Positions 1 through 64,000 are shown, numbered from the stretch's first letter. The stretch: 64,000 nucleotides of DNA from Schmidtea polychroa (GCA_044892525.1 CM097887.1:78346397-78410396); one strand, 5' to 3'. Notes: generated from the sequence alone by a model not told the origin. A program made the numbers and translations.

Positions 1-2170
1 CATAGTGATCATTATTCCCACTATTATTATAACAATGACTATTGTTAATTAAACTGAGAACAGATTCTGGAAATTCCTAATTTGCAGCTAAATTGTCATG
101 TGTACGAGAAAACGAAAGAGAACTCTCATATATTCAGTCGAAATTATTTCATGCAAATCCAAATTCAGTTCCAGCAATTCCCTCACCAAAGAGAAAGCGC
201 ATACCCAGCCTCGACCGGAGAAAAACAAGCGAAATTGTTTGCGGTGATTGAAAGGCGCCAGAATAATGTGTCAAATAAGTAATCATTTAAAATACTAAAA
301 TGTATAGGAAAGAACTAACAATATTTTCATTTCATCTTGTTATAATTGATTTTTGGTGTTATTAAGTGAAAATTTCACTTATTTGAGCTTAATTTTCTCT
401 ACTATTCGTATTAGTTTCGAATTTTGCGAAATTGTTTAGAAATTTATCAACGGAGAATTAAACACGGTGTAAGCATATACCATGGAATGCCCATGAATCT
501 AAGGAACTTCGGTGCATTAGAAGTCTCAGAAATAAAGCTCGCATCTTATTAGTGGCACAGAACCAAAATTGTACTCGATAGGTACATAGTAGTTACAATT
601 CTTATGTTCGATGTCAAAGAGAAAAGTGAAGATATTATTCAAGTGATTATTAATCTGTTGGACTAAAACCGAGAATTGAGAGTTTGTTTTAATGAATCGG
701 AAATACATAACATAAAAACCGCACCAAGTTAAATTAAAATTCATGATCATACACCAAATAATACAAAATAAAGTACTGTTGAAGTCTGTAAGTTAAAATA
801 AATTTAAATGAAATTTAGGTTGGTAATTTAAATAAAAAGTAAGTGAAGAAAAAAGACAAATAAAAGCGTGATCATGCACAGAATTGATAGTAAAGGAAGG
901 TACGATGGAAGCAGTATTAGGAAAAATCCGAGAAAAATCAATAAATTGTAAAATCATCGAAATCGAATTAGGAAAACGGGACAGCTATAGATTAGCTAAT
1001 GGTCAACAAGATGATGATTAGGAAGTTATCAAAAAATGGTTAGGAAGGGTCGAAAACCATTCAAATGTGTTAAAACAGAAAACGTTAATTAATTAATTAA
1101 TTGGCTAATAGAAAACCCGAGCCAATGGAGAACCCGAGATATGAAGGAAACATAAGCTGGGCAAACAAAGAGAAAAGAAAACAGAAGGAAGATTTGGGTC
1201 CATTAGCGTGACACAATGATTAATTGGAAAAGAGCAAAAAGAAGATGGTGGGTTCAGAAAGGCCGGATGGGCCATTAATTATCTTCGTTCGTTGGACCAT
1301 TATGGGTGACAGCGGAAGCAAATATGTGGATTCGAATGTCAAGTGAGAGATTGGCTCGGCAATAACCATTTGTCATCCCGATATCGAAGAGTATACAAGA
1401 AATGGGGAAATCAGAGCCAATCGGCATTTTGCCTCAGTTAGGGTAAGAAGAAACGAGACTAGGCGAAAGATGAAAACTAATTAAAGAAATTAGGGAAAAG
1501 AAGATATAGAATAGGAATACGAAAAGGTGAAAAAGGATCGAATCAAAGAGAAAAAGGAAGACGTTGGTCGAGAGAACCTAAGGAAATAAAAGTTGAATAT
1601 TATATTTTGTCAAAGCATCAACGCCGTGCTGAGAATCGGTCAAACTTAACTTTGATTATTGATTGTTTATTTTTGAGCATATTTTGTGATACAAATATAC
1701 GTTGGGTAGTTCATTGTTTGATTAAAAGGACACGAGGAGTCAGAGGTTACCGACTTAAATTAACTAAAACCCAACAGTACATAACACATTGAGAATAAAT
1801 AAAACACATATAATAAAATAAAGGAACGCAAGAAGTTGCAATCACTAACACAGTTAAGAGAAAAATAAAGCATTCAAAAAATCTATTAATTAGAAAAATA
1901 AAAGAATAATAAATAAATTTAAAATTGAAACTAAAAATATTTCCAGTAAAACTGATAAGAATTAAAATAAAATTAGTTAAAATTATGTAAATCATGAAGT
2001 TGATAAAATTAAACGATTGAAATTAATAAAAAATTAAAATAAAACTAGCTAAATATATTTAAATTATAAATTTATAAAATTAAATTGTGATTTTGATTAA
2101 TTAAATTAATTAAATTAAAAAATAAATAATTACATACACTCATGTGTGTGCAAAAGAAATTCAAATCTAC

Positions 2171-3049
2171 TGCATTCTAATTGGATACACCCGTTTGCAC
2201 TGAATAAAACGCATCTAAGATATGGGTTGGTATGTACAACCAATTAGAGATGCGTCATTATTTATGATGGAATATTTTGGAATGCATTTGGTTAATTTAA
2301 CTACATGCATTCAGTTTAACTACTTATTTAGCTATTTTATATAGGTATTTTAACTATTTGTATTTAGCAATTTTAGAAATGGCTTTCAAGTAATGTTTTT
2401 TATTTAAAGTAAATTTTAAGACTTGAATTTCGATCCATATAGATATGAGATCATTATTCAAGCTCTTAAATATTACTATTTATCAACATTTTTATTATTT
2501 ATAATTAAATTTCAAGGTTTTTAACATTTTGATGAAGTTTTTTAGAATTATTTCGATATAATGTAAGTCAGATATATTTTTAACTATAAATAAACATTTT
2601 TAAAGGCATTTATTAGTCGAATTTTGTCATATTCTATTAAAAAGACTAATATTAAATTTATTAAAAATTGAAGATTAATCTTACGAAATAATGTCTTTAT
2701 TATCTATACAACTGAAAGTTGAGTTTTCGGAATTTTCGTCAAAATTTTATCGGTCATTTTTTTGTAAAAATTTCTAAAAATGTCTGTAAATGATTTATTA
2801 TAGTGCGTTTATTCATTACAACGATTCTACATATCGAAAATTTGTATGTATTTTTCAATATGTGTTGTGTTTTTGCGTGTCAGTTTATTTTTTCTATCAC
2901 TTTCTTACTTTCCATATTATTCATTGCAACGCTAAAAATCAACACACAGGTAAGTTTGTATGTTTATATAATATACACGTATTGATTTTATTTTTACATT
3001 ATAGATGCATTTGTTCACTGCAAACGAGTGTATAGTAGCAGAGAATGCA
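2171..3049. repeat. Pair of imperfect ~47-bp inverted repeats (2171-2217 / 3002-3049), possibly ends of an old non-autonomous DNA element
   Basis: Reverse complement of 2171-2217 (tagatgcgttttattcagtgcaaacgggtgtat..agaatgca) aligns with 3002-3049 (tagatgcatttgttcactgcaaacgagtgtat..agaatgca). No TSD found. Confidence 0.55.
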
Positions 3050-3959
3050 TAGGCGTGCAGTCGAAATCGGTATAAATACCGATGGAAAATTCATTTAATT
3101 TAACCAGAACAACAACAACACTAAAACTAACTTCAGCTTAATTAAACTGTTTATGCAGCTCTCAGTTTTTCGTTTCATGCCATCGGGGTAAGTTGGATTT
3201 GATTTTAGTAATTTCATGTAAAGTATAATTTTATATTGGTCATAATTTTATGTAATGTCATGATTTAATAAAACTTTATATTCAATTCAATTTAGTTAAT
3301 TTTTTGTCTTGTTCTTTTTATTGTTTATTTTGGTTTTTTTTAATTTTAAGTAATATTCATAGTTTACACGAATGTTATTCGATTTGATTTTTATGAATTT
3401 TGGATGGACAGCGGATGTTTCAATAGTTTGGAGTATTGTTTTAAATAGAGGTAACAGAGGACGGGTCCCTCACCATTATTTTGATAAATTTTATGGAGTT
3501 AGGAGCGGCGATAGAGTAACTGAGATCGATTGGAAGTAGATAAGGTTCAGTTTGGGCAATACTATAAAATATATGAGTGGTTAGGGTGTTAAGTAGGTTC
3601 AGAATTGAAAATATAAGCAGTTCCTTGCTCAAAACCTTTAAATATAGGGTGAATATTCACAGGTATTGTATAGAATAAAAGAATCACATTTATTAACTCA
3701 AAAATAACGGCGAATCCCTGTGAAAAATTTTGGGAGATGACATTAGAAGCATCTAGTAGTGAGGGCCATAATTACATGAATCAGCAACAATAATCTCAGA
3801 AAAGTATAGATAATGACGTAAAATCTTCTATCGGCAGTCTAGAACCCGAAAATGAAAATATCATGATAAGCAGTTTTAGCGATAGAACTCACCTGCTCAT
3901 GAATTTTCAACCACTGTGTACATCACCAACATGGTCATCGCCATGGGTACACAGATGGT

Positions 3960-5409
3960 ATAAAGACAATAATCATGAATGATGGGCAAACAGGTTATGT
4001 TAATTGATCTTAAAAATGCTTATCTTCAGATACATGTTGATGAAGACCTATGGGAGTACCAAAGGGTTAGTTACAAAGGGAACGGATACTTTCTAACGAG
4101 ACTCGGTTTTGGTTTAAATGTGGCTCCGAAAATAATGTCAACAATATTACGGAAGGTACTGAATTTAAGAGAAGATATCAGGAAAGCAACGGATGACATT
4201 GTCTAAATTATTGTTGACATTATTGTCAACCAGTCAAGAATAAACGTCAATTAAGTAATAAGCCATTTAGCAGCATGCGGGCTAATCAAAGCCATCGGAA
4301 GAGTTCGATGATGCAAGAGTGCCAGGTCTCCAGTTTCAAACAAGTATTAACGGTCATACGTGGCATCATAAAACATTTTGCCACACAGTGCGTTTACAAC
4401 TATATTAAGAAGGGAGTTATTTTCCCTCTGCGGTCAACTCGTTGGGCACTATCCCGTTGCTGGATGGTTAAGTGTAGCAAGTAGCTATATAAAACGACAC
4501 AGTGTTGGAAGTAAGTGGGATGATACGATTGGAAAAATCACGTTAAAAATGGTTAACGAAATGATGTATCGTGTGAAAGAGAGCGATCCCGTGACTGGTG
4601 AGTGGCACTTAAACAAGGACGGATCTACGATTGTCTGGTGCGATGCGAGCAATCTTGCATTAGGAGTTGCGTTAGAAATATCAGGAGAAATCGTCGAAGA
4701 TGCATCATGGATGAGGAAGAAAAAAGATTTTACTCATATAAACATTGCAGAATTAGACGCTGTTATAAAGGGAATTAACTTAGCTATCAGCTGCGAAAGA
4801 AGCAACTTAGTTGTAGTAACAGATTCTGCTACCGTCAGGAGTTGGATAGATTCAGTTTTAACGGATACTGCCAGAATCCGAACTCATGGAATTGCTGAGA
4901 TGCTAGTCCGAAGACGTCTGCAGATCATTTGTGAATTACGAAAAAGCTATGACTTAACGATCTCAGTTGAGTTTGTCCCGACAGATAAAACAAAGCAGAT
5001 GCACTCACAAGAGTCAGTAATAAATGGCTAAGATGGGTTAAATCGTGTGTCGAACCAACTGCAAGCACTGTTGCTGTTGTGAGCCAAGTGTTCCGAGAAA
5101 GTCATAGACAGCACCATTTCGGTGCCAAGAAGACGTTGTATTTTGCAAAGCAACTTTGCCCGGACGTTACACTTGAGGAATTAGTGAATGTTCAGAATGT
5201 CAATCTATCGATCCGGCGCCTGTAAAACGGGAGCATGGAGAGTTAAGCGTCAGTGGAGAACAACGACGATGATGGATTAACAGACGTAGGCAATCCTACA
5301 CTCAACTCACTTCGCCGAGATGAACGTAGAGGCAGGACGAAAAGACCTCGATATCTCGATGATTTTGAAACCAGTTTTATCGAGAACGAAGATGAAAATC
5401 ACGCGGAGA
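3960..5409 (+). mobile_element. Degenerate Ty3/Gypsy-type LTR retrotransposon pol (RT-RNaseH-integrase zinc finger; core deleted)
   Basis: ORF 3979 has RT motif IDLKNAYLQI..RLGFGLNVAPKIM. ORF 4378 has RNase H VWCDAS..HINIAELDAV..TDS. 5100-5250 reads H-HHFG..C..CQSIDPAP (HHCC) across a frameshift. The pol tail RRDER..RPRYLDDF is followed by TGTAA at 5410. Confidence 0.85.
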
Positions 5410-5600
5410 TGTAATTGCATAGTTAAATTTGTTTTAATATGCAGATTTGTGATAAAAATAGAATTTAAAAAACGTTGTGATTTCCTTGTGTCAATAAAAC
5501 TACAGAAATTATACAATATTTCATAAAACTTGGAATTATGACGTTAACTTTTGAACCGGATTTTAAAAATAATTTAGAAGATGTGTCAGCAGCTTCTAAA
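5410..5600 (+). mobile_element. LTR-like segment (TG..CA, 5410-5523) followed by the 5' end of a gag related to the element at 16.5-20.8 kb
   Basis: 5538 ATG ACG TTA ACT TTT GAA CCG GAT TTT AAA AAT AAT TTA GAA GAT GTG (MTLTFEPDFKNNLEDVSAASK) matches minus-strand ORF 20322-20561 ([21 protein letters not shown]). Both are preceded by tggaatt. Confidence 0.75.
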
Positions 5601-5887
5601 ATATTGAACTAGTCACTGTGTAAGGAAATTTTGAAGATTAAGCACTATAAAAAATAAATAAAAAATATTTAAATAATAAAATAAAATGTAAAGTAACTTT
5701 TCCACATATTTAATTTAGTTTGAAAAAAAATGCTTGATATAAAACACATTACAAATCATACAATACAAATTAAAATGATAAAAGTTAAGTTCTTGTTTAA
5801 GTAATACCAAATTTCAAGGCCATCATAACTTAAGATTGAACATTATTTGCTACATAATGAATTTCAAATTGTAATTTTCGATAACTA

Positions 5888-6463
5888 ATGTTTTTAAATT
5901 ACAAAATGCATAATTCTCAGAGCATGCCAAATAAAATTAAAGATGACCTTGATATAAACAATATCAAAAAAGATAAAAGTGAAACAAAAATTGTTCGTCA
6001 AGAAAGTTTGCGGTATATTCTATATTATCATAAAAATATTTGAATATTTTATTAATTAGTGCTATTAATATGCCCAGACCTGTAGTAGCTTCGATAAACG
6101 AATTTGTCATAAATCAAGGAGGAAACCGCCCCATTAAAAAGGTAATTAAATCGTAATTTCTATTAAAGTTAAGTAATTCATAAATAACTCATGTTAAACA
6201 TTTGCTTTTTCTAGATTCTAATTGCTAACAATGGCATAGCCGCAGTGAAATGCATTCGATCTATACGAAGTTGGGCCTATGAAACATTTAAGGACCAACA
6301 TGCAATCCGTTTTGTGTGTATGGTAACTCCAGAAGACACAAATGCGAATGCTGAGTATATAAAAATGTCAGATAAAATCGAAACGGTTCCCGGAGGATCT
6401 AATCAATACAATTACGCCAATGTCGATTTGATACTCGATGTTGCCCTCCGCACTAAAGTTGAT
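5888..6463 (+). CDS. ACC: ACC exons 1-3 (N-terminal extension and start of biotin carboxylase domain)
   Basis: Exon 1 5888-6012 (in-frame ATGs at 5888, 5906, 5924; stop just upstream) reads ...KIVRQESLR. Exon 2 6060-6141 [20 protein letters not shown]. Exon 3 6215-6463 [13 protein letters not shown]...RTKVD. Introns 47 and 73 bp. Exons 2-3 are certain; exon 1 is inferred from the open frame and splice phase. Confidence 0.85.
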
Positions 6464-9400
6464 GTAAGTAAGATATGCTGGGAAATGAATTTAAAAATAA
6501 GAAAACAAATTTATAATTATTATCGAGTACAACGATAAATTGTTTTTTTTAAAAGATTGATAAATTATATATAATATTTAAATTAAATTCAAAAGTTTAT
6601 TGGAATATTTTATTATTAATAATAATAATATTAATAAATAATAATAAAAATAAAAATAAAATAATTTTTAATAAAAATTATTAAATATAGTAATAATCTA
6701 CATGCAAATTTCATACATTAGTTGTTCATACATTAGCCAATTGCAGGCCAAGTTGTTCTATGTTGCTCCATTTTTCTCCAAAAATACATAGAAAAACAAA
6801 ATGGAACTTTTGTCCATATTTCACTTTGTTACAAAGTTTAATAAATACATCGTTTAAACATATAAAAAGTCGTTTTGCTCTCTGCTAAATTTTAACATGA
6901 AAAACAGGTAAATGTTTTTTTAGTGTCTTATTTAAATAAGCATTGTTGTCGTTATAGTTATTTTTTAGCTTACCACAATAATATTTTACTAATTTATTAA
7001 TTTAATAATCAATTTAATAATCAATTTAATAATCAATTTAATAATTTAATGATCAATTTAATAATATAATGATCAATTTAATAATTTCTCAATCAAAAAA
7101 TTTGAAACAAGTACTATAACAGCCTGTTAACCCTTACAACACTCCTGGGATATATTTTATATTCCAAACAATACTGAAGAAATAAAATTCAGAGTTGAAA
7201 GGGTTAAACTTGTTTTGTTAAGTAAATGCTTTTTAAAATTTTTCTAGCTATTTTTTATCGGTACTTTTCTTCCTATTTACTAGTCAGGCGGGTACCGAAA
7301 AATTTCCATATTTTAAGTGTAGGAGCTCTGTCCATATTTTTCTAATAAAATTAAATAATTTTAGTCTTAGTGTATTCCAAATTCCAATAAATAATGAATT
7401 TGAGTATATGTTCAATAACTGATTGTTATGTTTTTCTAGACTTGATGAGATATAAATGTCACAATAACATGTTTCAAAATTTTACAAATGAAGGAAATTA
7501 GAATAACTTTAATACGTTACTACAATGTTCATTAAATGAGTTTATAATTAAAATGGTCGGAAACAAAAAAACTAATGGTTAAGTATTAAGGTTAAAATCA
7601 ATATGTGGATATATATATATATATATATGCTGTCAGACATCAAAATTTACTGTCGATTTGATATCAAATACAACACAAAGGAAAAAATTTTATGATAAAC
7701 ACTTAATAATAAAAAACTAATATTATTTTATAAAGATAATGAGCAATAGACAATTTATGCACTTTAATTTTATATTTTATCATAACAATCGTGAAAATAT
7801 GCGTCTAAAATGTGTGAAATTTGGTGAATGAACAATGCAAAATAATTACAGATTGATAAAAAATGTCAACTTTAAAAAATACTAATTTCACGATATTAGA
7901 TACTAAATTGGTATTGGATTAATTAATTTAATTACGATTTAACTTTATTACTATTTAACTTTTAATAACGATGACGATTAACATTTTCACTTTCAGGCAG
8001 TTTGGGCAGGATGGGGTCATGCTTCCGAGAATCCGAAATTGCCGGAAATTCTTTACAAACACAATATAATATTCATAGGTTTATAAACCAATTTATTAAT
8101 ATTAATTTCATTGTAATGGCATTGACCAGGTCCACCACATGAAGCCATGTGGTGTCTAGGAGACAAGGTAGCATCAACAATTATTGCACAAAGCACCAAT
8201 ATCCCGACTTTGCCATGGAGTGGTAACGGTGAGTTTAGATTTTGTTTTGAATCATAAAACCCAAATATCATCCAACAGTGTCAGAGTACAGTTATCACAA
8301 ATAATATACTGACGCATGAAAATATTACTCCTGAAACGCTTGTATTTTGGACTCATTCTATAGTGGATTTTGATTCAACCTAGATTATCATAATGTTTCA
8401 TTTTTTTCTCTTCATACAATAAATCTAAAATTATCCTTTTAACTTCGTCTATATTCTTCAAAATTTTTAGAAAGTTTTAAAATAATTTTTTTATCGAAAT
8501 AATGAGCTAATCAGTAAGCATTACTTATTGATATTTTGTCCTATATGAAATGCTAATTTATGTGATAAAATTTTAAAATCAGAATACAAATTTATCAATC
8601 AAAATTTGAACTATTATTACGATTAATCGGTCATCTAATGTGGATTTCTTTGATGTCAAGATATCATCAAATTAAAAGTTAAGAAGTTAGTAAATTAATT
8701 TCAAACAGCTCGAAAATGACTCTAGCATTGTTTAAAACAAGCAAATTAATGCATTTAGCAATATAATATTAATTATATGTATTTAAATTAATTTTATTGC
8801 ATAATTATTTAATTTAAAGACAAAGAAAAATTAAAAAGCGGATAAAACGTCTTGCAAAAATAACGTTTTCATCAAAAAACTAAGATTTTTCACCGCTGTT
8901 GATTGTTTAAATTTATTTTCGTATTTAAATTTAAATTAATAAGTAAAATAATATTTAAGTATTTTTTAAAACGAGGGTATTTTGGCAATTTTAAAAATTT
9001 TCCGTGACTCACCATTTGCCCATCACTGATTTAGATTGAAAATTAAGATAAAGTAAATCGATTACAAAATATAAATCCAATTGGAACTTACTTTCATTTA
9101 TATAAACAAACTACAAACTAAAAAAATGTTAGAAAATAAATCAATATTTGTATACGGAAGAAAAGAAAAGAAATATTCTCTTTATAAATGTTTAAAATTT
9201 TTATTCTTAACCATTTGAAGTTCTTTTAGACAATATCGCATTAAATATTTACTCTAAATTTCACACTATCGCATTAAATATTTACTCTAAATTTCACACT
9301 ATCGCATAAAACAGTGTTACTCAACCGAAAACGTACTGCTGACCAAAAATCTATTTATTCTTTGTACGCGGACCAATTTTTTTTCTTATTTAACAAAAAT

Positions 9401-12400
9401 TTAATTCTTATCGTAATGAATATAAATGAAATTTCAAAGAAAAAAAACAGATCAAACGTAAACGAAAAATAAATAATTTTACTGATAATTCTTTGCATTT
9501 ATAAACCAAAATTTATGCTAGTTTTTTTCAATATTAATTTTTTGTTCTAGTTTATTGATTAATATTTTTTAAATTAAAATTTTTAGATCAATTTTCCGTA
9601 AAACCTTCTACCTAATATCTAAAATCAAACACGTTCGATTTATTACACTAATTATTAATATAGAATCTCATTTGTCTTCATTTAGTTTATGATTGTGGAT
9701 CTATGTTCCTTTTATAGTCAAAAACTTCATAAAATTCTCAATGAAATAAACTTCAATAATTAATAAAACGATAAATTATATTACATTAAATCTCACCTGG
9801 TCATTTATTATATTGAATTATTTAAACCCTGACCCTAACATTACCAATTTTTTGGTTTTTTTTCTGAATTTTTACTGTCTATATTAGTATCCGATTGAAA
9901 CATTGGCGTTCGTTTTTTTATCTGTATTCGTTTCAATAACGCATTATTGGGAATAAATTTTAAGGACTTACTATTCCTATCCAACCTTCCAGTCCGGTAA
10001 AGTATGTTCTAGAATCTTCAAATAGGCAGCGTCATTCATTGGAAATGGACGGATATCCCGCATCATATAATTTGCGTAAAATTGCCCCCGATATTCCTCA
10101 AGATCTATATTATCAAGCTTGCGTATCAGATCCGAATGAAGCTTTAGAAAAAGCCACCAAAATTGGATTTCCTATAATGATTAAAGCATCAGAAGGTGGT
10201 GGAGGAAAGGGTATTCGTAAAGCATCAAGCTCGGAGAATTTTCAAAGCTTATTTATTCAAGTCCTAATATTAGATTAAATTTAGAAATATAAAAAAGTTT
10301 TAGGTTCAAAATGAAGTCCCAGGCTCCCCTATATTTCTAATGAAATTTGCTGACCATGCTCGGCATCTGGAAGTTCAAATCCTAGCCGATCAATATGGCC
10401 AGGCCATTAGTTTATTCGGAAGGGATTGTTCTGTTCAGCGTAGGCATCAGAAAATTTTAGAAGAAGCTCCTGTAATTGTGGCTCCTGAAGAGGTCTTTGA
10501 ACAAATGGAAAAGGTAAATAAAATTTAATATGATATCTATGTAAACTACGAGTGTTTATTAGTCATAATAATATTTAATAAATGCAAATTCTTAAACATA
10601 TGCAAAAAACTGGAACGCCCCATTAGTTTCACACTTTGATATTGTATTAGAACTAATTTCCCACATAGCTTTTAATTAAAAAAAATATTTTAATAATAAA
10701 ATCAGTAAAGTATTTTACTTTTTTTAGTTTCAATTTACTTTTTATCTAGATCAACATTTCACATTTAACGAGAAAAAAGAAAAACGACTTTGGAAGGAAA
10801 AACAAACAATAAACCTATGGTGAAAAGATAAATAAGAAAAATATTTAATTATTTAATTAAAAAATAAATGTGCAAAAAAATTATAAAAAAGCCTGTTAAC
10901 AACGGTAAAACTGTGATGAAAGGAGAAAAATAAAATCTACTAAAAAAGAAAAAATGGGTGTTCTGAAAAAAGAATAGAAAACTTTTCTTGCGAATGAGGC
11001 AGAATTTTTCTATTAATTATTATAGCTGTAACTTAATTTGGAAATCACATAGTTTCAAATGATTAAANNNNNNNNNNNNNNNNNNNNNNNNNNNNNNNNN
11101 NNNNNNNNNNNNNNNNNNNNNNNNNNNNNNNNNNNNNNNNNNNNNNNNNNNNNNNNNNNNNNNNNNNNNNNNNNNNNNNNNNNNNNNNNNNNNNNNNNNN
11201 NNNNNNNNNNNNNNNNNNNNNNNNNNNNNNNNNNNNNNNTAGAGGTATTTAAGGCAAAAACATTGGATTTTTAGAAAATGGTAAAAACGATTCTATCAAT
11301 GGGGTTTTGATATCTATCTTACTTCATTATGTTGAAATATTTTATCCACATCAAACTCGCTCGAACGTTGACTGAATTAAAACATAAAATATAAATGGAT
11401 TAAATAACATACACCGGAAAATAGTTCATGATTAGTACAATTACCCGCAATGAGAGCAGTTATACTGATAAATTAAATGCCATGCATTTATAATGGACTG
11501 TAAACAAATAATTTAACACACCCTTTGTGGGAATAAACATTTTTGTTATTCATATAATTAGTCTATCTACAATATTCTGACGTAGTTTCATGTATTGTTA
11601 TTTATTAAAAATAATTAATACTAATGCTATCAGAGGAAGTAACTCTTGATCATTAGATTTTCTAAACAGACTGTAAGTATGGTTTCCATCTGTCACGGTT
11701 GAGTTATTGTTTTTATCAAATACTTGTTATAATTCCTAATTATTAGAGCTATATTTCTCGTTACCTCCATAGTTTATTTCATCCACAGTATTCGACATTT
11801 CCAAATTGAATCTGTTATAAGCAGGCAATTTGAACATAATATTGAAGTAGAATTTTTATGTGGTTGCATGGAAAATACACCAATATGTAATTAACTAAAA
11901 ATTCTGTACACTTTTTTCATCACGATGTTTGTAGATAAAGCCGAGTGTATTTCTCTTTTTGCACCGTGATTTTGATTATTATATTCACTGTCCCAATTTG
12001 CAATGTACGTATATTGTATTTTTGTTTTCTAAGTATATTAATTATTCCTTTTTACGACTCTGATATTTTTCCTTCGAAGAACTTATCGTTAACTGTATTT
12101 AACATACGTCATAACAATATGCACATCATATTTGGGGTTGCGAGAGGTATTTGATTTTCTACAAAGTTTCATACAAAAAAAACTAATATGACTAATAAGT
12201 AACAATTGTTTGGAAACACTAAATCCTGATATGAATATAAAATTTCCTCTTTTACAGTCAGCAATCACACTCGCTCAAATAGTTGGTTACGTCAGTGCTG
12301 GCACTGTCGAATATCTTTACGATATGAAAACGCAAAAGTTTTTCTTTCTTGAACTCAATCCTCGCTTACAAGTAGAACACCCCTGCACCGAAGTTGTTAC

Positions 12401-15400
12401 TGATATCAATCTACCAGCATCTCAGTTACAGGTTTATTATCCTTTGATTTATTTGCATATTTATATAATTGAATTAGATCGCAATGGGCATTCCATTACA
12501 TAGAATTAAAGAGATTCGTGAATTATATAAAGAAGATCCTACTCTTCTTAATAAAATTGATTTTAATAATCCTATACAAAAACCACGACCAAATGGGCAT
12601 GTGATTGCAGTTAGAATAACATCGGAGAATCCCGATGAAGGCTTTAAACCGAGTCCAGGAATTATGGAAGAACTTAATTTTAAAAGTAATCGTTCCGTTT
12701 GGGGATACTTTAGTGTTAGTTCTGTTGGAGGAATACATGAATTTTCAGATAGCCAATTTGGGCATTGCTTTTCTTTTGCCGAAACCAGGGAAAAAGCAAG
12801 AGAGTAAGCGTTTTTTTTGTTTTTATAATGAATAATAAAAATATTTTATTAATTAAAAAAAAATTGTTTCAATATAATTTAATTTAAAGTTATCTAAGCA
12901 TTATTAATTTTAACAATGATAGAAAATAATTGAAGTTGGACAAATAAAACATTAAAATCAATTATTACTTTATTAATTATTTTACAAAGCTTATTTATAT
13001 ACTGTTTTCGCTGCTCATTCGTTTTCACTTTTCGACAAAACTATAAAAATATACTTATCTGAAGAAGCGTATTTTTTTAGATATAATTCTACGAAATTGG
13101 AAGTTTGTTTTTGAGACTTATTTATCTTCATTGCAAACCCTATGTTAATTGGCGATTATATACATACCCGTGAAGTTGCACACACGTGAAGTTGACTTAT
13201 TATATACATTAGGACATTATGCAGGTAGGTTTTCCTAATTTTCATGTAAGTTATATCTTTTTCGCGACAAATAGGAAGACCGATATCTATGTCTTAAAAT
13301 GACTGTCTGCCCATGACACATCTAATAATGAATCGCTTTTTCAGTCTATCAGAACATCAATTCTTAAATATTGATGAGATCCTAGAATCATAAGCCTTGG
13401 GTGATTCATAAAATCATGTATTTTTCCTTTTCATTATATCCTATAATTTATGAGATTAATATTTTTTGTCTAGTAATTCTAAAAATATTTCAATTTCATA
13501 GTTGCATTTCACATTTGTAGAAATATGGTTCTTACACTCAAAGAAATGAGTATTCGTGGAGATTTTAGAACAACAGTTGAGTACCTTATAAAAATATTAG
13601 AATCGGAAAACTTTATAATGAATGACATTGACACCGGGTGGTTGGACTATATGATTTCACAAAAAGTGCAGGTATACAGTTGCTAATATTCCTTCAATCA
13701 ATCCTAATTTACATTATTTCAGACCGACTCTATCGATCCAACTTTAGCGGCAATGTGCGCTGCTATTCATATTGGAAATGATAAGTTAATGCGCAGCTTC
13801 AGCACTTATCAAATACTAATTGAAAGGTAAATTTGTTAATAAATAAATAAATTATATTAATTATAATTATTGAATATTCTAAACAAGTTTATCACACCCA
13901 GCGCTGTGCCACCCTTTGGTAAGATTTTACAGTATTAGGAGTGTATTTTTATTGACAGGTGTATTTTCGCATTTTCTTTTAAACTATTTTTGAAACTATT
14001 TTCATAAACACGACCTGTAAGACGCAGGTAAGAAACAACTCAATATTTAATCAGAAATATCCTATTTAAATAAATTATTTAATATATTGATAAACATTGG
14101 CAAATAATTAAGATCATATTTCTTAGACGTCAAATATCTAAGAGCCAAAAGCTGACGAATATTGTCGATGTGGTACTCATTCATGATTATTTAAAATATA
14201 AAATTCAGGTTATTTACTTTTATTTTACGCTTATTTATTCAATATTACTATTATTCATCCACGTTTTATTGTTTACGCGTTCNNNNNNNNNNNNNNNNNN
14301 NNNNNNNNNNNNNNNNNNNNNNNNNNNNNNNNNNNNNNNNNNNNNNNNNNNNNNNNNNNNNNNNNNNNNNNNNNNNNNNNNNNNNNNNNNNNNNNNNNNN
14401 NNNNNNNNNNNNNNNNNNNNNNNNNNNNNNNNTATTTTTAACCAATGAGAAGTAAGAAAAAGGAAATAAGAGAGACGACCAAAGAGAATTTTAAAAATAG
14501 AAGACGCTAAATTCCATGAAATTGAAAAGGGCTATCTTATAGTCGAAAATATTTTCATTTGTATTAAATATATTATTCGCAGCAAAGGGCTTAAATTATC
14601 ATTTAATTTTTTTTTCAATTTAATTAATGCTGCTACTAAGTAATCATCACTTTATACTTATTATTAATATTAATCATTTTAATTATTATTATTATTAATC
14701 ATCAATTTATATTATTATTTTTTATTATCTATTATTAGTATTAGTTTTTTTAATTGTTAGTATTTTTATTTTTATTTTACTATTATTATTTTCATTATTA
14801 TAAAATGATAATTTCTTGGTAGCAGCATTAATTAAATATTAAACAAATAAATGATAAGATAAGATTTTTGCTGAAAAGTACATACTGAATGAAATGAAAT
14901 AATTGTCTATATATTAAATGTCGAACCCATATCTTACGCAAAAATTTTTTTATTCTACACAAAGAAACAAAAAGCAATAAAAACACCAAAATATTATATA
15001 AAAAGCAATTAAATAATGAAATTTAATTATTGTTTTTCTAAATTATCTTTTTCAGCCTATTTTTACAAACCACCATGTGATTTTCTTCATTCAAATCCGA
15101 TTTTAATCTAAAAGACTCGTTTCCAACTCTTTCTACTATTATCCAACTTCCTTCTTCATAAAAATCTTCCATTTTTCTTTTTCTTGTTTCTGTGTTTGCA
15201 TCAAAAGATTTCTTAACCAAGACACGCTCTCCAGAATTAAAAGTAATAGAATGATAGTGAACATCTGCATCACTCACCATTCTTCTGGTATATCTGTTTC
15301 GATAATTTTGGTCAACCAGGCTTTCTCGAATAATTTCACTATTTGATTCAGCATTAATGCTTTCATTTTCATTGCTATTGCCATTATTATTGGTGTTTAA

Positions 15401-18400
15401 ATCCCCAACTAGATCAGTATATTCATCTGATTCAACTAAAAGTGAATTTTCATTATTAATATTTTCCAACAATAAATTTTCTCTCATTTCGCTTCTTTGT
15501 CTTCCTCTAAAAGCATTCATTGGTGTCGTGTTGATTGCTCTATGCCATGTTGTATTATATTTAAAGAATTTCATCATGAATGTCAATCCATCTTTTTATT
15601 GGCTGTGCCGATAGACATTTTGCCATTTTTTTAACAATGGTTTGATTCACTCTCTCTACCTGTCCTTGATTTCTTGGATGCCGAGGTCTTCCACGCACAT
15701 GCTGGATTGTTTTTTCAATGAAAAAGGTTCTTAGAACCTGATTGACAAATTCTCTTCCATTGTCCGTTTGAATTCTTCTTGGAGGTCCTTCAAGAAAATA
15801 TACCTGTTTAAAAGCTCTGCTAACACATTCTGCAGATTTTTGCTTTAATTTAAAGGAATATAAAAATTTGGAATAAGAATCTAGGATATTCAAAATCCAT
15901 CCAAATCCATCATTGTCTTCTTGATAATTGCGCATATCTACACAATCCATCTGTACCAATTCCCAGGGAAACTCCGAGATTATTGGGATTATAGGTACAA
16001 CTCTTGGTAATGGCTCGTGTCTCTTGCATATTAAACAAGAAGATACATATCGCGTTATTCTTTCCCTTTTGAAGCCCGCGTACAAGAGTTTTGAGTTTTC
16101 ATACATTGCTTTCATCCCAATGTGGTCAGGGAGATGCAATCTTTCAAATAAATTGTGCAGGCCAACTTCATCATCATTTGCAATGATTTCTTTGTTACAT
16201 TCTCCTGATTTTAGATAAAGCTTATTTTCCACTTCAATAAAGTTTTCAGCTTTCTTTAATTAAATCTATAAATTTGTATTAGTAATTTTTTTATTTTTGC
16301 GTAAGATATGGGTTCGACATTAAATATCGATGTATTTTTTTGATATTCACGAATTTTCGGCACAAGCTTTTTCAAGTGATCAATATAAAAATATACATGG
16401 TATGTTCGTGAACTTGTACCAAAGAGTTCAAGAACATCTAGACTCTGGTGGAAAATTCTCGGTATACAGACATCTCCAACATTGTCAATCAAGAAAGGAA
16501 AGAAAAAATATTTTAATTAAAATATTCAAAAAATGTCATATTTGAATAGTGTTTGGAATAACACATTAAAAAAACAACCATTAAACATCGTAAATAACCT
16601 TAAAACGAATCTTAAAACTACGATTTTGATATTATGCAATAAGTTAATTTAATTAATTGTCTAATATTTATTTATCATTCTTCCTTACATCCCCCTCATC
16701 TTTTAAAAATCTTGAGCCACTATGTGTTTCGAATAATTTCATTCCTGTCTACGCCCCGCAAGTTATTTCATGAATCTGATCTATAGTTTCATACGGCCCT
16801 TGGTAACGTTTATCCATCTTTCTTACGCTTTTTTCACGCTTTACTCATACACAGTCTCCAATCTTGAAATTTCTAGAGGTTATTGATATTTTATTTGCTT
16901 CTTTTTTTTGTTTATTTGTAATTTCTCGAATTTCTTTTCTTTTGTCAATATTGATATTTTTTGAATTCATATTTTTCGTTTCAGTCTATTATCAGCATAT
17001 CATACGAACAAATACTATTTCTGTAGATGAAAATCAACATTTGGTAATACTTCTGACCAATCTATATATATTTTTTCTTTTAACTAAATGGCTAAAGATC
17101 TCCTTATAGTTTTGAATTGTGTATCTACTAACCCATTTGTGTTATCATGATAAGGGTTTCAGTATCTTATTTTAATATGATGTGAATTCAATAATTCCAA
17201 CAGTAACTGAGATTCAAATGTTTTACTTTTATCCAAACGAATTGTCCTAGGAGCTTTTAATTTCAATATCCAGTTTTCTCTTAAAACTTTAGCTTTTAAA
17301 TTTTTATCTTGATGTGCCACTGCTGCTAAATATATATGCTAAATTGATCAATAATTGGCAAAATATATTGTTTATGTTTACCATAACTGCATCGGTGAAT
17401 TGCTTTATAAACATTTCCTTGATTTTCTCGATGTTGTCTTCCGCTTAAGCATTCAACATAGTTTTTCAAAATATTCTTGACATCTTCATTAATATCTAGA
17501 TTTAAAATTTTCTTTTAACACGTTGTTTAATACCACCATGACACAACTCTATGCAAATCATTGATTAACAAGTCTTTATTTTTACTTCGTTTTCATTTTT
17601 CTTTGAATCATCAATTGCTAACATCTTTGTTTTATTCTTTTTTGATTTCGCGTCTTCATGATTAGTCTGACATTAATTGCATGTTGTACAATTATTCCTC
17701 GATAATGCATCCGTATTTTCATGTAACTCATCTTTTCGACAATCCAACGTTACAATACACTTAAATAATTTATCCACTCTTGGAACTTTGTCTTAATCAT
17801 AAATAGCCAAACGAAAATTGATTCAAACAAATACAATTCGGTAAGTTTAATTAGTTCGTGTAGCCTTTCTTTTTTGACAATAGTCGCATGACCCGACTAT
17901 TTCTTTAATAAATTCGTGTCTGTTTCTCATGTTAAATTTTCTAGAAATATATTCGTGGACTTTATTTACCCGAGCATGACACAAAATTTTATGGGTGTAC
18001 AAAAGAAATTCTTTTTTCTTTCGCCTGGAATCGATATTTTGCCTTGATTGAATAATGTCATTATTTTCTAAAAATTAAGTAATAAGACCCATATAGCTTC
18101 TAAAACTCTTGCCTTTTTTGCGTATTATTTTACAAATCTTCTGTAGTAATTGCATATTCCTAGGAAGCTTCTCAGATTCTTAACACATTTTAGCTTTTCA
18201 AATGATTTAATCGCGTCTAGCTTTGATTGGTCCGCCTGTATCCCATCTTTGTTGATTATGAAACCTAAAAATTTGACTTCCTCTTTAAGGATATGGTACT
18301 TTTCAGGGTTTATTCTAAGACCCGCCTTTCCAATTTCATTTCCAGCACTTCATTTAAAACTTCGTAGTGGTGATTGATCGTTTCTGTAAATATCAAAATA

Positions 18401-21400
18401 TTGTCTAGGTATACTGCTGCATATCTCGTACCCATTAATACTTTTCCCATCAGTTCCTTAAATGTACCTGGTGCCGCTGCTATTTCAAATGGCATTCTGT
18501 TAAAACAGTATTGACCTGATTTGATTGAAAACGCCGTTTTTAGCTTTGATTCATCTTCTAGTTCTACTTGATAATATGCATTTCCAAAATCTATCGAACT
18601 GAAATACTTTGCTCCACCCAATTGATCTAACATCTCTGCTATATTCGGCATAGGGAACGCCTGTCTCTATGTTACTAGGTTTAATTGTCTGAAATCAAGA
18701 CATAATCTGATATCTTGCTTTTCTTTCTTCCAAACGCATATTAATGGAGTGTTCCATGGCGAATTACACTTTTTGATAATATCGTTTTCCCATAAGTTTT
18801 TATCGCTTCATCTATTTTACCTTCCAAGTTGACAGGTTGTCTCCAAGGTTTAATATTTATCGGTTTTCCTTGAGTTTCTATTTTATGCTTCAACAACTTT
18901 GTGCAGCCAATGTCCCATTTATCAGACATAAAAACATTTTGATTCTTTTTTACAATGTTCAGTAATATAAGATTATTTATCTTTAAAGTATTCTTTGCTT
19001 TTTGAAATCGTTCCATCTCCGTTATTGTCTTTCCAATTTTGGCTTCGATACTGCATATGTGCTCTTGCTTCGTTTTCTTGACCTCTTCTACTGGCCATTT
19101 TAGTTGTATACCAAATTGTTTTTGCAACTCTATACCATCAATTACCTCTGGAGTCATATATCGTACTATCATAAACTTTACCCTTCTTTTCCTGGCATTT
19201 ATTCCTATTTCTAATATTGCTTTAATTTCGCTTCTAAAACACTATTATTTGCACATCTCAAAGTATCAGTCGTTGTTGTTAGTTCTACATCTTTAAGTTT
19301 CTCAAATTTACTCTAACTCATGACATTTACTGTAGCTCCTGTATCGAGCAAGCATTCCATCTTCTGGTCTTGTATTATAATAGTTACACTTGGTCAGCCT
19401 TGCATTTTATCATAACTAATAATATCATTTTTCCATTCATCTAAGGTGAGTATTTGTATATTTTCTCTTTCTCTTTCTGCCAAATCCTTTTTTATGAATC
19501 TGTTTACTTTCCTTATTACATTATTTTCCTCTTCCGTTACCTCTGTATCTTTCACATCTTTTTCTATAATACATGATATTTTACTTTTATTATAATATTT
19601 AATAATTTGGGTGTCAGCATCACTGTTTAATACACTACCCCGACTATCTTCTCTTCTATCGGGGCGTTGATATTTGGGTATTCTCTGTATTTATCTTCTA
19701 TTCTTTCATCACTTGGTTCGTCTATGAATATATTGTCTGCTTGTCTTGTTTCCTTTCTCGTTCCTTGATAACCATTCCCTGCTTCGTATCGTTCTTGTTG
19801 TCTTCCAAAATTCTAATTGATTCTCTGATATCTCATTCTCTCCAAATTTGTGTAAAAATCTGCCTCTTTATGACCTCCCAAGCTACACCTCGTACACCTT
19901 ATTTTTTGACAATCTCTTCTCACGTGTAACCGCGTTTCTGTAATTTCTTGTTATATTCTGTTCTGGTCTTCTTTCTCTCACTGTGTAGATCTCTTCTGCA
20001 ACTATATGAGATTCATGTAACTTATTGATTTTTTTCTTCACTTCCATTGTTCTTTTGGTGTCGCTTGGACACAATTCTCGTTTCAAAGTCTTCTCGGCTG
20101 CACAGTGAACCAGCAGATATTCTGTTAAACTTTCCTTGTTTAACTCATGCCCCAATATTTTATCGACTAACTATGATAGTAAAATATTTATCGGGCTCTT
20201 CACTCGTCTGTCTATAAGACATAGCAGATTGTAAATCCTTTGCCAAACTTGTTTTTTTGACGAATGCCTTCCGCAATCGTTCCTTATAACATTTGATATT
20301 TTGGTCAACTCCTGTATATATCTATCTGATCTGTTTGTCAATCAGTAATTCGATCATCACTTCTTGTTTTGAAGTAGGCATTTGTAACATTTTAAAATAT
20401 CTATCGCATTCTTTAATGAATGTTTCAACATCATCTCCTCTATGATAATCGTTTGGAAATCGCTTCTTTATGAAGAAATCCATAGACGTGGTCGCCATAT
20501 TAGAAGCTGCCAACACATCTTCTAAATTATTTTTTAAATTCGGTTCAAAAGTTAACGACATAATTCCATCTATTTATTATATGACATATTTTATAATTTT
20601 AAACAAATTTTCAGCGTTGAAAATATTTTCAAAACCATTTATCAAAGTATATTTATTTAAAAATTTTTCATTAATAAAACTTCTTTTTTAAAAAGCTATT
20701 TTAATTTTTAATTCAAAAATTTCAACTTAAAAAATCCAATTTAAAAATTATTTAAAAGTTATTTTAATAGTCAATTATTTACAATTTAAAATTATTTTGA
20801 TAAATCATTGAAATATTTAATTCTCAGCTAAAAACACCTCACAGTTATCATACAGTATCGAAACTAGCATCCGTGTCTAAAACAAAGTACTTTAGTTAAT
20901 CCGGAGATCCCAGTATCGAAGTTGATACCAGGAAGGTTTTGAAACTTGCTTCACATTCTTTTGCCCATATCAGCTTTTCTTTATTTGTCCCACATAAAAT
21001 TTCTAGCATATTTTTCATATTTGACTAACTTTCTATAATAATTCGCTAATCCCAAAAAACTTTTCTATCGTTTGATACACTATGGCTTTAAGTATTCCTG
21101 CATTACTTTAATTTTTATATTATTTTTCTATATCTCCTAAAAATTTTAACCCTTCTTTATTAAAAGGACATTTTTCTAAACCTTTTTTAATCCTGCTTTA
21201 ATTTTTTTTTAAACTCTTTTCAATAGTTTTCTGTTCTTTTTCATTATTTGCGAATATGTGAATATTATCAAAGTAAACCCTGCTTCTTTTCAGAGAAAAT
21301 CACCCAACACTCCGGCCATTAATTTTTGAAAAGTAGCTGGAGCAGTTGCGATTCAAAAGGTATATGCGGTTTAAACCATATTGGTCACATTTTGTAGAAA

Positions 21401-24400
21401 AGGCTTTTTTAAGTTTCGATTATTCTTACAGTTCCACATGGTAATATGCATTACCAAGATTAATAGTATACCAATCATTTCGTAAATATTTGGAATGGAA
21501 AACCGATGTCCTTTCCATTAAAGCATTTATTGGCTTAATGGAAAGACATGACATTCTTATATCTGACTTGTTTTTATTCAAAATACATACTAATGGACTA
21601 TCTTTTTGAGCATTTTCCCTATTGGCACATTTGTGGTTTCTGGTTGCGGTTAAAATGATTTTAATCTAATAGTCAATTAACCTAATCTACAGACTAATCT
21701 AATCTAAACCATAACCTTAACACTAAAATCCTAACCATAACATAAAACCAGTTCTTTTTCATTCCACCTGCCCTCATTAATATCACCATTCTTTCCATTT
21801 TGTCAAAGAAAATTAAAGATAAATCCGTATCCTTCTGCTAGTTCTAAATTTCTAAAAAATCGCGAATATGCAATGCTGCTTTCAAAAATTCCCCTCATGA
21901 TTGTTTTTCAAATCCTCGGCCTTTTCTTCAGTATCTTCATATATTGTCAATTAATCTCTTTTTATAAGACATTTCTCCATAGTGCTTCTATTCGATTTAT
22001 CCGATTCACATAAATCAAAATATTGCTTTTAGTCAACGATGTGCTTCTAAATTTTCATGTCCTTGATAGATTAATGAGATCATACATTATGCCATCTGCA
22101 TTTTTGGAATTGTATTAGAAATATTTATTTAATTATAAAGTTGTCAACAAAATATTCAATTATAAAATTATAATATTTTGACGAATATAAATTAATATAA
22201 ATAATCTAAATTAATATAAATAATCTAATAATAATAATAATATTTCACGTAAATGTTTTATAAATAAGATATAATACTAATTAATAATTTAATATTCATT
22301 ACAACTATAGTTGAAATTAATATACCTAACAATCTATTAGTTAGGTATACTTGACTACAATTTTATAATTATAATTATAATTTCAATTTAACTTTAAAAA
22401 ATCTTTGCATCATAATATAAAATTTTATTGATTGTTGAAATAAAGATTTGCAAAACTGGGCCGATTGCATTCCATTTGATAATGAATAATGCATCAGTAG
22501 AATCAGAAGTTCATAAATTATTAGATGGATGCTTGCTTATTACATACGGTAACACGAGCTATACCACTTATCTTAAAGAAGAGATATATGGATATCGAGT
22601 GATAATTGACAATAATACTATTACATTTGAAAAGGAAACTGATCCATCTGTTTTAGTGTAAGATGAGTTCAATTTCAATAAAATTTCACTAACACATTAC
22701 AATTAGTTCTCCATCAACTGGGAAATTGGTGCAGTATACAGTCGAGGATGGCAGTCATGTATTTGCCAACAGTGTATATGCACTAATGGAGGTCATGAAG
22801 CTGACCATGGAGTTGCATACAACAGCATCTGGGTGTATTCATTATATTAAACGTCCCGGTGCTATACTTGATGCCGGTTGTCATGTAGCCACATTGACCC
22901 TTGATGACGCTGTCAATATCAAAAGGGCGGAAACATATACGTATGAATATTAAAATACTCAATACAATTAATGTTTCATCAGGGAATCATTTTATACGTC
23001 TAATCAGACCGCATCAGTTGCCAAGCTAAACCAGGTTTTTGATAAGTGTGTTAAAGAATTGGAACAGATTCTTGATGGATATTGTTTACCAGAGCCTTAT
23101 TTTACACCGAAATTACAGAAAACAGTTAATCAATTTATGGCCTGTCTCCGGGACCCCAGATTACCTCTAATAGAATTACAGGTATTTTGAATATTAATTG
23201 GCTAGATAAACAAAAAAAGTGATTTAATAACAAATTTGATCTTTCGTGGTATTTTATCAGGAGTTGATGTCACAAATCTCAGGAAGAATTCCCAGTACTG
23301 TCGAACGAGCAATAAAACAACAAATGTCAATTTATGCTAGTAATGTTACATCAGTTCTCAGTCAATTTCCTGGGTCAAAGATTTTACATATCCTCACAAA
23401 TTGTGGAAATAGCCTTTCCAAACAATCAGAACAGGATAATTATATGATGATTACACAGCCTATATTCTCTTTGGTAGGAAAATATACCAAAGGTGTTCGG
23501 GGTCATATGAAAATGGCGATCGAAAATTTATTTATTAAATATTATAATGTTGAGAAACTTTTCCAGGAAGGTAATTATGACATATTATTTAATATTTTTT
23601 TGAAAAATTTAGTAATTACCATTTCCGATATCTGACGAAAAATATCTTCAAACCGACACTTATATAGGAAACTAAAATCAACAAAGACAATTTTATCTTA
23701 AATCCAAATATAAAATGCAAATTGTCATTATTCTACACAATTTATTAAAATATCTTATACATTTAAAAATTTAACATTAATGCAGACATTAACATTAATC
23801 ATCGACCATAAATATTTTTAATTGATTTAAATATACAGATTTTATTTAAATTTGAACATTTTATTTTTAATTTTAAGTATGAAAATATGAATCCACAGAT
23901 TGAAATAAAGATAGATTAAATCCAATCGCAACTCACTTTCAAAATAACATCATATAAAAAAGACAAAAAAATGCCATTTTAGACTATGTACTGAAGAATA
24001 TATCATTAAATAATATCTCCAGTCAGGGCCCGCCCTAGGGCATGCGGGGCCCAAGGCAGCAAACGATGAGCGGGGCCCATTCCCGAGGCAGAAGGCGAGG
24101 AGCAAGACCCATGCAAAAAATTGCATTTCTACATATATTACAATAATGGGAAATAAAAAATTAAATTACTTAAATTGCAACAGAAACAAAACATTTTGTT
24201 CTTAGCTGCTGAATATATAAGCCATTTTCGGTTGACAACATCAACATTTTCCATGTCGTTTGCAGTAGGTTGTAGAAAATTTCCGTCTATTGCTATCTGC
24301 TAGAAAATCTTTTTCTTCAGTTTTTTTTGTCCCATTGCAAACAATTGTAGAACGAGTGTCTACATTCAAATGTTGTTGGGTCACTAAAATCATCATTTAC

Positions 24401-27400
24401 ATTTATCAAACCAACCAACTCTTCTTCATTTGCAGTTGCAGATATCTGTGTTCTTGTAATCTGAGAAGTATCAACAATTCCAACATCAGAAGTATCGATA
24501 ATGGACTCTGTGTTATTTTCATAAGTTGCTGCATCTTTGTATTCTTCAGAAGTTGACGATGTTGACGAACTTTGATGTGTTGTACAAGAAATTTATTGAG
24601 AGATTGTGTTAATTCCTTAATTTGGCTTTCTTGTGTTGCTTTTTGTTTTTTCTTTTCATTGCCGCTTTTATATTTTCTGCCAAAATCGCGATCTCGTTTT
24701 AGTGACATATCTGCTCAACTAAAAAATCAATTAATGGAAATTTTTAAATTCAAATAACAATTCCTATTTAAATCATTTAAAGTTTAAATTTTAAACAATT
24801 CTTATTTAAAGCTAAATAAAGTTAATTAATGAAGAGTTTACATTTTCCATAATGTGCCATTTTATTTTATATTAGTACGCTATTTTTCTAATTATTTTAT
24901 CATGAAAATTAAATATAAAGTTTTCTTGATACTGTTGTTATATAAAAGACAAGTATTACACAATAGTATTAAAATTGTAAAAAGTAGTAAAAATTGTTAA
25001 GTCAAAGCGCGGGGCCTAAAGCGGTTGCCTTGTTCGCCTTTCCCTAGGGCCGGCCCTGTCTTCAGTTGGTTCAGTCTACAGATCGATATTTTATTTGCGT
25101 AAGTAAAAAACACATGATAAAGGCTCTGTTGACATTGATAAAACATAACTAGCTTTTTAAATTAAACAAATGCTTGTTAATATTTTTCTAACGTTAAAAG
25201 TCTTTCATTTCACCAGGTCATCATGATAAATGTGTCAGTATTTTGTTGGAGCAGAAGGATAAAAATCAAAATATAATGAACATAATATTTTCCCACCAGA
25301 ATGTAGCTTACAAAAATAAATTAATCTTGCTACTCATTGACCATCTTGTGGAAAACGAATCTGGCCTTATTAAAGATCTCAATGATGCTTTGGTAAATTT
25401 TACAAATTTGAATAAATCAGAGAATTCCAAAGTATCTTTGCGATCTCGACAAGTATTAATTGCAGCTCAAAATCCTGCTTATGAAGTCAGACACAATCAG
25501 GTTTGTAATTAACATTTTAGACTGACTTATAACGCTTATCTTGTTATTTATTATTTTTTTGCTTAGTTCTTATATTAGTTCTCTATTAGTAATCACATTA
25601 TCGGTTTTTATTATTAGATGACAATAGATCAATAGATATTTAAGGAGAGCCATGATACTTCGTTGACTGATTCTACATATGTTATTTTATAACCTTGTTT
25701 AGTACTAATACTACATATTCTTGCAATTCTAGTTCGACAACATAATTATTTTATGATTGAAATTTTTGACCTTGTCTAAATATGACTTTAAAATTTAAAT
25801 CTATTTTTACAATTATCTAAGTCAGCGCTGTCCAACTTATCATAGCCTTCGGGCCATATTTTCTTCACCAAACATTTTGGGGGCCAAGAAGGTTGATAAA
25901 TGAAAAGTCAGTTTATGTTAATTTAAAAATATTTTATTTATACTGAAAAGAAAACTTTAAAATATTCGTAATATATTAATGAGAACATTGTGGCCGTAAT
26001 TATTTAGTAACAATATCTTTTATATCCACATCAATATTTGTTGTGGCAAGTCTAATTATATCTTCAAGAATGGAATCTTTCAAACTGTTTCTATATTTTG
26101 ACTTTATATATTTCATATCGGAGTATGCACGCTCGCAGATATATGTACTTTCGAACTTTGATACAATTTGAAGTCTAAAATCTCTCAATTTTGGATATTT
26201 CTCTTTATCTAAAAATTTCAATATTTCTATTCCAGTTAGTCCACGAGATGTAAAATATGGGTCGGCCTGCACGTCGCATAATTCTATTTGATATTTAAGA
26301 TCAATGGAGTTTATATCAATATTTATTGGATCACAAAATAAATTAATAGACGGTTTAAGATCATCAAATTGAGAAAATCTTTCATTGAAATCTGTAATTA
26401 GCATATCCAATTTTGGTAGAAATATTTTAAAATTCGCTTCTATATTACATTCTTTCATTTCTCCATAGATCTCTTTGCAAGATTCAAAATGAAATAAATT
26501 ATTTCGCTCCAAATTAAACCTTAGCAATTTTAATTTGTTTCTAAATCCAGTAACATATTTATAAAGACAACACACATTTTGATCTTGTCCTTGCAAGAAT
26601 TTATTCAAATTATTTAAATAATTTGTAATGTCCGTTAAGAAAGCAAGTGAATAAATAAAATTTTTATCAACTAAATTTGCTGTCAAATTTTCATCGACGA
26701 GAGAAAAAGATGAACTTCTTTTCGAAGTGTAAAGAATCTCGTCAAGCACTTTCCAGCACTTAACCAACGAACATTACTATGTAAAATCAGATCTCCATAC
26801 TCAGTTTCCAATTCAAACCTTGTCCATTACGTCTTTTAGTTGTAGGGGTAAACCACATAATGCCTCCTGATGGATAATACAGTGTAAAATACGACATGTT
26901 ATTCATTCTTTTTGCAAAAGTCACGCGAGTCCAATATTTTTGCTCTAGCACCATCGGTTACAATAGCAGTGCACTTGTCAATTCCGCCATACTGCTCTAC
27001 TCCACATTTTAATTGTTTGTAAATATCTTCACCTTTTGTTGTTCAGTGTAATGATTGTAATTTTAAAAGTTCTTCTGAATAATTATAGTTTTCATTTACA
27101 GTTCTTATAAAGATAAGCATTTGACTTGTATCGGAAATGTCTGTGCTTTCATCCAATGCTACCGAAAAATAGCAGCAACTATTGATTAGGTTTTCAAATT
27201 TTTTAGTGACATGCATGCTAATCTCGTTTACACGTCGGTTTACAGTCTGGTGAGAAAGTGATACTGTTTGAAATTTTCTTACCATTTCGTTGTCATTAAA
27301 TGCTTGAGCCATTTTTATGGCACATTTTCTAATTAATTCTCCATCCAAAAATGGCGTCTTTGCCTTTACTTTTTCTAAACAAACTTCAAATGATGCAGCT

Positions 27401-30400
27401 AGAGATGCTCTTGAAATTTTGGTTCTTGATTAAAATTATTCGTTTGCTGATCCAGCTGCTTTTTATTTTTTTCACTAGTGGTATTTTCATGTCTCTAGTA
27501 TACGAATGATAATTGTTTTCATGCATGGAAAGATAATGTCGCTTCAAGTTATATTTTTTACACAGCTATGATTTGTAAACATTCGAAACACTGTGGTTTA
27601 ATAAATAAATTATAAATCAGTCTATCAGAACATCAATTCTTAAATATTGATGAGATCCTAGAATCATAAGCCTTGGGTGATTCAAAAAAACATGTAAATA
27701 AATAATCTATCTCCCAGTGATCTTGAAATTCTCGATTTTCGAGGTCTATTTTTCTTCTATTAGTAGCACTTATATTCAATAATTATTTTAATTAATAAAT
27801 AAATATGAAATCAAGTTAATAATATTATAACACAGTCACCCTCAACAAATTCTAGACAAGACTGCACTCGCACGATTGCATGAATCAACCAAATAGCGCA
27901 CGGTAGTGTGCGCATCACGTGCGCCAACAATAGATAAACAACAACCAACCACAAACATAATATGCGGCGCCAACGTTAAGCCAACCATCATCAGACGTTA
28001 AACGGATTGCTGTTGTATTCAGTCAGGTTAAGTGAAGTTACGCAAACTAAATAGTACCTACTTTAAATTCAAATTAGATTTAAATTTTAACATAGTAAAA
28101 TAATTTTAATATTATTAATATTAATTTAGTAACATAAATTTATTCATAGTAAAATGTACTCGCGGGCCGCCAGTTGCACAGCCCTGATATAGATAATACA
28201 TAAAAACATCAACACAAATGGCCTGAAATGACAGTTTCACGTAAATTCTATCGACCGATTCCAGCCAAACATATGGTCTTCTTATTAACGGGTAACTCTA
28301 ACCCAAATCGTCATTCTTGCTCTCAGCAGGGCTAGAGTTGTAGTAGAGTGCATGGTTATTATGGTTTGATGTTTTTAAATGACCTAGAACGACGTATTTA
28401 CGTTTAGGTGAGTATAATCGGGTCTACCGGTTATCAGCCGGTTTCGGCTTGACTAGTATCCTCAGGTCTACCGGTAAAGGGGTTAAATATAGTAGTCATT
28501 TCATTTTGATAAAAATAGTTATCTCATTTTAGCAGGCATATTTTCTTCGAATTTATCTACGTACTCTTTTCTTAATATAGTTCACAGTGTATTCTAATTT
28601 TAAGATATTCTACAGATATTCTTCGCGTTCCTTTTCCCATTGTCAATACATACATTTATTAGTTCAATTTTTCTCGACAAAATTAACTCCTTCAACTTTC
28701 ATTGTAATCTTTTGTCGATGTTTAAATAAATTAAATTTAAATAATAAGAGCACAACTTAAAACAAATCAAATCAAACGAATGTCCGAAACTCCAATAGTG
28801 AAATAACGAAACATTGAGGAATGAATATCAAGTCTAATTATTTTTTATTTTTACGATAAATTACTGAATCTTGATGGTTAACTTCAAAAGGTGTTTGGGA
28901 CATAAGTTATTAAAATTTTTGCCGAAAATAAAAAGGTAACCAAATTATGCATTTATAAGACATGTAAATTATTTTTATTTTCTTGAGTTCTTAATTTACA
29001 CATTTATAAAATGCTCAATAATGTAAGGTGACCAACTTTAAAGATTTTCCGGATTTTCAGTTCAAATAAATATAAATCAAATTACAATGAGCATATTGTT
29101 TGAATTTTACAAACTTCACTATAAACTTTTCTAAATAATTCGTATTGATAATTTCCATATTGTCCATCAAATACTTTACTTGTATTTAAAATAACGTAAA
29201 TATTTGATGTAGGTTGAATCAATATTTCTGTCCGCCATTGACAGATATGGACATCAATTCCGGCCAGAAAATTTGGAAAGGCTTATTCTTTCAGAAACTG
29301 TTGTTTTTGATATTGTATGCGATTTCTTCTATCATTGCAACCCAATGGTTATCAGTGCGGCATTAGAGGTTGGGGATTTGTATTATCTATGGCTATCGAT
29401 ATTTTATACAATATGATTAATACCATTTGTTATTGTTTTCCAATTAATTGATTAAATATAAATTATTAGGATATTATTATACAATCAATTTCCAATAATG
29501 CCAATTAGTTTATACAATTTTTAACAGTTTTTATCTGTAATGATTCGTCACATTCAGAAAATTTTCAACTGTTGATGAACCATTTTTTAAATTATATTTT
29601 AGTCCTCTTTAAGATTCCATTATTTTCACTGGAAACATTTGATGGGCTTCTAACTGATCACATTAATGACAAACACTGCATAATACAGCGTCCCATAAAT
29701 TATTCTACCTTCTATCGAAAGCTTCATCAAAACTTATTGAATATTTCATTTCTAGGTCTATGTCAGACGAGCATATATTGCTTATGAATTAACATGCGTT
29801 CACCAATGTCAATTGAAAAATGGAGCCTTCATTGTGGAATTTAGATTTTTGCTACCAAGTACTCATCCAGACAGGTAATCAATTATTTACATTTTTTGAA
29901 AGAGGTTGCCTTTTGTTCCGATAATTTTGGAGCAATACCATATTTATTGAATTAATATTAATGATAATGAATGGAGGCCGTATGTAGCCAATATTGTATG
30001 ATGCCATGATCGAACTAACTTTTTTTATTTTTCATTTGAAACTTTGCAACTTTGCATTTTTTTGAGTGAAAATGAAATAGATGATACTTCAAGATCGTTC
30101 TATATGTAGTTTGTGAATGCTGCAAAAAAATTTGGGAATAATTACCTCCCTATCACTTAACAAAATGTTAGCAAATGCTAATCGTTTATTAAATTTTTAA
30201 TAGTATTATATATGTCATATTCTTTTTAAACTATTATTTTTTATATACCCTCATCTCGATAAAAGTTGCGAGGAGATAATGGAACATTAAATACATGAAA
30301 ACGGTTCTCATTAATAAGAGATTACTACTGCTGATGCTGACCTCCACTGTAAATGCCTAATGGTCCACAGACTATAATTCGCTCTTAGATATAGTTTCGT

Positions 30401-30802
30401 TGCAATATTGGCTTTTTGTCGACTTCTAATGTTTATCAGTGTCATTTATTATTAAATATTGTAAAGCTATAAATAATATTGTCACCATTGACTAATAATA
30501 ACTTATTAGAACGCACGTTATACACCTATAGGTCAATCAATATAAATGATTTTAGCACATTTTTATATATTGATTTAGTACATATTTATCCGTGAAATCC
30601 TCAAATTTAAATTCTTCCTCCAAAAAATTGTTCATTATTAAATTTTATTTTCAATTTTTGTTAATTTTAATTATTTAGATTATTTAATTAATTTTTATTG
30701 TTTAGAAATGTTCAGACGATTTACAGACCGTAAGATTTCTTTCTTGTTTATTTATATCTATTAGTTGATAATTATTAATAATTTATAATAATAATTTATA
30801 AT

Positions 30803-30852
<50 letters not shown>

Positions 30853-33800
30853 TATTATTATCAAAAAACGTTTACAAAAATATAATATACCAATGATGAA
30901 TGCTTGCATAACTTGTTGAAATTTCAATAAAAATAATTTATTTTTAATAACTTGTCAGAAGATAAAGTATTAAAGTTACATAGGTAATTAATTTTCAATC
31001 ATTCTCGTTTATCAAGTCAATTTTTGCACATCTATGACATGATTTACGAAATTCCTCAAAAAATTGTTTTCAAAACTCCATATTTAAATTGTATTTACTC
31101 ATCCTGTTAAATACAATGATTTGTACATTCAGCAAGTGCATCAAATATGTGTTTAATGTCGTTGATTAGAATATTGGTAAGTATGCTGATAATAGCACGT
31201 TGAATTTTTTCACGGATGCAAAATGAATTTCTTTTATTTAAGGAAAGGAAAATAATTACACGAATTAAAATATGGCTACTATTTAATGGGTCAGTATTTT
31301 AAATAAATGATCAGTACATTATTTAATTGTTCAGTAGAAAAAATGAATTTTTAGTATTTTTAGATTAAGTATTTTTTGAATTTTCAGTTTTCATATAATT
31401 TTGTCAGTATAATTAATTAATTATCAGTATTTAGATTAAATTATAAGTCGGAAAATTAAATTATCAGTTATTTAAATTGAATATATCAGTATAAACCATT
31501 AATTGATAAGTTTTAAGAATTAAAATAAATTATTTCTTTTAATTGAATTGTTTAAAAAAATTAAAAATATAATTTTATCAAAATAAAATTGAAGTGTTAG
31601 TCATCCCAAATATATTTGAATTTAAATTAAACCTTTAAATTTAATTTTAAAAAACCTTTCAAATATGGCAGAAAACACATTAGCACCCTATTTCTCCGAT
31701 TCAGAAAATGAATCGATTATACCAAACGTTTCCCACCAACCAAGAAGAACGAAAAGACAACGAAATTAGAAAGAGGAAAAGATTTGTACCAGCAAAGCCA
31801 AATCCTTGATTTTAATAAATAAAGAAGATACATGGAGCTTTCATTGTCAAAACAAAAAAAAACGATGATAAAAAAATCTATTATAGATTTAACAAAGCTC
31901 AGAGAAGAGACGAACAAAGTCCAGCTGGCATACACATTTGTGTTCCAAATGATCGTGAGGAAGTTGTGGTTTGTCGAACTGAAGAAGAACACGAACATGC
32001 TAATGTTGTTAAAAGTGATCGCCTTTCAGATGAAATCAAGCAAGAAATAAAAAAACTTTTTGATTTAAATCAAAAGTTGAAAAAAATTCTCGATGAACTA
32101 AGAAAAAAAATTTAATATTAAAAACAGGTATCAATTGGGGAATTATTTAACTCAACTAAGAAATGTAAAAAATGGACCAACAAAAATAAACCTCGGTGAA
32201 ATAGAAAAATGGTGTCAAGATCACATCAATATATCAGATTCAGACGATGAGCCATATGTTGTTGCATATTGTATTCATTTTGGCGAAGAAGATGACGAAG
32301 ATGAAGATTAAGAATATGAAGAATATTTATTTCAACTAAACGCCTACTGAAATTAGCAAGTAAATCAAACAATATTCATGCTGATGGAACATACAAGTTA
32401 ATATGGGAAGGAATGTCAGTTTTAATTTTTGGAAATAGTGATATGGACCGTCATTTTCACCCGTTTGGAATATGTATTTGCTCTAATGAAAAAACAAACG
32501 ATTTCAAATTTATGTTTCAATCATTATTAGATGGCTTAACAAAATTAGGCGAAAGTTGTCAGATTGAATTGTTAATTTCGGATGCTGCAGCTGCTATACG
32601 AAACGCTTTTACTAAAGATTTTGGAAATAACAAAGTTTTAATAATGTGTTGGGCTCACATTAGACGCAATATTGATCATAACCTACATTTACTTGAGCCA
32701 GAATATAAAGACGAAGTTTTAAATGATATCGACACAATTCAAATTACTAGCAACTTCGAAATATTTGAAAAAGCAAAACACCTATTTATAAAAAAATGGA
32801 ACCAAAAAAAGCAAAAATGTTTTGTTGATAACATGAAGCAAATGTGGTTTAGTACTCATCAAAATTGGTATGAAGGAGCAGCTGAGTTTACACCATCAAC
32901 AAACAATACATTAGAATCATTTAATCTAGTAATCAAGATAGAAGATACATTAAGAGAACGTCTACCTTTAGAGAGGTTTTTGAATTTATGTTTGGAATCA
33001 ACAAAAAAATGGTCGACTGAATATTTTCATGGTGATAGAAAGTTTATGATTGAAACTTCAATTAATTTAAAAGCTTGGACAGAGAGTTATAACTGGGCGA
33101 AAGGCAATAAAGAAATTTCATCAAACGATTGTGAAAATACAGTAGTAGAGTGATACAGATGGTGATGAAATCAAAATATCAAATGAAGAAATACTTAATA
33201 TCACGCAAATGCGTCGGAATACTTATGAACAATTCAAAAAAGAGCTTTCAGTGCTTGGATCGTGCAAATGCCAAAGAATAACGAAGAATGGAAAAAAAGG
33301 AAAATGTTCTTGTCCAAGCTTTCTAAAACATTATACATGCAAACATCTTATTTGCATCGCTATTCGATTAAAATTAACGAAGCAAAAAATATTCCAATAG
33401 GTGAAAAAAGAAAAAGAGGAAGACCAACAAAAGCAAGTAAAGCCCTATTAATTGATTAATCTTTTGATTAATCAATTTTTTTTGTAATTTTAAATATTTA
33501 ATGTAATTTAATTTGTTATTGTATGATTTTTTTAATAAGCTAATAAAAATTTTTTTTACTGACGAAAAACTATTTTTTAACTTTCCAAATTTCAATTATT
33601 TACTAAAAAAATTTATTATTATGCTGATAGTTTATTTTAAATACTGAGCATTTTTTTTAATTTTTACTGATATAAAATATATTATATTAAAAAATATATT
33701 AAATAAAAAAATATATTGAAAAAAATATATTAAAAAATATATTAAATACTGACCCTTTAATTAATCCCCTTAAAATATAGTGAATATGGAGAATGATGTT

Positions 33801-36800
33801 TCATAAAAAATTTGATTTTTTATGAACAAGTCAAATCTATTGTAAGGATGAGTTCAAAAGATGCCAACTGCCTGGTTTACCATATTTTAGTCGAATGAAT
33901 ACAAGACTTAAGATAATGTACCATTTTTTGTATATCATAGAAATACATGAACATTGTTTTTGATTTTATTAGACGATTTTGATAAACAATTATCAACATA
34001 ATAATCATTTCGCAACATTTCAAGCGTTTCTATAGAATATTTGCCATTTTTATACAAAACTTGATCACAATTTGTTCACAATTACTATCTCTGTATGTGT
34101 CACAAATCAATTTCTAATTATTGGAACGCTATGAAAATTTTATATATTTCCTTTGAAAATTAGATCTTTTAATTACATAGCTTACAAATATATGACAATA
34201 TTACTTTTGTTAATTTAAAGTCATTACGGCATTTTTGGGAAAGATAGTGTATAATGTACATACTTGTAAGCTTCCATCTTATTCTGAGGTTGGTTATCAC
34301 TAGAATATAATTTAAGCATTTTATACAAACATCAGGTTTTAAGGTTAGGCGCCTTTTTGCCCTTTAAATATATATTACAGATGGAATATGTCATACACTT
34401 GCTTACTATTTATAATGCGTGAAGTATATAAATTGTCGTTTTCAGGCAGTTCGATATCATGAACAGGTACTTGCATGAGAATTATAGGAGTGTTGTGGAT
34501 AATGTTAGTGTTTGCTGATTAATGTAGAATGGAGTTTATATATTTTGTCTAGTATATACTTTACTACTTTCTATGTAGATTAGCCTTTACATAACTAATC
34601 TTTGATCCTAATCTTATAAATTAATAACGAGTTGTGTTAATTAATCCTTTTTGATTTTGTTAATAATATATAGTGATCTGTTGTCATAGATGCATTTTTA
34701 CTACCTGCAAGCAACTCTCAGAACTGTCTAATGAAAATAAATAGTTGTTTTGTTCAATCAATCGAGCATGTAATGTATATATTGTTTGAAAATCCTGAAC
34801 CGGCATATACTATCATCACCAATTATTTACTCACCAAAAGCGCTAAGAGTTTTGATATAGTTAGTCTTCAAAATCTTTATTAAATAGTGTTTAAAACTTG
34901 AACGCTACACAAGAGATCAGAATAAATACAATGCTAAAATGAAATTTAATATATCTAAAATAGTTAAAAAGAGGGTTGGTGGTATTAGGATCGAAGGTAT
35001 GGTTAAAATAGTTGACAAAAAATGGAATATATTATAATTGGAAGCATAGTAATAACTGATGTGTAGCGGTTGGAAGATAATGGCATTGAATTTATGGCTA
35101 CAAGCGATTACAATAAAGATTGTTCTGCATCACTTTTAAGTTTTAAAGATAATTTAAATCAGACGAAAGTCTGATTTCATTTATATAAATGATATCAATG
35201 TAAGATTTAATTATTTATATAAAATTGTTCATTCTTTCATTTTCATTTTAGAGGTATTTTGTTATTTTCAGGAATTGGTTAGGAAAGGTTATATTACTTC
35301 ATGATAATTAATTTTCATTTGAATTTTCTCTCGAATAATTCATATTTTGAATCAGCTTAGTAGCTAATACTGATTTTACTTTCGAAAAAATGAGGTTTTT
35401 AAGAAAAAATTAAAAAATCCGAATGTCTTAGATTAAATAATAAAAATTAAAAAAATAATGATTTAAAATTTATTCATTAGAACTGCTTGATAAATCACAA
35501 ATTTCTTCCGAATCTTCACTTAAAATCAATTCTTCATTAGTTAACAAAATAGTTTTAAGTTTTTGATTATATTTTTCAATCTCAATTGCTTTATTCTGCT
35601 CAAAAACACCATATAAACTAAAACTTCTTATAATTGATTCTCTATAAATAGCATCAATTGATCGAGAAATAAACCAAATACAGTTTCCTAATCAGTTTTT
35701 TTTCGATATCCTTTATCAGTAAAGCTTTTAGTTCCATTAAGCATCCATTGGTCCCATTCTCTCCTTAATGGTGCTTTAGAAATACTATTAATAGAATCAT
35801 CCAATGGTTGGAGATAAAGAGTACGACCTGGTATAAAAACAGCATCAACTTTTTTTCTTGATAGTAAATTTAACACAGCTTCGTTTTTATTGCTGGCAAA
35901 TTCATCCATTATTAAAAGCTGCTTTGAACTGGAATTGAATGGACCAGATGTGTCAAAGCATACATTTATCCAAGTCTTCATTATCTCTGAATTCATGCTT
36001 TCTTTATTTGATGGCAAGACAAATAGATTATTTGGAATACGAGCTTTGGGTACTTTCTTTAATTCCTTTAAAATGACCATTCCTTCAGCCATTTTACCTT
36101 TGGAAATGCAAAGCACAACGGTCAATCTTGATTTTGAATGGTCCGTTGTATTTACTTCGGTATTTTTCTCTCCTTTGAAAGTAACCGTTCTATCTATATA
36201 CACTGGTGTTTCATCTATTAAAAATATTGTCCGAGACCAATTTACTTGATTAGAAGTTAACCTCCAAATATTGAGCAGCAACTGAGCGTATCTTTTCATT
36301 ACTTCTATGATCCTATTGGCCTATATGAGTAATTTTTCTGCAAGATAAAGAATGCCTTCTCACAAAATTATTAATCCACTTGGAACTGACTATATATGAA
36401 ATATTTAATATTTAACCAAATTCAATGATTTACTTTAAGGGGGTCTTACTTTTGGTAAACTCCGGTAATTTCTGCGAAATGTTATGTTTTATCCTCTTGA
36501 TATTTTATTTTCAAACTAGCTCATTATCTGGAAACGAATATATTTTCGTATACCGTTAATTATATATGATGAAGAAGTAGAATTATCCAATATTTCCATA
36601 ACAGTTATTTTCAAACGATTAATAAACCCTTTTTTCGCGACTTTTTATTGTTTTTTATTTACTAAATATGTGCTTCACTACATAAAATGTTATGTAAGGT
36701 AAGATGCAAAGCATGCCCAGGAAAGTGGTATTAGGTATTGTGCAAGATTTTGACCTTATTTTGCAGGACATAGCGATAATATCTTCTGTAAGTTTACCTT

Positions 36801-39800
36801 TGAACTAGTCGATAATATTTGATCTAGTTCAATAAATCATGGATAGGCATGAATAACGTCGCAGTAATGTGAAAAAACAAATAATGGATTGTATATTTTC
36901 CCGCCAAAATTTTCGAATGTGTGTTGGAGCATGTATGTTCCATAAACCACGATTCCTGAAATAAATATTAATAGTTCCCATACTGAGCACATTTCCATTG
37001 ATTGATAAAGAATCTGCATTTAGTTCAATCAATGATGTATACTAATATAAATTGTATTTATTGAATTTCCATCAATATATGGTGAATTACTAGATATTTT
37101 ATCTCGTTCACTTTTCACTAGAGCGTCTATTGATAATATGGATCGCGTTACTGATTATTATTATGAAATATCAGAGTTTCCGTTAGTATTATTTTTATTT
37201 TTATTTTTATTATGGTTGTTATCGTATCGCTTAAACAAGCTTCGTAGATATAAATTTACAAATATCCTTATTGGATTTTTATGTGATTTCTTCTTGTATA
37301 ATATGAATTCATGATTTTCTGATTGTTTTATTTTCCACGAGAAATTTTCTTTTAATGTGTACGAAAGGGTGTTGGTTTACATAGATTTACCTAGATTGCT
37401 TGCACATTAGTTTTGATTTGCTAGCTAACAGAATATCCATAAGCAAATTGGGCACATTCACAATTATTGTCGACTGACCAAAATTCCAAAATTTTACGTG
37501 CAATCTGAATAATTCTCCAAATATACAATAAAATGAGGAGTAACAAATACGGCAGACTTGTAACTAAAAGATTCGACTCTCAATCTCAAAAAGCAGTTTA
37601 TTACAGTATTTTTTAGTCTTCTCAGAACTTATCTTTCATTTTCTATGCAAGAAATTACATGCACAAAAGAAGTTCAAAAATCACAGTACAATATCCTTTA
37701 CATTTATCATAAACAGAAAAGCTAATGGGCTTTCAGTATATTTTTACGTAACAAACAAGCTAATTCATATTGGAGTGGTGCATAAAACCATATGATTTGT
37801 AATTGTCCCTGTTTATAATTTTCTAGAAAGGGTCCATACATTTATTCTAGTTATTTCAATTGTATACTTCAATTCACAATAATTCTTCACATATACACTT
37901 ATAACAGATTCTTTTTAATTTAATTATTCTTATTTTCAGCTTTAAAAATGAATCGTTATTTTATTTATTGTGGTTTATGCCAATCTACAAAATTACATTA
38001 TATATAATTCGTAAACAATATGTTTATTATAATAAATTATACTAGAAATGCAATAATTTAATGTCTAATGGTAATTTTCCATAACTTCATTTTGTACTAC
38101 TAATACAGTCGCTCCATCTTGTCTCTTGGAAATGAAGTCTGAGAAATACAAATAAAGGTCAGACGATCATAATTAATGGCAAGAACATTGAGCTATACTC
38201 TGTTAGACGCATTTCTAGTCCGTATGCAGCAACTGACATGTAAGTATCAGCATTGACAAGGCAAGATTTATGGATAAATACTGAGCAGAAATGTATCCAT
38301 GTAAAAATGTTATCATCCCTTGTTATTTGCAAACAATGAAATACTATATAATTCCTTATAGGTATTAAATTCCTGAATAAATGCTTGGAGATAAATTGCA
38401 TATATTAATAGTGTGACAACTTCATTGAAATGTTTGAATAAAATCCATTATTTGAGCGGTAGACAAATTATCTATATTACACATTTCACATTCAGATCAA
38501 TTGATTGTACATTCTTTATTGGTTTCAATGTAATATTTCCCAATACAAATATGAAATGTAACTATTTTACATTTGAAATTATGCTTCCTTGGCTCATGTT
38601 CCCAATTTGCTTATAGAATATAAATTCCCATAATTCATTCTCATATGTATTGATTTTATCGATCGCTTTATTACAATACATTTATTTATTATTCATATAT
38701 TGATTGTTTATCTAAGTTCAACAGTACAGGCAGGCCTATTTTGTTTTTGTGATGTAGTTGCCACCTATAGGGTGAATTGATTCTTATGCCTGTTGCTTGC
38801 ACATTTCAAACATCAAGGCTAAGAATGTCAATATTTTCATTATTTCTTTTATTACAAGAGGAAATTTTGTTATATAATGACGCCTAGAAGTAGGGTTTCT
38901 GACTACTGTTAAATAGTAACAGTAAAACGGCTGTTTTTTCATGACTGTTTTTTAGTTTTATATTTATTACAGTAAAATGATTTATTGAGTTATTTATTAT
39001 ATGCTTAATAAATTGTTAGACATGAATAATAAATTTAGTATGACGCTATATAAAAATTTAAAAGATAAATTGATGAAAGAATGAATAAAGAATTAATGGT
39101 GCGCTCGTACAAAGTCTCAAGGATCCTTCTGTTTTACCAACTAAAGCTGTAATCAATTTTGCAGAAAATCTTGCTTCGCGCTTATTTTGTGTGAGTAATG
39201 TCGAAACAACAGAAAAAGAAAAAACAAATGAAGTGGGAAAAGATTTGACACTCCAAGAGGCATTGAACCTATTGCTTAAAAAAGATGAATCACTGCTTAT
39301 TGCACATGAAAAATTCAAATGGCTTAAAACTGAATTTGTTCTTTAAAAATACTGGACAACGAAACGATTATTTACAAATATATACTATGGTGTTCTTTCA
39401 AACAAGCCAACATCAAAAGATGTTGAACGAGTTTTTTTCCAATTCACAAATTTTTGTACAAAAATTAGATCAAGTCTTTCAGATAAATCGTTGACTGCAC
39501 TTGTTTTTTTTTTAATTTTATTACAACAAGTCTGGTAATAAGAAAAATGTAGAATTGTAAACTTAAGAATCAATAAAAATTAGCCTAATCGAATTTCTTG
39601 CATTTTAATAAAAAACAGTAAAAACAGCTGTTAACCGCTGTGTTTTAAAAATCGAAAACAGCAAACAGCTGTTTTTTTGAAAGTACTGTTTTTCAGAAAC
39701 CCTACCTAGAAGTTGGACTTATAAATATAATAAATCGAGATCTATTTTTTAGGTCATTATGATCAAACCGGATCAATAAATCTTTGTTGTCCTAAATCTA

Positions 39801-42800
39801 AACATTTACATTAACTTTTGTGTATTTGATTTATGGGGTTTTACAACTTATTTTTGTTTATTGAAATTCTGTTTTTAGACCACGTATGATTTTATCTCAA
39901 TGAAAATATTCTTTTTGATTATTTTTTGCCTTCAATGCGATAACACAGATTTATCCAAGCTTATATGAACTTATAAAATTGTTGTCAGCCGAGTGGGGTA
40001 AAGTTGTTATGAACAAAATTCGTTACCCAAACTATTATTTTATTATAATTATTTATTATAATATAAAATATATTGTATTATGTATTATATTTTTTCGATT
40101 ATAAAGTTATACTTTAAATGAAATGATAATTGACGATAAGATGATTATAATAAATATTGTAGCAAGCGTCGAAGTGATTGCCGGTTAGTTTAAAATAGTC
40201 TGTATAGCTAGCCCGTTTCATATTCATATATTCAACATAAAAAATCCTGAACAGTATATCATTTGCGATTAAATATTATTATAGAAATTACTATAATTAT
40301 AATGAACTTGTTAGTAAAATACAAAATATAAATAAAATTTTCAATATACTACAATTATTTTTATATATAAATGAAACTTATAAAAGTGTAAATTTTTTTT
40401 GATGTTCGAAATTTCATTGACATTTTTTAAGTAATACCAATATTGATCAAAACGTGTCTGGTCCAATGTAAGTTTAGAAGTCGGATTGTAACAGGGCGAG
40501 ATGGAAAATTGATTAACTGAGTTTTGCTATATGGGGAATTTTGAATTAGTTTTGCGCGATACTAATTAATAATAAAATATTTGCACAATTCTGCGTCGAC
40601 CCATTACATAAAGTATAAAAATGGCTTGCAGTTACTTATAAGTTACTTCAAAGTTTAAAATCTCTATATAAATAATAATATTTTTTAAAGTTACTAGCAA
40701 TTATATTTCAGACTTGGACACGTTTCGTTTTGACTCCAATAGTTTCGCGTCAACAAAATTATTGGGAAAGTGACTGTTTTATTGAACTTCCATTTAAAAT
40801 ACAATATTCTTTATTTGTACCAATTTTGAAGTACTTAGTTTTAATGTACCTAAATGTATTACTGAACAAAGCTATTGGAGCAATTAATGACCTAAGAAAG
40901 TTATCAAAATATATTATCGTAAATGTCCTCAATTCCTTCTACGTTATTTGGCAAACTGCGGCCTTTTAAAAGATAAGATAAATTTTTGACTATTGTGTTT
41001 ATAAGCAGATTCTTTTACTCCAATAAATTCTCTAATCATACTGACAAATGGATAACTCGTGGTTTAATATTTTTAATGAATAACGAAGTTTATTATTTAA
41101 ATAAATTTAAGCTTTGCTGTAGTTTATCACTGGAGAATGTTTGAGCTTTGCCTCGCCTTGTATTATGACATCTGATTAATTAAATTTTTATTATCGTTAT
41201 AGATCTATTACGAATAGAAAGTTTTCTACTGGGTTTCCTTTCGCCATGAAGTCATTAATTCACACACCCAGTACTGATTCTCTCGACAGTTGCTACGATG
41301 TACCTGATAGCCCAAATGATCATATTGTAATGAAACCTAAATGGTGTCGTGCGACAAACAAGTCTCCAAGTTTTGATAACGAGAATTTTTCACTACTCAA
41401 TGGATCAATGGAATTTGAGACATGCGGTTACAGAAATAATATGGCGGATGATTTATCTAAATTAGATATGCATTCTCCTCCTTGTCAACGAATGGGAGCA
41501 ATGGCAGCATTCAAAACTATGGACGAATTTGAGGAGTTAGTAATGACATTTATAATATTTTTAATTTTTATACATAATTAATTTTGATGCTTAAATTCAT
41601 AACTTAAATGTATTTACTATGTGCGCACCTACATACGCAAGGTGGTCACTCAACTGATGAATTCGTTATTAACAACAATCACTAATACAATTATTAAGAT
41701 AATAAATGAAAAATGAAATATATTCCGTTTCTGAGGTTGTTCTGGAAAGACTGGAATCGCCACTTCCATTAGGTTTGCAACGCATTGCTCAAATTCGTGT
41801 GCTCAGTATTCGGCGGTTTTTTCCAAGTTTTTAAAGTAAATGCTCAATGCCACATTTCTAGCTTAATAACAGTGGGTTCTTTGAATACAAGTTGATTGGA
41901 ATTTACCATATTGACAATAGGTTCATATACAACATTTCTTCTATTTTTCTACTCATATAATCACTACTCCATTTGATTTTTTTTCTTAATATTGTGTAAT
42001 CTCAATGATATATAGATGTAAAGTCATTTATCTTGTATATTAATGCACCTCGATCAAATTCATTCATATAAACATAAAATTACTAATTAATTAATTAATT
42101 AATTTTTTAAAAAAATCTTTAAGCAATTGGGAAAACAAATAAACGAAAAATTGAGAAAGCATTATCATGACAGTATGGATGATTGGAGCAAGTTGAAAAA
42201 GCTTTTCACGAAATATTATACTTAAAATAATTAATTATTTTAGTTTTCAAACGAGTTACTAGAAAGCCACGATGAGAAGATTGTATAGGCAATGTCAAAA
42301 AGTAATTAATTAAACGAACTATTTTGCTAGATAAATGAAGTGAAAATCATTAACAATCAGCAATTTGTCTCACATAAGGAAAAAGAAAATTATTCGAAAT
42401 TTTTAGAAATATTCAGAAGATAACATTAACATCAAATCACTTCCTGAAAATTTAGGAATTTTATTTACGTGATCATTAATATATTGCATATGATATCCTA
42501 ACATAGCGGCACAAGAAATTCAACTCTCGGTTATTTGTTTATCATTGTGTTTGAAATTGATCGATTGTTTTATTAATTGTTTTATTAACACTATTTATTA
42601 ATTATCAAGAACACAGGGAGTTAAGGTTTGTTCTTAAATGATTTAATTCATTTTTTGGAAATAAATATCTTTTTAGGATAATGGCAAATATTAAAAATCT
42701 AATTAATTAATAATGCAGAATTCTCAAAATAAAGTTGTTTGAGTATTCTCAGATTAGCAGATTTTCGAATTACAGAAATTTATTATTTAATAAATATTTC

Positions 42801-45800
42801 TAATCAATAGATGTCCTTACTCGATCACGAGTAATTTCTTTGAATATAATCGAAGATAGCATAAATGATTTTGTCAAGGAAATTGAAAAATTCTTCGAAC
42901 TTACATTGAATTCCTGCGATTTACATCATACATTGGTAAAAACATTTTATCTAATGATGTTCTAAAGATTTTTGAAAAACAAAAAAGAATTCAATAAAAG
43001 AAACTATATTATTAATAGCATTTTCGGAAGAATAACACGTTTAAAGAAAATCTTTCGCTGCGTTGAAATATAATAAAGAAGATCAATTAATAGATATAAT
43101 ATTTTGAGAAGATTGAAGAACTGACGAAGGTTTCCAGGCATTCGATATCAGAATAGTAATTCAAATTATTCTTATTAAATAAAGTTAAACAAGTTAGATC
43201 TATATTTCCAATTCCTAATATTGAAGAAATCTTACATGTAATAATTAGTAAGCGAATTTAGTTCGTTTTGGCATCACCGAGCGCTGATTTATAAATTTTA
43301 CCTGATGTCATAATATATCAATAATACAAAAGCGTAAATTATCCCTTCCTTCAGATTATTTTGCCAATTATATTAAAGTTATTCAATTTTGCTACATAAT
43401 AAAATAAAGGGTTAAATGTGTTAAATTTAAATTTACATCTGTTCAGAGTATTCGACGAAATAATGGAGCATTTCAGTTCGATACAAGAAGAAAATGAACA
43501 AAATACAGTTGTGACATTTCAAGATCCCCCGTATTGTTCAGTTAGAATATAATATGAATTTCTCAACTATTAATCCTTTTTACTATAGACAAACATAAAG
43601 GAAGAACCGATTCACATTTTCAATGTGGCTTTCCGGGAGGATTCAGTTGTTGAAGATGAAGACAATGAAAAAATTTTGTCAGACTTTTGTTTACGGAAAA
43701 AGAAAGTATTTATCGAACACGGTATTCGGAGAGTGACCTTCCTCATGACTTCTGCTGTGAGTTTATCAAAATTTTAATAATAATCTAAAATGTTATTCTA
43801 TAATATCATATATTAAATCTATTACTAGTGATACTGGGTTCACCGAGTTGTGGCTGAAATACATTACATGATACTTATACATCTATAAATAGTAACATAC
43901 AATACAGAAAGACACACAAAATATTTTCGGCACAACCTTTTTCAAATGATTCATCGATATCTTTACTGATTCATGGTCAATTTTTTTTATAAATCAGTAA
44001 AGATGTACTTAACGCGCTCAAAAATAACTGTAAACTGTAATTTATTGGTAAAATGTGCAAACGAGAGCTCCTTAGAAATATTAGGAAAGGTTTCATTAAA
44101 AATTAAAATTATAAATCAGGATAATAATGTCGATTTCTTTATCGCAAATGAAATTTCGCCAAAAGTTTAATAGGAATCTTATTAATATGTTAGATAAATT
44201 TTTCTTGCACCTGTAACATTTCAAACGCTCACGAATAAAGTATTAAAAAAGCTGTATAAAGTATAAAGAAGCAGATGGTTATCTTAACCACATTAATATT
44301 TTCGTCTTACTTGCAAGAACACTTTAAGAGTATGAGAAAAGTATTTTAGAGAATAAGTGATTCTGGGTTAAAGATAAGTCCAGAAAAATGTTATTTTATT
44401 AAAAAAAGCATTTTTAAGGCATGTCGTAAACGAAGAATGAATACACACTGATGACAAAAAAAATTAAAAATTTCGAAACCCCAAAATGTGTTAAAAAATT
44501 ACGAAGTTTTCTTGAAAGACAGTTGCACAATAATTAACGAAAAATGGATTTTAAAATTTTGTGCTCCAAGGAGTATTTAATTTGATAGAGGAAAAGCATT
44601 TGAGTCAGCTTTATTAAAACCATTTGCATAGTTCGTATCATCATTCAGCTAATGGACACATTGAACGTCAATTTAGAACTTTGTAAAGAAAGAACGGGCA
44701 AAGACTGTCGAAATTCCCTTTAAAGAAAGAACAGACAAAGACTGGGTTGGAATACTTCCTGAAGTTGAATTTATGTTGAATGCAACAATTCAGAAAACTA
44801 CTCAGCTGAATCATGCACAAATTGTTTTTGGGGAAAAGATTACCAGAGAGTGATATGAACATGAGAACTATGTGAACTACAATTATTAATGGGGAGACAT
44901 AAATCAGTTACAAAAATGAATACAAGGAAATATGGGAGATGAATTATTTTTCAATAAAGTAAGACCGAATCGAATTTCCAATTTCGTGGATGTTGTTTTG
45001 GTTTAAAAACATGTGGCAAAATCAAATGAAGATAGATTTGAGGGTCCAGGTAAAATAATGAAAAGGTTTCATGATCGATTTTCAGAATGGAAAATCAAAA
45101 ATGAAAAATGTGGAATGGATCAAACATTTTAAAACGAAGGAGCTTGTAGAATATGTAAATAATTCCTATTTGAAATAAGTTGAATTTTTATGACTGAATA
45201 TTATGTAATGTTTGTCAACAGTGCGATATTGTATTATTTATGCATGTGTGTATCTTGCTCAAGATACTTACAATATTATTACTCCTTTCTGATGTATTTT
45301 TTGAGTAATAATAAATATTATGTTTCCAAAGTTTTCTAACAATCAATTTAAAATTTTTTATTTGTGTAAAGTTGTGGCTTTATTATAAGAACTTTCGATT
45401 TTCACCTTCAATTTCTTTTCAATTGGAATTGTATTTATAAAAAAATTGACTATGAATCAGTACATCATTTTTCAAGTGATTTTGACATCAAAAGGGTGTA
45501 CCTTAGTTATATATAAGCAGTTTATTTTGAAAGTCGCATTTTTACTATTTTATTTGATGAAAACCTTTTTTGTTTTTATTTGTTATTCTGATTATTAAAA
45601 TACTCCCTCTGTCCAAAAATGATAGTCCAGTTGCATTTTAGCCGTTTTCCCAAAATGATTGTCAATAGAGAATATAAAAAATTGAATGGTTTTGTAAAAC
45701 CTTTTACAGTAAAAACACATTAAAAAATTTTATTTTATTGATTGAACAAATAACAAAACTGCATTTTAAGTATCACTGTTACGTATAAAAGAAATTGCCA

Positions 45801-48491
45801 AAAAAGTCAAATTGGACTATCATTTTTGGACAGAGGGATTAATATACTTATTGCAATTGTTAATTACATTTAATGAAATTATTTTATACTAAGATTGCAA
45901 TAAATGTTAATTTATAATGTTAGCTACAGTCCCATAAATCAGAAATAACTTCAGAAAATTTGATTTACTCATAAATCCTATAATTTGTTGAAAAATATTA
46001 AAATATCATATTGCGTTTTTAATCACGCTTTCTAACAATATTTTTGACCAGAAAAAAAATCACTTCAATGTTAAAAAATCCTAATGAAACATCTTTGACT
46101 TATTGAATTATTTGTCAATATTTATACTCGTAAGTTTGGTCTTTTGAAAGTTCAAATTGTGATGAAATGATAGCAAAAGAGAGATCATGCAACTGTGTAA
46201 TGCAGCGTAATAGTAATAGTATCTGCAGAATATGATTCAACACTCATTCTCTTATCAATTGAGCATTTGTTTGTCAATGAATATTATAAATATCTGTACT
46301 CTTATATTGCTTGCTTATTAACACTAATCCATAGTCTTTACCATGTATTAATTACCTACGTGGTGCATTCAATAAGTACCTGGACTAGGTGCTAAAGGAA
46401 ACTAACAAGAACGGTATATTCTAACATAAGAACAACAAGAGTGCAAGGTTTTTTTTTAATTGTAAGACCTATTGTGGTTCATACCAATCCCCCGCGATGC
46501 AGAAGTTCCAAAAAGTCATTGAAGAAAATTCAAGAAAATAATATTTCCCCTCGAAAATGTTTATTCATATGTCTGAATAGATAACGGTCACTCTGCGCTA
46601 GATTGGGACAGTAGAGAGTGATTTAAAACAATTGATCCGTTTTTTTCAATCACTGACATTGTTTCCTTACTTTTGAGGATTGGGGCATTGTCTAGGAGGA
46701 GCCATGGATAGAGACAAAGTAGTTTTCGGCGATTAAATTTGCATGTGTTCACGAGGCTGCTGAAGACTGGAATTTATTCGCAGAGCTTTCTCAGTGAAAT
46801 CAGTATAGATTATGCCTCTGATCCTAAAAAATTGTTAACATCAATGACTTTCTCTCATCTTTCTGGAACTTGTTTCAAGTGAATTTCCATTCGTTTTGTC
46901 TCAGAAACATACATAGATAAAGGGGTTTCATCCACATTAATGATATTTCTGAGGAATTTTTCATTATGTTCATAAAAATGAGGTTGGCTCGGCAGCATTT
47001 GAAATGTGTTTTCTTACGCTACTATACAGGTGAATATTAAAAGAAACTGTATTTTTGTAACCACTGATAATACATTATGGTTTCACTAGAATATTTCTAA
47101 ACTACTATTATTTTTTTATGGGATAATCTGAGGGGACTTATTGAATGTACCACGTATAACCTTATTAACTATTGAATCCAATAGAAAATGACAGAGATGG
47201 AATAGCAACTCAACAAATGTAATTTAGAAAAGATACTTTGATAATCAGATTTTCTTTGTATTTTGTTTAGAATATCCAGACAAAGATATCGTAAATATTG
47301 TTTTAAATTTGAAAGTAATCAAGTAAGATTTTTCCAAATTTGGGTGGTTTTTAAAGGGAAACAAGTTAATGATGGTTGTGAAATACATCATTCTTTTTCG
47401 ACTTGAAAAGAAAGAAAAGTTGAAAAATACCTGCAAAATCTATGACAAGAATAGATGTACATTTATCCTATTTGCGAACATATAGAAAAACTATGCTCCA
47501 AAAATCTCACTACTGTGGCGAAGATCAACAATTTCAATAATCACAGTGCCTGAAATTGACAATACATATAAGATTGATTTACAAAACTATTAACTACCGA
47601 ATTCTTGTTCACATAAAAAGAAATGAGCGATAGCTATAATGAAAATAAGAATGATTTGGTTACTGAAATTAAAAATTAATTACAGTTCTAGCATAGAGCT
47701 TGTAAGAAAGGCTTGGGTGATGTAATATATTATCCTTACCACTGGATGAGATTTTATTTATTAGAAGTATAGACAAGGATTATAAACGACAAGTCAACGT
47801 AATAATTTTATACACAAGCATTTAAATGGTTCTATATTTAATTCATTTTCATGAAAATGTATGTTAATATTCATAACAATAAAAATATTTGTAAATAGTA
47901 TATTTAGTTGAAGATGTATGTGGACAGTTTATATTGAAATATAGGTAATAATCTTATAACACTGTTTAATATAGAACAATTAATAATATTAGTAGGTAGT
48001 TAGTGGCCCTCTGCAGCACGACCATTTAGTACCCTTACTCTCTTCCTTTAATTTAAAAAAAAATTGCTACAGAGGGGTCTTAGCCGTGTAACGGAAATAT
48101 TTTAATTACATCACATTTTTCTGACTTTAGTGAAGGGGTCTCCTTGGTCTCAGGGATTTTCAATACAGAATCCGATCCTCGTTAAAAAGCCATGGTAATT
48201 TAGGGTCCCAGGATTTTTTCAATACAAAATCCGACTGTCAATTAAAAAGCCAAGATATTTTAGGGTCCCAAGATTTTTTCAATACAAAATCCGACTGTTA
48301 ATAAAGCCATGGTAATTTAAGGTTCCAAAAATTTTTGTACATAGAATTTATGGCCCTATATTTTGATTAATCGATGGCCACGTGAAATTTTGCTAATTAA
48401 TTAAATTAAGGGCTATATTTTAAATGTAAATTTGTATGAATTAATTTTCAAAGATAAATTTGAATATAAATTTTTATGATTTAATTTTTGC

Positions 48492-48564
<73 letters not shown>

Positions 48565-51500
48565 TCAACAGACACTAAGTACTTACAACTTGATATAGAG
48601 TCTTACTTTCGGTAGGACAATCCTACAATTTATATATTTGTCCTACGTACTACTGTAGTAGGTTATTGATTTGTTCTACTTTGAGCCTCTCAACATGTGG
48701 CAACCCTAACTTGATACCAAGTACTTACAATCAACTAACAACATATAAAAATAATAATAAGAAACAAAGACAAAATAAAGATACAAAGTATATTCATCAT
48801 CACATAGTTGCCTATAAAAAGCTATTCTTAATTCGGCAATTTTTTTAAGCTATGATGAACTTTTAAATAACATTTTTAAACTCCTACTTTTTAATAAGCT
48901 AAAAATATTTACTAGAAAACTATTAAGTTTTTTGGCCCGAAAAAAACTTTAAAAACTGACTAAGCTACTAGCGTATAACGAAAAAACAGGGTAATCTTAT
49001 AACACTTGTTTTGTTTAACATAGATGAATTAATAATATTAATAATATCGAGGGTTACCTAGAATTATTTTTTAATTACAATTCAAAAATACTTTCATTTC
49101 AAAACTTATTTTAATTATAGGTAACTATGTGGGTATCAGAATTTATGGATTAATATACTTCTTACCACTGCCGGTCCTGGATACTTGGCCGCCCATTAGC
49201 AAGCCCACTTTACGCCGTCTTTGTTTTTCGTTAAAGTTAAAAATGTTTAGAAAGTACAAAAATATTTTATGTAATCCAATCGGTTTCTATCAAAAACGAT
49301 TCTAACTATAAACTCGTCGTGCACTTTGTGGTGTTGAGGTATAAAATAAAAGGTATTATTAAGAAAAAATAATAATAAAAGTACGACAGATTTTAGTATA
49401 ACTTCCCTAGCAAAATGGATTTTTTATTCAGAAAAATAATTCCGAAAGCCTGCAGCATTAATACTTATATTTTATATATAATAGAGTTAAAAAGATACAT
49501 TTTAAAAATGTTTTGTATGTATACATTTTATTTTCATGCATTTTGAATATTACAAAATTAAATAACAAAATTAATTTAGTTACGTTCTCAAAACATTAAC
49601 ATAATTTTAACCATTTTAACCATTTAACATTAACCATTTACTACATAAAATAAAATGGTTACTAATTACTAAATATAACTACGTTTTTAGATCAACCCTT
49701 CAGGCGTTTACAGAAGCGAATTTATCAATCAATTCTGATAAGTCTATTCTTTCAGACAATTCATGTTCAATGAAAATAAGAGCAAGTTTACTTAGTCTTT
49801 CTGGGGACATGGTAAACCCGGAGATAGTTTTTATTATTTTAAGTTTTGAAAAATTTCTTTCATCGGCCACTGAGACTTTTTAGACTTAAATTTGAAATGT
49901 GTTTTTTAAATATACCATCGATATGTAGAAGCGGAAAAAAGTTATATAATTTCAAAAAAATCAAATATTTCCACACTAATTTTTGCGGCATTACTTACGA
50001 CTAATATCAAAGTATGAGCATTACAAGGGACGCGTTTAGTCAATTCAATCGGATTTACAATAAATTATACTCATTCTATTATTTCTCCTTTTAAGACTAT
50101 TACTATTAAATATTTGAATTTATATTCTTCCTTTTATAGTATGAAATATCATAAACTTTTGTTTTCAATGCTTGATATTCCTGAATTTCATTTATCGGTT
50201 AATCTCTTTTTCAATTTCCAGGGCACATTTCCCAGATATTTCACTTTCAGAGCTAAAAATGACTTCAAGGAAGACCGAATTTATCGACATTTAGAGCCAG
50301 CTTTGGCATTTCAATTGGAAATCAATAGAATGAGAAATTACGACTTGGAACAAATTCCTGTTGTCAATAGACGCATGCATCTTTATTTGGCTAAAGCTAA
50401 AGTTGACAGTTCTCTTATTTTTATTGATTTAATTAAAATTTTACAGGTATCTGAAGGCCAAGAAGTTACGGATTACAGATTTTTTGTCCGTAGTATAATT
50501 AGACATGCAGATCTTGTTACTAAAGAAGCATCCTTTGAATATGTAACAAACGAAGCTGAGAGAACACTTCTCGAGTCACTTGATGCTCTTGAACTAGCCT
50601 TGACACACCCGGACGCTCACAGGACTAATTGCAATCATATATTTTTGAATTTTGCTCCTACGTTAACTTTGCCAGATTTAACTCGGTTGGAAGAAACAGT
50701 GCGAAGGATGGTCATGCGATACGGTAGTCGTTTATGGAAATTAAGAGTAGCTCAAGTATAAATTTATTGATATTGATTTCTTAAATCAAATTGACTTTCG
50801 AAGGCTGAATTGAAAATGATGGTTCGGTTTAGTGATCAAGGTCAACGCATACCAATGCGAATGTGGCTTGCTAATGAAGGTGGATATGATTTGGAAATTT
50901 CTGTGTATAAAGAGGTATTTGATCAGACGACAGGTCAAATCCAATTCAGGTCGTTTGGGAATGGGAAAAAGGCTAAATTACATGGTATGCTTTTAGAAGC
51001 TCCTTATCAAACTAAAGATCATTTGCAGCTGAAAAGATTTCAAGTAATTTATATATTTAATAATGTATATGCTCTAATGTATGCTTGGTACATTGTATAA
51101 CTTATTATTATTACTTAACCGACAATGAATATTTAAAGTATTAAATTTCATCACAGCGAATTCCCTTTTATTTATATAATATCTGAAAATCGAATTTCCT
51201 TTATTGAATGAATTTATCCAATCTTATCAAGTATTTTTAAATATGTTATACTATGTTAAATATAAACAAATGTTTTTTAAATAAATAAAACTTATTTGGT
51301 AATAAATTTAGCTCATGGCAATTGTAACTAAATATTCAAATCGACTTTTACTTTAATTGTACACGAAGTTTAATTAGTTCAGCTTTAACGAGAAATTTAG
51401 CTTAATTACTTAAATTTCAAATCGACATCAAGTTATAGCACGTAAAATTTTATTAATTCTTACAAAATACACTTGAAAAATGCAGCGCCGAAAATTTGTG

Positions 51501-54500
51501 TTGAACAGAAATGATTGATCTATAGTTAAAAAATGGAATGAAAATAAATGAAATCTTAAATGAAAAAAATTATTGAGAGTGAAGGAATTGATAAAAAATG
51601 ATATATCTTTAATATTTTTTAAATATAAAATAATGTTAATAAATAAATCGATTCTTAAATTATTTTAATATTAATTGATTATTAATATTTTTATTAGTAT
51701 AATTATTATAATTTAATGATTGTTTCTTGGTAGTAGTGTCAATTAAATGTTAAACAAGTAAATGACAAGTAAGCTTTCCTTATTATAATATTTATTATAA
51801 TTTTTTTTTAAACTATTTTTATTCTAGACCGCAATACAACCATCTCATCACTGATACTTTCATTTTAGTTATAACTTTATAACTTTTTATTATAACTTTC
51901 AGCATCATAACTTTTCTTGATGATTTAGGTTAATTAATTTTTTCAAATATCATTTATTTAACTAAAATATTTTTCATCTGCATTTGTAAAATTTTCAGTG
52001 AAATGAATTCTTTAAAGAATGAATGCTCTTATCTCTAGAATGTGTTTTCCCCTGGGAATTAGATTTTTCTACTAATTTCCTCGACATCATTAAATAACTG
52101 AATCCATTTTTTCAAGTTTGAATAAAAGGTCACAGTTATTCATCAATATCGATGAGAATTATTAGTTTTTCCATTTTAAAGATACCTTTGATGGATCATA
52201 TAATATCAATAAATTTCCCTGTTGTGGTTCTATAACGGTTTCTACCATATCAATTCCTTTATAAAATCGCTACTTCGAAATTGTCTAAATCAGAATTTCA
52301 CACATTCGATATTAATCTAAAATTTATGTTTTCTTAGGGTCATTAGTTATCTCTTGTTGTTACCTTTGTATTCTTTGTATTTTACTTTTGATCTTGGTTA
52401 TTTTTGAGAATTACAACTTTGTGAGTTTATTTACTTTTTTCGCAAAATATATTTTTATACCCGATAAAAAGAATGGCAAATTTTGAAAATTTTACAAATG
52501 AATAGGAAATTCTTCACAACAAGTGCTAATATACAGACCCATATCACATTCCACGTATTCATTTCGGTTGCTCCTTTACTTAATTTTTTACATTATTACA
52601 TTCTTATAAATTATAAAATCTCTAAGTTTATATTTTTTGGATAGGTATAATATTTTTTTTCTCGTGAAGCATACATCAAAATCGTATTTTTCGATAATTT
52701 CACGGTATTTTGGGAATTAATTTAAAGATAATATATCCAAGATTTATCATATTTATGGAAGATATGCAAAAATCTTTAGTTGAAGTCAACGGATTAATTC
52801 AACAAATTTACTTATTTTATTCTACCTTTCTCGAATACTGTTATCGTTCGAATTTCTTATTATTATGTCAGTGATGATTTAGAGTACCATAGGGCAGATA
52901 TTCGCTTTTGTCCTTGATAATTTGTCTCTATGAAATGCATTTTCTAGTCGTGAATATTTGGAGAATCAATGTTGAATAATATAATTACAATGGGTTACTG
53001 ATAATTGTAGTCAATAATACCTATCAGAATTTAGGTTTTTTTTATAAATTAGAATTTGAATTGACGATTGATTGGACAACTGTAGAATAAAGTAGCAACT
53101 GAAATCACTTATAAAAGTTTCTGAATTTGTTGGCATATTTTACTGTATAATGTTTAACATTGTAACGGGTGGATTATTATAGGATTGACGCGTTATGGAT
53201 CATTGGAAGGTAATTAATTGAACATATTCATCATGATCTAAAAGTGTTTAAAATTGTTATTTTAATAATTTTTACAGTTTACTGTTGATTTAATTCATAA
53301 ATTCGTTCTCCTGTTTATAATATTAAATTTTTAATAATAACTTTTCAGACCAACAGCTAATACTTTGTCGAATCATTGTATGACTTCCTCCTAGTCTGAT
53401 TTTCACTGACATTACTTTATAGCATTCTGTTATTTTGATTTAATTTCATTTTTCCATAACAACTCAGTTATATTTTATTATTAATTTCATGCTAATATAG
53501 CTCTTTTACTTTTGTATGTAATGACTCATTTATATGACATTTTATTATTAATTATTATAATTATAATATGTCAGTACTAATTGGCCATATAACGCCAGAA
53601 TGTTTGAATAATAGAATAATATTAAACAAAAGCAACTGATTAAATTAATTTAAAATATTTAACAAAATTAATTATCAATTAAATGATGGTAAAAATTACA
53701 CTAAATCGCATCTAGCACAGGAAGAAAATGTAGATAAAAAAAGTTAATAGCGAAGCTTTTATTCTTAAAAGATTAATAGAAACTGTCAGTTTAAGTTCAT
53801 TTCAAAAATAAAATCACTAGTTCTCATTCCAATTTATGCTTGGTGAACTTCATTATGAAAGCCCTCGTTACTGGAACTTTATTTTCTTTAGCAGTTTTTA
53901 AGGATATATTGTGAATATGTTTTAATATTGCGATAAACAAATTTCATTTTCAATTTATATGTGTATAGATTGTTATTCTTTGAAACTAACTGAAGAAAAA
54001 CATTTTCAGCCTATTGAAGCCGAACAATGAACAATAAATAAAATAATTTTTCACACTAAGAACCTTTGTAATTGTTTCATCTAATTTTCTGAAAAATATT
54101 TTTGAGACGCACTGCTCTATTAAGGAAAAACTATTGTTTCTTTATGATGTTAATCAAATCTCTTTGATTTCAATTTTTGTCTTTAATATTCTCAGTTTAC
54201 ATCATACTGCATAATTACTTTATTTTTTATTAATATTAGGGTGTTATTACTTTCATTATTTATAAATTAAGAATTTTATTATTATTATTATTAAAAAATA
54301 AACTTTAGCTGTAGAATATATATTAATTTAAATGAAAACATTTTTAACATTTAATTTATGCAACTACCAAGAAACTGTCATTTTATAATATTATCATCAT
54401 TATTATTATTTATATATTAAAACTAATTATATTTGAATAATGGAAGAAGCAAAATTTGTAACGATATTGTTGTTAGGGAAAATCATTGTTTTCTGTTATA

Positions 54501-57500
54501 AAAATTTGTAATTTTAATTACATTATTCCTATAACTGAATTATTTTGTTTTCCAAATAAATCTTGATTTTAGTAAAATGAAATATATAAAAACATGCTTT
54601 GTTTATACGGTCATGGGGTTATACAGTTATTAAATCACATTTAAAAAATTAATTAATTATAAGTTTCATTAAGACAATATGGATAATTGGAGATAGTGTA
54701 GGCAATACAGATGTTCATATATAAGGCAATATTTATTAAATTCCTCATTGAAATTTCATACTTAGTCTTCGATTTCATTTTCAAGTTTTAGTTTTGATTA
54801 GGATGCACATGAATTTGATCCAAATTTATTATCTGAAATGACCTTTGATCCCGTTAGCATTTCTCGCTTAATCGTACTGATTCGTTTAAGGAATATCATT
54901 ATTTCATATTTATGTACTTTTGTTTAAGCTCAAGGTTCTGATTAAATTGTACATTTGATACATTTGATTTATCATCATCTCATATTGAAGTTGCTTAAAT
55001 GGTTTTTAGTTTTCTTCGGTAAATAAACGTGCTATTGGTGTTCATTCAAATAATTAGTTGTTTTATACTTATATACGTTACTAGATAGGTTTGTAACGCT
55101 CATACTGCGAAGCCAATTTATTTTATGCTAGTGTTCTTGAAGTGGTCTCGCAATTGAAAATTTCCACTCGATTTTCTTAACCTTTTAGTTCAGTTATTGC
55201 ACGGGGTAAGGGAAGAATAATGACAGGTTACACAACTGGATGTATTAAAATTAATTAAAAACGCCCATATATCTTAACATCAGTCAATATTAGTCTTCGT
55301 CTTTCAGTATTCATGATATTATTTCATTGGTGCAGGACTCAAGTTTTGATGTAAAAACATTCAAAAGTTCTTTTTTGACTTATATTTGGAGTTTAATATT
55401 TTCCCCAATAAAAATTTTTGAAAATCACTAAATAAATGAAAATTACAGGGAAATATCTGGGAAGTAAAGTGGATGCGGCAAAACCTCCCAATTAAATTCA
55501 TTAATTTCTTGTAGTGTTTTCCGATCCTTCTGCGGCCTAGTATTATCGTGGCGAAATAACACTTATATTCACTAACCGCTGGCTATTTTAATCATTTTTA
55601 AGTTTTTAAAATTTAAACATGAAATATGTTGACTGTAAACTTCTGTATTAATCGTTTGATTAGTTTTTAATAGTTCACTGTGAATGACACGGTACATATC
55701 TAACCAAACACACAAAGTGTATCTTTCTAGGATGCAATGATATATTTGCTGTTGGCGAGGGGTTCTTATCCTTATCTATCTACATTCGTTTTCTTGTGAT
55801 ATTAGGACAAAGTATTGATTTTCGTCACCTGTTACCAGATGGTCTAAAACGGTAAAAAAGAAAAGAGGGATAATCTTCTGATTTATTCGTTGCTCGTAAT
55901 TGACTTTGAATAGCTTATGCGGTACCCATTTCCCAAGTTTGGATACTTTTCCTATCTTTAGATAATGAAATTCTGTTCTGAGATGAAGTAAGCCTTTCTC
56001 AAACTGACCCACTATTAATCGAGACTCTGATTCCACAAGATTTTTAAGAGCGTCGTTGTTAAAAATTAACAGAACGTTCTAAACATGGGTCACCATCAAC
56101 ACCGCTTTCTCCATCTTTATATCTTTTAAATTGTTTCTAGTCCTTAAGGATTATTTCTTATACATTAAGCCTGCACACTGTTAATTTTTATTGTTCCAGA
56201 TCTGGAACTTTTACCACATGAAAATAAAAAATATAATACGACACGTTTGTACTGATTATCGATATTCATATTTTAAGGGTATTTATTTTCGTTCGATGTT
56301 CACAAAAATTGGTGATAGACTATTTTAATGTGTATTTGAAAACAGGATTCTACTTGTTTGAAATTTTATTATTATACCTATTGAGTCAGAATAAATCGCA
56401 TATAAGCTTTGAATGCGTACAAATTTATGGACTGACCTAATATTATATTATGTGGGAAATACAATTATGACTTATTAGATACGTTTCCTATAATTTAAGA
56501 AGAAAATCAATAATCATACATTAAAGAAATATACATACTTTGATTTCACGCTGATGTTCTCATTGATGGTGCAATGAGATAGGTCTTACACTATCAAAAT
56601 ATAAAAAGTGGTAGAAAAAGTAAATACTGCACACAAACACAATACATACTTAAAAACAAACTTTCGATATTTAGAAATGCACCGCTAAGATAGGTTTCTA
56701 TAATAACCCTATTTTAGAAAATTTTGAGAAAAAAAGATCGCTGAAAATGTTTGGAATTTAAATGAACTGCAAAAATAATATATTTATCATAATTAAGTCT
56801 TTCGAAAATCTACATAAGGTTACCAAGGAAATTATGTTCAATTCAATATTTACAAAATAAATAGTAAACATTTAAAATGTCAGATAAAACATTTTGACTT
56901 AAAACTTGATAGGAAATTAATCATCTGTTATTATTTTACTGATCACATATAGAAATTAAAATATTGTGGTGTTTGTACTTAGTAATTCCTTGTTCCAGGC
57001 AATCAAATATAACACCACCTATGTATATGATTATCCGAAACTAATTAATCAAGCCCTCGAAGGAATTTGGTCTGAATACAATCCTGAATTTTTATCGGAA
57101 AATCCGGATATGGAATTGTTGACCTATATCGAGTTGATTCTTGATGACAACCATGATATTACTGAGGTCCAGCAAGTTCCTGGGGTGAATAATGTATTGT
57201 GATAATTATTGTCGAATCTTATCAATAATGGTAATTAATAGATTGGAATGGTCGCCTGGCGAATGAAGCTAATAACTCCCGAATATCCAGAAACGGGTCG
57301 TGAGATAATTCTCATCAGTAATGATGTTACATACAAAATGGGTTCATTTTCAATAATGGAAGACATTTTATTCCTCAAGGCTTCCGAATTGGCAAGAAAA
57401 CTTGGAATTCCTCGCATATTCTTCGCATCCAATTGCGGGGCAAGAATTGGATTGGCGGAGGAATTTAAAAATATATTTAACATTGCCTGGCACGATAAAT

Positions 57501-57798
57501 TTGATCCTGAAAAAGTGTTGTATTGACATAAGCGCCTATCTTAATGTGACTTAATTGCAGGGATTCAAATATTTGTATTTGACACCGAGTGATTATCAGC
57601 AAATGGTTGGGTTGAACAATGTGACATGCGAGCTGATCGAGGACGAGGGCGAGAATCGATACAAGATCACAGATATTATAGGTTTGCCTTTTGCTATTAT
57701 CCTTTAGTAATAATTAATTAATTTGCTATTTTTAATAAAAATGAATATGTTTATTTAGTTTTCGACAGGATATCAATTTTTAATGTTTATTATTATTA

Positions 57799-57874
<76 letters not shown>

Positions 57875-60800
57875 AAGATAATATAAACATTTTTCTGTGA
57901 AGCATATATTCAATAAAATGAAAGAATTCCCAATTATAAAAATATTCCTTTTCAATTTTCTGGATTTTAGTTGCTTCGATTTTCAAATGCTTTTTGGTCT
58001 TCTCTTTTATTTCCTTTTTCTTTCTTCTCATTGGTTCAAAATAAAACTTTTTTACAAGAATTTTAAATGTAGTGTTAACGCATAATCCATTATTAAGGAA
58101 ATTTTACCCTTTGTAAACTTATCCAAAAATTGAAATTAGTTGACGTTTTCAGAACTTGTATATTTGTTGTGAAAATTACATCTTACCTGTTAGTTTGTTA
58201 TTAAATTAAAGAACGCACAAAACCAAAATAGAGTTTTGAATCCCACCGAAATATTCATAAGTTCAAAAGCAATGTTGGATGAGGTGTTTATTATATTTTT
58301 TGAAAGGGCAACGTTCTTTAATTCCTTTCGAATTTCTTGTCAAATTTTCCCTTTTCCCCAGCTTTTATCAATTCGTTATTTTTTATTTAGATAATTATCA
58401 TCTAATAATTTTTTAAAAATGTCTTGGTAATATAATTATTTGTTAGCTTCTTGATACCAACCAACGTCAGTGCTGACGTGATGATTTTGAATGTGCGAAC
58501 ACGGTGTTTTAATTAATATGCAAGTTATCGTTAATTATTCATTAGAACTAAATTGCCCATAAAATATAAACATCAATTGAAGTAAAATACTTTATAATTT
58601 ATCAATAAAATCCAATATTTGGTACATCAATACAAATATCCTAATCCTAATTTCGTCATAAATTATGAAAAAAATAATGAAACGAAATAATTTGAATATA
58701 TAATATAACCAGTGGCGTAGCTACCATATAGCAAGAGTAAGCACGAGACAGGAGGGCCTTTTTTCCAAGTTTCCTTAATTTTCTTCAGAAAACAATGTCA
58801 AACAGCGGCACGGTCGGCACCAGTCAACAGGGGCCTCCAAATGATCGATTTGTGGTTTTATGTAATAAAGCTCCACTGTTTTGTTTACTTATTGCATTAA
58901 ATACATTATTTATCTGCATTTTACCTATTTATGCAATCTCCTCTGCCTCTCCCTCGCTAATAATATACTGTATAAGCAAGCAACTTTAGTTATCTAAGTA
59001 AATTGCCCATTCATATAGAGGTCGAAAAAATTGTTTTGCTTGTCGTCTATACACATTTGTCCCTTTTACATTACTATCATTTTATAACGATTCATACTGT
59101 TATATTGTATATTGAGCTCTAATTATTTAATTAAATCGTCTTTCCAAAGAGGAGCCAAAAAAAATGTTTCGCCTGCGACGCAACACTCCTCTGTAACTAT
59201 AAGCCCTTCTTTCAATTAACACTCTCCCCTCCCCCTTAAAAAAATCTTGGGTAGGCCTACGCCACTGAGACCAAAATAAACAAGGTGTTCCATCAAAATT
59301 TCGAGAGTTACGAAGTGTTCCGTCGCAGGAAAAGTTTGGGAACCCTGGTCTAATTCAATTGTGCTTCCAAAAGGTGCCATAAATTTTTTTCCCTGCGGCG
59401 CTATGGTGCTCCGCGCCTATTTCACTTGTGTATGCAGTATAGGGGGCCCATCTATGACTCATTGCATAGGGGCCCAAAATTTCTAGCTACGCCACTGAAT
59501 ATAAGCTTGGTATCTAAAGAGTATAATCCAATAGATTTCACTCACTCCGTATAAAATAACTAGATCTTACTTATTATAATATTCTTGATGTGAAAATTTC
59601 GATTTTATTTTTCAATTCGCCTCATCTTTTGGAATAACGATTTGGTCACTCAAAATTTACTATCTCTTAATTATTTGAACTTCGGAGATAGTCACCATTA
59701 TAATTCTTGCAACATGCATTTTGGCCTAAAATTAAAATGATTGTATTCATAGGGAAAGAAGATGGGATAGGTGTTGAAAATTTAAGAGCCTCTGGCATGA
59801 TTGCAGGCGAAACATCTCTAGCATATGATGAAATAGTTACTATCAGCCTGGTATCCAGTCGAGCTGTTGGCATAGGCGCTTATTTGGTGAGATTAGGTTC
59901 TCGGGTTATTCAGGTTATTTTATATTATTTTTTTATAATTTATATAGCTTTTATTAGGTGGAAAATTCTCATATCATATTAACGGGTGCTGCAGCTTTGA
60001 ATAAAGTACTTGGTAGCGATGTCTATACGAGCAATGATCAACTGGGAGGTGTACAAATTATGGCTAATAATGGAGTTTCACATGCTGTTGTTGCTGATGA
60101 ACTCAAAGGAATCGAATGTTTGTTGAAATGGTTATCGTATATTCCTTCGATTAAAAATGGACCTTTGCCGGTTTTTCATAATAACCTCACACAGCCAGAT
60201 CCAATTATTCGCCCTGTTACATATATGCCACCAAAAAATTTATCAAATTCCGATCCGCGTCATCTCATCACGGGTGTGACAGGTATTTAGTTATATTTTC
60301 ATTCAAATTCTTCTATATACAATATAGACGCCAATGGCGAATATTTATGTGGATTATTCGATAAAGATAGCTGGCAGGAAATTCTCGATCAATGGGCAAG
60401 ATCTGTAATAACTGGTCGAGCTAGATTAGGGGGCATCCCTGTCGGTGTAATTACCGCTGAAACTAGGAATGTTATATTTTCTATTCCGGCAGATCCAGCC
60501 AATCCTCACACGGAGTTTCAGGTTAATAATTATTTTTTTGGTAATTAGCCCCATGGTTATGGATATTCTTTCTTTTTCCTTATGCAGTCCACATGGTCGT
60601 ATAATTACTCAATTTATCTCCTACATCATGCTGTTGAATATTCCCATCCAATTTTCAATAAACTTTCGAATTGGTTAAAATTAACATTATGATAACTAAT
60701 TTTACAGCTCAATAATTAATAAATATTCATTGATTTATGATTAATTTCCCTATTGTTGTTTACTAGTAGATAATTTATTTACTGAAAATGTAGGAATCTG

Positions 60801-63800
60801 TTTGTCTTTTGCATGATTAGAAACTTATAATTCCATTTTGAATAATCCTCAAGTCTCGTTCGACAAGATGTCAATCCAATTCCAATATACAAGAAATCAT
60901 TTTCAATGCATTCATATTTATGATACTATTTCCTCCATATTTATTAACATAATAATTATTTGATGGATTCATTAATTTCACTGTCATATTCTCATTTATT
61001 TGGTATAAAACGGTAACAAAGAATAATTAAAACAAAATAATGAAAAGAATTATAAATTTCTATCACACTAATAGAATGAAAATTTATTGTAAACTGAATA
61101 TCCATTTTTAATCTTTTGGTTGGTCGTTTAAAGTAATTTGCTTCGTTTTTAAAGTTTGTACATTTGTACATCAGTTTTGGACTTGAGAATGTTTGAGTTG
61201 GGTTGGCCTTACGTGAGTGGCTTACAAAACAATATTATCGTGAAACTTGTTTTTATCGTTTCTAATTACACTTACTTTCAAATTGAATTAATTTTAGTAT
61301 CAAGTAAAACAATAATTAAGTCAACTCCAAAATTGAGGCCATCATGTAATCGCTATTTATTAATCTGCATTAGTTATTCATGGTTTGGGCAGTTATTGTT
61401 ACCAATTGGAGAAACAAATTGGAAACAGCTGAACCTTTCTGGTAATGTGATTGATAACATTTGAAGTTGCAGAGACCTCAACAATAAAATTATTCGGGTT
61501 ACTTCAATGTATTTTCCAAGCTAACTATTATGTAATTTAATAATTTATCTATCGAATGAATCATAGTATTGTGCGTCGGTACAGTGTAGTTTTAGTATAG
61601 CTTAAATTAAAATCATAATAAGCAACCACAAAAGTGTAGCCTAATCGCAGTAAAATCTCGTAACTTGCAAATTAGAAATTGTAAAATTCTATAAAAAATT
61701 TGTTTTTTATTCAAAAAATATTTTCAGAAAGTTTTAGGGGACTTATAGGTTGAGAACCACTGAATTAGGTCATCCGTCTCTGAATTTTGGTATCCTGATT
61801 TATAGATATTGCATTTCATGAAATGTATTTTAAATTGATTTTTAAGGAAATCATAATACGTCTAATGTTTTTATTTCAAAAGTTTCCGGATGATGAAAAA
61901 CTCTTTCGGGCTCTACTGAAGTCGTCGAAATAGTTGATAGTTGGGATAATCCTTTATTTCCGTTGTAAATTAATATTACAATCTCAATTTTTATCAGGCC
62001 ACAAAGATCAGGTCTTGCAAAATTTTGGTTTTATAATTTACGAATTTAAAATAGTGAATTTCAAGCGTTCTTTAAACCACCGATTTTATATTTCATTTCC
62101 CGTCGCAACATCCAAATTATCATTAGAATTATTTTATACCATTTGAATACTTTAATCTCACAAGTGTTGCCAAGCAGTATTTGTTAGTTACGAATTATAT
62201 ATATATATATATTGATTAGTTTTTGGATCATGAAGAAAATTAATAATATCTCTAGATATTGAACTAATTTCGAGGAAACAGCACTTATTCAAAGCACAAG
62301 CTGACTTTTTAAAAAACGGCTGCCTCATTTTGTTAATTTTAACAGTGGTTATCTTTTTAAAAGCACGTAAAAACATGGGAAAACATGTGATTTTTATACG
62401 CTTTTTATTTGATTATTACTCATTTAAAACAAAAAAATAATTATTATAGAATACGTCACAAATATTATAAAAATTAAAATAAACAATATTTTATGAGAGT
62501 AACTATTTTTTAATCTTGAAATCCTGGGGTTTATATTCTTGAATCTCGGGATTGACAATTATATGAGGGTTACACAAAAAGTTCAAAATTAATTAAAATT
62601 TAGTAAAAATCAAAAAAAATATTTCCCGAGAAAATGGAAACATGTAGTGAATAAAAAGATACAAAAATTAAAAAATATGTGATTTGATTGATTCAAAAAT
62701 ATTTGCTGTGCCACTAATGGTATGAATTACTTCAAATAATTCATCATTCTTAAGAGTGAATACAAGAAAACGTATTGGTACAGAAGTCCATTGGACTAGT
62801 ATTTGAAAAATTTGTATATATTCAACAAAAAGATGTAAGTTATTTGTCTTGATAGGAAGCCTCGTAAATGTTGACAAAATAATTATAATATTTAATCTAC
62901 AAGGACCAAAATTTCAGATGCACTCGTTGCACTTCAGTATTTATTTATTTATTATTAGGGTAATTCTTATAGTCAAAGGTAGGTATGACTTCTATCTGAC
63001 TTTTCCAATTTGTTCTTTTTGCTCTGTAATTTTTGTAATTAAAATGTTAATCACATAGTTGAATGATCTATTTGAATGTTTATAGGTTTGGCAAAGCTTT
63101 CAATATTTGAATATGATTATCTCAATTTTCTTTTTTTAAGTTCAGTAACTTTAACAATTTGGAGACTTCATTATATTTACATTGAGTTAATTATTAAAAT
63201 TACATAAAATAATATATTATTAACGCTGTCAAATAATTTTAATATAACACAAACTAAATTAAATATTCATATAACGAATTTGAACTTATAGGAAGTTCAA
63301 CACGCTGGCCAAGTTTGGTTTCCTTGTTCAGCATATAAAACAGCTCAAGCAATGCGTGACTTTAATAGAGAAGGTTTACCGTTGTTTATATTTGCTAATT
63401 GGCGAGGCTTTTCTGGCGGAATGATGGATATGTATGATCAGGTATAATTGCAATTGTTGAGTTTATTATAATGTGAATTGATTTTATTGATGATATAGAT
63501 ACTGAAATTTGGATCCTATATTGTCGATGAACTCAAAAGATATACACAGCCTGTTTTTGTCTATATCCCTCCTCATGGTGAGCTGCGTGGTGGAGCTTGG
63601 GTAGTGTTGGATCCAACAATCAATGAGGATTACATGGAAATGTTTGCTGATCCTCAGTATTCGGAAGGAGGAATATTGGAACCTGAAGGTATTGTTGAAA
63701 TTAAATATCGTGAGAAGGACTTAATCAAAGTTGGTTAATTTTATCCTGATACGCTGTCATACATTAAATAGACCATTAAAAGACTAGATCCGATCTGCCT

Positions 63801-64000
63801 CAGTATTCAGAGCGAACTTCTGTCTTTGGACAGCCAAAAGACACAGAATCAGAAATCGTTGCTAAGTGATTTGAATGCTCGCATAAAAAAGCTTTTACCT
63901 TTGTATCATCAAGTCGATATTAATTCTGATCTAGTTGGGATTACGTTTGTTTGTAGATTGCCATTGCATTTGCCACGCTTCACGACACCCCAGGCCGCAT
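5888..64000 (+). CDS. ACC: Acetyl-CoA carboxylase (eukaryotic multidomain, animal-type), 35 exons in window, 3' end beyond window
   Basis: Manually spliced exons, all GT..AG and phase-compatible: 5888-6012, 6060-6141, 6215-6463, 7997-8078, 8130-8228, 10013-10260, 10304-10513, 12258-12431, 12478-12803, 13521-13671, 13723-13826, 14127-14208, 22446-22657, 22707-22940, 22983-23181, 23261-23570, 25217-25500, 29213-29368, 29756-29874, 41203-41535, 43447-43540, 43589-43756, 50222-50401, 50447-50755, 50804-51043, 56999-57193, 57242-57514, 57561-57681, 59753-59913, 59958-60282, 60328-60521, 63292-63441, 63499-63729, 63772-63912, 63957->64000 (6605 nt). Motifs collinear with animal ACC: [79 protein letters not shown]. 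The exon 1 start and exon 6 acceptor are the least certain. Confidence 0.97.
6999..7086. repeat. AT-rich tandem repeat, unit ~ (tcaatttaataa)n
   Basis: Direct reading of repeated caatttaataa units. Confidence 0.7.
7131..7203. mobile_element. 73-bp piggyBac-type miniature element
   Basis: TTAA|CCCTTACAACAC ... GAGTTGAAAGGG|TTAA: TIRs 10/12 identical, TTAA on both sides (7127-7130, 7204-7207). Confidence 0.75.
7997..8228 (+). CDS. ACC: ACC exons 4-5 (BC domain)
   Basis: [28 protein letters not shown] / [32 protein letters not shown]; 51-bp intron 8079-8129; donor gtgagt at 8229. Confidence 0.95.
9234..9307. repeat. Perfect 33-bp tandem duplication (2.2 copies)
   Basis: tatcgcattaaatatttactctaaatttcacac x2 plus tatcgcat. 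Confidence 0.9.
10013..10513 (+). CDS. ACC: ACC exons 6-7 (BC domain, ATP-binding GGGGKG loop)
   Basis: [16 protein letters not shown], then [14 protein letters not shown]...[12 protein letters not shown]; 43-bp intron 10261-10303. The 5' boundary of exon 6 was chosen as the nearest phase-compatible AG. Confidence 0.9.
11068..11239. other. Assembly gap (172 N)
   Basis: Run of N inside ACC intron 7. Confidence 1.
12258..12803 (+). CDS. ACC: ACC exons 8-9 (BC domain)
   Basis: [28 protein letters not shown] / [29 protein letters not shown]; 46-bp intron 12432-12477. Confidence 0.96.
13341..13408. repeat. 68-bp segment identical to 27617-27684
   Basis: tcagtctatcagaacatcaattcttaaatattgatgagatcctagaatcataagccttgggtgattca occurs at both positions in the same orientation. 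Confidence 0.95.
13521..14208 (+). CDS. ACC: ACC exons 10-12 (end of BC domain, BT domain)
   Basis: [34 protein letters not shown]; [17 protein letters not shown]; [27 protein letters not shown] (aligns with GQVLP..LLNTVDVELIYEGVKY). Introns 51 and 300 bp. Confidence 0.92.
14283..14432. other. Assembly gap (150 N)
   Basis: Run of N inside ACC intron 12. Confidence 1.
14580..14873. mobile_element. MITE-like foldback element with ~60-bp imperfect TIRs
   Basis: cagcaaa..ttatcattt..ttaattaatgctgctactaag at left and cttggtagcagcattaattaa..aaatgataa..tttgctg at right. Related arms occur near 51700-51775 and 54330-54400. No clear TSD. Confidence 0.6.
14919..16319 (-). mobile_element. Ginger2/TDD-like DNA transposon (Gypsy-type DD35E integrase, no RT), 1401 bp
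   Basis: Perfect 27-bp TIRs TGTCGAACCCATATCTTACGCAAAAAT (14919-14945, 16293-16319) and 5-bp TSD TTAAA (14914-14918, 16320-16324). ORF 15561-16232 has the HHCC finger ([12 protein letters not shown]) and D(QMD)-D(TDNG)-35-E(VER). It continues in the +1 frame as ORF 15038-15586 with a GPY/F-like tail. Confidence 0.9.
16534..20783 (-). mobile_element. Ty3/Gypsy LTR retrotransposon, near full length but decayed (gag-PR-RT-RH-IN)
   Basis: gag starts at 20561; protease LLDTGAT ~19340; [28 protein letters not shown] (18310-18651); RNase H and integrase fragments down to [10 protein letters not shown] ~16800; PPT gatgaggggga then TGTAAGG at 16689. Candidate LTRs 16534-16689 and 20582-20783 are both TG..CA but poorly similar to each other. 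Confidence 0.88.
20790..21660 (-). mobile_element. Second Ty3/Gypsy RT-RNaseH relic of the same broad lineage, tandem upstream of the preceding element
   Basis: Minus strand reads [26 protein letters not shown].. and FVLDTDAS near 20870, with many stops and frameshifts. Confidence 0.75.
21850..22100 (-). mobile_element. Probable Merlin/IS1016-like (ISXO2) transposase relic
   Basis: Minus strand, across a frameshift: [10 protein letters not shown]...NRIEALWR, resembling the Y..L...H..V.H..F...TN.IE..W motif. Confidence 0.45.
22446..23570 (+). CDS. ACC: ACC exons 13-16 (BT, biotin-carrier BCCP domain, start of central domain)
   Basis: [40 protein letters not shown] (biotinyl-Lys codon 22798-22800)..[36 protein letters not shown]; introns 49, 42 and 79 bp. 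Confidence 0.96.
24024..25058 (-). mobile_element. Internally deleted hAT transposon (TTF-zinc-finger/ZMYM1-like transposase N-terminus)
   Basis: TIRs cagggcccgccctaggg / ccctagggccggccctg (16/17); 8-bp TSD tctccagt / tcttcagt (7/8). ORF 24406-24708 [18 protein letters not shown], then [19 protein letters not shown]. Confidence 0.88.
25217..25500 (+). CDS. ACC: ACC exon 17 (central domain)
   Basis: [41 protein letters not shown]; phase-1 acceptor ccag at 25216, donor gtttgt at 25501. Confidence 0.95.
25823..28186 (-). mobile_element. hAT (Buster/Charlie, GTF2IRD2-like) transposon, disrupted
   Basis: TIRs cagcgctgtccaact / cagggctgtgcaact (13/15); flanks atctaagt / atatagat with central TA. 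Transposase fragments [33 protein letters not shown] (27043-27348) and [25 protein letters not shown] (26000-26767). Confidence 0.9.
27617..27684. repeat. Second copy of the 68-bp segment, inserted in the hAT transposase N-terminus
   Basis: Identical to 13341-13408; it splits WEIDYLFT from [13 protein letters not shown] on the minus strand. Confidence 0.92.
28415..28486. mobile_element. Orphan piggyBac-type terminus
   Basis: ...ccggtaaagggg|TTAA with a subterminal direct repeat ggtctaccggt (about 28420 and 28465). No partner end was identified. Confidence 0.45.
29213..29874 (+). CDS. ACC: ACC exons 18-19 (central domain); absent from the ORF track
   Basis: 29213-29368 [37 protein letters not shown]; 29756-29874 [24 protein letters not shown]; 387-bp intron between them. 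Confidence 0.95.
30803..30851. repeat. (TAC)n microsatellite, ~16 units
   Basis: Direct reading. Confidence 0.95.
31288..33755 (+). mobile_element. Mutator-like (MULE) transposon with C-terminal SWIM finger, frameshifted
   Basis: Termini gggtcagtattt / aaatactgaccc with long AT-rich arms carrying repeated tcagta/tactga motifs. Transposase fragments from about 31665 to 33459: [71 protein letters not shown]. Confidence 0.9.
33900..34200 (-). mobile_element. Possible BEL/Pao reverse transcriptase relic
   Basis: Minus strand [17 protein letters not shown] at about 33980-34040 resembles the BEL/Pao (F/Y)YVDD(C/L)L motif; the surrounding sequence is decayed. Confidence 0.4.
35368..36465 (-). mobile_element. 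pogo/Tigger-like (DDE_1) transposon, 5'-deleted
   Basis: ORF 35688-36299: [25 protein letters not shown]. Minus-strand terminus TA|CCGGAGTTTACCAAAAGTAAGACCCCC at 36439-36467 resembles pogo TIRs. The other end (~35368) is tentative. Confidence 0.82.
38891..39704 (+). mobile_element. Internally deleted hAT element (814 bp) retaining the dimerisation domain
   Basis: 12-bp TIRs tagggtttctga / tcagaaacccta; perfect 8-bp TSD CCTAGAAG (38883-38890, 39705-39712). Fragments [28 protein letters not shown]. Confidence 0.92.
41203..41535 (+). CDS. ACC: ACC exon 20 (central-domain regulatory loop with long insertion)
   Basis: Phase-2 acceptor at 41202; ends ..[22 protein letters not shown] with donor gttagt. 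Confidence 0.9.
42811..43240 (+). mobile_element. Ty3/Gypsy gag plus RT fragment (deleted relic)
   Basis: [18 protein letters not shown]-like gag text, then [11 protein letters not shown] (RT N-terminal motif). Confidence 0.55.
43447..43756 (+). CDS. ACC: ACC exons 21-22 (central domain); absent from the ORF track
   Basis: VFDEIMEHF..; [32 protein letters not shown]; 48-bp intron 43541-43588 is the only donor choice that keeps the frame. Confidence 0.9.
43970..45341 (+). mobile_element. Ty3/Gypsy pol relic with 3' LTR
   Basis: Protease-region [13 protein letters not shown]; RT KISPEKC; integrase [53 protein letters not shown]. Then TGTAG..AACA LTR-like segment 45145-45341. Confidence 0.8.
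45603..45839. mobile_element. Stowaway-type Tc1/mariner MITE (237 bp)
   Basis: TA|CTCCCTCTGTCCAAAAATGATAGTCCA ... TGGACTATCATTTTTGGACAGAGGGAT|TA: 26-bp perfect inverted repeat, terminal base mismatched, TA TSD. Confidence 0.9.
46500..47030 (-). mobile_element. mariner transposase relic (DD34D-like)
   Basis: Minus strand [34 protein letters not shown], a decayed form of GDETW / HDNAP / HPPYSPDLAPSD. Confidence 0.78.
48145..48340. repeat. ~60-bp minisatellite, about 3.5 imperfect copies
   Basis: Unit ~ agggtccca(g/a)gattttttcaatacaaaatccgactgt(c)aattaaaaagcca(tggtaa)tttt. Confidence 0.85.
48492..48564. repeat. (AAT)n microsatellite, ~24 units
   Basis: Direct reading. Confidence 0.95.
49166..49869 (-). 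mobile_element. hAT relic (ZMYM1-like C-terminal dimerisation fragment)
   Basis: Minus strand 49690-49830 reads [35 protein letters not shown]-rich hAT-like termini at 49166 (cactgccggtcc) and 49869 (cggccactg); no TSD match. Confidence 0.65.
50222..51043 (+). CDS. ACC: ACC exons 23-25 (central domain C-terminal part)
   Basis: [31 protein letters not shown]..; [39 protein letters not shown]; [25 protein letters not shown]; introns 45 and 48 bp. Confidence 0.96.
52480..52950 (-). mobile_element. Possible piggyBac transposase C-terminal relic
   Basis: Minus strand cysteine-rich tail (..[18 protein letters not shown]) resembling the piggyBac CRD; heavily decayed. Confidence 0.35.
55776..56140 (-). 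mobile_element. mariner (Mos1-like) transposase relic, N-terminal half
   Basis: [41 protein letters not shown]: WVPHEL linker and first catalytic D. Confidence 0.85.
56999..57681 (+). CDS. ACC: ACC exons 26-28 (carboxyltransferase N-lobe)
   Basis: TTYVYDYP; [32 protein letters not shown]; [17 protein letters not shown]; introns 48 and 46 bp. Confidence 0.96.
57787..57873. repeat. (TTA)n microsatellite
   Basis: Direct reading; it generates the spurious poly-I and poly-N ORFs. Confidence 0.95.
58710..59497. mobile_element. Non-autonomous composite hAT element (788 bp)
   Basis: Perfect 14-bp TIRs cagtggcgtagcta / tagctacgccactg; 8-bp TSD aatataac / aatataag (7/8). Extra internal right ends at 59257-59267 (ctacgccactg) and ~59320-59348 (aaaagtttgggaaccctg). 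Confidence 0.88.
59753..60521 (+). CDS. ACC: ACC exons 29-31 (carboxyltransferase)
   Basis: [32 protein letters not shown]; [19 protein letters not shown]; [28 protein letters not shown]; introns 44 and 45 bp. Confidence 0.96.
61745..61762. mobile_element. Orphan Buster/Charlie-type hAT right terminus
   Basis: aggttgagaaccactg matches a typical CAGTGGTTCTCAAC terminus; no convincing left end. Confidence 0.45.
63292..64000 (+). CDS. ACC: ACC exons 32-35 (carboxyltransferase C-lobe; truncated by window end)
   Basis: [23 protein letters not shown]; [30 protein letters not shown]; TIKRLDP..LLPLYHQ; [14 protein letters not shown]; introns 57, 42 and 44 bp. Confidence 0.96.

Follow-up and report, generated by a model that had tools for sequence, protein, structure and literature searches.

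What kind of mobile element is represented by the short, integrase-coding segment bounded by inverted repeats in a 64-kb stretch of DNA from the planarian Schmidtea polychroa (hereafter the window, meaning the whole stretch that was analysed), and where does it belong among the DNA transposons that use integrases of the retroviral type? Among the latter, the Ginger-type elements are cousins of the integrases of retroviruses and LTR retrotransposons, and several domesticated genes of vertebrates derive from them. The locus very probably records one insertion of a compact DNA transposon of the cut-and-paste type, with the integrase as its sole gene and its transposase, which falls within or beside the Ginger2/TDD group; we infer the cut-and-paste designation because the chemistry by which Ginger elements excise has yet to be established. 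The segment is a defective copy of a small, widespread Ginger2/TDD-like family, and it lies antisense within a metazoan acetyl-CoA carboxylase gene, in an intron of approximately 9.6 kb that is filled with TEs.

The boundaries of the element are given by its ends (Table 1). A first-pass annotation of the window, made from the sequence alone, had described perfect 27-bp TGT..ACA terminal inverted repeats (TIRs) and an exact TTAAA target-site duplication (TSD), and both descriptions are borne out: the two arms are exact reverse complements, with the pairing ending beyond the 27 nt, and the same five nucleotides stand on either side of them. The TIR 27-mer occurs at two sites in the window, namely the two arms, as against none expected in shuffled sequence, and the pair constitutes the only perfect inverted repeat of at least 20 nt at a spacing of 0.5-5 kb in the entire 64 kb. 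Given the base composition, a chance 5-bp match such as the TTAAA repeat has a probability of 0.0023. The termini, TGTCG...CGACA, are of the TGTNR...CA type. When the window was searched for the complete TIR, or for the 14 nt at its start, with mismatches allowed, the two arms were recovered and no further copy. Comparison of each flank separately with the rest of the window, likewise, yielded no paralogous empty site; the left flank is a MITE-like repeat rich in AT, and the right one is unique. An Rfam scan of the window gave no matches.

Table 1. Features of the integrase-coding element and of the adjacent retroelement, in window coordinates.
Feature	Coordinates	Strand	Details
Whole element	14919..16319	-	1401 bp; TGT...ACA termini
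Left TSD	14914..14918	.	TTAAA; same as 16320-16324
Left TIR	14919..14945	+	27 nt; begins TGTCGAACCC; 0 mismatches with right arm
Right TIR	16293..16319	-	27 nt; reverse complement of left arm
Right TSD	16320..16324	.	TTAAA; same as 14914-14918
Integrase (transposase) gene remnant	15038..16259	-	One frameshift and 5' truncation
HHCC zinc-binding domain	16014..16154	-	H-x3-H-x28-C-x2-C; Integrase_H2C2, E 0.0016
Catalytic core (Pfam rve)	15675..15962	-	D-x60-D-x35-E; rve, E 2e-14
C-terminal helix and SH3-like barrel	15041..15340	-	GPY/F-like at the level of the fold; predicted structure
Neighbouring retroelement, RT	18313-18651	Same strand as integrase	RVT_1, 1.3e-15
Neighbouring retroelement, integrase zinc finger	17850-18002		Integrase_H2C2, 1e-6

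The only gene between the TIRs is the integrase on the minus strand, and its protein is built of an extension at the N-terminus, an HHCC zinc finger, a DD35E core and a C-terminal domain of SH3-like fold. The HHCC and DD35E integrase recognized in the first pass is confirmed by the presence of both motifs, by a match to the Pfam rve domain well above its cut-off (54 bits against 32.6) and by the invariance of the seven HHCC and DDE residues across 19 family members. While the Integrase_H2C2 match of the window protein lies under its cut-off at 18.9 bits, PF17921 is matched by all 19 family members at E<=0.1. Among solved structures, the best relatives of the catalytic core are retroviral integrase cores (5.7e-9) and that of Ty3 (1.2e-5). 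The last ~100 residues are modelled as a helix followed by a five-strand SH3-like barrel (pLDDT 80.8), for which the best fold matches are the C-terminal domains of the Ty3 and RSV integrases, alongside SH3/Tudor folds, all with E-values of only 0.02-0.1. This domain displays 13 invariant columns in the family alignment, and in three of the 19 relatives it gives a sub-threshold match to the Pfam domain Integrase_p58_C. The GPY/F-like tail of the first-pass annotation is thus retained in part: the SH3-like fold is supported by the model and by these weak matches, but the motif itself reads G-S-W instead of G-P-Y/F, and hence the likeness is restricted to the level of the fold. No protease domain was detected in the window protein or in the 19 relatives.

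As had been claimed, neither gag nor RT nor LTR was found within 14919-16319; just outside there are, however, an RT and the zinc finger of a second integrase. These belong to a decayed LTR retroelement at 17030-18965, 0.7 kb away and on the same strand as the integrase. The first-pass annotation had passed over this retroelement. Relative to the integrase, its RT occupies the upstream position expected of a gypsy element, which would suit a reading wherein the integrase forms the 3' portion of the pol of this retrotransposon and the inverted repeats are incidental. We regard this as highly improbable, for it is contradicted both by the integrase that the retroelement itself possesses, in the form of a zinc finger and core remnants, with pol homology stopping at 17030, and by the boundaries of the TIR-flanked gene, with their exact 27-nt arms and exact TSD. 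Moreover, the same termini flank integrase-only elements on unrelated contigs, and a search for an LTR pair around the retroelement found none. As the neighbour has an integrase of its own, the Ginger-type reading of the TIR-bounded element stands.

The Ginger-type copy in the window is itself damaged. The two pieces into which its integrase gene is divided, neither of which has an internal stop, jointly span the proteins of the relatives contiguously up to the natural stop; what is missing is the start codon along with about 35-40 codons of the N-terminus. The earlier remark that no in-frame start precedes the zinc finger is correct, 15 of 18 relatives having their start about 35-40 codons farther upstream, and the missing codons lend support to the proposal of a 5'-deleted copy. 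Together, the frameshift and the loss of the start and the N-terminal codons show that this copy is unable to make the enzyme and is therefore a non-autonomous remnant. It may have arrived already deleted, via the enzyme of an intact copy, or it may have decayed after insertion. The suggestion that the insertion is recent and comes from a possibly active family is not upheld: the copy is single in the window and defective, and its identical 27-nt arms limit its age only loosely. The gene shows distant similarity to a KRBA2-like protein, and one could therefore imagine a domesticated host integrase of the GIN1/KRBA2 kind. This is scarcely credible, as the broken reading frame contradicts it, and the frameshifted gene has no start codon, retains TIRs and a TSD, lies within an intron in antisense orientation and has many similar mobile counterparts. 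KRBA2 and SCAND3, the domesticated Ginger2-type integrases (PMC3575427), are host genes without TIRs, whereas the window element is a broken mobile copy.

A protein search recovered at least 20 full-length relatives of the window integrase, and a profile search at E<=1e-30 returned 2,660 clusters, of which about 100 span the entire 441-position profile with proteins of 400-475 aa. The clusters that were looked up are annotated as 'hypothetical protein' or 'transposase InsO family protein', with the exception of polyproteins from Globodera rostochiensis and Cordylochernes scorpioides, and the contigs of the relatives carry the integrase gene only. At least eight related elements on other contigs have the terminal motif TGTCG(A/T)ACCC, and the first 10 nt of the left TIR are common to the elements in L001, L002, L006, L007 and L011-L016. 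The related two-ended elements measure 1703-2312 bp and have TIRs of 12-89 nt. The first-pass annotation had made its reading depend on TIR-bounded relatives with short duplications; such relatives, with 5-bp TSDs, were found on other contigs, four of them with exact, AT-rich duplications: L001 (1791 bp, TTTAT), L009 (1703 bp, TTTAT), L011 (2160 bp, ATAAT) and L017 (1986 bp, ATAAA). More two-ended copies are found in L008, L012, L014, L015 and L016. Overall, an exact 5-bp TSD is seen in five of 11 two-ended copies, the six without it being on short, possibly chimeric metagenome contigs. The metagenome loci among the matches listed are mostly second-tier and many of their TIRs reach the contig ends, such that, among these matches, true termini are readable for L038, L044 and L017 only. 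Of the second-tier loci, L044 and L038 resemble metazoan Ginger2 in their TGT ends and TATA(TA) duplications.

Enteropsectra breve and Nematocida homosporus, both microsporidia, are the sole named organisms in which the family occurs, and the left end of the element is 0.5 kb from one of the two N runs of the window (14283-14432). Both facts might be accommodated if microsporidian DNA from a parasite had been wrongly joined to an animal scaffold. This too is very improbable: the sequence is free of gaps from the element through 48 kb rightward, a span that includes acetyl-CoA carboxylase exons of animal affinity (57-67% identity to insects, molluscs, flatworms and fish when searched exon by exon), the base composition is even across the region, and the TTAAA on either side points to a true insertion. 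Furthermore, the window protein is only 39-48% identical to the microsporidian proteins.

How, then, does this family of mobile elements compare with the described ones? Ginger1 elements have a 4-bp CCGG/CCGT TSD, an OTU or Ulp1 protease, a length of 2.6-7 kb and the GPY/F module, while Ginger2 elements are described without GPY/F, with TIRs of 45-297 bp and an autonomous length of 2.7-6.7 kb (Bao et al., 2010). The first-pass annotation had taken its combination of traits as defining the Ginger type; as GPY/F belongs to Ginger1, two groups were thereby mixed. With Ginger1 the window element shares the HHCC and DDE motifs, a C-terminal module of the GPY/F type and TGTNR termini; it differs in its AT-rich 5-bp TSD and in having no OTU or Ulp1 protease. 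With Ginger2/TDD it shares an HHCC and DDE transposase, TGTNR...CA TIRs, the want of RT, gag and LTR, and a 4-5-bp TSD in an AT-rich target (5 bp in TDD-4/5). It departs from Ginger2 in TIR length (12-89 nt in the family and 27 nt in the window, as opposed to 45-297 nt) and in that a C-terminal domain of SH3-like type, bearing a G-x-W motif, is conserved in the family. It had also been called unusually small and short-TIRed; with the 5' end lost, part of the small size of the 1.4-kb window copy stems from deletion, but the relatives of intact length, at 1.7-2.3 kb, are themselves below the published 2.7-6.7 kb of autonomous Ginger2.

Farther afield, the Ty3/gypsy and retroviral integrases resemble the window integrase in their three-domain plan, catalytic residues, TG...CA ends and 4-6-bp duplications; yet the element lacks RT, RNase H, gag and LTRs, and the repeats at its ends are inverted, not direct. 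The Polinton/Maverick, IS3EU/GingerRoot and IS481EU elements of eukaryotes are likewise DNA transposons with rve-type DDE enzymes, but they are devoid of the HHCC finger that is invariant in the family, and their termini are AG..TC or TA..TA (mostly TA..TA in IS3EU/GingerRoot) as opposed to TGT..ACA. Their TSDs also differ from the 5 bp of the family, being 6 bp in Polintons and in IS3EU/GingerRoot, and 4, 15 or 25 bp in IS481EU.

The placement was examined with a neighbour-joining tree (290 columns, 200 bootstraps) that sampled the family, eight TIR-bounded second-tier elements, a KRBA2-like protein, two RT-free long ORFs and 35 RT-linked integrases. The 35 RT-linked integrases are split from all the others in 187 of 200 bootstraps, and thus, within a neighbour-joining analysis with proxy references, the integrase is not nested in LTR-element pol. 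The family lies beside the protein that is KRBA2-like by name and the TIR-bounded metagenome elements with TATA TSDs, which serve as Ginger2 proxies in a tree from which curated Ginger1, Ginger2 and TDD sequences are absent. The Ginger2/TDD-like reading is accordingly supported by shared termini, 5-bp TSDs and the RT-free grouping, with proxies as the references in the tree. Among named proteins that are not part of the family, the closest is an ant 'KRAB-A domain-containing protein 2-like', which matches the family profile at E 7e-32 and is 33% identical to the window protein. Per-domain scores against the family profile are continuous: 120-195 bits for the second tier, 134 for the KRBA2-like protein and up to 122 for the best LTR-pol integrases. 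We also considered the high-scoring long polyproteins as close kin, which would imply an LTR origin, and rejected them, as their scores are sums over 2-4 integrase copies; per integrase domain they reach 62-122 bits, with 23-31% identity.

It is conceivable that these elements form a third independent 'Ginger-like' lineage, in which an integrase freed separately from an LTR retroelement, or an older sister of both Ginger groups, gained TIRs of its own. Such a separate release from an LTR retroelement is reportedly the origin proposed for Ginger1. The best LTR-pol integrases do score only slightly under the KRBA2-like protein on the family profile, the size and TIRs are well under those of published Ginger2, and the three-domain integrase has an SH3-like C-terminus, with the weak Integrase_p58_C matches noted above, that is absent from Ginger2 (Bao et al., 2010). 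We nevertheless judge this origin unlikely in view of the bootstrap split from the RT-linked integrases and the grouping with the KRBA2-like protein and with TIR-bounded elements that have TATA TSDs. The length of the TSD, the AT-rich nature of the target and the TGTNR ends, moreover, fit Ginger2/TDD.

For a Ginger2/TDD-like element, the analogy with retroviral and Ty3 integrases suggests that the enzyme would bind the conserved TGTCG(A/T)ACCC termini and expose CA-3' ends. These would then be joined to an AT-rich target with a 5-bp stagger, and repair of the resulting gaps would generate the TTAAA duplication.

In terms of annotation, the acetyl-CoA carboxylase intron holds a dead transposon distinct from its LTR neighbour, and this transposon should be masked as a repeat and not treated as a gene. 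We also raise, tentatively and with more doubt than conviction, the idea that the family is a distinct minimal integrase-transposon lineage, sister to classical Ginger2 and horizontally shared by microsporidian parasites and invertebrates. Such a lineage would comprise elements of ~1.7 kb with one ~440-aa enzyme, the full retroviral domain plan and very short TIRs, and, if this is true, no autonomous DNA-transposon relative of the LTR-element integrases would be smaller. The occurrence of the family in microsporidia, an animal and many environmental contigs bears on the exchange of mobile DNA between parasites and hosts, and a compact family with all the integrase domains offers a data point on how integrases shift between the 'transposon' and the 'retroelement' lifestyles.

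The element is bounded by 27-nt terminal inverted repeats (TIRs) whose arms are exact reverse complements of each other, with no complementarity beyond these 27 nt, and identical TTAAA target-site duplications (TSDs) abut both ends. Thus, the perfect TGT..ACA repeats and exact TTAAA duplication reported in the first-pass annotation are both present, the full termini being TGTCG...CGACA. This TIR is the sole perfect inverted repeat of at least 20 nt at a spacing of 0.5-5 kb in the 64-kb window, where the 27-mer, with up to 3 mismatches allowed, has no further occurrence (chance expectation: none). The probability of a 5-bp flank match by chance is 0.0023 at 28% G+C. Together, the 64 identical bases of the ends and duplications limit the divergence of this copy only to less than about 5%; the recent insertion from a possibly active family suggested in the first-pass annotation is a possibility only.

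Between the TIRs lies a single gene remnant coding for an integrase, with the motifs H-x3-H-x28-C-x2-C and D-x60-D-x35-E, in keeping with the HHCC plus DD35E enzyme proposed earlier. The Pfam rve match (2e-14) is above threshold and that to Integrase_H2C2 below it; none of the seven HHCC and DDE residues varies among 19 aligned family members, and the solved structures related to it come from the catalytic cores of retroviral integrases and from the Ty3 integrase. The C-terminal ~100 residues, modeled with a 16-sequence alignment, are predicted to form a helix and a five-stranded SH3-like barrel (pLDDT 80.8). The top fold matches of this model are the Ty3 and RSV integrase C-terminal domains and SH3/Tudor domains, all weak (E 0.02-0.1), and 3 of 19 relatives show a sub-threshold match to Integrase_p58_C. 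Hence, describing the tail as 'GPY/F-like' is fair at the level of the fold, but not of the motif itself, which is G-S-W. The gene is damaged twice, by a frameshift and by a 5' truncation, one of the options raised in the first reading, that removes the start codon, along with ~35-40 N-terminal codons present in 15 of 18 relatives; no internal stop interrupts either reading piece. Judged from its sequence, this copy cannot encode the enzyme.

Most of the window is occupied by a single multi-exon acetyl-CoA carboxylase (ACC) gene on the plus strand (~10039-60290), with exons similar to those of animal ACCs and GT-AG introns of ~46-48 nt, plus several transposon-filled introns of 6-27 kb. From this exon similarity, the host would be an animal with AT-rich DNA, and neither a microsporidian nor human. 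The element lies antisense within one of ~9.6 kb (12.8-22.4 kb), with no gap between it and the ACC exons to its right. N runs occur at 11068-11239 (172 bases) and at 14283-14432 (150 bases), the latter to the left of the element. A decayed LTR-type retroelement (17030-20561), for which a search detected no LTR pair, occupies the same strand some 0.7 kb to the right of the element; its pol homology (17030-18965) is broken into at least seven ORF pieces scattered across all three frames. That the window integrase might be part of this retroelement is ruled out, since the latter has its own integrase and the former its own TIRs and TSD. A second RT fragment (21364-21581, minus strand) shares 72% identity with the first (18494-18590) over 97 nt and probably represents a further related retroelement in decayed form. 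Sequence flanking the element on the left (14433-14918) forms a MITE-like repeat, AT-rich and internally inverted, that recurs with 72-88% identity at ~57.8-58.0, 51.7, 48.5, 54.3 and 6.6 kb, and the insertion site seems to lie in or next to it.

Features of the window and of related elements on other contigs (L-numbers)
Feature	Position	Strand	Size	Details
DUF7047 + RNase H ORF	4378-5031	plus		transposon-derived
ACC biotin-carboxylase exons	~10.0-12.8 kb	plus
TSD, left	14914-14918			TTAAA
TIR, left	14919-14945		27 nt
Integrase gene remnant	15038-16259	minus
TIR, right	16293-16319		27 nt
TSD, right	16320-16324			TTAAA
Retroelement integrase zinc finger	17850-18002	minus		Integrase_H2C2 1e-6
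Retroelement RT	18313-18651	minus		RVT_1 1.3e-15
Retroelement gag-like ORF	~20.3-20.6 kb	minus
ACC biotinyl-domain exons	~22.4-22.95 kb	plus
hAT dimerisation domain ORF	26000-26767	minus		transposon-derived
MULE transposase ORF	32413-33153	plus		transposon-derived
DDE_1 (pogo-like) transposase ORF	35688-36299	minus		transposon-derived
ACC central region	50.1-51.1 kb	plus
ACC carboxyltransferase exons	57-60.3 kb	plus
L001 element			1791 bp	TIRs 89 nt; TSD TTTAT
L009 element			1703 bp	TSD TTTAT
L011 element			2160 bp	TSD ATAAT
L017 element			1986 bp	TSD ATAAA
Other two-ended copies (L008/L010, L012, L014, L015, L016, L003)				flanks near-matching or non-matching
L038 second-tier element			2362 bp	TGTTACGG; TATA duplication
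L044 second-tier element			2655 bp	TGTCGTGCC; TATA(TA) duplication
L069 ORF	526-5418		1631 aa	only H2C2 + rve recognisable, no RT
L072 ORF	2-3826		1275 aa	only H2C2 + rve recognisable, no RT

The window element is no one-off but belongs to a family. Word-based protein searches recovered relatives of its integrase of up to 69% identity, at least 20 of them full-length (403-459 aa) and encoded on contigs 1.3-3 kb long, and an exhaustive profile search yielded 2,660 clusters at E<=1e-30, approximately 100 of which, 400-475 aa in length, cover all of the 441-position profile. Named carriers are limited to two microsporidia, Enteropsectra breve and Nematocida homosporus. Nearly all two-ended copies start with TGTCG(A/T)ACCC; the E. 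breve copy and the window copy agree in 19 of their 21 outermost nucleotides at this end despite only 48% protein identity. Exact 5-bp AT-rich duplications flank five of the eleven two-ended copies, well beyond chance, including four elements from other contigs (L001, L009, L011 and L017). Copies without an exact TSD sit on short metagenome contigs, and repeat-induced chimeric assembly is a plausible but not proven cause.

Several metagenome copies (L011, L012, L013, L014 and L016) have common flanks starting ACAAT beside the TGT end, the right flank of L014 being the reverse complement of the left flank of L011; a preference for a palindromic AT-rich target, insertion into another repeat or chimeric assembly could each explain this pattern. 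The 6.3-kb E. breve contig carries two distinct integrase genes of the broader group (2059-3282 and 5001-6104; ~31% identical), one with a terminus nearly identical to that of the window. The closest two-ended relative, on a 24-kb ENA contig (L001), neighbors Merlin (IS1595-type) and Tc1/mariner transposase genes in AT-rich DNA, and its integrase likewise has one frameshift.

The domain set, catalytic residues, conserved termini and 5-bp duplications are observed; with steps drawn from retroviral and Ty3 integrase biochemistry and the Ginger literature, we posit that the integrase would bind the terminal motif and use the CA-3' ends for strand transfer into AT-rich DNA with a 5-bp stagger, gap repair then generating the duplication. 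We know of no Ginger element whose excision chemistry has been established. The window copy could be a deletion derivative mobilised in trans or could have decayed in place, its sequence being compatible with either.

As a phylogenetic proxy, bootstrapped neighbor-joining trees of 139 integrase domains (290 columns) combined the family, eight second-tier TIR-bounded metagenome elements, a 'KRAB-A domain-containing protein 2-like' (KRBA2-like) protein and integrases within long polyproteins, with the KRBA2-like protein and the TIR-bounded metagenome elements standing for Ginger2. KRBA2 and SCAND3 are described as descendants of Ginger2 (PMC3575427). A split placing the family with the TIR-bounded elements, the KRBA2-like protein and two RT-free long ORFs (L069, L072), apart from 35 RT-linked integrases, was recovered in 187 of 200 replicates; RT and RNase H are present in each of the five polyproteins examined. 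Among the second-tier elements, L044 and L038 look like classical metazoan Ginger2.

Ginger2/TDD elements are defined by an HHCC-plus-DDE transposase with no GPY/F motif, TGTNR termini, TIRs of 45-297 bp, AT-rich targets, a TSD of 4 bp (5 bp in TDD-4/5) and a length of 2.7-6.7 kb (Bao et al., 2010). IS481EU, IS3EU/GingerRoot and Polinton are without HHCC (Kojima, 2023); GingerRoot has a 6-bp TSD and ends that are mostly TA..TA. The family agrees with Ginger2/TDD in enzyme, termini, TSD and content, but departs from it in size, TIR length and C-terminal domain. Part of the unusually small size noted earlier is due to a deletion: the window copy is 5'-truncated and 300-900 bp smaller than related two-ended elements, as would be expected if its 5' part had been lost. 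Taken against the published descriptions and the proxy tree, the original classification appears essentially right: the window element would be a defective member of a compact Ginger2/TDD-like family.
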